A DNA stretch of 64,000 nucleotides from Paraspadella gotoi (Eukaryota; Animalia; Chaetognatha): NCBI GenBank assembly GCA_051294375.1, contig JBJCIZ010000207.1, positions 92,389 through 156,388 on the forward strand, read 5' to 3'. Position numbers and translations under genes: made by a program. This document shows positions 1 through 64,000 of the stretch, piece after piece. Below the pieces are notes generated by a model. It saw only the letters and a program-made list of their open reading frames with translations, searched no databases and had not been told where the DNA came from. The number at the start of each line of letters is the position of its first letter. The stretch's first letter is position 1.

Positions 1-1344
1 CTGAACCTCCTTAAGGGATCGAGTTCAAACTAAGTCAAAATATAATGAATTTTGAAACTAATGACACCCCTTAAGAAGAATAAAAATAATTCTTTTTTCA
101 ATGATGTCTGAAAGAAAAAAGGCTAAATTGTACTCTAGTAAAACTTAAAAGTTTTTGGATAAAGAAAATGTGAAATTTTTGGTCACTTAAATATTTGCTT
201 GTCTGATTTTACAAGACATGCTTTCAAAATCTCTCACAAAAATATTATTCACCCCATCACAGCCTAAGTATTTATCCTTCTTTCCACCAGCAAAAGTAAA
301 CATTATCTTATTAAGAGAACAGGGATGTTTACTAAAAGGAGCCGAAAGCCATTCAACTTCTTCACTTTGATGTTATTTTTCAATAATAAAATAAGCAAAT
401 TTTTAATTATTTAACTCTCAATGTCTTCAAAGATATTATACACTTTCATAATATCCCAATTGTTTGAATTAATTATTATATTTATTTTACCCAGAAATCA
501 TAAAATAACAGAAGTTGTGGATTCCCTTCGCTCCGTTTTTAAGAAAAAAAATTACACTAGCGAATAATAAGTTTGTAAGAGGAAGTCAGAACGGCAAAAA
601 ATCTTAAAAAGGGAGAATGTTAAAAAAAAAGGGGTGGAATTTTGACTGGGTTTCCTAAGATTTCTCCACAATGTGGAGGTCGATATTAAAGCGAAACTTT
701 GAGATTCACAATATTCCCGTTCATTCCACATCTATCGATATAAAAATATAGACAAAAAAGTCACTGGCTTCTTTTTCTATAGCGGCTTCCTACTAAACGG
801 AAGGAAAAAAAGTTTTGTTTATCTATTTCCAGCATAAATTTTTACATATACTTCTTATTTATCTTGGCCATTTACAAATCCATAATAATGCTATACTAAT
901 TAAATATAATATTTTTCCCCTTAGTTTGTTTGATACATATCCACAAAGCAAAAATTACTTCATTACTTGATCAATAATATATGCAATCTAGTTATCTAAT
1001 AAAAGGCAAGACCAAGCAGATTCAAAATTTTTACATGAATTTTTTAATGAAATACTGTTAGAGATACAGTTTTGCCGATTTAAAAGCATGTTTTCTATNN
1101 NNNNNNNNNNNNNNNNNNNNNNNNNNNNNNNNNNNNNNNNNNNNNNNNNNNNNNNNNNNNNNNNNNNNNNNNNNNNNNNNNNNNNNNNNNNNNNNNNNTC
1201 AAAACAAACCAATTTTCTCTTTTATTTTTATATTTCTTTTTCTCTCTCTTTTCTCTTTTAATTACATGTCTCTCTCCCTCTCTCTTTTCCCTAGTCACTG
1301 ATTCATAGGAAAAAATCTTAAAAGCATAAAGATCGAGCCGCTTT

Positions 1345-1576
1345 CGATAGTAACCAAATATTGATGCGATGATAACCAAATATTGATGCGATGATAACCA
1401 AATATTGACGCGATGATAACCAATAATTGATGCGATGATAACAAAATGACTGATGTGATGATAATCAAATGATTGATGCGATGATAGTCATTCATTGATA
1501 TGATGATAATCATTCATTGATACGATGATAGTCATTCATTGATGCGATGATAGTGATTCATTGACGCGCTGAATCA
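1345..1576. repeat. ~21-22-bp tandem minisatellite (TGATGCGATGATAACCAAATAT-like)
   Basis: About 10 degenerate units visible; a related array occurs in inverted orientation at ~39310-39500. Confidence 0.85.
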
Positions 1577-1613
1577 TTCATCGTAAATAAAACAAACAAA
1601 TGCGTGTATGAGT

Positions 1614-1614
<1 letters not shown>

Positions 1615-1646
<32 letters not shown>

Positions 1647-1815
1647 CTGGACAGTTTTCCCGCCAACGAAACGCATTATTAGGTCTCTCTCGTTTATATA
1701 AAGAATAATCAGAATTTTTAGAAAAAAAATCCACGAAAATCTCGGATGTAAATTTGTGATTTTGTATTGAGAAAAAAGCGCGGAATAAATGGCGATAATA
1801 AAAGTTTTTAGAAGG

Positions 1816-1879
<64 letters not shown>

Positions 1880-2230
1880 AGGAGGGAGAGTGAGAAAGAG
1901 AGAGAGAGAGAGAGTTTTCCACCAACGAACGCATTATTAGGTCACTCTCGTTTATATCGGTTATCCGTTGCCTCGCAACGGCGTCGTGAAATTGGTCTAT
2001 GTTGATTTTTTTTTATACACGTAACGCGTTATTAGGTCATGTTCCTCGACATTGTTTACTTGTTGCTCCGCAACGACCACGAAATCTAGGTTAAGTAAGT
2101 TATTGTATTTTGGGATTTTGTATTGAGATAAAATAATAAATGGCGATAATAAAAGTTTTTAGAAGGAAAAAATCCACGACAATCTCGGAATAAATGGCCG
2201 ATAATAAAAGTTTTTTAGAAGGAAAAAAAA

Positions 2231-2266
<36 letters not shown>

Positions 2267-2290
2267 TGAGAGAAAGAGAGATAGAAGAGA
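1615..2290. repeat. (AG)n microsatellite blocks embedded in a dispersed repeat family
   Basis: Three (AG)n runs, each with similar flanks (GGAATAAATGGCGATAATAAAAGTTTTTAGAAGG). An inverted relative lies at ~39120-39300. Confidence 0.85.
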
Positions 2291-2727
2291 AAAAGATTGT
2301 TCTTTTTTTAGGAAGAAACCAGACCGAGGTCAAATTTAATATTTGCATATTTAATTAATTTATAAAACGTAAACAAAACATATTTAATAACTGTCCAGAC
2401 TCCAGACTCAATTTTAAGCACATCCATGATAAGAAGCTGTATAAAAATTTTCAGCTTCATACACCCAAATTTAATCATAAAAAAGGCAATCTATAATTTG
2501 GAACGCCGCCGCCGACGATGACGCCACTTATGTCCAAAACCACAGCAATATCGTTGCAAACGCAAAGCGATTGCGACGATAAAAAAAAGAATAATAAATA
2601 TAAAACAGTAAAATAACTTATTTTCGAGTTTAATTTTTAGCAAGTACTAAGTGTGGAGAGACATTATTGAAAGTACTTTTGTTTTACTTTTAGCCCGCAT
2701 AAGCGAGCAGTTTAATCGAATGCGACC

Positions 2728-3050
2728 TCTCTCAACTCGCATACTTTTCTCAACTCGCATACTTTTCTCAACTCGCATACTTTTCTCAACTCGCATACTT
2801 TTCTCAACTCGCATACTTTTCTCAACTCGCATACTTTTCTCAACTCGCATCATTTTTCAAATTCACATCATTTTTTCCAATTTGCATTAATTTTTCTGCT
2901 TGCATCATTCTCTCAACTTGAATAATTCTTTCAAATTGTAACATTCTTTCAACTTGCAACATTCTTTAAACTTGCAACATTCTTTCAACTTGCAACATTC
3001 TTTCAACTTGCAACATTCTTTCAACTTGCAACAATCTTTCAACCTGCATC
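2728..3050. repeat. 18-bp tandem arrays (CTCAACTCGCATACTTTT, then TCTTTCAACTTGCAACAT)
   Basis: About 7 near-perfect units followed by related degenerate units. These generate the spurious MRVEKS/STRILF ORFs. Confidence 0.9.
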
Positions 3051-3249
3051 ATTTTTTTCAATATGCATAATTTTCCATAATTATTTAAACAACTAATTAT
3101 TTAATTAAAAAATTCATGAGTAAGCACAAATAATAAAAATTAAAGTCAACTTGACTTAGGTTTTTCTCATGCAAACTCATTTCCACTCCTCGATTCCATC
3201 AAAACTTTATATCGTGCTCAATCATGTATGTAACTTTCACTACGCCTTA

Positions 3250-3472
3250 TCAAGCATGGAACCGGAATCGACCAATCAGCTTGCAGAATCATTGAAACTG
3301 TAAATTCTACCCACGTCGCCGATCCTCTTCCTTAGATATAAATAGACTTAGCTTGTTCTAGTTTCAGTAGAATTGATCAAGACTCCTGCGCGCGTCTCAC
3401 CGTCACCTTTATTCTTGATTACCTTGATTTCGTCCATAGAAATCCATGAATTTTAACTTAAATGTGGTGACA
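3250..3472 (+). repeat. 5' LTR of Gypsy A (5'-truncated)
   Basis: Matches 13156-13385. TATA-like GATATAAATA at ~3335 and TCAGT at ~3364. Probably ends at GTGACA (3472), the inverse of GTCAC at the 3' LTR start. Confidence 0.75.
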
Positions 3473-3645
3473 GGACTTCTGGGCAAGACTCACCACTCCT
3501 CCGAGAAGCCAAAGCCACCAGCAACCACGCCACCCGAAATGAATCCCGCACTCTCAACCTCCACCTCCGCCCCCGCCGGGCAGATACCTCCACCCCTCCT
3601 GGCACCCAAGGGCAGGAAACAGGTAGCAGTGCCGATGAAGACAAC

Positions 3646-5760
3646 TTGGTACGCACTTTTAAAATGCCATCCGAGTTGAACAAGCATTGCAGACAAGCGA
3701 CGAAAGATGGACTAATCACTAAACAAATCATGCAAATTGTGAATGAATCAAATATTCAAAATCTACAAAAATTTCAACATATCGCGGACGAAATAAAGAC
3801 CATGGACACCAAAATAGGTGCCATGGATGCAAAAGTTGGAGCCATGGATAAACACATGGTGACAGCCGACCAAAAACTGGATACAATCATCGCAGCTCTC
3901 CAAGGTGGAATCAACCTGCCCCAAACAGCGAGGCCACCATCGTCAATTTACCCTGTACTGCCCAACATAAGACAGCAAACAGCAGCCCAGCCTCAACGCA
4001 ACCTTCCCGAAACCCAACCCATCGACAAAGTATGCCAGCCCCACGACGAAGCAAGGTCCTAGACGGCCGTCAGAGAGCCGCCTGGCTACACGCCATCCGA
4101 GCATCCCATCAAGCTCGAGAAAAGGGAAAAAGAAACGCTAATACGCCAATACCTGCGAAACTTCTATCAGGCATACAAAGACAACTACACCACCGAACAA
4201 GATAGATGAGCAACTGCGGGCCATCCTAGAACAAGATAAAGAAGCTGCAAGGTTCACAATTGAAATTAACAACAGCCGATGGTTAGGAATGCACACCATC
4301 TTTGAGTCATCATCACTCTCGATCGCCGAGGCTGACAAATTAGCCACTTAGTCGGTTGATCCAGCCATTCAAGATATGCAGTCGCCTTAGTGAATGAAGC
4401 TCTCGAAAAGTACGAGAATGTTCGTGAAAAAGACAAACCATCCATTCCTGACTATGCGGCACAACTCCTCGTCAAGGCCCTGGAACCATATATGCAAGGC
4501 ATCACGACAAAAACACTCGAATGGATGTACTTACTCGAACGACAACAGTACCTGGATCTCGGCAGAGAAATTGAATACCGCCTCAAAGGTTACCTAACCA
4601 GTGGATCAAATAGTGAAAGAATAAAAAAGGTCGTCAGCACCGTCTCCAATGATGACAAGGAGAAACTTGTAAATGCCCCGTCACCAAAGGCCTTACAGAT
4701 CAGGACCCTAACAGCAGCGCGACGGCATTTTACCAAGGCACAATGCTGCAGGAACTAAACAACGTGAGTGAAAACATCAAGGAGATGAAGAAACAGCTCG
4801 GAAGGCCAAATCGCTCACAAGATGACCAACGAGGTGAATGATACCGCGACGACCGCCGCGACGATCGCCGTGACAACCGCCGTTATGACGACCAACAAAA
4901 GGGAGATGGAAAGCATTTTGACAAAAACTTTAACCAAAAAGCAGGCTGTTTAAATGAAGACTTAGAAAATGATTCTACCAATGATGAAAATTTTGCCCTC
5001 AATAAAAACAATTTTCATTATTCCCGTGTAATTGATATTAGAAAAACAGACAGAAAATGGCCGAAATCAGCTAAGGCAAACTTATCAAAAGCTTGGAGAA
5101 AAAGTAAATGCACAAAAAGCAATGATCAGTGATAAAGGAAAAGCAGAAAAGATTAAAAATTTGGAAGATATTGCAAATGGATTCAAAGGGAAGTCTACCT
5201 CCGCGAGGATGCATAAACTTTTAAAACCTTTGACAAAAGATGAATTAATTCTCGCGAACAAGTTCATCCACCAGATGGGATGGAAAGGCTGGGACAAGGC
5301 CAACAACACCGAGCAAAGGGCCAAGATTAACAGGAACAAGGCTTGCGCCAAGATGGTAAGACGATCCCATTGCTGAGAAGTGAACAAACCAGAACCACCT
5401 CCTCCTCTTCCTGTCTTCATTCCTCCTCCTCCCCAACCCTTAACCTCTTCACCACCTCTGACTCATCAAATAAATCACGTAAATCCAACCAGGAGAAGGG
5501 AACATTTAGGCCTTAGGAAATTGAGGCCTACTGGAGGAATCAACAATCCAACTTATAGGATAGTGGCTAGTGAGCACAATGGAGAGTCTCTACACCAAGC
5601 TACAATTCGTAGGGTGGAGTTGGAGATCCATGAACCAGAGATTTACTTACAACCTTCTCCGACCATGGAAACCACAAAAAAAGAAACAGAAATACCATCA
5701 CTCCCTATGGAAATAAAGTTGAGAAACATCTCCCCAAAGCCCCGCTCCACGTGACAACAC
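3646..5760 (+). pseudogene. gag-like region of Gypsy A (fragmented ORFs)
   Basis: Consecutive + strand ORF pieces with coiled-coil and Pro-rich character, lying between the LTR and the protease motif. Assigned by position only. Confidence 0.55.
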
Positions 5761-8700
5761 TGGAAATGCTCTTCATGCTGGTAAAAACAGCTATATACCA
5801 GCAGTCATAGCTGGAGCACCGGCAAGCTGCCTTTATGATACAGGAGCCTCAATAAATACAATACCCAGAAAATTTATTGAAAAATGGAGCCTTGCCAAGG
5901 AAATATACCATGGCAGGCCTCTGAGACTCTTAACCGCCACTGGAACAATCATTTTGACAGAAATGATCAATATCAGGATTATGTTCCAAGCATGGGTGTT
6001 AAAAACAGCCTTTTACATATCGGCCAATGAAAATGAACAAGACATTATCAGCACGGCTGTCACTAACCCAGGCCCACACGAACAGATTGGGGAGAACAAC
6101 CATCTGCCACAAGGAAAGACCTTCAGATAGCAGCGATGGACAGAAAACCCATCACGCATCTCTTTCAAGAAAAACATGAGGCCTTGAAAGCCGTGAGATG
6201 GTTGGCAAGGAGAAACATCGACGATCCTCTTACATACAAAAAGATCACGACAACAAAAACTGGTTAACCACGGATAAAGCCTACTGGAAAACGCTAACCG
6301 GATCAAGGTGGATTATTCAGTCAACAGATGGACAGAGGATTCCACGTCGCAGATGGCGACAGCATCAGAGATGGCATCGAAATCGAGGACCAACCAGGAC
6401 GGTGGGGACATACATTTCCCCTAGTCACGGCTGAAGCAAAGTCCGACTTGGCCTCGAAACTGAGAAGACCGCAGAACCAGTTCAGGCAGACTTGTCAGGA
6501 AAAAAGCCGCTGCTACGTAAAGTAAGGAAAGACAACATACCAGCAACAACGATTGTTCACCATGAACCAACCGAAGAACTCGACGCTGTGAAAAAGGCAA
6601 GACAAGCTCAAAAAGACAAGCACGATGCAAGAGGCAAAGAAGCGTTTCTCAAACCCTTCAAAGATGTGGATCCCACACTAGCCAATAAGGCCCCTTAGTA
6701 TGGGAAATAGTGTGGGAATTCAGGAATGTCTTCAGCGAATCCATAAACGATTGTAAAGAAGGTTTTCTTAATTATAAGGTTGACCTGGGATTCACCAATG
6801 AGGACCTCCCAAAACCGCGTTTTGTCAACCAAGGACCCGTAAAAAAAGCGGCTTTAAAAAGATACTTGGAAGTTTATGAAAACGCAGGAATAGTTTCAAG
6901 GAACAAAAAATGAAGCATATTCAAATGCATTTCTTATAAAAAAAACCAGGACACGTCGCCGAAGGACAAGACGAGATGTTTGACGAGACTTTTGCAAAAC
7001 AGTGGAGATTGATTTGTGATTTGTCGGCAGTTAACACTAACTCTCCACTTACGCAACCGAGCCTCAAACATTACATCGATCCTCGAGCAATACAAACCCC
7101 ATGAGCTTCACTGTTCCCTTGACATTTTAGCCTGCTTCCACCAGGTAAACCTTCACCGAAGGGTGCAAAAAGAGTCACCACCTTCGCTGGCGCTGGCCAC
7201 AACTGGTGATGAACAAGCTACCCATGGGCTGAGTTAACAGTGTTAACGTTTTACAAGCCATTCTCGACAAAATTTTCAAGGTTCTCGGTGAAAAATGTTA
7301 AAAGCTTTCTAGTATATCATATACTATATACTACATATAAAGACTCAGAGAATTGCTACAGAAATGTAGAGACGAGAATGTCGTGTTGAAGTGGACCAAA
7401 AGCGTACTGCTACGAAAGAGGACATCAAAATCCTCGGATTTAGCATCTCCAACAGCAAACTCCTTCCCCAAAGCAAAAAGCTGGAAGCCGCTGAGATAAA
7501 ACTCAAGAACCTGAAAACTCAAAAGGACTGAAGAGCATGCTCGCGTCTCTAAATTACTATAGATGCTTCACACACAGATTCTCTTATATAGCGCAGCCAC
7601 TTCATGCCTTACGCTCCTGGACCGAAAAGACTTTCAAACTCACTGAGAAACATCGGGAAATGCTCGCCCTCTTGAAGAAATCAAAACCTCTCCCGGACTC
7701 AATTTCTCAATGACCAAAGAATAAGACAAGGCCTCTTACAAAATCTATGCTGACGTGAGCACAACGGCAATGGGCAGCTCATCACAGCCACAGCAGATGG
7801 GGGTAGAGTACCCACTATCATTTCACTCCAAATCTTTTCCAGAAGAGTACCGCATAAAGCACATTAACATACTCGAGACCCTGGCTTTCAACATGATGGT
7901 CAAAAAGTACAAAGGCTACACATGCGGCAGAAGAGTCACATTATAACGGACTCTCAGTATTCAAAAGAATCATAGATCTTCAACATGACAAACAGCAGCT
8001 CCTTCCAACAAATGTTCTTCGTTGGATTACAGAAATAAAGTTAGAATGCCAACCCAAAAAGGTCATCTTAGTCAAAAGCAAGGACAACCCCACTGATTTC
8101 CTCACCCGCTTTACCGAACAAGGCAAATCACCCCTCTTGACACCCTTTTTTTTCTGGCTGGTTTTGACGTGGATGGAAGCTACGAGCCTGGTTACCCGAA
8201 AACCCGGCAGGGGACGATGAAGAACCAAGTCACCTCGACCTCATCACCGGACATGCACCGACCCTCACCCTCATGGCCCAGCTTTACAACAAGAAACCAA
8301 GCCTTTCCGAACAAGATTTTTTGATTTTGTCCGTCAAAATTTCGCCAACAGGAAAGGAAACATGGAAAAACTAAATAAGAAAACCAAAATGAAGGATGCA
8401 GACATCTTCATCAGGACAATCTCTGCAAAAGATTGGACCCTTGGACACCCCGAGCTGGAGATGTTAGCCAAGATGACTGGCATCAACATCATTATGATGG
8501 CAAGGATAACATCAGTCAAACCGGCTGCAAGTACGAAAGGTCTTATCAGGCTTCCCAGGTGGACAGAACAATCAAAATATTCAGAACAATCACCAGTCAG
8601 GTCAGCCTTGTCGGAGATTCGGATCTAGCACAGCAACTGCGACCAATGAGATCGGAAGATTTAAAGATTGTCTGTCCAAAACCTACAACCACCATCCACC

Positions 8701-9989
8701 AAACAACAGGGGAAGGCCGAAGAAACAATCAACTGGGACAAGAAACTCCAGCGAAGTCCCACTTGACTTAATAAACAACAACTTTAACCCTGATGAAGGA
8801 CAACAACAAACCCGAGCTAGACCCGTCAGTGAGATCCCCGCAGACTTAATAAACATTAATCTCGAGGCTGAAATGGCAACAAGGCAACAACAACCTGACC
8901 CTGCTGCTTATGACAGCAGCATAATTGACAAGTTCCCCATCAACTGGCCAGGTGCAGAAGAGGAAGTCGTCATCGACAGCACCCTCAAGACAAACATCGA
9001 CGTCACGAAAATAGAAAGTCAAAAAGGAAATAAAAAGCCTCAAAAACTAAAACTTCGGCATTAATCCCTCTTGCCAGGGAAGTCAGAGATTGGCAACAAC
9101 AAAATCAAATTTTCAAGGATGTTGTTCAGATGCTCAAAACAACAATAAAGATGAAGCAAAATCTTTGCTAAACAAAAAGATGATCAAAGGCAAAAACTCA
9201 GCAGAGAGATCTTTGCAAATTGCTTAGATGACCTTGACGTCACAACGGATAATATCCTCACCATAAGGGGCTTCAAAGGAGACACGCCAACTTACAAGTT
9301 TGTTGTTCCACCAGAAAAGGCAGAGGATATCACACATAATATACATGTACACTTTGGACACCCTGGGCGAGACCGCACAGCTTCATCATGGCCCAATATA
9401 TCTCACCAGGATTGACATCGGAAGCCGCCAAGGTTGTACGTAACTGTGATAATTGCGCCAAAGCAACAGATCAACAAAAAAACAATGAAACTTTGTCGGC
9501 GCCTAATCTAGCCATCGCCCCATGGGAATCACTGAGCATTGATGTAATGCATCTGCCAACAGTCTCAGGCTACAAATACGCCCTCGTTGACTCGGACAAT
9601 GCATCTGCATATGCATGGGCAATTCCACTAAAACGCGCCGATGCAGACAGCATCGTCAAAGCACTCGATAAAAAACAATTTTCTTCTCCACGGATCTTAT
9701 CTTGAAATAAACTTTGATGGAGCAACGCAACTTAATGGAGCCACAATGAGGTCCATCCTGAATCTCCTTGACACAATTGGCCGTAAAGTGTTAGTCGGAC
9801 GCAAAAAACAGCAACAGGGCGAAAGCGACATCGGCAGAATAAAACAAGCTAAGCGCAAAGCAGTCAAGGACCAACCTGACAAATGGCTTCAAACCCTACC
9901 GCAGCTAATGTTACTCTTAAATGCCACCCCCTATCATCGGCTGGAAGACTACATGTCTCCTCACGAATCCAGTATGGACACAGACAAGG
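5760..9989 (+). pseudogene. pol of Gypsy A (protease-RT-RNase H-extra region-integrase), frameshifted
   Basis: DTGA protease motif at ~5830-5850; RT motifs at 7100-7290 (YxDD segment not recognisable); RNase H at ~7740-8110; integrase from ~9340. Confidence 0.8.
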
Positions 9990-10014
9990 NNNNNNNNNNN
10001 NNNNNNNNNNNNNN

Positions 10015-12600
10015 CCAAAAGCGTACTGCTACGAAAAGAGGACATCAAAATCCTCGGATTTAGCATCTCCAACAGCAAACTCCTTCCCCAAAGCAAAAAG
10101 CTGGAAGCCGCTGAGATAAAACTCAAGAACCTGAAAACTCAAAAGGACTGAAGAGCCATGCTCGCGTCTCTAAATTACTATAGATGCTTCACACACAGAT
10201 TCTCTTATATAGCGCAGCCACTTCATGCCCTTACGCTCCTGGACCGAAAAGACTTCAAACTCACTGAGAAACATCGGGAAATGCTCGCCCTCTTGATAGA
10301 AGAAATCAAAACCTCTCCCGTGGACATCAATCTTCCTCAATGACCAAGAATAAGACAAGGCTCTTACAAAATCTATGCTGACGTGAGCACAAGGCAGCAA
10401 GGCTCATCACAGCCACACAGATGAGGTAGAGTACCCACTATCATTTCACTCCAAATCTTTTTCCAGAGAGTACCGCATAAAGCACATTAACATACTCGAG
10501 ACCCTGGCTTTCAACATGATGGTCAAAAGTAAAAGCTAACACATGCGCAAAGAGTCACATTAGTAATCGGACTCTCAGTATTCAAAAGAATCATTGATAC
10601 TTCAACATGGCACAACACGCAGCTCCTTCCAACAAATGTTCTTCTGTTGGATTACAGAAATAAAGAGAATCCAACCCAAAAGGTCATCTTAGTCAAAAGA
10701 GGACAACCCCACTGATTTCCTCACCGCTTTACGACAAGGGAAATCACCCCTCTTGACACCCTTTTTTCTGGCTTGGTTTTGACGTGGATGGAAGCCACGA
10801 GCCTGTTACGCCGGAAAACCCGGCAGGGGACATGAAGAACCAAGTCCCCTCGACCTCATCACCGACATTGCACCACCCTCACCCTCATGGCCCAGCTCTT
10901 ACAACACACGAAAACCAAGCTCTTTCCGAACAAGATTTTTTGATTTGTCCGTCAAACAATCGCCAACAGGAAAAGGAAACATGAAAAACTATATAGAAAA
11001 ACCAAAAGAAGGATGCAGACACTTCCTATCAGGACAATCTCTGCAAAAGATTGCCCGACTTGGACACCCCGAGCTGGAGATGTTAGCCAAGATGAACGGC
11101 CTCAACACATTATGATTGGACAGGATAACATCAGTCAAACCGGTGCAAGTACGAAAGGTCTTATCAGGCTTCCCAGTGGGACAGAACAATCAAAATATTC
11201 AGAAAATCACCAGTCGCAGGTCAGCCTGTCGGAATTCGGATCTAGCACGCAACACTGCGACCAATAGAGGTCGAAAGATTCTAAAGATTGTCTGTCCAAA
11301 ACCCTACAAACACCACCAGAACAACAGGGAGGCCGAAGAAAACAATCAACTGGGACAAGAACTCCAGCGAAGCCCACTTGACTATAAACAACAACTTTAA
11401 CCTGATGAAGGACAACAACAAACCCGAGCTAGACCCGTCAGGAGATCCCGCCAAGACTTAATAAACATTAATCTCGCAGCTGAAATGGCAACAAGGCAAC
11501 AACAACCTGACCCTGCCTGCTTATGACAGCAGGCTAATTGACAAGTTCCCTCAACTGGCCAGGTGCAGAAGAGGAAATCGTCATCGACAGCACCCTCAAG
11601 ACAAACACATCGTGACGAAATAGAAGCAAAGTAAAGGAAATAAAAAGCCTCCAAAAACTAAACCTTGCATTAATCCCTCTTGCCAGGGAATCAGAGATTG
11701 GCAACAACAAAATCAATTTTCAAGGATGTTGTTCAGATGCTCAAAAACAACAATAAAGATGAAGCAAAATCTTTGCTAAACAAAAAGATGATCAAAGGCA
11801 AAAACTCAGCAGAGAGATCTTGCAAATTGCTTAGATGACCTTGACGTCACAACGGATAATATCCTCACCATAAGGGGCTTCAAAGGAGACACGCCAACTT
11901 ACAAGTTTGTTGTTCCACCAGAAAAGGCAGAGGATATCACACATAATATACATGTACACTTTGGACACCCTGGGCGAGACCGCACAGCCTTCATCATGGC
12001 CCAATATATCTCACCAGGATTGACATCGGAAGCCGCCAAGGTTGTACGTAACTGTGATAATTGCGCCAAAGCAACAGATCAACAAAAAAACAATGAAACT
12101 TTGTCGGCGCCTAATCTAGCCATCGCCCCATGGGAATCACTGAGCATTGATGTAATGCATCTGCCAACAGTCTCAGGCTACAAATACGCCCTCGTTGACT
12201 CGGACAATGCATCTGCATATGCATGGGCAATTCCACTAAAACGCGCCGATGCAGACAGCATCGTCAAAGCACTCGATAAAAAACAATTTTCTTCTCCACG
12301 GATCTTATCTTGAAATAAACTTTGATGGAGCAACGCAACTTAATGGAGCCACAATGAGGTCCATCCTGAATCTCCTTGACACAATTGGCCGTAAAGTGTT
12401 AGTCGGACGCAAAAACAGCAACAGGGCCGAAAGCGACATCGGCAGAATAAAACAAGCTAAGCGCAAAGCAGTCAAGGACCAACCTGACAAATGGCTTCAA
12501 ACCCTACCGCAGCTAATGTTACTCTTAAATGCCACCCCTATCATCGGCTGGAAGACTGACATGTCTCCTCACGAAATCCAGTATGGACACAGACCAAGGA
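10015..12600 (+). repeat. Tandem duplicate of 7396-9989 across a 25-N gap (likely assembly overlap)
   Basis: Near-identical sequence starting CCAAAAGCGTACTGCTACG on both sides of the gap at 9990-10014. Differences are mostly single-base indels. Confidence 0.85.
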
Positions 12601-13063
12601 TCCTTGAAAGTGCCGACGATTACACAAAAAGGTCACTCGTCGAATATGTCAAAAAACAGACAACTCAGCCCATGTCGCTGATCCGATTGTTGAGTTTAAA
12701 AGGGAACGAGGAAACAAACTCATCAGATCAAAGAAAAATATCTCAAGAAGTCTTGTTTGTTCCCAAGATTCTCGATTCAACTCAAAAAGATCGTCAGAAG
12801 AAATTCGCAAAAAGAATCGCAAGAAGGAAAAGCAAGACTGACAACAACAAGAACGGCGAACCTTGTACTACCTTACCTGGTGGGCAAGGGCAGAAGAGCA
12901 AAGCAAATCAAATCAAGCCTTTCAGCGAGCCCGTCTCCACCTTACCTGGTGGGCAGGGACGGAAGAATCATGCCGTTGGAGCAAGATGGCAAGATGCATC
13001 ATCAACCAAAGACAACTTCACGCGGTCAACTGACCCTGCCTGCGCTCACAGAGGAAAGGGGGG

Positions 13064-13385
13064 GTCACATCGCAGGAGTATCAAGCCACCAAAAGCAAAT
13101 TGGATCCGAGGCTCGGGCGATCTCCGCGGAAATGGAATCGCCGAATCCTGATTGGTCAAGCATGGAACCGGAATCGACCAATCAGCTTGCAGAATCATTG
13201 AAACTGTAAATTTTACCCACGTTGCCGATCTTCTTCCTTAGATATAAATAGACTTGGCTTGTTCTAGTTTCAGTAGAATTGATCATTGATCAAGGCTCCT
13301 GCGCGCGTCTCACCATCACCTTTATTCTTCAGAATAAAACTTACCTGATTTCATCCATAGAAATTCATGAGTTTTAACTTAAATG
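13064..13385 (+). repeat. 3' LTR of Gypsy A (last few bases missing)
   Basis: Starts immediately after the PPT and matches the 5' LTR up to ...TTAACTTAAATG. Confidence 0.75.
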
Positions 13386-15379
13386 ATATCCATTTAATTA
13401 TGATTATTAAGTAATTATGGTTAAAATTAGTAAAAAGATTTTAGTTAATGTGACATATTTTTTATCTATAATCTATATTTATATATATATATCTATATTT
13501 TTTATCTATAATTCACCATATCGGTCCATCAGTCCGCCCCCTCAATCTTGTCGGGCATTCACTTACATCATGTCAGAACATCGAATTATGATAAATTATG
13601 CCAAAAAAATGTCCGTCCATCGGGTTACTCCAATATGCAAATGAGATTAACGTTTCACAGTAATATTTTAATTTAATAAAAACTTATTAATCTTATATAA
13701 AAATTTAAATAAATTTAATAAAATCGAATTTTAAAGCTAGTATATATAGTTTGATCAGCAGATAGGATAAAAAAAATAATATTAAGCACTAAAAAGCACA
13801 TGAAAATACTCAGGCAATGAAGGTTTCTTATAACTTAATCTTGAAAGATAATAAGACGGTGAAACAATGATAAAAAGCTATTGAGACAGAGAGAGGTACA
13901 GTTCAATCAGTTTTTTAGTTTTTCTCATAACCATTTTAGTACCGTTTACTTGAATCATATCAAAATACTTTCCCGCGCTCTCTTTAATTAACTTCAGCGT
14001 AAGAATAATAGTAAAAAGAATTCATGATTGTTTTTGTGATTCTCTCCATCTTTATTATAGTTATTATCTTTGTTTGTTTGCTTTAAAAAATACAACAAAG
14101 CCTTTGGCTTACCTGCAAAAAAGATAAAAATGTTTATTCCTTCTAGAATAAAAAAATACTTTTAGGTAAGGTGATGGCAAACAAAAAGGTGAGGAAACTT
14201 TTTCATTTTTTTGGTGCTAAATTTTGTTTTTATACATCACTAGGAAAAGAGTGAGCATTATCATTTTATTTGAGATAATAAGATATGACAGTAAAAAAAT
14301 TAACATTATTTAAGAATTTTAATTTTGGGGCCACTTGGAGGTTATTAAAAAAGCGAGGGTAAATCTTTCATTTGTCATGGGTGAGGTTCAGTTTTATCAA
14401 ATTCCAACTTTTATTGCTTTACACTATTATAAAGCCTATATCTAAAAATTATACTTTTGGGTCAATCTGTGTCTTTTTCTCTCTCTCTCCCTCTTAGTCT
14501 CTCTCTATATTTTGTATTTGTTTCCAGAAAAAACTTTTATTCTTGTTAAATCTTTTATCACTGATAATAACTTAAAAAATAATTCAAAATATTTGGCAAA
14601 AAATATACTTTTTGTACTTGCAAATACAATTATGTCAAAATTATATTGAGGGAATAAATAAACGAGTTTGTGAAAAAGTCTTGATTGAATGCTTGCAAGG
14701 AACTGCTCTGTCATTATCTTGTACACTACGGCGCAGAAAAAACCACTTTTTCACATCGAAAAAAAGGAAGAGGAAGCCGAACGAGACAAGCGAGACAAGC
14801 TACACGATCAAATCGTTTTCCTGTGATGCTATTAATAAGAATTTTATTTCATATCAATAATAATAATAATGAAGTGGTAAAATGTTTCAAAGAATATTTC
14901 AATTGTATTGTAATAATGTAATTTTTTTGCACCAATTGATTGCTTATTAAAAAACATATATTTTTTAAATATTTTCTTAAAATTAAAAAAGAAATAATTG
15001 TTTTACCAATTTGATAATGAAAATGAAAAAAATACAATTTGTAAAATTTCGATAGCCATGTTAATATTATTAGATTAACTTTTTTAAATATTTTTTATTA
15101 TACAGAACTATCAAAACAAATTAAAACATATTTATTAACTGTTTTTTAAAAAATAATTATTATTAAAATATTTATGCTCTCTTTTGTTTTATATTCAACC
15201 TTACGATGACGCATTAATCTCATTTGCATATTCGAGTGACTCGATTTTTATTATTAACCTTTTGAGCTTACTTGACCTACCGGCTGTGTATCTAATTTCC
15301 ATTAAATATGGTTCTGATCATATTTTGAAAGTTTTTTGAAAATCTGAATCTAGATTCAGGCACTATCTATACAAACACG

Positions 15380-15576
15380 AGTTATTGGAGTTTTTTGCTT
15401 AGGGGGTCGGACAGACAGACAGACGGACATCGTTTTTTTTTGCTTAATTTATCATAATATGATGTTCCGATGTGATGAAAATGATTTAATGACAAGATTT
15501 AGGGGTGGGACCGACGGACTAACAAAGTGAATTATAGAGTCGAAATCTGCTGATAAGCAGATCCGACTAAAAAAAT
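15380..15576 (-). mobile_element. End of a Helentron-associated (DINE/HINE-like) repeat: hairpin plus GTCY microsatellite
   Basis: Hairpin GTCG(A)AATCTGCT-GATA-AGCAGATCCGAC beside T/A runs and (GACA/GACG)n. Other copies at ~13500-13620, 33421-33460, 42100-42304 and 50399-50432. Confidence 0.55.
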
Positions 15577-15889
15577 GTTTAAAAGAATCAGTAGAATCAT
15601 CATCTTCTTCGGAAGAGGAAAAATATCACAAGGAAACCACTTTTATTGAATTACATGAGGAAAAGGAAAACCCATCTTTTTAAAAAACTTTTAAAAAAGT
15701 GGAAGATGCAAAAAAAAAAATAGAAATGTCACCGATTGAAATGTACGAAACTGATGAAAATAAAACTGAAGAAACTGACGAAAGTGAAAGTAAAAAATCT
15801 GGTGACCCTATCTAAAATAGTAATTCCGAATATACCATTCATCATTAAAAATCCCAACGCGGTGCCAGACTTATTTGAACGAACAATAA

Positions 15890-16150
15890 AGGGGAACTCT
15901 GCTCGGAGGCCTGAGTTTGAATCTCACCGCTGCCACCAAGTGGAGGACGGAATTTTTAGAGATAAATAGTTCGAGACCAAGGTAAAATGAATGTGATTTT
16001 AGCGTAACATCGAAGGGGAAATTGCGCGAGGGAATAAAATAATAACTTTTATATGAACTACTTTATTATGAAAGTAGGAATGTGAACAGGGAATGGAATT
16101 TTAGGCCAAGAAATATTATTTACATTTTTCTAATTCCCAGAATACTCTCT
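15890..16150. repeat. Dispersed repeat (inverted relatives at ~49560-49830 and ~55750-56010)
   Basis: CCAAGTGGAGGACGGAATTTTTAG... is the reverse complement of ...CTAAAAATTCCGTCCTCCACTTGG at 49785-49810 and 55971-55995. Confidence 0.75.
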
Positions 16151-16299
16151 CTCAATCTTCACTATTTGTTGATTTTTGTAAATTTATTTTGTTGGACTGA
16201 TTTATACTAATAAAACTAGACACTGTGTCTAACTATCATTAAACAAAGGTAAAGAAGTTTAACGGGATTAAGGATTTTTCACGTAACGGGAAACCCTTC

Positions 16300-16680
16300 T
16301 GGCCCGACTAGTGTGTGCCAACCTTGTGTGGAGAATCATCTCCACCACGCCTCGGCCTGCGTGGCCCTAACCCTAAATCTAACCCCGGCTCACGACATCG
16401 CCAGCGAGCCTCCCGCTCAACTAACCCTAAACCGGGCCCCGATCCAAACCCTAACCAGTTCCCCGGCTCGCGACATCACCCGCGAGCCACTTCCCAAGCT
16501 CTAACCCTGGCCTCCTGTCTTATGCCCAGCATCACTCGCGGCCCCCTCCCACAACCCTAACCGGAGTCTCCCGTTCATTCCTGTGTCTCCACTTCATCTA
16601 CGAGCCTCTTCTAACTCGCGCCTTTCGTCATATTCGCTACTTTTATCACTGGCGGGGTCGCCAGTGAGGGTACTGGCCAC
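16300..16680 (-). repeat. Fragment of a TIR-element family with degenerate (CCCTAA)n satellite interior
   Basis: Repeated AACCCTAA units. CTACTTTTATCACTGGCG..GTCGCCAGTG (16637-16666) is the reverse complement of 42529-42559. Confidence 0.65.
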
Positions 16681-16948
16681 TGTTCTAATTTATTTTGTGT
16701 GTTACAAATTCTTATTTATTTTCTGCAGTTTGGTCTTGGTTTATACATCATATTTAGACCTTAGAAATAAACGTTTGAACATACTTATTAAATAATATTT
16801 AAAAAAAAATTAAATTAAGAGCAATTTTTTTTTTTATCAAAAGTTGTAAAAAGTATGCAAATTAAAGGAATTTGAGGAGTTCTTTATTTTTTTCTTCATG
16901 GGAGGCTCGAACATGTGCAAGAATCAAACAAAAATAGAAACTTCGAAC

Positions 16949-17171
16949 TTGTTCGGAGGTGATACGTTTGGTTGGGTCCATAGTGAGCAACTTCTGCAGC
17001 AATTGAAAGGCGCGACTTTCTGGCTTGACTTTGTGCTTTTCCATGTACTTTTGCAGGCAGCAGGTAAGGTAATTTGACCTATTAAAGTCTTTGATGAGAG
17101 TTGGGTGCTCAGGCATCGTTTTCATGTTCTCCCAGTCTTTTTCATGAGGGAATCCCATAACGTCAAAAATC
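16949..17171 (-). CDS. CDK8: CDK8/CDK19 kinase exon (C-lobe: [14 protein letters not shown]...[18 protein letters not shown])
   Basis: Translation closely matches the CDK8 subdomain X-XI sequence. Acceptor TTTCTCTAG at 17172-17180; donor GT at 16948-16947. Phase matches the upstream exon (AG|G = Arg). Confidence 0.93.
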
Positions 17172-17389
17172 CTAGAGAAAACAGAAAACTGAGTTTGAAT
17201 TAAAGACACAAATACTGAAAAAGCCTACAAAAATCTGGGTCTTTCCAAAACACTAGATTGGAGTTTCGAGGGCAAACATCTGGCACTTTTTTACAAAGAA
17301 GCCCCCCCTTGCTGCGGCTCCTGAAGCAGCGGACTCAAACACACGCACAAAAATCGTATCTTTTGCTACTTTCATCTTCATTTTATGCG

Positions 17390-17803
17390 TGTGGCAAGCT
17401 GAATCTCACCACAACGTGACGAAGGGATCTTGGCAACTGCAGGGATCATGACTAAGACGTTGGCGTTGAGAATATTGTTTCACTATGTCGACGTTGCAGG
17501 GAAATATGTTCTCGTTTTAAGTATTGTTTTACTTAAAGTTTTCACTTCTGACTTCAATGTATTATTTACATTTGTAGATTCAAGTAAAAAGAGAGTGAAA
17601 TAAAGAATATTACTTTTATTGTGATCGCGTGAAGATTTAAAAGCTAACTGACTTCAGTCAGGAAAACAATAAGGTAAACAATCAGTTTTCAATCAGTAAC
17701 AAAAGGCTATCAATCAGTAGATCCATCTTGTGTTGATAAGACTTTAAATCGATAAAACAAAAGATTCTTCAAATTTTTAAAGTTATTAAATCGAGTGGCT
17801 ACA
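17390..17803 (-). repeat. 3' LTR of Gypsy B (minus strand TGTAG...GCCACA)
   Basis: 17390-17660 is near-identical to 31045-31319. It is bounded by a PPT (plus-strand TCCCCC at 17804-17809). Confidence 0.85.
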
Positions 17804-17826
17804 TCCCCCGCTGTTTGAATATAAGG

Positions 17827-18373
17827 TGTAGAGATATGTCCTCCTTTTCCCCCCCATTTATTTGTTTGCCTTTTGTTATTACCGTTTCTGCCGATAGATG
17901 CCTCTTTTCTTTTCTTTAGGAGATTACACTCCTCTTTTCTTTTCTTGCCAGATATACTAGGCCCCATGTAGATACTTATGACTTTTCTGCCAGTCACCAA
18001 ACTGCCTTTTACGAGGCTCAGGACCTTCATGTCACGTCACGTCACCCTTTTGATACCGTTTCCAGACAGTCATTGTGGCCATAGACCACGCTTGGGACTT
18101 GTGGATGCGCTTGTGGTCGGACTTTCACTCCGTCATAGACTCGTGGACGGACTTGTGGTCCATACCATTCGACCACACTCGGGTGATGACAGCCTCGCCG
18201 ATTACTCCCACATCACGGCGAGCCGATGTCTCCGGCGCACGCGCAGCGGCGCCAGACGCGGCCACGCCCACTTCCGGAGGCTTCAGCGAGGGACGTGGAG
18301 GACGGTCCTCCGTAGCGGCGCGACGGCGGTCAAGCTGAGGCGGCTACACGGGCACACGGCAAGTGTTCGTACA
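17827..18373 (+). repeat. 5' LTR of BEL/Pao element
   Basis: Direct repeat of 25802-26334 with a few substitutions and a ~17-bp indel. Confidence 0.95.
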
Positions 18374-18529
18374 GTAAAAGGCAGAATTTAATCTCCTCTG
18401 GCCTAAGCATCTATTTGACGTAAAAGATGTAAAGTCAAAGACAATATCAGAATATAGACGTTGAGATAGAGAATTGTATCTTAGTATAATTTGATATGTA
18501 TAACATTAACCTATTTATCTCCCTTTTGC

Positions 18530-21307
18530 ATGGTCCGCACGATGGCATCGGCCTCTTCAACAAACGGCACCACTCAGAATGGAGCAGATGGAATCGGTCC
18601 GGACGAGTTTGCCGAACAGCTCGAATGTCTCCGGCACATGTTTCAAGGTCTCTTCAACAGGGCCATTGAGACAGGAACATCAGCGGATCGTACGTCTGCC
18701 AACAGTATGAGAGAGGCGCTGGAAATTAAGAGGCAAGAGGCGATGCTTCTCGCGGGAGAACATAGGCTGAGAAATATGCATGTATTATCACGAGGAATTG
18801 ACAGGGTGAAAGACGTCTTGCATGAAAACCCTAAATTTCCGCCACTTTTGGCGGTTTCGAACGATGATACGATTATTGCTGACCCTGCCTCCGGCCCTGG
18901 CTCCAAGGCCGGATCCCCGTATCTCCTTCCCCCCAACCCCACAGTGCCGGTCGTAGGGAGAGGACGGAGCAGCAGTGGACGCTCTACGATGACCGTGGGA
19001 GGAGCGGCGACGATGTCGGTAGACGATCAGGATCCGATTGCACGTCGCTTGAGGTCCTCTGTTACAGCACCTCCGCTATTCCAGACGGCCTTTATGACCC
19101 CTCCCACTTCAGCTTTAACAAAAAGATCGCCGCTGCATGGGACATATACAAGCGCATCCGCGCCAGTCCCATGCAGAATCCTGACTTGCGGGGCGGCAAC
19201 AGCACCGATTATGAGAACAATGGCTACTGTGGCGACGGCGACTGCGACTTCCACCGTAGTCACCACTCAGTCGTAGATTGCTATACTACAACGACCGATA
19301 AACTTTCGCCTCATGGCAGCTCGATAGATGAACGTCAACGAGCTCTGGAAGAGGCAGTACAGCAGGCCGTCGACAACAGAACTCTCGGAGCTTCATGCAC
19401 TGAGGAAGAATACGAGAGAGTTGGCGGCCCTGCAAGAGGAAAATGATCGATTACGGCAAGCGGCAGAAAGGCAATCGGCTCGACGACGCCTCCGAGCTGC
19501 GAGAGAATCCGCTGCCGATCGACTAGCGAATGAGAAACGTTCCCGTCAAGTACCAGTCACGTCCTTTACGCCGGCAGTCACTTCGGGGCCGGCGCCAATC
19601 TTCCCTGCGTTGCCGGCGCCTATCCCGAATCCCGCTGAGGTAGGCGTGAACGTCACGCCCCGGTCGAGAGGTTTGGCCGATTTAGCGACTGGTTTGAATA
19701 TTCTGCCTGCTGGAAGGGCTGGACCTTCGGCCGATAACAGCCCGTCGGCGATGAACATGACGTCATTAACCGAAAGATAATCGGCGATCGAGATCATGGC
19801 TCAACAAGTGGCTGCTCACGAGGTTGAAAGAGAACAATGGAGAGTCAACAGAGAGAATTGGCGTTCAGAGAGACTTACGAAAGGAACTTCGAATCAACGG
19901 TAGTGAGAATGGTTACGATGCTCATGGGCCGTCCAGGTAAAGGAAACATCGCCCCATGAGTAGAGACGCCGCCTTCACCGCCCCGAGCTCCGACGCCTCA
20001 CTACTTGTCCGCCTCCAACTTCGCCCCTTCACGATTCTCCACCTCGACGACACACCCCTTGGCGCGAAACAGAGAGATCCAGCGATCGACGCACAACAAG
20101 CACAAATTGCCCAACTCTCAGAGCAATTGCGACAGCTACAGGAGAGTGTGAGCGCTTTTCAGCACATGAGAAACGGTGGGGGCGGCTTCCGGGAGGCAGC
20201 CCCGCCTCCTGAGGCTCCCCCCGCCGAGAACGATCGACTACAACAGTATCTACACTCGCAATCGATAGAGTCGACGATTCATATGCTTACGCCCAGAAGA
20301 AATGTTTAGGAATGAAGGAGCGAAAAACAAAGTAGTCTTCAAAATTCACATGAGACAATGGGAGGCGGCGATGACTCAACCTGGTGTCACCGCCCAGATG
20401 CGTCATCAGGAACTACGCCACTGGTTCGGCGGTCTCGCGCGATTGAAACTCCAAAAGTATTTTCATCGGACTGATTATTCGGCGGCCGTAGATGAAGCCG
20501 TTGCAATGCTTCATCAGGAATTTGGACGACCCGACGCCTCGCCTCACGAAATGCTAAAAGATTGTTTAGCCGGTGGTAAGGCAACGGAAGCGACGGAGAT
20601 CGACGAGACCATTACGCATCTAGAGAATATCGCCGGCATCGCAGAGGCAAAGGACCGAATGCGCGATTTGAACCGCGACACGGTTATCTCAGATTCTCGA
20701 CGCAAAGTTTCCTCAATGGAAAGACAAATTCGCAGAGGAAAATTCGCAATCGGTCTTTAGAAATGGACGTAAACTTACGCTTTACGAATTTATCGAATTT
20801 TTGAAAATTCACCTTGTTGCGGTTAAAAAAAAAAGGTAGCGACGACGGCTGCCCCCGTCAACGAACGGTGGGGGCATCGAGGATCAGCAAAGAGAAACGA
20901 GTGCCACAGACTCGTTCGATTCATCTGACGCAGCCGATCCTGCCCAACCGGAGTTGCAAAAGAAAAAGCGATGAAAGACGAGCATAACTGAAACAAAGCC
21001 CACGGCGCCTCTCCCAGAAGCCGATTGTGCCTACATAACAGCCAATGGCCGACTTATCCGGCCATTCAGCCGGTGCAGCCGCCGATTCAACAGGCGGCGG
21101 CTACATCTGCTCCCCAGATCCAGATGGTGACGAATACGCCAGGAGTTCCAATGTATACCTCAACGCCGACCCGTTGGCAACTCCGCATTGCTATTTTGTG
21201 GACAAGACCATATGATCTGGGAGTGTACAGGCTATCAGGCACTCGGCGTCCAGGCGAGAGCCGACTTAGCGGCAGGCCGACGATTATGTTTAAATGTTTA
21301 ACTCCTA
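18530..21307 (+). pseudogene. BEL/Pao gag, N-terminal part (frameshifted)
   Basis: FKIHMRQWEAAM...QELRHWFGGLAR...AMLHQEFGRP (DUF1759-like). The zinc knuckle ..KCLTP is interrupted at 21307 and resumes as NHLAIRC after the insertion. Confidence 0.8.
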
Positions 21308-21342
21308 GAGAGAGCAAAGAATTTGAATTTTAACAACGATTT

Positions 21343-21410
21343 TTATTAATAGTTGGACATGTTTCGGCTTGTTTAGTTCAAGCCTTCATCAGCATATGAC
21401 ATTCAATAAT
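21343..21410 (-). ncRNA. Type I minimal hammerhead ribozyme of the Penelope-like element
   Basis: Minus strand: CTGATGA, stem II GGCTTG/CAAGCC, GAAAC-AT-GTC with palindromic short stem III (ACATGT), and an interrupted stem I. Predicted cleavage between 21356 and 21355. Confidence 0.8.
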
Positions 21411-22309
21411 AAATTTTGTGCAAAAGAAGAGTGTGAAGAGAGAGAGAGGGGTAAAAGTTTTTCCAACAAAGTGGTGAGACAGAATAGTGGTCAGATGTGA
21501 GGACAGGTTGAAGGTGAGGGCAGATTGAGTGAGTTGTGAAAAGAAGTGAAACTTGTTAAAGAGAGAGAGAGAGAGAGAGAGAGAAAAAAATAAAACAACA
21601 GAGATAAATAAATAATAAAGATACATTTTTTGCAATGTACAACAAAGATAAAGAAGTTTGAAAAAACTAACATTGGTGAAATTTAACATTTAACTAGTGA
21701 ATAAATAAGTAATTAGCTAAGGGATAGTTAAGTGAAAATGAAATATGAAAGAAAGTAGTTTTTAGTTTTAGTTGATAATTAGGAGATTAAGAAAGTGAAA
21801 TTCAAGGGAAAGAAAGAGCTCAAAATGAGCTGGCCCCCCTTGTTTTATGCAAATGAAGGACAAGGACGATGAAGACGGGTCATTGGCGTGTCAGTGGCTG
21901 AGAGGAGAGTACGACCGAACTGATGAATGCCGGATTGGGAAGCGATCCTTGCGGAAAGATCCCCAGGGCTACTCTGTCTCTTTGGCCTGATACGCCTGCC
22001 GGCTGCCCTCTTCTCGCCTGCTGACGAGGTGGGCGGTTGTCCGTTCTTGCCACTTTTGTGACAGGAGTGACGGACTCCTCTCCCTCCTCCTGAAGCCGTC
22101 GTTTTGGGCGACGCTCAGTCCGCAGAGGGAGGGGCTGAGTTGCTGCATTTGAGGGGAGAGGCATCGTTTGCCCATTGCCTGCGCAAGGGTCTTTGCCTGT
22201 CTCGTTGAGTGGAGATAGGGGATTCATTGTGCGGCGTGGTGGCGGCGGGGCCTCCACCACGCTTTGATAAGCAAATCATAGCTTGGAGGGAGATCGAATC
22301 GTCCTTCAT

Positions 22310-23832
22310 CACGGTTCAAAGAGGGCTCGAGGGCTTTGATGTAAATTGCCTCTCAAATACCTCTTGAGAACCAGTTTGGGTCATGGGACAGCACGAGACA
22401 GTCTGATTCCCTGAACAGATGGCCTGTGTCTGCCGAATGTTCAGCAATTGCGGACAAATAGTGACCTCGGGCGTCACGGTAAGGTTTTTTGTGATGTTGG
22501 AATCGATCTGTCAGAGACTTTCCTGTCTCTCCCACGTATGCTGCTGCACAGGATTGGTTGCCCACCCCTGCACAGGCCGCCCAGTAGACGGCTCCTGATG
22601 TTTTCGGTCTGGGGATTTTATCTTTTGGTTTCACCAATTGCTCACGTAGGGAGCCGCGGGCCGTCACTGAAGTGGAGATCCCCTTGCTAGCCACCAGTGC
22701 TTCAGTGATCCCCTGATGGTAGGGGAGGGACAAGTGCCACGTTCCTTGGGCGCTTCTGCTTATCTTCCACTTGCGCTGTGGTGGGCGCGGTCGGCTCTTC
22801 AGCAGCAAGCTCCCGTTCTGCCTCCTGGGGGGTGGAGGTAGAACCTGCGTCAGCGGTTACTTGGACAGCCCCTGGTTGGCCACTGTCCTCAGCCAGGCGC
22901 GGCCGATACCTAGCCTTCTCGAAGGCCCCAATGGGTAGCCATTGATCGCCAAGGCTCTTTTGATGTGCTCAAGCTCGGCGGCCTGAAGCTCGGGGGTCGA
23001 CGGAATCAGTGCAGCTCTCCTGTAAGGGATCTGACCGTGGCGAGCTTGTGAGACAAGGGAGCATGTGAGATGAAGGGAATGTATTGGTCCGTGTGGGTCG
23101 GTTTGCGATATACATCGAGCATTGGAATTGACCCATTCACCTCCCTCTCACATGTCCACTTGATCCGCACATGGATGTTGTTCAGGTGGTTTAGTAGATC
23201 CTCAATGAGTCTTTGCGCACAGCCAGAATGGTATCGTCTGCTTTCCGATACCAGAAGAGGACTGACTCTGCCCCATGCAACAATCGAAAAGAGGCCAAAG
23301 CTTCCACCTCATAGTCCTCCATATAAAAATCTGCCAGAGGACTTGACGTTGATTTGCCCATCCCTAAGCCACCAGGCTGGGCATAATATTGTCCATCGAA
23401 CCTGAAGTACGCCAGTTCCAGGTCGAGCCGCAGCAATTGCCATGATATCATCCAATTGGATTGGCGTACGCTCTTCCCGGTCTTCCCTCAAGCGGCGCTC
23501 TGCGGAAGCTAACGCCAAGTCTTGGGGAATGTTCGTAAACATGCTTTGTAAATCGCACGAGACCAAGAGATGAGTATTGGGCACTTTGTGATGCTGCAAC
23601 TTTTCTGTCAGATCAAGAGAATTTCTGAGGTGGTGTTGGTTACCAACCACCGGAGTGAGTATGCGACCCAACTCCTTCGACATTCCATTGAAAATGGAAT
23701 TGCGGGCTGAAACGATCGGGCGTAATGGTAAATCGGGCTTATGTACCTTCGGCTGACCGAAGAACAAAGGAGGCTGCGTTGAGTCAGGATTGACTCTGTG
23801 AAATACTGACGGGGAGCAGTATTCACGTATTC
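22310..23832 (-). pseudogene. PLE reverse transcriptase plus GIY-YIG endonuclease ORF (frameshifted)
   Basis: ORF pieces 23309-23767, 23191-23451 and 22353-22808 carry PLE RT and GIY-YIG motifs. Confidence 0.88.
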
Positions 23833-23844
23833 GTTTAACTCCTA

Positions 23845-25210
23845 ATCATTTAGCAATTAGATGTAGATCTAGTGTACCATGTAATCAGTGCAGGGGAAAT
23901 CATCATCCCATGCTGCACGGCGCGGCGCCGGTGCCCCGACAGATCCCGGTTAATCAGGTGGCACAATATCAGCCACAACTGGTTTATGTTCAAACTCCTG
24001 CTCCCGCTCATGCTACACCTACCTTTTTTCAATCCGCTCCCTCCTCCTATGCTGTTTTTTCTCCTCCCCAGCCCCTTCAGAACCCTGGGACGGCAGGGAG
24101 GACTGGCGGATTCAGATCAAACGAGACCAATGACGACGGTTCCCATGCCCCCGGCAGCAGCAGCGACACCAGCAGCGATGCCCACTCCGCAAGCGGGAAC
24201 AATCAACAGTTGACTAGCAGTTGCGTCCGCTCCTGGCAAGGCGACCTTTCGTCCTGTCGTGCCAGTCGTCGTCGAGATGAACGGACGCAAACCCACGACT
24301 TATGCAATGATTGATAGTGGCTGTAATTGCTGCGTATTGAAAGAAAACATTGCCAACGATCTAAGTATAACTTGCAATGATGTAAAAATGAGAATTCGAA
24401 CTTTAGATAGTGATGTTATTGTAGACAAGAAAGTTGCTGATTTTAATATTGAACCACTTAATGGAAATTTTTCTCTATCAGGAAAGCGATTGTGGGATGT
24501 TTACTGACTTTGGAGGACGACCTCCCCCCGTGCGATGAAGATGTGGTCGACAAGCCTCATCTCAAGGGGGTAACGTTCCCCAACCTCCCTGACAAGGAGG
24601 TCGGCGTGCTCCTCCCGGCAAACTACGCCTACACTTGGATTGATGGAGAGGTTCGACGAGGTTCGCGAGACCAGCCGGTAGCCATCAATACGATGTTCGG
24701 CTGGACTTTGATCGGACCCAGAGATGGGAAAAGCGGCGATGACGTGGATTGCGCACGCATGACCGTCAAGTTTGTTGAAGATTTACTAATTGTACATAAA
24801 TATATCGTTGACTTACTCGACGACTTTCATTTAGTACAGTCGATGCAAAAGATGGTGAAAGATTATCGGTTTTGCGACTTCCGTAAAACAAAAAACAGTG
24901 AAATGTTGCGAGTCTCAAACAATAAGCCCAACAACTTTGTCGACAACCGTGGCGCCAACCGACAACAGATCCTTTCTCGAAAACCAAAACCCTTGCTCAG
25001 CTCCTTCCTTCCCCCTCGATGCCGGAGCTCATTCCGGCGGGGGAGAACCATTTTCAGCAAAGACGAGAACCAACCCACGATCTTTGAAAGAGAGGAGGCG
25101 CCCAAGTCCGCGCCCCCGCCGACTTACGGCGAGCCAGACGCGGCCTGGCGCTCGTCAGAAAGAACATTGAAGCTGATTCTGTCGCGACATCGCAGCCAAA
25201 GACCGGAAAT
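23845..25210 (+). pseudogene. BEL/Pao gag C-terminus, aspartic protease and pol remnants
   Basis: CNQCRGNHHPMLH; PVVVEMNG..TYAMIDSG; FGWTLIGP; then an abrupt switch at ~24770 to unrelated 3' sequence. Confidence 0.8.
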
Positions 25211-25801
25211 TGTCCATGGACGCTGTTGTATTATAGACTCATTTTTAAAATTTTATCCATTTGTTTTTATCTATTAGCTTGGAGTATCCTTCTTGAAACG
25301 TTCGATTTTATCATTTAAAGATTAGTTCCCCTTTTTTTATTGTTTGCTCAACTGGTCGTTCTCTACTAAGAAATTTGACGCGTACGCTCAAAAGAAAATT
25401 TTATTTCGACAATCTCGTGACATGGTTAAAATTCATTGTGTAACACATTGCAAAAAAAATAATTTATTTACTTTGATATTGTGACATTCAAACGTTAGAA
25501 AGATTCAATCACATAACTGTAAAAGAAGGTACAGTTTTTTGACAGGCATTGAAAACAATACGGATAAACAATATTTTCTTCCTCTCCCTTTTCTTATTTT
25601 TTTTCAGTTATTTCTACACTTTATTTATTTTTTCTTTCTTATCTTTGTCTTATTTCTCCCTTTCCACCTATCTTGATTCTTCTCTTCCCCTTTCTTGATT
25701 CTTTCTCTTCCTCTTGGGCCATGCTTTACACTGCCCTTCCAGATCAGAGCGGTTTTCGTTGGAGTTTTTCCACCGCTCTGATGGAGCGCTGGAGGTGGGG
25801 G

Positions 25802-26334
25802 TGTAGAGATATGTCCTCCTTTTCCCCCCCCATTTATTTGTTTGCCTTTTGTTATTACCGTTTCTGCCGATAGATGCCTCTTTTCTTTTCTTTACAAGAT
25901 TACACTCCTCTTTTCTTTTCTTACCAGATATACTAGGCCCTATGTAGATACGTCACCAAACTGCCTTTTACGAGGCTCAGGACCTTCATGTCACGTCACG
26001 TTACTCTTTTGATACCGTTTCCAGACAGTCATTGTGGCCATAGACCACGCTTGGGACTTGTGGATGCGCTTGTGGTCGGACTTTCACTCCGTCATAGACT
26101 CGTGGACGGACTTGTGGTCCATACCATTCGACCACACTCGGGTGACGACAGCCTAGCCAATTACTCCACATCACGGTGAGCCGACGTTTCCGGCGCACGC
26201 GCAGCGGCGCCAGACGCGGCCACGCCCACTTCGGGAGGCTTCAGCGAGGTACGTGGAGGACGACGGTCCTCCGTAGCGGCGCGACGGCGGTCAAGCTGAG
26301 GCGGCTACACGGGCACACGGCAAGTGTTCGTACA
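25802..26334 (+). repeat. 3' LTR of BEL/Pao element
   Basis: Preceded by a PPT, ends ...GTACA and is followed by the TSD TAAGG. Confidence 0.95.
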
Positions 26335-26783
26335 TAAGGGTTTAACTGATTAATATTCACAATGATGTTTAAAAATCAATTAATATTAAAATTACTAATA
26401 GGACGGGGTAACGATAATAAAATTCTAAAATAGACCGACTTTTCGTTTCTCTTCGATAATCAAATAATAACCATTGCTTTGTAAAATTACAAATAATTCA
26501 AAATTTCAAAATTGAAAAATATTTACAATAAATACTAATAATAATGGGATATCAGCTGTCAGAACCACCGCCGAGGATGCTGATGGACGAAGATGGATAA
26601 AGATAGGTTCTGGCAGTTGATTAGGTCGAACAGCGGGAATTTTGTTGTTTTTTGTTGTTGTCGTTGTTATCGTTCTTCTTTTTGTCGTTGCAGCATCTTT
26701 CTCAGCACTACAGCGTATGTAGGACGACTGTTGGATTCGTAAGGCTTGTTGGAGATTTTTTTTGTTGTCGGCCTCAAAAATCT

Positions 26784-29700
26784 CTACATTGGCTCAGATC
26801 TTTCATTTTCGAGGTTGTTGTTGTGGATTTCGTCTTCTCCTTTCGTAGATGGAGTCGTCTTGCGTGGAGGGCTGGGAGAATGTGATGCTGGAAGGAAAAA
26901 AAGTAAAGGGGACTGGGGTAGGTCGGGGGAAGGTTGGGAAAGATTTTGGGTAATTTGGGTAATTTGGGTAGGGGTAGGTGAAGGAGGTGGAGGAGAAGGT
27001 GACGTCGCTCTTTGATTATGCGAACGCGTTGTTCTCGTAGTTGTAGCGGGTTGTCTCGTTCTGATTCCGGGTTTTCGACCTGGAGCTCTCCTCTGACGTG
27101 CCTCTGGGGTGCCGACCTCCACATCCTCGTCGCTAACCCATGCTGGTTTGATTCTAGCAATGTTAATCGTTGCGCGACCGACGCTTGGTATTTCCACAGT
27201 CATATTTAATCCATTTTTATGGATTATGCGAAAGGGTCCTTCGTATGGAGGGACGAGAGGGGGTTGGACGCCTGCCCTTCTGACGAAGACATACTTTGCG
27301 GACTCTAGGTTCGCCGGGAGGTGCACTGCCGGCTGTCGGTGGGCTGATGTTTCTGTTGGCTGAAGACTTCTAAACGAAGTTTCAATTACCTTTTTTCTTC
27401 GTTGTCGATTTAATTTGTCGTTGTTCGTCTGAGCGTCACCGAGTATGTCGCCGGGGATGCCGATACCCTCGCCGAATACGAGGTCGGCTGCAGAGGCTCC
27501 AATGTCTTCTTTCACAGTGGTTCTGATCGCTAAAACTTGTCGACGATGGTGAGCAGATGGGAGATGCCGTTGGACTTGGGCATCTTCACCAGGTCGAGGT
27601 TAAGGTGTTGGAATCGGCGAGCTGGTACTTCGAAATTGCCTATTTCGGGAACTGTATGTTTGTTTATTTTTGCTCGTTGACAACTTATACAGTTACGTGC
27701 CCATTGGGAGACGTCTTGCCTCATTCCAGTACACACAAACTTTGCAGCGACTGCCTTTTGAGAAGCATCAACTCCAGGATGTCCTCGTCCATGTATTATG
27801 TCAAATATTTTTCGACGCCAGGCCGTTGGAACAAAAGAACGCGCGGGACCATTCAAAATATCGACGAGTAGTTCATAGTCTCCGACTTTTATTTTTCTGA
27901 AGGAGAGGCCGGAGTGGGCGTCCTCTGCGATCCTCTGAAACTCTGGGTTGAGGGTTTGTTCCTTGGCAAGTTGCTCAATGTCCACTTCGAAGTTTGTTAG
28001 TGACGCTATGACAGCGTTGACGTCTTCAAGTTTATCAGATTTGATTGGTCGATCAAGTTTCTCGCCGCTTGGCGTCGACGTTGACGCTGGTGATAACGCT
28101 GGCTTTGGTGCTGGCACTGACGTTGACGCTGAAATTGACGCTGCGATTGGAGCTTGTTTTTGCGTGATGACAGAGATTGATTCTGCTGTCGATGTTGACG
28201 CTTTAGTCTCCTCTTTTTTGTCGCCTTTTGTAATTGACGTTGTCGACGCGGCGTTAGAACGAGAGAGGGCGTCGGCAACGACATTTGCCTTGCCCTTGAG
28301 ATATCCTACATCCGTTGTAAATTCAGCGATTGCTGATAGTTGGTACGATTGTAGTCTGGGGCTCAGTTTTTTTTCGTATGGCGGAGACTAAACTCTGGTG
28401 GTCCGTGTAAAGGGTGAAGGCGCGGCCTTTGACCCAATGGCGGAAGTGTCTCACTGCCCTAAAGGCGCCGTAAAGCTCTCTATCGAACGGTGGCCAGAGC
28501 TTTTCTTGGCAAGTTTCGCGGAGAAGAAGTCTAGGGGCTCCCAGCCCTTCGGTCCTCGCTGCTCCAGAACGGCGCCGACGGCGTGGTCTGAAGCATCCGT
28601 TGTGATGCACAGTTGTGCTCCAGTACGAGGATGATGGAGAAGGGCTGCGGAGATTAATCTCTCCTTGATGCCTCAAACGCGTTTTCGCAGTCTGTCGTCC
28701 AGTTCAAGGCTTTCGGCTTTCCACTTAGAGCTTCATATAGTGGTGCGCAGCGGTGAGCGACTCTTGGGATGAAACAACGATAGTAGTTAATCATCCCAAG
28801 AAATCGTTGAAGCTCTTTGATCGACGTTGGTCTCGTGGTTTCTTGGAGAGTTTTTACTCTCTGGAAGAGGTCGTACTCCGTTTCGATCGACAAGAAAACC
28901 GAGAAACTCAAGCGAGTCTTGGCCCAGTAGACATTTTTTGGTGTTAACCACCAGTCCGTTCTCGTCGGGAGCCTTGAAGACTCTTTCCAGGTCTTGGAGA
29001 TGTTCCTCGGGCGTTGGCGATGGCATGAGGATGTCGTCCAAGTAGATGAAGGTATGTCTCCTAATATCTCCTAATGTCTCCTAATGTCTCCTAATATGTG
29101 ATCCATCAGCCGCTGAAAGTCCTGTCCGGCGTTTTTAAGGCCGAACGGACAGCGGGGGAACACATAGGCCGAAGGTCGTTATCACGGCCGTCTTCTTTAC
29201 ATCCTCTGGATTCATCGGGATTTGGTGGTAACCTTTGAGCAAGTCTATTTTCGAAAAAATAGTCTTGCCCTCCATTTGCGAATTGAAATCCAAGAGGAGC
29301 TTAACTGGATATCTGTCGTCGATGGTCTGGGCGTTGAGACAGCAATAGTCGCTGCAGCAACGCCACCCTCCATCCGGTTTCGAGACGACGTGGAGCGGGG
29401 ACGACCACTCCGATTTTCCATGCTTCGCGATCCCGAGGGAGACCATTTTCTCCAGTTCTCTTTTGGCCATGGCCAGCTTTTCCGGGTCGAGGCGACGCGC
29501 TAGTGACTGGCACGGGCGCCCTTCCGTCGGTATAGAATGGGTGACGCCGTGGCGTGGCTCCATTTCAAAAGTGGGCGTCGAAAATGAGGGGAAGGACTCC
29601 AATAGCTTATAGTACTTCTCGCCTTTTCTATCTACGAAGTTGACGTGTGCAGCAGTCTCCTTTGAAGTCAACGCCGCGATTGTCGAGTAGTTTCAAAGGT

Positions 29701-30670
29701 CAATGAGAAGTCCATCTCGATGGTTAGGTGCTAAGTAATTCTCTGCTAAAAAATCGGCACTGAGAATATTCTGCTTGACGTCTGCAACGACAAAACTATG
29801 TATTTTCGATTGCCAAGTTGAACTGTTCTTTCCACCGTCCCGTAGCAGTTGATGGACTAGCCGTTGGCTGCCTGAAGTTTTAGCTGCGAATCTGGGCCGC
29901 GGCTGCGCTGCTGCGACGTCGATGGCACAATCAACAAAGCGCCTCCATCGATGAGCCACTTCGTCCGATCCCCGGCGTCCCTGATGAAAATTAGGTCGTT
30001 CGACGCAGGTGAACGTGTTGACTCGTGGGGGACGGCGTTCACCTGCGTCGTCCCCCTTTGGCGTTTCCCTCTTTCCTCTTTTGCATTTTGTCGAAACGGG
30101 CGCATCCCGGCTCGCAGGACCAGGCCTCGCTTCCGAATTTAATGTGCTTAGCACAGAGTAGTGAGTTTGGCCTTGGTTTTTCCTTTGGTCGGGGCGTTAG
30201 GGCGTCATTTGTTGTTTTTTTTCTGAGATCGTCGATAGTAAGAGTTTTCGTTTTTTTGACTAATTGAGCGAGAATTTTTGAATGTTTGGCGCCGTCGATG
30301 TCGAGGTTGTCGAGGAGGGTGGCTGCCTGCTGGCGCCGGGTTAGGCCGTACTCCTTGCGTAGGTAGCGGATAAATTGGTCCCATGCCTCCTCGGTCGCGT
30401 CGCCGAACAGAAATTGATTGATGTTGGGATCAACGTCGATGGCGATCTTCGACGATGTGCAAATTTGTTTTTAGGAGCGGTGACGCCAGCGCGCGTGTAG
30501 GCGGCCTCCACCCTCCTAATCCAGATCTCGATATTGTCCTTGTCGAAGTCGGGTAGGTCCGGCTTTCTATTCGACGCCCGCTCGAGAGCACGCGTGGCGG
30601 CGGCGAGAGCGGCGCGGAGTTCAGCGTTCTCGTCCTGTAAGTCCCTGTCGGTGGCGCCGGCCATTGCCAT
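26784..30670 (-). pseudogene. gag-pol of Gypsy B (frameshifted)
   Basis: gag LPDFDKDNIEIWIRRVEA; protease WLIDGGA; RT FSKIDLLKGYHQIP and YLDD; RNase H FDRELYGAFRAVRHFRH..YTDHQSL; integrase HPG..CISCQRAK, FQHLNLDLV and PPYEGPF. Confidence 0.9.
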
Positions 30671-31029
30671 GGCGGCGTCCTCGAAGTTTCGGAGGTTGGT
30701 AGGTTGATTGGTCGCCGGATAATCGAATGAAGGCGTGGCGTCGGCATATACAGGAGACGTGGAACGGGAGAGTTGACCCCTGCCGAATCCACCCAGAACT
30801 CGCGGCGTCGTCGGCGTCGCGCTGTGCTGAGCGGAGTCTAGAGCGAAGATCTGACCCGCTCATCAAGCTGTCGTTTTCTCCGTCGAGTTGCCGGGGAGAT
30901 ATTGAAAGGGAAAGAGGAATACCGTGAGCGAATTGGGTCTCAGCTTAATTCCAATTACCTCACCCAATCTTACCTCAGAGAAGGTGTTATTTCACTTGTT
31001 CTCCCCTTGTGAAGGCCGATAGAGTTCAT

Positions 31030-31042
31030 CGCGGTCTCACCA
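31030..31042 (-). promoter_or_regulatory. Primer-binding site of Gypsy B (TGGTGAGACCGCG)
   Basis: TGG begins 2 nt after the LTR end ...GCCACA on the minus strand. The cognate tRNA was not identified. Confidence 0.65.
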
Positions 31043-31044
31043 TG

Positions 31045-31319
31045 TGTGGCAAGCTCTCTGAGTCTCACCACAACGTGACGATGGGATCTTGGCAACTGCA
31101 GAGATCATGACTAAGACGTTGGCGTTGAGAATATTGTTTCACTATGTCGACATTGCAGGGAAATATGTTCTCGTTTTAAGTATTGTTTTACTTAAAGTTT
31201 TCACCTCTGACTTTAATGTATTATTTACATTTGTAGATTCAAGTAAAAAGAGAGTGAAATAAAGAATATTACTTTTATTGTGATCGCGTGAAGATTTAAA
31301 AGCCAACTGACTTCAGTCA
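31045..31319 (-). repeat. 5' LTR of Gypsy B (U3 end truncated by ~140 bp)
   Basis: Matches 17390-17660 only; no TSD recoverable. Confidence 0.85.
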
Positions 31320-32294
31320 ATCACTCACTCAATCACTTAATCAATCACTCAATTAAGCAAGTCAATCGTTATTGGTATTATTGTCGTCGTCGCCCTCACC
31401 GTCGTCATTGCTTTTGTCGTGGTCATTGACGAAAACACCTAAAAAGAAACATTTCAGATGATAAATTAGAGATATTAAAATTAAAATAAAATAAATAAAA
31501 AAATATTACCAGATTTATCATAATTTATCATATGATTAGTAAGGCGTAGTAAAATTCCTAAGTTTAACTTTAATTAAAATTTTAAAAGTAAGGAACGAAC
31601 AACATTATACTTATGAGCATTTATGTACAAAAAAAATTTATAATAAATTTTACAATTTACGCAGTAGGCCATATTTATACTAGTACTAAACCAATAAATG
31701 TTAAAATTTTAAAACAGTTTTTTCCAACATTTTTTTGCAGATTTGGATTCGTCATAAAAAGTTGATAAAAAGAAATATAACTCCAGGTTCAGTTGAGATA
31801 AAATCGCAACTCCAGCTGAGGTAAAATTTTCTGTCCCCGGCAGCTATAACTCCAGCTCTACATCCCTGATTTAAATGATTTGCTAACCTCTAACTGTGGG
31901 ATCTAGGTCTAACTGGGTCTAAAGTCTATCAAAAACGGAAAGAATGGGAGGTGAATATATGTATTTGGTAACTAAGGTCTATACTTTATGTCGAAAAGTG
32001 TATATAAAAGGTCCAAAACGGGGAGAGAGAAAGAGACGGAGAGAGAGGAGAAGATGAACGGAACCTAAACTTGAACGCGACCCCGAATCCCCGTGAGGAT
32101 GATGAAAACTTGAGGGATGAGGAGGGAGGGAGGAAGAGAGAGAATAGGAACTGTAGACTCGCGTCGTCTACCGGCCTTCGATTCTGCTAACAAACAAGAT
32201 TTTGGGGGCGGACCGACTCAGTAGATTATAAAGTCAGAATCTACGATAAGCATCGAAAGCGTGAAAATAAATAGACCGACTGCCATAGGAGTCA

Positions 32295-32513
<219 letters not shown>

Positions 32514-34224
32514 TTAATCTGTTTCAAAGCGAAAAGTCCAGGATAAAAATTCTTACCATGTACATCTCGATCAGTGTCTGTTCCTCCAAGGTTGAAAAAG
32601 ACCCAAACTCATAAACTCATATAACAAAGACTTTGTATTCACTTAAATAAATAAATATTTACCGAGTAATAATCATTTAAAACGTGTGACAGATCAGCCG
32701 GCCAGTCATTGAATTTTTTCATATGCCTCTTTAGTTTTATAACTATACCCATCTTCAGTATTTCTAATCATGTATACACTGTGAAAAAAAACTAAACGCT
32801 CTATAACTCTATAAGTTTAATTTCTCTTTCATATTTTATTGGTTTGAAATTCGAGATGAAAAAGTTTCCTTGGTTTTCACCACAAAATTTTTAGTTGCAC
32901 CGCTAGTACTCATGGAGCAACTCTATAAGTCACTTTTCAGTCGGTCGGTATGTCTGTCCTTAGGTCTGTCCCACTTTAAAAATGCTCATAACTTGCTTAT
33001 AATTAGTTGCTCATTTGTTAAGAAGTAAAAAATCCTTACATTTGAGTGACTGCGAGCGCCACCTTCAGGAAATCCTAAAACTATAAAATAGGTGCGGTCA
33101 TAGAAATTTATTTTGGTATTTTTGCTTCAGAACTCCGGATACTGATAACTTAATGTCTTGTGAATACAACAGGAAAAAGTTTGACCTCCTAGCTTATCAG
33201 GAAAATTAGCCCATTTTTGATTGAAAATAAAGCGGTACAGGGCAAAAATAAAAAAAAATTGCAAATTTAAAAAATTGTTTAAACCAGTATATTATTAGCC
33301 ATTGCCGATGAAATTTAAATGCGTTCAGAGCGTTCAAATATAACAAAATCTAAGATATTAAATTCCATTCCTAATTATTTTACTGTAACAAGGTCTGAAG
33401 AATTCGATGGTGATGACCATTTTTAGTCGGATCTGCTTATCAGCAGATCCCGACTCCTATCACACTCCACCTTTTTTCGGTCCGCGCTCGCGCCTCCAAC
33501 CTATTGCTCCGCACCACTATACATCGCACCCACACATTCTACATATGCATCACTCTCTGCACCAAACAAACACTATCGTCGTCGTCTCCGTCCCGTTCCG
33601 TCGTCGTCCGTCCGTCCGCCCACGCTTGCACACACACAAACCAATACCGTCGCAATTCGGCACGGACGCTCGCGGTCATCGAAATTTCTGCCCTCGCCTG
33701 TGGGTCACGCCCCGCGCCCCCAAAACCTCGCCTCGCTGCAATTCCGCCCCATGGATCAGCACACGCTCTCGCAGGCCAATCGTCGCGCAGTCGAGACAAC
33801 CTTGGTTTAAATCATGAAACAACAAAAACAAATATATCCTTACACTATTTGGAACGCCAATTGCTCATGAGTGGATAGTGCAATTGACTTGAAATTTTGA
33901 GAATGGTAGGAAAGTGTGTGATTGAGCCGGATATAAAGTTTCGAGTGAATCGTGCGAGTGGAAATAGTTAAAATGGAAAACAAAGTAACATTTATTTGAA
34001 GTATTTTACTTAAAACTCATAATTATTTTGTTTATTAAAAATTGATAGATAAATCGAAATGAATTTTGTGTGTGGGTAGGAAAGTATGTGATAAAGCTGG
34101 ATAAAAATTTTTTGATGGAATCGTAGGAGTGGAAAAGAGTTCAAATTAGAAAACCAAAGACACATTATTGAATTTTTTAAAGTCTCTCTCCTCCTCATCT
34201 TGATTGATATGATTGATTGATTGA

Positions 34225-34545
34225 GATTGACCAAATCTCAAATCTAATTGACCAAATTAGCCAGTTGACCAAATTCTGCAAGTTAATCAAGTGTTGCAAT
34301 GACCAAATTATGCTGTTGACCAAATTAGGCTAGTTGATAAAATTATGCCAGTTAACCAAATTTATCGCGCCCCGGGTTTCCGAACCAACCACAAATTACC
34401 TTCTTAACTGATCAACATTATGTCAGTTGACCAACACCAGTCCAGTGACCAACCATTATAGTTCAGTAGACCAAATTATGTCAGTTAACCAAATTAGGTC
34501 TTTGACAAAATTATGCAAGTTGATTAAATTATGCAAGTTGAACGA
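34225..34545. repeat. ~18-bp degenerate tandem array (GTTGACCAAATTATGCCA-like)
   Basis: Repeated TTGACCAAATT units. Confidence 0.8.
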
Positions 34546-35094
34546 TAGCTATTCCCACTTAGTACTGGATTGACCTGGAATTTTGTATGTGAGTAGAAAA
34601 GTGTGTGATTGAACAGGAACCAAGTTTCGATGGAATCTTTGAGTGGAAATGAGTTTAAATGGAAAAAAACAAAAAACCTGTTTCACTAATTGATTATGCT
34701 TCTTTTTCCTTTTATATTAAATGTATATGCAGATGTATTAATAAGTCAAATAATTAATCAGTTAATTAATCAATATTCAATTAATTAATCAATAATTAAT
34801 TAATCAGTCAATCAATCCGTCCATCCGTCCCACTTAGCAAAAAGCTCCAATAACTCGTGATTGGCTGGTTGGATTGAAATGAAAATTTGTGTTGTTAGGA
34901 AGTGTGTGATAAAGCTGGATATAAGTTTCGACGGAATCGTGTGAGTAGAAATGAGTTTAAGTGGAAAAAACATAAGTCGCATTTACTAAAATCTTTTTAC
35001 TTATTTTAACAATAAGTACTCTAATTAATCATAATTGGATGGATAGATTGAGTTCAAATTTTTGTGTGGTAGAAAAATGTGTATCGATGCTTGA

Positions 35095-35157
35095 TATTGG
35101 ATTTGAACCCGAGATGCTCCATCCCTAATCGAGTGGCTCAGCTGATGTCGCCACTAA
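35095..35157 (-). mobile_element. Degenerate tRNA-derived SINE head
   Basis: Minus strand TGGCGACATCAG (A-box-like) and GGTTCAAATCC (B-box) at tRNA-like spacing. Confidence 0.4.
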
Positions 35158-35997
35158 GTAGTTAAGATATTAATTCAGTAATCACCTTTATAACTTACTC
35201 ATGTTAATGTTTTCCCTTTTGTCTTATACAAACAAAAGGACAAACCAATTTTGACTTATCTCAACAAATCTCAGTTGTTTTGCTTTCATCAAGAAATTCT
35301 TCTTGCCTCTCACTCTCAATGAATTAACAACTCTACTATAAGGATCCATTGTTATTATTATTCATTGATCTGTTATTAAATTAATATTTATGATTGCAAT
35401 GCTTTATTTGCTATTAATAACCAAACAAGTGGTACAGTAACTTTTACCTCAGAGCTTAACGAAACTATTACGCGCTCACGAGCGTCAGCGTCAACGCCAT
35501 TCCGTCTCTGAAACATCCTCAAGACGTTCGTCAACTCTCTCTGACATTGGATGACGCCTCCACGGCCAAAGTGATTTCTTAGCGCGTCATCCACATTGGT
35601 GAACCCAACGAAAACTCTTCCAACCTTCAACCGGCCCATCGACAAACTCATAAATGAGCGAATCAAGAGAGACCCGTCAGACCTATCGACTTCGTCAAGA
35701 GACTAACCTCACTGATATAAAGTTTCGGTGAAAACGTACGAGTGAAATGAGTTTAAATGAAAAAATATGAGTCACATTTACTTGAATCTTTTACTTATTT
35801 TAACCCATAATAGATTAGATGAAATTTTGTGAGCGGTAGGAAAGTGTGTGAAAAAGCTAGATATAAAGTTTTGACGGAATTGTGCCAGTGGAAATGAGTT
35901 TAAATGGAAAAACCTAAGTCACATTTACTTGAAGCAGAAAAATGAAACAAGTTAAAAATACCTAAAAGCATAAGGATCGTCGCAATTGCAAAGAGAG

Positions 35998-36062
<65 letters not shown>

Positions 36063-36092
36063 CAGTAAAATGAGCATAAGGACGTCGCAATT

Positions 36093-36137
<45 letters not shown>

Positions 36138-36656
36138 TAGAAAGAGAGAAGTCCGAGATAAAAATTAGCGAATAAAAAAGTTGTTATTTACTCACTGAAA
36201 TAAAATACTTAAAATACTTACAAAATACATAAAATTGATAAATTATTATTCCGATAACATTGTTTAATCACATGCAATATATCTATGTAAGCTAATATCT
36301 AGTAAGGGGGCCAAAATTGAACACTTTTATAACTTCTAGTTCTCTTAAATTTTTTTTTTCCCTTTTACTCTACTAATCGATTTTCAATATAACTTTTTGA
36401 ATTAGTTCATTGGTTGTTGCACTGAAGCTTTTAAATATTTATTAATATATAATAATATATAAAGTATTGACGGAATTGTGCCAGGGGAAATGGGTTTAGA
36501 TGGAAAAAACATAAGTCACATTTACTTGAATCTTTAATATTAATGATTACTAATAAATGTTTTAATTAATTAATGAATTGATTAATTAATTAATGTGAAA
36601 AAATGATGCAAGTTAAAAAAAATCTGAAAAGCATAAAGATCGTCGCAATTGCAGAA

Positions 36657-36695
<39 letters not shown>

Positions 36696-37395
36696 TGAGT
36701 GAGAGAGAGAGAGAGAAGGAGACATAAAATAAAATAGAGGATATTTGTTGGTTTTGATAAAATGTAAACAAAACATATTTAATAACTGTCCTAACCCAAT
36801 TTAAGGACATCGATGATGATAAGTTGAATATAAATTTAAAATTAATTATTACATATTAAAAATAATTAATTAATTAATTAATTAATTAATTAATTAATTA
36901 TCGTAGGCAGATCGACATTGTTTGCTCAAACTTGTTTTTGTATAATTTCATCTTTCTTGTCGGAAATGACGATTTTAATGTATATAAAATGCTAATAAAA
37001 TAGGGAAAACCTTATAAGTTATGATAATCAAATTATTAATTTTTTTTTAAATTTACATGAGCTTTTAAAATATAAAAATTAAGACCTGTAGTCGGGCATT
37101 GCCTAGGTTCACCCCGCCTATAAACATGACACCTTACGGATAGTCATCTTCAGCCCACTTAGCGCCTTATCTACACTGGTGAGCCCATCCTGTTGAGCGT
37201 ATTCCAACCTTCTGATTCCAGGCCCATGGACGTGCTGAAGATTGCTCCCCTCCCTCCACTGGAAGCAGTGCAAGGTGGATTACAATCTGGGGGGCATGTA
37301 GTCGGGCATTGCCTAGGTTTGTAGTTAGGAACTTAGCATTGTAGTCGGGCATTGCCTAGGTTCACCCCGCCTATAAGCATGACTCTTTCAGTTGT

Positions 37396-37468
37396 GACCC
37401 GCTGGCTCATTGAGTAAAGCCATCAGCTCATGACCACTAGGTACTGGGTTCAATCCCAACCCGGAACC
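37396..37468 (+). promoter_or_regulatory. tRNA-derived internal Pol III promoter (A and B boxes) inside the LTR
   Basis: A-box TGGCTCATTGAG starts at position 8 (37403); B-box GGTTCAATCCC at 37447-37457. The acceptor and anticodon stems do not pair, so it is not a functional tRNA. Confidence 0.75.
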
Positions 37469-37474
37469 TACCCT

Positions 37475-37553
37475 GCGGGAAGCGTGAGGACGGCCGTAAG
37501 CCGCCTTGGGGGTGTGGCGAACTCTCAAGCCTGGTTCCAAGCCCAGGACCCGT
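37475..37553 (+). ncRNA. Twister ribozyme, circularly permuted with ends in P5
   Basis: P5 GCGGG/CCCGT; GAGGA (37486-37490); TAA cleavage motif (37497-37499); GC (T2) then C-[TTGGGGGT/ACTCTCAA hairpin]-G; P4 CCTGG/CCAGG closing loop TTCCAAGC. T1 can form as GGA with TCC. P2 has one mismatch and P1 is minimal. Confidence 0.75.
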
Positions 37554-38899
37554 TACATAGCTACTAAAGGGGGTTATAGAAGTTACGGATAGTCATCTTC
37601 AGCCCACTTAGCGCCTTATCTACAGACCTATAAAAATATTTTAGTAAATTTATTTCTCAATTTTAGGTTTTATTAAAAGTTAGTTAGCTATATTTATTAA
37701 TAATTATGAATAAAAATTAGGCTAAAGTTAAAAAATAATAATTTAAAAATTTTTATCCCGGATTCGCATTCCTTGCAAAAAGTTGATATAAGAAAATATA
37801 ATTTTTATTGAAAAATTATGTCATTAAGTTAGTCAAAATTTAGAAAAACTATAATTTTAAGCCAAAAATGGTAAAATTAAATAAATATCATAGTTTTTAA
37901 CATTTTTAACCAACTTAATGAAAGATTTAGTTAAAATGGATTTTACTTTCTTATATCAACTTTTTGCAAGGAATTCAAATCCGGTTATAAAATTTCAAAA
38001 TATTTATTTTTTCACTTTAGCCTATTTTTGATTACTAATTATTAATAAATATAGCTAACAAGCTTTTAATAAAATATAAAATTTGTTAATAAACTTACCA
38101 AAATATTTTTATGTGTTTTTATTTTCATATTATATACACTAAATATGACTTTTATAAAATTTTAATAATTTTAGTTTTTCATACTCTACAATGGTTGCGC
38201 CATTTTAATAGCACCTTATATGCTTCAAAAATCACCATTGGCGACAAGGAAGATGAAACTATACAAACAAGTTTGAGCAAACAATGTCGGATCTGCCTAC
38301 GATAATTAATTAATAGTTTAATTAATTAATTAATAGATTAATTAATTAATTAATTTTAATAATTATTTATAATTTATATTCAGCTTGTCATCATCGATGT
38401 CCTTAAAATTGAGTCAGGACAGTTATTAAATGTTTTGTTTACATTTTATCAAAACAAACAAATATCCTCTATTATCAAGCCGGGCGGGCAAAGCCCGTCC
38501 TGGCTAGATTATGATTCGGTTTAGCTTTCGGTCACGCTTTTTTGCAATCATGGCTTCTGAAAGCGTGATATCATAGGGAGTTGAAATTTCATATATGGCT
38601 TCTAATCATCAAGATCAATATCAAATTCATATCAATATTCGTATTTGTTTGTTTTATTTACAAAACAAAAACGTTTTAATTATATGTCGCTCTCTCTCTC
38701 TCTCTCTTTCTTTTAAATATATGTCGCTCTCTCTCTCTCTTTTTCTCCGTCACTGCTTCTTCTGATTTGTCTAAAAACGAGTTCCGGCTCTGCAGCGTCT
38801 GTCCAGCTTCTTTCTCTCTCTCTCTCTCTTTTTTTTTTTTTTTTACAAAAAATTTTTTAGATATAATGTGGGCTCACTAATGTAAACGATGCCACGAAC

Positions 38900-38960
38900 A
38901 GTGTGCGAACCCGGGTCCTTTGGGTAAAGAAGAGCTCACGCTACGTCTGGCGCCATAGGT
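38900..38960 (-). mobile_element. Degenerate tRNA-derived SINE head
   Basis: Minus strand TGGCGCCAGACG (A-box) ... GGGTTCGCA (B-box-like). Confidence 0.45.
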
Positions 38961-39023
38961 ACTGCTGATTCTTTAATTATTATATATCGCTCTTTCTTTC
39001 TCTCTTTTTCTCTGCAGTGGCTG

Positions 39024-39054
<31 letters not shown>

Positions 39055-39603
39055 GTGTGTCTGTCCCTCTCTGTCCGATCTCTTGCGTTATCGTTTGTTT
39101 TTTGAAAAATTCTGATTATTTTTTTCCTTCTAAAAACTTTTTATTATTGCATTTATTCCCGCGTTTTTTTCAATACAAAATCCCATATTTTCATCCGAGA
39201 TTTTCGTGGATTTATTCTCTTTCTTTCTCTCTCTCTCTTTTCTTCTCTCTCTCTCTCTCTTTTCTCTCTCTCTCTCTCTTTCACTCATACACGCATTTGA
39301 TTGTTTTATTGATATCATCGCATCACATGAATGACAATCATCGCATCAGTGAATGACTATCATCAGAAGCAGTGAATGACTATCATCGCATCAATAATTG
39401 ATTATCATCGAATCAAAAAATCAATTCTATTACATCAATAAATTACTATTACATCAATCAATTAGTATTACCTCAATCAATTACTATTACATCAATAATC
39501 GTATACGCATGATTCATTCGTTTTTTTCCCGGGTTTTTCATTAATTTTCTTTGATAGTGGGCTCTGGCCGATCTTGAGTCTTTTAAGATTTTTTTATTTT
39601 ATG

Positions 39604-39643
<40 letters not shown>

Positions 39644-40481
39644 ACTCTCTCTCTTTCTCTCTCACTCTCTCTCTTTCTCTCCACTCTCTCTTTTTCTCTC
39701 TCTCTCTCTCTCTCATCTTTTTATGCAATACGACGATCCTTATGCTTTTAAGATTTTTTTTTAACTTGCATCATTTTTTCAACTTGCATAATTTTTCAAC
39801 TTGCATTCCGTCAAACTTTATTCTAGCTTCTTCACTCACTTTCCTACCGGCTCACAAAATTTCATCTCAATCTATCATGGGTTAAAATAAATAAAAGATT
39901 CAAGTAAATGTGACTCATATTATTTTCATTTAAACTCATTTCCACTGGTACGTTTCCACTGAAACTTTATATCAAGCTTCGTCACACATTTTCCTACCCA
40001 CACACAAATATTCAACTCAATCTATCCATCCAATTATGATTAATTAGAGTATTTATTGGTTAAAATAAGTAAAAAGATTTTAGTTAATTCGACTTATGTT
40101 TTTTTCATTTAACTAATTTCCACTCACACGATTCCATCGAAACTTTATATCCAGCTTTTATCACACACTTTCCTACCCACACACAAAATTTAATTTCAAT
40201 CCAACCAGTCAATCATGAGTTATTGGAGCTTTTTGCTAAGATGGACGGATGGACGATTGATTGACTAATTAATTAATTATTGATTAATTTATTTACTAAT
40301 TGATTAATAACTGATTAATTATTTAATTTATTAATACATCCTGCATATACATTTAATATAAAAGAAAAAGAAGCATAATCAATTAGTAAAACAGCGTTTT
40401 TGTTTTTTTCCATTTAAACTCATTTCCACTCAAACTATTCCATCGAAACTTGATTCCTGTTCAATCACACACTTTACCTAC

Positions 40482-41908
40482 AGTGGAGTTTCCTGATTAT
40501 TATTTAGTAAGAAAGTAAATAAAATCGCCGGCCGAATTCTTAAAAAATTCCAATGCCCGCTAAGAAATATTGCTCCCTCTGTTCAAACGCCGGTCGCAAA
40601 ACGTTACCTTATTTGGAAGTATTTTTAGAATTGTTTACTTTACAAATGTTAAACCAAATTTTCTCTCTCTCGCCGTATAAAAATGAATGCACTTTGTACA
40701 ATTAGCCATTCGATTCCATCGCTTTTCTGATTTTCAATAAATCGATTCATCTCATTTTGTTCGCCATTTTTATATCACACCATCACCATGATGCAGCGGT
40801 GGTCACCAATGGTGGGATTACACCTCCAAAGAAGATGCGTTTGAGAATGGCAAAAGATGAATATTTTGGCAGTGGGACTTTTTGAAGAAATGAGAAAACG
40901 TCATCGCAAAACGACATAAAAAACGGGTTGTTTTTTTTTTTTTTGTGTGTCACTGAGTGGATATGCGAAATTTGGAACTAACGTTTCCCTGCTCGTTAAA
41001 GTCTCTGCCAACTTGAAAACGACATCAAATTTTTGCGATGAAAGTTCGTCATCTATGGGCACGTCAGCGTCCGTTCTATGAGCAAGTTTTAGACGCCAAA
41101 AATGCCATGTGGATCGGCGATGGAGATGGGAGATGTTTAGACAGTGGATCATGTTTGCGTTTACGGCAACATGCACCAGTAGTCACTTGTACTGTACTGG
41201 AGAAATAGCCCTGGTTATGCCTCCTACGCCACCGAGGATCTGCGTCACGATGCTACGTCATCACTCTTTTCAAAGTCTAAATGTGTGCTCATCGTTTTGT
41301 GCTGTTCACTGTGTTCATGTGTGCTATCAACTTCATCACAAACTGGATGTCTTTCGTGATTCATAAATCAGAACTTCGTTAATTTGAATTTTCATGTGTG
41401 ATTTACCAACGCTACCGTATATTTTGCCTAAATTATTATTAAATTCATTTTGGTATTTTCGCATTATTTAGCTTTAACTGGCCAAAAAGAAGTTACTGTG
41501 ATTGTACTTTTATTTTATAAATTGCCGTTTTTTAATTTAATTTTATTTGCTTTAATTTGATAACTCATTTATTTGCTTTTCTTTGGTCGCGTGGCCGAGT
41601 GGAGTTCCTGATTATTATTATTAGTAAGAAAAGTAAATAAAATCGCCGGCGAAATTCTTTAAAATATCCAATGCCCACTAAGAAATATTTTGCTCCTCTG
41701 TTTCAAACGCCGGTCGCAAAACGTTACCTTATTTGGAAGTATTTTAGAATTGTGACTTTACAAATGTAAACCAAATTTTCTCTCTCTCGCCGTATAAAAA
41801 TGAATGCCACTTTGTACAATTAGCCAATTCGATTCCATTCGCTTTTCTGATTTCAATAAATCGATTCATCTCATTTTGTTCGCCATTTTTATCTCGACCA
41901 CCTCCACT
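40482..41908. mobile_element. 1.4-kb element with ~300-bp terminal direct repeats and AGT...ACT termini
   Basis: TSD CTAC at 40478-40481 and 41909-41912; termini AGTGGAG / CTCCACT; direct repeats ~40482-40785 and 41598-41908. It interrupts a host repeat that is contiguous in the copy at ~34570-34610. Confidence 0.75.
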
Positions 41909-42702
41909 CTACCCACATACAAAATTCCAGTCATCACCCATCCACTCATGAGCAATTGTGTTCAAATAGTGAATATATTTTTTTTTGTTTTTCCATTTAA
42001 ACTCATTTCCACTCGGCACGATTTCCATCGAAACTTCATATCCTGCTAATCACACACTTACCTATCACACAAAAATTTCATTTAAATCCATTCATCCAAC
42101 ACGAGTATTGGTGTTTTCTGCAAAGGTGGAGGCACGGACAGACAGACGGACAGACGGACATAATTTTTTTTCATAATTTATCATAATTCGATGTTCTGAC
42201 ATGATATAAGTTAGTGCCGACAATATTGAAGGGGGCGGACCGACGGACTGGACAAAGTGAATTATAGAGTCGGAATCTGCTGATAAGCAGATCCGACTAA
42301 AAAATGGTTATCATCGAATTCTTCAGACCTATTACATTAAAACAATAATGAATGAAATTTAAATATCTTAAATTATCTTTGAAACGCTCTAGTATACAGC
42401 CTAAGTTGTAGTTTATTCAAATAGCGATGTCGCCGGCGATTCACGCACGAGTCGCAGGTGTGGTACTTATTGGTTGGCGACTTCGCCATGGCAATATCGC
42501 CAGGGCTTTGGCGATGTCGCCAGTCCCCCACTGGCGACCTCGCCAGTGATAAAAGTAGCAATATAATGAAAAGCGCAGCTAACATGGGGATGAGCATCAC
42601 CTACAGGCTCCTCTCCCAACCCTAACCAAACCTCCGTTCAACTCTGTGCCTCTCCCACCCTAACTCGACTGGGCCTCCCTACATCTCCATGCCTCAACCC
42701 TA

Positions 42703-44610
42703 GACACATTTTTTTCCGCAACAAATGGTCATAGAAACTTCGGAAAACCACCATTCGATTCGAAATAAATTCTCTTTCTAAAATAATTCGCTTGACCCAG
42801 GCGAGTTGAAAGCAACTAGGTAACATACATCCAAATTGGAACTCTTTTCTCAGTTACAATATTTATTATTTTTCGATATAATTTAGTTAATTATTAAATT
42901 TCTGTGACTGATAGATAGTTATTCTTTGTTTAATTATTAAGAATAATCTTTTTTTACAGACAGTCCATTAATCCATGAACACTCGTTCTGCTACAGGGCC
43001 GAGTCTCTCTGTTTCCTGAATTGGTATTTGCAAGCGCTTAGCGAACTTTCGACCACCGCCGGCAGAACCACCAAAAGGGGCAGCAGTATGGAACGGTTCT
43101 TGACATTTTTTACACTCAGCCAAAAACACGAGATAAAAATAGACTGCTTATGTCGTAGCTCTAGAAATTAATTAACCTTTGTAAACTGGGTGACGCGCGA
43201 TCCTTTGCTCTACCTGAAAACAATTCGGAAGAACTAAGGAAGAACTAAGGAAAAAGATTACAATATCATATTTTAGTAGAATATGAGTAGAGTCAAATTA
43301 GATAAATAATTATGCACAAAATGCTTTGTAGTTGCAGATTTATTTAGATTTTAGAATAAATTATCATTATATTGCCAAAAGCACACTCATAATAAAATTA
43401 ATATGAAGTCAGTTGATCTCGTCTCTTTTTCTTCGGCAAGAAGCTCAACTTCACATGACAAAAAAGGCTAAGCTACGATACATCACGCTCGTTGGATGGG
43501 TAGTGCCTCTACATTCTCAAAATGCTGATTGTTGGTGATTCTTTCGTTTTGTAGTCACCAGCAGAAACATGGATGTCTTGGTGATGTCTTATTACATCTT
43601 GTACATTCAATTTTTATTAACTGGTTCTGCTGTCCATTCATGGCGGATGCTCCATTCCTTACTCTCTCCCTCATGAAGATCTAATGGCGTGGAGCGATCA
43701 AGGGATCGCGATGGGGCCCATGCTGGACTAAGAAAGATTGATTTACATTACCGAATATCTTTCTGGCCACTCGGTTATTCTCCACTCTGGCTTCAAAAAA
43801 TTCTCAAACTCAACTAGAAAACAGCAAAACAGCAAATTAGAAGATTACGTTTCGGCTGATTCATGGTTATTTTTTCAGGTTCATTTGCAATATTTTATCA
43901 ATAATTTTTATATTAATTATATCTAATTTCCAATGACTATTATAATTTATTACACAGCTTTGTCACTTTGAGCCATCTTTTTTGTCGAAACTGTGGAAGA
44001 TGTAATGATAAACGCCAACTACCACTCATGTCTGACAAGCTTGTGAAATGGATTTTCCCCACTCAATGATGCTGCGGGAGAGGTGTTTAAATTTGCAAGT
44101 GATTACAATGGTTCAATAACCCGTACATAAAATGCACATGAAGCAATGCTTCAGGGGTTGAAGAACATCGTCGATCTCACCTAAGCCAAACAAAGTGTCT
44201 TATGAACTTAAGTTTAAGATCAGTTAACAATAACAACGCAGAATTGTTTGCCCTCTTGCCCGTCACTTTCATGAGAGAAATAAATTGGTTTAAAAATATT
44301 AAAATTACACTTCCGGTATATTTTGCGTTCAATACTTTTTTATTAATTTTTAATAATTACAACTACATCGGAGTTTTACATTCATTTCAATCCATAATGA
44401 TTAAAAACATCACATAAGATCCCTTCAACCGTTTCAAAATATACGTAAATCAATGAATCTGACGCATGTGGAACTCGACGCCGCTGGGTCAAGCGAAATC
44501 TTTAAATAAGTTAATCATATAGCACATCATTTGAAAGAGAATTTTATTTTCGAATCGAGAATGGTAGTTTCCGAGTTTCTATGACCATTTGTTGCGGAAA
44601 AAAATGTGTC
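42703..44610 (+). mobile_element. 1.9-kb TA-flanked TIR DNA transposon, copy 1 (no intact transposase seen)
   Basis: TIRs GACACATTTTTTTCCGCAACAAATGGTCATAGAAAC.../...GTTTCTATGACCATTTGTTGCGGAAAAAAATGTGTC, flanked by TA on both sides. Confidence 0.8.
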
Positions 44611-46315
44611 TAGTACTTACCTAAAACTAAGAGGATAAGTTACCTATGATTCGTGAGTCGGTAACATTTAAATGATATTTTGTAAGTTTATAATTAGTTT
44701 TAATTTACTATTTTTAATAATTTTCTCTCTTGTTATATTTAGAAAATAGTCTCCCTTCTACTGCTTCACGTCTCACGCTCATGTTTATGTCTACTACAAT
44801 ATATATTACTAATTTATATACTTCGAATTTCTATAATGAAAAGCAAGTCAGAATACACTAGTAGGGGACCAACTAAGATTTGACTATTAGCAATGTTTCT
44901 TTAGTTGTCTTGACTAAATATTTAAGCAATCATTTTCAAAAAAAATTTATATTATACGTCTTTTGATTAATACATAAATGTTACTTATCTTTTTTCACAT
45001 ATAAAAAAATATTTTTTGAAATCTTAAAATTTTTTGATGAATTTTGAAAGAGCATAAAAAGTTAATACAAGAAATAATAATTACTGATTTTAAAAATTCT
45101 AACGTTTGTAAAGTGAAAATATAAAAAAACTGATAAAATCATCGAAAGATAATTATGATGACAATTTTTTTACAGTTTCTTTTTTTTGACTCCCTTATAA
45201 AAAATAATTATAAAAAATCTTAAAAGCATAGGATCGTCGCAATCGCATAAGAAAAATCTGGATTGACGACAAATTTTGGATACTAAATAAAATAAAATTG
45301 GAGAAAAAAAAAATAAGTTATAAACAGAAAGAAAAATTCTATTTTGCGATTGTAATTAAAAAGAAAGAATTAAAGTACCGAAAAAAATTAAAGTTACAGT
45401 TTCTGAAAAAAAAAAATACATTGTCAAAAAATAAACTGATCAGCAGACGCCAGTCCTGAGAAAAACGAAAATAAAAATATGAAAAATGCGATGCTAATTA
45501 CGAGTTCAATCCTAATTTTTTTAAATAAAAAAAGCAGAGAGAGAAAAAGAAGAGCCCTGCAGAAGCCAGCTGCAGACTCAGAGGCAGCAGAAGAAGCAGC
45601 AGAAAAAAAGAGAGAAAAAGAAAAAGCCCCTGCAGAAGCCAGCTGCAGATTTATTTTATTTTATTTTATTTTCCCGATGAATCAGACTGGGAAAAGAGAG
45701 AGCTACATATATTTAAAATAAAAAGAGAGAGAGAAGGAAACAAAAATAAAAGAGAAATTGTTTGTTTTTTATAAAACGTAAACAAAACATATTTAATAAC
45801 TGTCCAGACTCAATTTTAAGCACACGATGATGAGAGATGTATATAAATTTTCAGCTTCATACATTCAAATTTAATGATAAAAAGGCAATCTATAATTTGG
45901 AACGCGACAACGACGACGACGCCACTGATTTTCATTAATATCATAATTACTATTATATTAATATTTATTTGAATAAATTTTTATTAATTTTTTTAATAAT
46001 AATATTATTATTATATTGACTAAATTATATTTTGTTTATTAACTTATTTAATAATAATTTTTTTTTTATTTGGCTTACCTTTACCTATCTCATATTAAAC
46101 ATGGCCGAATCAGCCTGTTTTACTTAAATTTAAAGTTTTATTAAAACAACCTTTATAATACTTAGTAATAGAATGTTAATAAGTAATAACATATGAGATA
46201 TAACAAAATAAATTTTTATTTTTTGATAAAAATTTTTTTTAAAATTAATTCTTGAAAATTAAAAATATTATTAAAAAATATAATCTAAATTCAGGTAAAA
46301 AAGAAATATATATTA

Positions 46316-48225
46316 GACACATTTTTTTCCGCAACAAAATGGTCATGAGAACTTCGGAAAACCACCATTCGATTCGATAATAAATTCTCTTTCGATGATG
46401 TGCTAATGATTAACTTATTTAAAGATTCGCTTGAACCCAGCGGCATACGAAGTTCCACATGCGTTCAGATTCATTGATTTACGTATATTTTGAAACGAAG
46501 GGATCTTATGTGATGTTTTTAATCATTATGGATTGAAATGAATGTAATTTTAATATTTTTAAACCAATTTATCTCTCTCATGAAAGTGACGGAAGAGGCA
46601 AACAATTCTTGCGTTGTTATTGTTAACTGAATCTTTTAAAACTTGAAGTTCATAAGACACTTTGTTTGGCTACGGGTGAGATCGACGATGTTCTTCAACA
46701 CCTGAAGCATTGCTTCATGTTGCATTTTATTACGGGTTATTGAACCATTGTAATACACTTTGCAAATTTAACCACCCTTCCGCGCATCATTGAGTGGCGA
46801 AAATCCATTTACAAGCTTGCAGAATGAGTGGTAGTTGGCGTTATCATTACATTCTTCCACAGTTTCGACAAAAAAGATGGCTCAAAGTGACAAACCTGAT
46901 GTAATAAATTATAATGTCATTGAAATTAGATATAAATTAATCATAAAAATTATTGATAAAATATTGCAAATGGACCCTGAAAAAATAACCATGAATCAGC
47001 CGAAACGTAATCTTCTAATTGCTGGTTTTTCATATACGCATGGTATTTCCGGCTTTCCCATTTCTACTATGGACCTTTTCAGAGCTCAAGAGGGCTTCAC
47101 CATCGACATTCTAGTTGAGTTTGAGACTTTTTTGAAGCCAAAGCGAGAATACCGAGTGGCCAGAAAGATTGGTATGTAAATCATTCTTAGTCCAGCATGG
47201 GCCCCATCGCGATCCCTTGATCGCACGCATTAGATCTTCATGAAGGGAGAGAGTAAGGAATGGAGCATCCGCCATGAATGGGACAGCAGAACCGAGTAAT
47301 AAATTGAATGTACAAGATGTAATAAGACATCACCAAGAATCCATTTTCTGCTGGTGACTCAAAACGAAAGAATCACCAACGATCAGCGTTTTGAGAATGT
47401 AGATGCAGCTACTCCATCAACGAGCGTGAATGTATCGTGCTTAGCTTTTTGTCATAGAAGTTGAGCTTCTTTGCCAAGAAAAAGAGATGAGAATCAATGA
47501 TTCAATATTAATTTTATTATGAGTGCTTTTGGCAATATAAATGAATAATTGATTTTAAAATCTAAATAATCTGCAAACTACAAAGCATTTTGTGCATAAT
47601 TATTTATCTAATTTTACTATACTCATATTCCACTAAAAATATGACATTGTAATCTTTTTCCTTAGTTCTTCGAATTGTTTTCAGGTGAAGCAAAGGGATT
47701 CGCGCGTCCACCCAGTTTCCAAAGGTTAATTAATTCTAGAGCTACGACATAAGCAGTCTCATTTTTATCCTTTGGTTTTTTGGGCTGAGTGTAAAAAATT
47801 CAAAGAACCGTTCCAATACTGCTGCCCCTTTTGGTGGTTCTGCCGGCGGTGGTCGAAAGTTTGCTAAGCGCTTGCAAATTACCAAATTCGGGAAACAGAG
47901 GAAACTCGGTCCCTGTAGCAGAACGAGTGTTCATGATTAATGACTGTCTGTAAAAAAAGATTATTCTTATAAATTAAAACAAAGAATAACTATCTCAGTC
48001 ACAGAATTTAATAATTAACTAAATTATATCAAAAAAATAATAATATTGTAACTGAGAAAGAGTTCCAATTTGGATGTTGTTACCTAGTTGCTTTCAACTC
48101 CGCCTGGGTCAAGCGAAATATTTTTTTAGAAATTAATTAAATTATATACCAACAAAGAGAATTTTTTTCGAATCGAATGTGGTTTTCGAAGTTCTATGAC
48201 CATTTGTTTGCGGAAAAAATGTGTC
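46316..48225 (-). mobile_element. 1.9-kb TIR DNA transposon, copy 2 (inverted relative to copy 1)
   Basis: Full-length reverse complement of 42703-44610, with small indels and an extra ~80 bp at ~47030-47110. Confidence 0.8.
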
Positions 48226-48227
48226 CT

Positions 48228-48975
48228 ACTAAACCCTTAAACCCTAACCGCCTTTGTTTCATCAACCACGGGCCTCCCCCAACGCCAACCCTAACCAAGC
48301 CTTCTGTTCTACTCTGTGCCTCTCCCCTAACCCTAACCCAGGCCCGGCCTCCCATACATTTCCGTGCCTCAACGCCTAACCTAACCGCCTTCGATGCATC
48401 AACCATGGGTCCCTCCCCAACCCTAACCTAAACCAAGCCTCCCAGTTCTATCCATGCCTCTTCCCCTAACCTAACCCTAGGCCGGCCTCCGTACATCTCC
48501 GTACCTCAACCCTAATCCTAACCGCTTTGAGCATCACCAGGGTCCCTCCCCCAACCCTAACCCTAAACCAAGCCTCCGTTCAACTCCATGCCTCTACCCT
48601 AACCTAACCAGGCCCGGCCTCCCCGTACATCTCCGTACCTAAACCCTAACCCTAATCGCCTTGATATATAAACCCACGGGCCTCTCTCCCAACCCTAACC
48701 CTAACCGGGCCAGGCCTCCCGTACATCTCCGTGCCTCAACCCTAATCCCTAATGTCCCTCGCAGTACCTTCCTAAGCCTAACCTAACGCGGGCCTCTTGG
48801 TCATCAACAACACCCTCCCTACCCCTATCCCTAAAATTGACATTAATATAAGCCTAAATAAACTTAACTCAACCCTAACCCTAAACTACTCAACCCTAAC
48901 CTAACTACTCAAAACCCTAACCCTAACTACTACCAACTCAACCCTAACCCTAAACCAACTCAACCCTAACCCTAA
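48228..48975. repeat. Degenerate telomere-like (CCCTAA)n-containing satellite
   Basis: AACCCTAACCCTAA interleaved with higher-order spacer units such as CCGTACATCTCCGTACCTC. Confidence 0.85.
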
Positions 48976-50719
48976 TCTGAGTTTAGTTAGGCGAATCGCC
49001 ATAACTAGAACGCTAGAAGTAGTTCACAGCTAAAATCGCCAAATGGCGAGGGCGTCATTGGCGACATCGCCAAAGCCCTGGCGATATCGCCATGGCGAAG
49101 TCGCCAACCAACTAGAACCTTAAAATAATCTATCAATAAGCATAGATATAAAATTAAAGATTTTTTTATAAAAATATTACTATGGTATAGGAGCCATATA
49201 AAAATATTTTGTCCATTGAAAGTATCCTTAAAAATTAAAATTTTTGTTTGAGCATGTACTCATTCTAATTTTTGACTCACCCCATAGAGTGCGATTACCC
49301 CTAATATTATTACAAAATACTTAAGTCTATCAAAGTTAAGATAATATTAACTATACTTATCAGCTAAAACTTATATTTTTTATCAAAATATTAAAAAAGT
49401 TTTTCTAGTGATTTTAAACGCCTAGATTTGTCATGAATAATTTAATTCTGGTATAATTAGTTAACATCCAAAATAATCTTTTAAATGACTTTTTTAGTTT
49501 TTTCAGTTTTAAAATAAATTTCTGGCCCTTTTTTATCACTCTAGTGCCTGATGAGTGGGTAGTGAAGATTGGAGAAAGAATTTAGTAAATTACAAAATGT
49601 AAATAATATTTCTCTCGGCCTAGAATTCCATTCTCGTTTACATTCCTACTTTGATAAACAAAGTAGTTCATATAAAAGGCATTGTTATTTTATTTCTCGC
49701 GCTCATTATTATTATAGCATATCCCTTCGATGTTATATCTGAAATAAACTCTCGTTCATTTTATTGGTATCGAATTCTTTTCACTAAAAAATTCCGTCCT
49801 CCACTTGGTGTTCAGCGGCTGGTGTACGAATAAATTTTTTTAAGCCTCCGAAGGAAATACTCGTTCGTCGCACCTAAATTTGGGCAAAATTAAAAGAGAA
49901 ATCCAGGATTACGCTTCGCGTCTATCTTTTCCAAATTTTTTTCCGTGCCATTGCGGTTCAACAAAAAGACATCGAATTTGAAGTGAGATTGTCTGAATTA
50001 ATTATAAGCAAGGAGTTATAAATAAATAATAGGCCTTAAAATTTTTTATAACAAATTGTTAATTGATTGATCAGGATAATTCTGTTACCAATTCATAATT
50101 TTTTCTTCAAGGTCTATCCAGATCTTACTTACCTTTCTTGAGAATTTTATTTTAGTCATGGCATCAGGGGAACCGTCGGTCTGGACCGCCAGATTGGCGA
50201 ATGGGAGACCGTTGCCGAATTCAAACGCGGAGATCTGAAGAGAGTGGTTCCTCGGCTCATAGGGACGGAGGAAATCGATGCGCCGCATGGCCAAGAAGNN
50301 NNNNNNNNNNNNNNNNNNNNNNNNNNNNNNNNNNNNNNNNNNNNNNNNNNNNNNNNNNNNNNNNNNNNNNNNNNNNNNNNNNNNNNNNNNNNNNNNNNTC
50401 GGGATCTGCTGATAAGCAGATCCGACTAAAAATTATGAATTGGCAACGAACTCTCCTGGTCTAATTAATTAACAATTCGTTATAAAAAACTATGGCCAAT
50501 TATTTTTTACAACTCCTTGCTTCAGAAAAAAAAACCAGAACTATCTTACTTCAAATTCGATGTCCTTTTGTTGAACCGGAAAGGCACGAAAAAAATTGGA
50601 AAAGATTGACGCGAAGCGTTGAAGTTAATTAAACTTAAACAAATTCTAAAAAGACGTGAAACTGAGTGATTGAGCAAGTTAGTTAGGGAAGAAAAAGGGA
50701 AAAAAATACATTTGATACT

Positions 50720-51894
50720 ATGAACTTATTTCACGAAAATAACAACTCAAAAGCTAGAACTATGGTAACAACGTCGTCTCAATCGTCTTGCAAGATGATT
50801 CGCCAAAGGTTGGTCAAGGACCTAGAAATGGCAGAGAAAGAGTGTATAGCCATAGAGAGAGAGAAAGAACGAACGAATGTACAATACGAAAAGGAGAGAG
50901 CAAGACGAGGGTGGATGAAAGAGGATGAGCTTGAAGAAAAATTGAAAGAAATTCGAAAGAGAACCGAAGAAAGAATAATGAAGGTGGAGGAAAGGCATAG
51001 AGAATGGGAGATAGAATTCAGACGTAAAAACGAAGCGAGAAAGGAGAGAGCGGAGATTGAAAGGCTGGCGAGTCTAAGTGGAGGCAGATGGGAAGGTGGA
51101 CGAACGAAGGAGTATCAACGAAGGAGTCATTGGAGTGGACGACGCAATGAGGATCGCCCGACCGCCAATGGATTCAACAAGGAACCTCTGCCGAAAACGA
51201 ATGGTGCGCCAATCCCAATTACACCGCCGCTGCATGAAGAACCGATAAAGAAGCTGAGGCTGTTGCGTGAGAAGCCTGTCACGATGCTGTCTGCAGAAGA
51301 AGTTGCTGCTAAAGAAGATGCTGCTGAAGACGCTGCTGCTGAAGAATCTGCGTTTGAAAAGGCTGCTGTAGAAGACGTTACTGCTAAAGAAGCTGCTGCT
51401 AAAGAAGTCGCTGCTGAAGAATTTGCTGAAAAAGATGCTGCTGATGAAAGAGTTGCTGCCAAGAAGTTTCAAATGACGTTACGGAAAAAGATGAGGAAAA
51501 AGTTGTGGAAGAGGTTGCAGAAAGAGTCGCGAAAGAAATTGCGGTAAAGGATGCGGAAAAAGTTGTGGAAAGGGTTGCGGAAGAAACTGTCAAAGGAGAA
51601 ACTGAGGAGAGATCAATCGGCCACCCATCCGCCTGTAATCGGGAAGACGTTGCGGAGAAATGCATTGAAATGCCATTGTTGAACACTGAATTGCTGGCCA
51701 TTGCTGGGCGCTGCTATCATTCGTGTGAAGGAGAAATTTTTGCAATTCATCCCTTTGAGCTTAACTTCAAGCTGTTGAGTGTTGAGGCTTTGCTGTACAC
51801 TCAATCTCATGGGACAGTTCCTGTTGTGTCAGATTACAAGGTCATTCACATGAAGAGCGTCGGGGAGCCTCCACCCGCTGCTTTCATTGTATAA
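50720..51894 (+). other. Frameshifted ORF of unknown function: coiled coil plus (E/D)xAA(K/E)E low-complexity repeats
   Basis: ORFs 50720-51547 and 51505-51894 join by a frameshift; 15-bp repeat unit GAAGATGCTGCTGCT-like. No recognisable domain; probably TE-associated. Confidence 0.35.
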
Positions 51895-53716
51895 TTTCTA
51901 TAAATCCTCGTATGAAATAAGGAGATCAATAAGATGGAAATGTATAAGATTACGGTTTATGACACTACGGTTTGGATCCAACTTAGTATCACGAAGTCTC
52001 CACTACAGTTTAATCACCTCTATTTGTAGATAAAGAGAAAGAATGACGAGTTTAAATGATGAACAATGATCAATGAACATTGCTGGGCTACAAGATCAGT
52101 CTTCATGAAAATAATGAAAAAATGAAAAAAAAAAAAAAAAAAAAATTTACTAATCTGTCTAGCTTGGTCTCACATTCAAAACTTGCTAATATTGATAAAA
52201 TATTTGACCATATCGATTATGATGCTCGTCTAAATAGAAGAAGAAAGACGAGGAAGGAGGAGGAGGAGGAATCCTTTAACTTACTGCTTGGAGCAGCTGA
52301 AAAAGTTGGAGGTGGAAACTAAAATTTTGTTTGACGACTCACATTCAAGAGGATAAGGGTGTGAGAGAAATATTCTGGAGTGAAAGGAAAACTCTGGAAT
52401 TGTTTAAAATTAATGAACACATTCAAGAGGCTTGGATGTGTATGCCATGGACATTAAGAGAGGACCTATGAGAGAAAAGTAAAGGTCTTCTTTGGCTCAG
52501 AGAGACGACAACAGTGGAGTTGTTGTCAAAACAAATAAACATTTTTATTAAAGTTTGTGGACCTTGCAACTATACAAAAGAAGTAAAAATGAGAGAAGCA
52601 ATGAGATGGGGCTGTATTTAGATTCGTTTATTTCGTTTGGTGCCCAGCAATGAACCACTGAAAGTAACACAAAATTTAAAGACTGAAGTTATAGAAATTT
52701 GAATGAGGCTTGAACTTGGCTTGAACAAGTTTTGAAAAAGACGTGAAACTGAGTGAGCAAGTTTGAGACAAATTTACTAAATTTGATCGTCTCTGAATAC
52801 AGTGATATTAACTAGACAAATTGATTAATCTTGTGAAACAAGAGGGGGGAGGAAATTCCAAGAAAGAAACTTTCAATGGTGATCGGTTTCTGCACCCAAA
52901 CATGCACCCTCAACTCTTTCTGTGAACCTCGCATGCACGAAGTAACACCCCCAGACAAGATGATCGACGCAAAAGGAGAAAGACATCGAAAATCCGGGGG
53001 GAGCGCCAATAAGCAGGGCGTCATCAAGGAGACGACGCCGGTTGCCAGCAAAAATCGTCGAGACAGGGGTCAAGGAGACGACGCTGGGCGCCATGACAAC
53101 GCAGATCGACGCCGTGAGTCGGTGGCGCTTCGGGATGCCGACGGGGGGAGTTTGGCGCCTCCATCAAATTTTGGAGCCAACTGAGTTGGCTGGGGTTCAA
53201 AGGAGATGCCAAGGAGCCCGTCAGTGTACTTCAATGGGGTCGTCAAGCGGAGCCGAAACTCATGGGGGATAAAAACTCGGGTTGCATGCTGAGTGGACAA
53301 ATTTGCAGACGGCTCTACTGCCACAGGGCGAAGAGCAGCGGTGCGGACGACCTCTCTATTGTATTAGTGTCCGTGTACGTACAGGGGGAGTGTTAGGAGA
53401 GGTCGTGCGCGCGTGAAATCTGGCGTCGTAACGTAAACAATGATCTTTGCTTAGCGTTCTTCAAGGATTTAGAAAAGGTTGATACTGAGTTTGAACGCGC
53501 CAGGATTCAAACGCTGCGGCAGAAGATTAATAATTTTTCACACTCCCCGGAGAATGCCTACTAAGTATGTTATTGACATGAACTATGAGAAATATGTTTT
53601 TTTGTTTATTATTGTTACTGAAGGTTCTTAACGCTGCGCTACACTACATCACTGTTATCAACATGGGCGTTCTGGAGTCAGGGAATTTCTAGTGCTGAGG
53701 CTATGAACAATACTAA

Positions 53717-54360
53717 ATAGGAGTGGTTTACCTCGTCGCATCCATGCTGACAATGCTNNNNNNNNNNNNNNNNNNNNNNNNNCTTTGTAAATCAAACACT
53801 CCCTCAGCCAATATCCTTAGTCGACACGGGGTGGAGTTGATACATGGATTGGCAAATGTGTCAAGATGTCAGTCTAAAGTAGAGAGATTCATCAATTCTA
53901 TTACGAGAATAATGCTCAAATTACAAGAACATGAACCTCATCTTCCATTTCATTCTCTCGTCGGCGAAGCTAGAGTAGTTTACAATTCAACTTGTACAGA
54001 TATTCTATCTGGAAAAAGTCCATCTGACGTCAATTTTTGTCGTTCATCTGCAAATCTGTTGGACTCGGACGGAGAACTGCCATCTAGTGGCGTGACGGCG
54101 CCGGCAAAGAGTGTGAGAGAAAGGAAAGTGGATCAAGATGCGTGGGAAATAGTTGCCAAAATAGCAACGAATTCATTCAAGTGCCATTCTCTAGTCTTTG
54201 GAGGATTCAGAGTAATCCCTGGAGATCATCTCATTCGTTCAAGTCTATCCCGAGAGAGTCTCATCAAATTGGTTGACAAGATGAGAACATTAGACCGCCG
54301 TGCCATGCCCGTCTGAGGACCGCCTCTTACCCGTTTGGCTGCTCGCCGCTCTGCTTCTGC
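53717..54360 (+). pseudogene. Gypsy-type integrase fragment (copy 1, internally deleted)
   Basis: HADNA ... SRCQSKVERFINSI ... VVYNST; matches 59549-60330. Confidence 0.75.
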
Positions 54361-55739
54361 AAATGCCAAGGCCGTGGATGCAAATTATCTTCTTTTTGTT
54401 GAGACATCATAAACAATTTACTAAATGTTGACTAATAAATTTTGTTTTATTATTCTGACTAGAAACCTTAATGTATTTCGTTACAATTGATAAATTTCAA
54501 TGTTGTTTTTTGAAACTTATTTAAGGAATACAATTGTTTAATTAAAAATGTGTTACAAAAAAAAATTGTATTAAATGTTGCAGAATACAGTTGCAATAGA
54601 TTAAATTGGCGAAATGTTATTTACATGATGAATTGCACGTGTCTTTTGTTTACTTTTTTCTCGGTGATAAGACCGGCCCTGGGTTTGTGTTGGGTTTGTG
54701 AAGAGTCTATAGAACGAATTAGAGAATGGGTGACCACTTGTAAATTTCACTGTATAATTGATTAATATATATTATTCAATCATTATTATACTCATATAGT
54801 AGACCTCAAGTTTGTAGAATTCGTCAGGATTCTTCTTTTTCAAGCACTGGCGGACTACAGTTTGAGAGATGTAAGGGAGTCATGAGAAAATGGTCGAAAC
54901 TATACAATTAATTATATGTGATATTAATCATAATAAATTAATTTTGATTACATGTATGTCGTATAAATCAAATCTTTTGAGATTCAGGTTGAAGAGAAAG
55001 GCACCGATCACCCTGACACCTGCGAGATTCTTAACGGCGGACAAGTCGCTTGAAAATGTTAAGATTGCCATGGAGTTTGAGAGGGGGATCGCTATATGTG
55101 TGAGCTAAAAATTAAATTTATTAATTGTGATAACTGATCAAAAATAAATATTGCATGTTGAACCAATATTTAAATCAGAAACGATCAATAATCAATGTGA
55201 CAGTAAATTTTTTCGCGATAAATGGTAAAAGTTTTTTTTCGTTTTTTTCCATAGAAAAAAATTGATTATATTTAATTCCGTTTTGAATTGTTTAAGAATT
55301 ATTGCATTTCGAATTCAACTTATTTGTGCATTTAGAAAAATTTATTCTAATAATTGAATTCGTCGTTATGATTTTATATTTGAATTGTTTTGCATTCAAT
55401 ATCTACTTTCGTCTGCGTAATGCAATTTTCTTGTCTTTTGTTTTACAAAAAGTTTGATAACTTACGTAAATTTAAAAAGAGCATCGACTTACCGTAAATT
55501 TTTTGATTAGTTTGAAAATTGTTAGCTTATGAAATTTATTTAGAAAGAGTGTGTGAAATAAGATTTGATATTAATTCCATTTTATATATTCGCGATTTCA
55601 TTGACCGTTACAATTATTGTCTATCCTTGTGGAATTTTATAGTGTTATTTTGGCTTAAAAATTTTTATTTTTTTAACCCTGAGTGAATTTATAGTATCGT
55701 TTTTAGAAATATTATTTTGTATTTTTGAAATTTTAGTAG

Positions 55740-58700
55740 CATGGCCGAGTGAAGATTGAGAGAAAGAATTCGGTGAATTACAAAAATGTAAATAATATTT
55801 CTCGGCCTAAAATTCCATTCTCATTTACATTCCTACTTTGGTAAACAAAGTAGTTCATATAAAAGTCATTGTTATTTTATTCTCGCGCTCATTATGATTA
55901 TTGCTTTTCCCTTCGATGTTATACTGAAATAAACTCTCGTTCATTTTACTTTGGTATCGAATTCCTTTCACTAAAAATTCCGTCCTCCACTTGGTGTTCA
56001 GCGCTGGTTACGAATAAAGTTTTTTTTAAGCCTCCGAAGGAAATACTCGTTCGTCGCTACCTAAATTTCGGCAAATTAAAAGAGAAAATCCAGGATTACG
56101 CTTCGCGTCTATCTTTTCAAAATTTTTTCCGTGCCTTTGCGATTCAACAAAAGGACATCGAATTTGAAGTAAGATTGCTCTGGTTTATTATGATGCAAGG
56201 AATTATAGAAAAAGTATTGGGCCCTTATTATTTTTTCATATAATAAATTGCTGATTGTCTAGACCAGAATAATTCGTTACCAATTCATAATTTTTTCTTC
56301 CAAGGTCTATCGCAGATCTTACCTTACCTTTTTCTTGAGTTTTTATTTTAGTTATGGCATCGGGGGAACCGTCGGTCTGGACCGCCAGATTGGCGAATGG
56401 GAACCATTGCAATTCAAACAGGCGGACGATCTAAAGAGAGTCGTTCCTCGATCAATTGGACGAGGAATCGATGCGCGGCGTGCAGAAGGATCGACATCGA
56501 CATTCATGGTGGATCGACGAAAGACCTGCAGAAGGGTTCCTCTCACGATGAGGAATACGTCAAAGTTTGAAAAAGGCGGTAGACGATATGAGAGAGATGA
56601 TGTAGAGAGGAAATCAAAGGATGAGAGGATTGTTGAATTAGAAAGGAATCAACGAAAAGACTCATCAGAAGAGAGAGAGTGGAGTGAGAGAATGAGAGAG
56701 AGATGAGAGAGAGAGAGATAAGAATGGAAAAGTTGATGGAAGAGAGAGATGGATGATCGCTTCTTTAAGAGAGGATTTGGTTAAAGTGAAATCTGAAGTC
56801 CGGCAGAAGATAAAGTTAGTGTGTAAAACTACCCATGACTGGGTATGGGTGACGTAATGGACAAGACGATGAGTGATATTCTGGAGAATCATTGATATTG
56901 AATGTTGATGTTTTTTCTAACAGGATCGTCCTCGATCGCCCATTCCGGTGACGTCAACGGCGCCGGTCGTCTCTCAAGGATCGTCATACGACACGACGCT
57001 CGTCATTTCATCGAGCGTCTCTTCCATGGGCATGCCTCCGCCCGTGCTCATTCCTTTTTCACCAAGCCTTCCTTATGTTTTTCCGTCCTCCACTTTTCCA
57101 TCTCTCCCCACTTTCCGTCTATTTCCCTTACCCGCCTACTTCATTACCCGTTCCCCCTCCCGTGCCGTGCGTTCCTGCATCGTCTGCGGCGCCAGCGCCG
57201 CCGGGTCATCGATCACTTCCGGACGGAGCTCGTCGGCAAATCGATGAAGCAGATCAAGACGAAGTTGAAACAAACGACGACGCGTTTGCTTCCTGCAGAA
57301 AGAGTCCATCATCAGCAAGAATTGGCATGTTTTTCCCAAGTGAGTCTTTGGCGACGAAATCGCGCAATTGTTGTTGCCCATTCTGATGATAACCTTAACC
57401 TATTATGCAACATTTATCTCTCACACCCGTATACTCTGTGCACGAATATTTTTTGTCACTGAGAGGTCACCTATTCCCTAATTTTCAAAATAGTTGTCTT
57501 AGTTAAATATCAAACGATAAACAATCTAAAGGACAAACGGTTATGCAATTTTATTTACGTTTTTCTTATGTAATGAAAGCTTGGGAGCGGACGAAAACCA
57601 ATTTATTGCGATTTTATTTGTAAACTAAGATAAAAATGTTGCTCGCGTCGTAGAGTGCTTATCATCCGGGGGAAGGAACTTATCTGATTGTGGCGAGCAC
57701 GCGATAGCCTGAAACCAATCGCGCGCGAAAGGCGCGACCGTCAATTGCGTCGATTTGCAATCGTCGGAGCAGATGACGTTTCCACCATCGAAGTTGGGGC
57801 GCAGGGCGGCAAAGCAGCGTTCAGGGGCGCCGTCGTGGCGTGGAATGGCGGACGTGGTGGACGAGGACGTTTGGTCCGAACGTGGGATGACTCAAAGAAA
57901 CCGGACGTTTTCTCGTTTAAGCCTCTATGAGCTCCCTCCTTCCACGTCGCTGTTACAATTGCTCTGAAAGTGCATGAAGATTTGGATCAATGTAAAGGAA
58001 AACCATGTTTATTTTGCGGAGAGTCTGGCCAGCATTTCCATCAGCTGTCCAAAGCAGCCCAAGAGTAAATCCGAATTTGAGAGGTTAATGAAGGACGCAA
58101 AAGGGAAGAAGAATGCATGATGGGGCGCGGTCGAAGTCTCGTCAGTCATGATGTCGGCTGCGCCGTCAATGGCGTCTTGTGATTCTACAAAAACATGGAA
58201 ACGATTTTTCGGAAACGGGTCAAGAATAAACAAATGATTCAAATTCTACTGCATCAATTTTCGTCATCCGTCATCAAATTTTTCAACTGATTTTTCGTCA
58301 AATTTTTTGCAAAAAGCATCAACTTCTGCAGCCGCTACACCATCAGAACCTGCCTTTCTTCAATCAAGAAGAGAAAGTTCCGCTTGAATCACTTCTGAAT
58401 GAAAGTATTTCAGATGATTGTGTCAATTTTTGTAAAGCCAAGAAAGAGGACTACCTATGTCTAAGCTTAATTGTCTCCCAACATTGAAAATTCCAGCCGG
58501 GACCCGACTCCGGATATGGATGACACTGATGTGGACTGCATTTTCCGGCAAATGATTCCACTGATCGCGCATACCTCTCGGTCGGCAGTCGGTGACACAA
58601 GTAGAGTGTCATCATTGACTGGGATCCGGACAGTCTAATAAGAAGGAATTAGACAAAAGCAGCTATTCCATCACATTCAATTGTGCCTTACTCACAGTGA

Positions 58701-60754
58701 AGAGTGACAAGGCGTCGCAAGAAAGCGTTGAAATCAAGAAGTGGAAATGTCTTCTTGCCCCTTGGACAGTCTCAATTGTTCAACTCTCAGATAAAAGATG
58801 TAGCTTCAGGCCACACTGAGAATGTTTGACCGAAGTTGTGATGAGCAATTAAAGCCAAGGGAAGTTCCAGTTTTTGCAGACAAAGTTTCTCCAGAAAATC
58901 TTGGAAATGCAACAGGCGCCTGATGTAGTGAAAAAATTGATTATTTGAAGGAAAGAGGAAGTTGACCAAGATCAAGCCACTGAAGCTTTGCTTTTATCTA
59001 TGGGGACTTTGGCATTCCTCGTCACCGCAGTCTCTTCCATCACTCAGTAATCAGGGAGTGCTATGCCTGTGGACAGCCCCTGATGGAGGAATCAAGTTTC
59101 TCCTTTTGTGTCTGAGATGGAATTTCATCGTCTTTTGAGTAAGACTCATGAAACAAATATTTCTGCTGGTCAATCAAGGTTCTATCTGTTGTTGTTGGAT
59201 GATCGCTTATCCTGCAGCAACTCATGTGGAGTGAATCAACCTTAAAAACTTTGGGAAAAAGTTACTACATTCATGGAATGAGAGAGAAGATTTCTACGTA
59301 CATCAGAAATTGTGCAATTTGCCTTCAGAACAATCACCAAAAAGGTTCCAGAGATGAAGGAGGGATGCAGACACCCATGGAGCCAGGAAACTCCGTTGTA
59401 ATTGACTTTGCAGGACCCTTCACAATGATGCTGCATTCCGTACATTTTTTGTGCTGTGGACCTCTCTCCAGATATGCATGGGCATTCCTACAAAATCTAC
59501 GCAAGACAAAGAAGTAGTGGAATTGTCTAATGAAGATAAGACAAGAGTGGAGTGGTTTACCTCGTCGCATCCCATGCTGACAATGCTCTTTGTAATCAAA
59601 CACTCCCTCAGCCAATATCCTTAGTCAACATGGAGTGGAGTTGATACATGGATTGGCAAATGTGTCAAGATGTCAGTCTAAAGTAGAGAGATTCATCCAA
59701 TTCAATTACGAGAAAATGCTCAATTGCAAGAACATGAACCTCATCTTCCATTTCATCTCTCGTCGGCGAGCTAGAGTAGTTTACAATTCAACTTTACAGA
59801 TATTCTTCTGAAAGAGTCCATCTGACGTCCATTTTGTCGTTCATCTGCAAACCTGTTGGACCCGGACGGAGAACTGCCATCTAGTGGCGTGACGGCGCGG
59901 CAAAGAGTGTGAGAGAAACATGGAAGCAAGGAGAAGACTTCAGATGACATTTTTGCGCCATGATGTGAACCGGGTTCCTTCAACGCCGGAAACGCGGAAA
60001 ATCCGAGAGATATCACATCTCATCTAAAAGTGGAGATTTAGTCATGAAGAAGAAAACTTCATTTTTCTTGGTTCTCCACGAAAAATTCAAGGAAAGTGGA
60101 TCAAGATTCGTGGGAAATAGTTGCCAAAATAGGCAACGAATTCATTCAAGTGCCATTCTCTAGTCTCTGGTGAATTTAAAGTATTCCCTGGAGATCATCT
60201 TATTCGTTCAAACTTGTCCAGAGAGAGCCTCATCAAATTGGTTGACAAAATGAGAACGCTGGACCCCGTGCCATGCCCGCCTGCGACCGCCTCTTTACCC
60301 GTTTGGCTGCTCGCCGCTTCTGCTTCTGCAATGCAGGATCGCTATGATGAATTCATCTTTTTTCGCCGAATGAGAAAATTCCGTAAATGTGGGATTTTGA
60401 ATTTTGTATTCTTATTTTCACTAGATACTTCGTTGTATTTCGTTGCAATTGCTGTCTATTCAGATTTTTTTGAATTTTTTTAGTAATACCAATCGGTTTT
60501 CTGTTTGTTTAAATTAAATGTGACAAATAATTATTACATGCAATTTCAATAGATGAGATATATTGGCGAAATTTAATGATAATTGATGGATGCGAGCGTC
60601 TTTGTTTAAACGTGGGAGACGCGCACGGCGTTTGTGCCGGTCTTTTGCCGTGGCTGTAGAACGAATTAGAGAATGGGTGTGACCACTTGTAAATTTCACT
60701 GTATAATTGATTAATATATATTATTCAATCATTATTGTACTCACATAGTAGACC
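55740..60754 (+). mobile_element. Degenerate LTR-retrotransposon-derived region: coiled-coil/Cys ORF remnants plus integrase
   Basis: Integrase zinc finger (YIRNCAICLQNN), SVVIDFAGPF and SRYAWAF at 59220-59800. The upstream part is repeated at 49545-50298 and 61565-64000. Confidence 0.65.
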
Positions 60755-60854
60755 NNNNNNNNNNNNNNNNNNNNNNNNNNNNNNNNNNNNNNNNNNNNNN
60801 NNNNNNNNNNNNNNNNNNNNNNNNNNNNNNNNNNNNNNNNNNNNNNNNNNNNNN

Positions 60855-63800
60855 TTTTTCAACTGATTTTTCATCAAATTTTTTTGCAAAAGCATCAACT
60901 TCTGCAGCCGCTACACATCAGAACCTGCCTTTTCTCAATCAAGAGAGAAAGTTCCGCTTGAATCACTTCTGAATAAAAGTATTTCAGATGAATTATCTCA
61001 AATTTTTTGAAAGCAAGAAGAGGACTACTATGTCTAAGCTTAATATCTCCCACATTGAATGTCAGCCGGGACCCGACTCCGGATATGGATGACACTGAGT
61101 GGACGCATTTTCCGGCAAATGATTCCACTGATCCGGCACACCCTCCGTCGGCGACAAAGTAGAGTGTTCATCAGATGACTGGGATCCGGACAGTCTAATA
61201 GAGAAGGAATTAGACAAAAGGAGCTATTCCATTCTCTTCAATTAGTGTACTTCTACAGTAGAGTGACAAGGCGTCGCAGAAAGCGTGAAATCAAGAAGTG
61301 GAAAGGTCTTTTGCCCCTTGGACAGTCTCAATTGTTCAACTCTCAGATAAAGATGTAGCTTCAGGCCACACTGAGGAGTTGACGAAGTTGTGGATGAGCC
61401 AATTAAAGCCAAGGAAGTTCCAAGTTTTTGCAGACAAGTTCTCCAGAAAATCTTGGAAATGCAAACAGGCGCCTGATGTGAGTGAAAAAATTGATTATTT
61501 GAAGGAAAAGAGGAAGTTACCAGATAAGCATGAAGCTTTGCTTTTATCTATGGGGACTTTGCATTTTTTTTAAAGCCTCCGAAGGAATTTACTCGTTGTC
61601 GCTACCCTAATTTCGGCAAATTAAAAGAGAAAATCCAAAATTACGCTTCGCGTCAATCTTTTCCAAATTTTTTCCGTGCCTTTGCGTTCAACAAAAGGAC
61701 ATCGAATTTGAAGTAAGATTGCCTGGTTTATTATGATGCAAAGGAATTATAGAAAAAAGTATTGGGCCTTATTATTTTTTTCATATTAATAAAATTGCTT
61801 GATTATTTAGACCAGAATATTCGTTGCCATTTCATATTTTTCTTCCAGGTCTATCGCAGATTCTTACCTACCTTTTTCTTGAGTTTTTATTTTAGTTATG
61901 GCATCGGGGGAACCGTCGGTCTGGACCGCAGATTGGCGAATGGGAGACCATTGCAATTCAAAACACGGACTATCAAAGAGAGTCGTTCCTCGATCTAATT
62001 GGAACGAGGAATCGATGCGCGGCATGCAGAAGGATCGACATTCGACCATCATGGTGGATCGACGAAGACATGCAAAAGGTTCCTCCACAGATGAGGAATA
62101 CGTTCAAAGTTTGAAAAAGGCGGTAGACGATATGGAGAGAGATGATTGTGGAGAGAAAATCTAAAGACGAGAGAGTTGCTGAGATTAGAGGTACTCAATG
62201 AAAGACTCATCAGAGAGAGAGAGAGTGGAGTGAGAGAGAGAGAGAGTGGAGAGAGAGAGAGAGTAAGAATGGATAAGTTGATGGAAGAGAGAGATGGAAT
62301 GATCGCTTCTTTTAAGAGAGGATTTGGTTAAGAGTGAAATCTGAAGTCCGGCAGAAGATAAAGTTAGTGTGTAAAACTACCATGACTGGGTAATGGGTGA
62401 CGTAATGGACAAGACGATGAGTGATATTCTGGAGAATCTTGATATTGATATGTCTGATGTTTTTTCTCAACAGGATCGTCCTCGATCGCCCATTCCGGTG
62501 ACGTCTACGGCGCCGGTCGTCTCTTCAAGGGATAGCGTCGTCATCACCCGACCAACGACGACTTCTGTCGACATCCATTGCATCGGGAGACGTGCTCTTT
62601 CCGTCGGGCATTTGCCGATCCCGCCCGTGACTTCAGTTCCTTTTTCCTTACCTAAGCCTTCTCCTACCATCCCGTTTTTTCCGTCTCACTTTTCCTTCTC
62701 TCCCCACTTTCCCGTCTATTTTCCCTTACCCGCCTGCTTCTCTGGCCCGTTCCCCTCCCGTGCCGTGCGTTCCTGCATCGTCTGCGGCGCCAGCGCCGCG
62801 AGGTCATCGATCAACTTGCCAGATGGAGTTTCGGTCGGCAAATTCGATGAAGCAGATCAAGACGAAGTTGAAACAAACGGACGACGCTTTGCTTTCTGCA
62901 GAAAGAGTCCATCATCAGCAAGAAATTGGCATGTTTTTCCCAAGTGAGTCTTTGACGACGAAAGTCGCAATTGTTGTTGCCCATTCTGATGATAACCTTA
63001 GACCTATTATGCAACATTTATCTCTCACACCCGTATACTCTGTGCACGAATATTTTTCTGTCACTGAGAGGTCACCTATTCCCTAATTTTTCAAAAATAG
63101 TTGTCTTAGTAAATATCAAACGATGAAACAATCTAAGACGAAACGGTTTATGCAATTTTATTTACGTTTTTCTTATGTAATGAGAAGCTTTGGGGAGGGA
63201 CGAAAACCAATTTATTTGCGATTTTATTTGTAAACTAAAAGATAAAAATGTTGCTCGCCTTTGTAGAAGATGCTTATCATCAGGTGGAAGAGACTTATTC
63301 TGATGTGGCAAGGCAGCCGATAGCCTTGAAACCAATCGCGCCGCGAAAGGCGCGACCGTTAATTGCGTCGATTTCAATTGTCGGAGCAGATGGACGTTTC
63401 CACCATCAAAGTTTGGGGCGCAGGGCGGCAAAGCAGCGTTCAGGGGCGGCCGTCGTGGGAGTGGTGATATGGCGGACGTGGCGGACGAGGACGTTGGTCG
63501 GCGAATCGTGGCGATGACTCAAGTCAAACGGACGTTTTCGTCGTTTAAGCCTCTATGAGCTCCATCCTCCACGTCGTTGTATCAATTGTCTGAAAGTGCA
63601 TGAAGATTTGGATCAATGTAAGGAAAACATGTTTATTTTTGCGGAGAGTCGGGCCAGCATTTCTCCATCAGCTGTCTCAAAGCACCCAATAGTAAATCCG
63701 ATTTGAGAGTGTAATGAAGGACGCAAAAGGAAAGAAGAATGCATGATGGGCGCGGTCGAAATCTCGTCAGACGCTTCAGTCATGATGTCGACTGCGCCGT

Positions 63801-64000
63801 CAACGGCGTCTTTGGATTCTACAAAAACATGGAAACGAATTTTGCGGAACGGTTATAGATAAACAAACTGATTCAAATTTTACGGCACCATTTTCGTCAC
63901 CGTCATCAAATTTTTCAACTGATTTTTCATCAAATTTTTTGCAAAAAGCATCAACTTCTGCAGCCGCTACACCATCAGAACCTGCCTTTTCTCAATCAAG
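60855..64000 (+). repeat. Rearranged duplicates of 58280-59012 (at 60855-61562) and 56020-58370 (at 61565-64000)
   Basis: Collinear high-similarity copies next to an N-gap, with many indel differences. Confidence 0.8.

Follow-up and report, generated by a model that had tools for sequence, protein, structure and literature searches.

Helenus (TRIMp3) elements are non-coding TRIMs of less than 1 kb, and animal members are defined by a tRNA-like LTR with A and B boxes, a PBS, a PPT and a 4-bp TSD (Kojima 2024, PMC10886601). Pol III transcription of Helenus itself is an unvalidated proposal of the same paper. LTR retrozymes are described as hammerhead carriers found mainly in plants, and the retrozymes of animals as non-LTR arrays (preprint 10.64898/2026.07.22.740005). 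The plant LTR retrozymes are non-coding, with one ribozyme in each LTR, a 4-bp TSD and a unit RNA lying between the two cuts, and both cleavage and circles have been demonstrated for them (Cervera et al. 2016, PMC4918200). They have a type III hammerhead, a tRNA-Met PBS and units of 600-1000 nt, and share only PBS, PPT and LTR-end boxes with Gypsy elements (PMC4918200). No tRNA-like head has been described in them, and the term 'polymerase III' is absent from that paper.

Here we describe an element which, judged by its sequence features, is a Helenus member carrying a non-canonical twister-like fold. As in the plant LTR retrozymes, it is non-autonomous and has a PBS, a PPT, a 4-bp TSD and boxes shared with Gypsy, and it is likely to work like an LTR retrozyme. 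Since it has no hammerhead, it is not an LTR retrozyme as presently defined and, in contrast to the plant elements, it is known from DNA alone. Neither a twister in an LTR element nor a ribozyme in Helenus was found in full-text searches of openly searchable papers; the sequence-only reading of this DNA, which knew of no such combination, is in line with this result.

The element occupies positions 37087-37624 of the window (the whole 64-kb stretch of DNA that was analyzed), and all of its features described below are on the plus strand. It is an LTR-type, non-coding element of 538 nt, compared with about 691 nt expected for a form with two full LTRs, and no reading frame of at least 120 aa overlaps it. 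The element forms a GC-rich island within an AT-rich foldback repeat, the arms of which continue across it (36733-37085 versus 38115-38473; also 37630-38112). The surrounding region (33850-48750) contains dense AT-rich foldback nests, (GA)n and (TTAA)n tracts and long imperfect palindromes.

The GACC TSD, the TGTAG...CTACA LTRs, the TGG PBS-like site and the G-rich PPT of the sequence-only reading were all found in place. The two GACC copies lie at 37083-37086 and 37625-37628, and the empty form is present in contigs that skip exactly 542 nt (538 nt plus one GACC; one contig in each of two of the four runs), indicating that the duplication is a true TSD. Its length is that of animal Helenus, as seen at this single locus. 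The 5' LTR (37087-37175) is only 89 nt long and consists of the first 49 nt (94% identity) and the last 42 nt (100%) of the long LTR. It is without the 196 nt equivalent to 37389-37584, which hold the tRNA-like head and the ribozyme, and the deletion is joined at a 2-nt microhomology (TT overlap). The twister-like fold in the LTR, as proposed earlier, is a feature of the family, but this copy retains it in the 3' LTR only. With the ribozyme gone from its 5' LTR, the copy would be unable to yield a monomer running from LTR to LTR.

The non-coding internal region (37176-37296, 121 nt, in agreement with the order seen in contigs) starts with a tRNA-Trp-like PBS at 37177-37187, which matches the bee tRNA-Trp end of Kojima's Fig. 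S2 at 9 of 10 positions. It ends with the PPT (37289-37296), six G followed by CA, directly before TGTAG. Between the PPT and the 3' LTR, the copy has two extra LTR-start fragments (37297-37339, 43 nt), one of 23 nt that is exact and one of 20 nt that is divergent, giving TGTAG starts at 37087, 37297, 37320 and 37340 and CTACA ends at 37175 and 37624. These fragments are rare in the family, with a summed contig depth over 37316-37337 that is a small fraction of that in neighboring bins, and they are likely to represent restarts during reverse transcription. The second abortive copy derives from a divergent LTR. The 5' and 3' LTRs also differ at sites that are polymorphic in the family, which together with the abortive LTR starts suggests that the copy is a template-switch chimera.

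The 3' LTR (37340-37624) is full-length, with 285 nt, and contigs with unrelated flanks end at both of its borders. It contains a tRNA-like head at 37396-37469, with an A box at 37403-37414, a B box at 37447-37456 and a putative start at 37396. A TATA-like element of presumed function lies about 24 nt upstream of this start (37372-37376) and is changed in approximately 14% of the contig depth. The earlier annotation had missed the head, and with it the placement of the element in Helenus/TRIMp3. The head matches the Helenus box A TRGCY and box B GGTTC, and is a likely Pol III promoter. Most Helenus have YGG in box A, whereas the present element and, by eye, the Helenus families of Synergus wasps are without it. 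ARAGORN called no tRNA in the head. At positions 37445 and 37465 most copies of the family differ from the copy in the window, and with their letters the B box is enclosed by a stem of 9 bp without mismatch. There is no run of four T on the transcribed strand of the element, and a Pol III transcript started in the 5' LTR would thus read through both ribozymes. A minus-strand Rfam match to Plastid-ycf2 (E 0.49) was set aside as the reverse of the tRNA-like head. With a tRNA-like head directly upstream of the ribozyme, two LTRs, a PBS, a PPT, no coding capacity and a length below about 1 kb, the element belongs, by the features compared, to the Helenus-type TRIMs (TRIMp3) of Kojima 2024.

The nearest Helenus families are Helenus-2_SyJa and Helenus-2_SyUm of Synergus wasps, which share with the element a tRNA-Trp PBS, the CTACA LTR end and an LTR that continues over a long stretch 3' of the head. 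They were the only animal families with a tRNA-Trp PBS noticed in the Kojima consensus file. Inspection of their LTRs by eye (supplement DataS1) revealed a complete type III hammerhead just 3' of the head, with both core motifs and helices I, II and III of 7, 4 and 6 bp; its loops I and II are complementary over 12 bases. In the corresponding slot of 37340-37624, the element has a P5-type twister-like fold. That Trp-primed Helenus LTRs hold ribozymes of two classes in this one slot suggests that the slot has a function; the Synergus families, being closely related, amount to a single case. Elsewhere in the Kojima file, the hammerhead core motif occurs three times, each time in a fungal sequence and, in the passages shown, outside a hammerhead context. 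The two twister loop motifs gave no match in the Kojima supplement, in a search that matches spanning line breaks can escape. The text of PMC10886601, with the word ribozyme in its reference list only, and the supplement do not mention a ribozyme in Helenus, and the Synergus hammerhead is unremarked there.

The putative P5-type twister-like ribozyme (37475-37553) was examined with Rfam, with a descriptor and through pairings read from the sequence. Both the pairings and the descriptor confirm the permuted, P5-type order of the core elements proposed earlier. P5 has five pairs (37475-37479/37549-37553) and is followed by GAGGA (37486-37490), the palindromic P1 CGGCCG (37491-37496), TAA (37497-37499), GC (37503-37504), P3 with eight pairs (37505-37529) and P4 with five pairs (37530-37547). 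The proposed T1 pseudoknot between GGA of L1 and TCC of L4 was corroborated (G-C, G-C and A-U pairs), with the A-U pair standing where the Rfam twister consensus has G-C, and T2 forms two G-C pairs (GC/GC). All core bases (G37486, A37487, A37498, A37499, U37535 and A37539-37540) are present. Compared to twister type P5 (RF02684; PMC5408937), the element order, the core bases, the conserved L1 and L4 nucleotides, T1, T2, P3, P4 and the terminal P5 are the same. From the twister consensus (PMC5408937, PMC8501958), the cut is predicted between 37497 and 37498, with G37486 as the catalytic G.

The agreement with twister type P5 does not extend to P2 and P1. P2 has three pairs and a bulged 37483 rather than the four pairs of this type, and P1 is palindromic and loopless. 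A P2 with more or fewer pairs may disturb the active site of twister (PMC5408937). Other twisters can do without P1 (PMC5408937), so that a monomer of the fold may suffice. The short P2 together with the loopless P1 places the predicted activity of the fold in some doubt. Weak P1 helices are also tolerated in the twister T-variants of Perere-3, where the ribozyme likewise serves a retroelement; Perere-3 is a non-LTR element, and its ribozyme has both termini in P1 and occupies the 5' end (PMC8501958).

In the Rfam check suggested by the sequence-only reading, Twister-P5 was the sole plus-strand match in 37050-37660, but its score of 16.8 bits (E 0.6 over 4227 families) is far below the gathering score of RF02684 (37.6). 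No family reached the gathering level anywhere in the 64-kb window, and Rfam gave no hammerhead match at 37050-37660 or, at gathering level, in the window. A structure-aware P5-twister descriptor, which was written after the site had been seen and tolerates the P2 bulge, matched a single site on both strands of the whole window, namely 37475-37553. When the element was shuffled with its dinucleotides kept, the same descriptor had no match in 128,150 shuffles, and in 1,108 shuffles of the window it had 2. The fold lies far beyond chance. Searches with a degenerate ribozyme pattern in metagenome, viral and prokaryote collections, and with an LTR-end pattern in metagenomes, produced no matches.

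The folding energy of the isolated motif is unremarkable (z 0.20). Its lowest nested fold is a blocking hairpin, in which the P1 segment pairs with the P2 strand across the cut site, with -31.9 kcal/mol; the nested helices of the twister fold reach -19.6 kcal/mol, the pseudoknots being unscored. P3 and P4 form in folds of longer transcripts, with a pairing probability of 0.0 for P2 and P5. On its own the P1 palindrome can form one pair with a 4-nt loop, whereas between two copies it forms six pairs, and the duplex of two palindromes has -10.7 kcal/mol.

Sequence of the element was found in nine public runs from three studies of one organism, six of which were analyzed. None of the nine is catalogued as RNA, but run X9 may be. 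The whole element was compared with contigs from four runs (7,796, 6,995, 2,132 and 570 contigs). The contigs matching best may be the window's own source and hence not independent of the window, and contig depth was used as shares only, never as copy number. The comparison showed that the element in the window is a damaged copy of a high-copy family. Unrelated AT-rich flanks (agreement about 0.4) pile up before 37339/37340 in 145, 127 and 61 contigs of runs X1, X2 and X5 (one contig shown from run X9 has its loose end at 37337), and unrelated flanks follow 37624 in 67, 60, 27 and 15 contigs of four runs, indicating that the normal LTR has 285 nt. In eight of 32 displayed pieces (of about 17,900), the LTR start runs into the ribozyme. 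Each of these differs by 16-50 letters, and the pieces therefore come from other loci. Two displayed pieces have the order LTR end, PBS, internal region, PPT, LTR start; they start at the edge of the deletion and have 49 and 523 additional letters upstream of it. In three of the four runs, one contig each joins position 37525 in the ribozyme to 37186 in the internal region, and the comparison over 37500-37528 revealed, in one of four runs, one contig that carries the ribozyme twice in the same orientation. Loose ends at 37360 and 37466 point to at least one more subfamily, in which another LTR start and another B-box region are combined with the same ribozyme.

Variants with a share of at least 5% within 37475-37553 numbered ten, among 40 of the 50 variant rows, and all ten keep the fold. 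Five are in the P3 loop (37513, 37514, 37518, 37519 and 37521), two at the P2 bulge (37483), and three swap one pair for another (37476, 37500 and 37523). A random change was compatible with the fold in 46-53% of trials, corresponding to a chance of 0.0004-0.002 for all ten and of 0.004-0.012 for the seven polymorphic variants that are not private to the copy in the window. At 1% resolution over 37500-37528, changes that break a stem or T2 stayed at or below about 1.5% in three DNA runs, and several loop changes reached 2-32%. On covariation, a check that the sequence-only reading had proposed, this support is one-sided: the listed variants keep the fold, and none of the variants examined showed, in an intact copy, compensating changes on both sides of a pair. 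A TGGCCA form of P1 was rejected as proof of covariation, since it stands in a copy without P3 and the changes are of CpG type. The low variation partly reflects the recency of a young family.

A broken Gypsy element is present on the minus strand of the window (17389-31319), with LTRs at about 31044-31319 and 17389-17805 and Pfam matches to RT, RNase H and integrase-zinc. From its motifs, we take this relic to be probably of CsRn1 type. The Gypsy dependence proposed earlier is in line with PBS, PPT and LTR-end boxes common to relic and element: in both, a G-run PPT is followed by TGTAG and the LTR end by TGGTGA and a purine (TGGTGAG in the relic). Protein searches with window frames retrieved Gypsy-type relatives and Ty3 only. 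Nested in the relic is another LTR element (17825-26334; LTRs 17825-18373 and 25800-26334), the frames of which are presumably BEL/Pao-like, and which itself contains a Penelope-like fragment (22353-23845). Together, the frames that we tentatively assign by their motifs to BEL/Pao, Penelope-like and CsRn1-type elements presumably indicate an animal-type repeat neighborhood; Pfam found the relevant family in none of seven such frames. In a further LTR element (3250-13385), about 2.6 kb of internal sequence is duplicated in tandem (7396-9989 versus 10015-12599), and a PBS of TGGTGAC type lies near 3465.

Closer to the element, the LTR end, PBS and leader of the TRIM have a counterpart in a fragment at 35578-35650 (score 56; the best of 410 control tiles scored 31). 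It is part of a 615-nt insert in another foldback copy (35098-35712), where the LTR end, Trp-like PBS and TRIM-related leader are followed by a possible reading-frame start, and this insert is perhaps a fragment of the helper or of a sister family. The insert also includes an A/B tRNA-like stretch on the minus strand (35099-35169). As a relative of the head this stretch was rejected, its score of 27 being reached by 30 of 414 control tiles. A tRNA-Trp PBS and a 4-bp TSD are characteristic of the CsRn1 lineage of Gypsy (PMC3630058), and the helper of the element is likely to be a Gypsy of this type.

The DNA anatomy, the TSD, the head and ribozyme as a family feature, the absence of a T4 run and the boxes shared with Gypsy are directly established. 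Our preferred reading, to which we give a probability of roughly 55%, is that the family represents a Pol III-driven animal LTR retrozyme, whose unit would be cut out by the twister, circularized and copied by a CsRn1-type Gypsy. Promoter activity, cleavage, ligation, circles and the identity of the helper are what we infer, in a scheme modelled on the plant retrozymes (PMC4918200). Pol III would initiate at the tRNA-like head in the 5' LTR, and cleavage by the ribozymes of both LTRs would release a unit of about 406 nt (285 + 121) with 5'-OH and cyclic-phosphate ends, in agreement with the monomer of roughly 400-450 nt estimated earlier. A host tRNA-type ligase would close the unit into a circle, on which tRNA-Trp would prime reverse transcription by CsRn1-type Gypsy enzymes, and integration would yield the 4-bp TSDs.

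Within the retrozyme reading, we see about even odds for a sub-model in which the P1 palindromes of two ribozyme copies pair, producing a strand-swapped double twister. This pairing would also break the blocking hairpin, and cutting would be favored in RNAs with both LTRs, comparable to the dimeric hammerheads of axolotl. In the axolotl non-LTR retrozymes, a hammerhead helix that is too short is rescued by pairing between two copies, which is the kind of rescue that may apply here; those elements carry hammerheads in tandem arrays and are without LTR, PBS and PPT (PMC7229834).

The retrozyme reading has to be weighed against two alternatives, both of which we regard as unlikely. According to the first, the ribozyme is a passenger relic. 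A ribozyme-bearing tRNA SINE would have entered the LTR of a TRIM ancestor in a single capture event, a doubtful history. SINE capture has been proposed as the origin of Helenus (Kojima, PMC10886601), and SINEs combining Pol III and a hammerhead, which are non-LTR elements, exist in schistosomes (PMC6765202). The head would then be the promoter and the twister inactive or irrelevant, with ordinary Helenus mobility by the LTR route, which we likewise consider improbable. The 3-bp P2, the blocked monomer fold, the low Rfam score and the youth of the family are in line with a relic, as is the lack of such a 3' extension, by eye, in most animal Helenus of the published consensus sequences shown. 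Against it, the listed variants avoid stems and core and all catalytic bases are retained, and the intact-looking hammerhead in the same slot of a Trp-PBS Helenus suggests a functional slot.

The second alternative accepts an active cutter but dispenses with the circle, so that uncut read-through RNA would be the transposition template. This, too, appears rather unlikely, although the uncut transcript already carries the terminal repeats for strand transfer, which makes a circle unnecessary and counts against the retrozyme reading. Cutting might then end or trim Pol III transcripts, take off the roughly 102 nt of the tRNA-like head or eliminate RNAs made from solo LTRs, roles that are not readily favored either. 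The element is without a T4 run and many published Helenus LTRs, by eye in the sequences shown, have a T-run behind the B box, which would fit such a role, and contigs often show LTR ends that border on unrelated sequence, at the one end or the other. However, a cut in the 5' LTR loses nothing needed only if it is joined to the cut in the 3' LTR, and plant LTR retrozymes of the same layout give circles (PMC4918200).

Finally, a one-off SINE-like insertion into the 3' LTR, which the sequence-only reading would have taken as refuting its proposal and which would make the 89-nt LTR the normal form, agrees with a 5' LTR lacking exactly head and ribozyme but is effectively ruled out by the many independent loci that join LTR start, head and ribozyme and identify the 89-nt LTR as derived, by a missing piece that starts 7 nt before the tRNA-like start with a 2-nt microhomology and no tail, and by contig pieces that start at the edge of the deletion and carry a different sequence in front of it.

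Beyond this locus, the retrozyme reading can be extended to a tentative and rather doubtful conjecture, that animals hold unrecognized LTR retrozymes in the form of Trp-primed Pol III Helenus with an exchangeable ribozyme slot, in which the twister would cut only as an inter-LTR double, so that only full-length transcripts would circularize. A twister with a short P2 and a palindromic P1 would broaden the known structural range of this ribozyme and explain why Rfam misses such motifs. If the retrozyme reading is true, the twister would gain a second natural role, and the route of self-cutting and circularization would be independent of the ribozyme class and extend to LTR elements of animals. 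TRIMp3 and the retrozymes, now separate groups, would then become joined.
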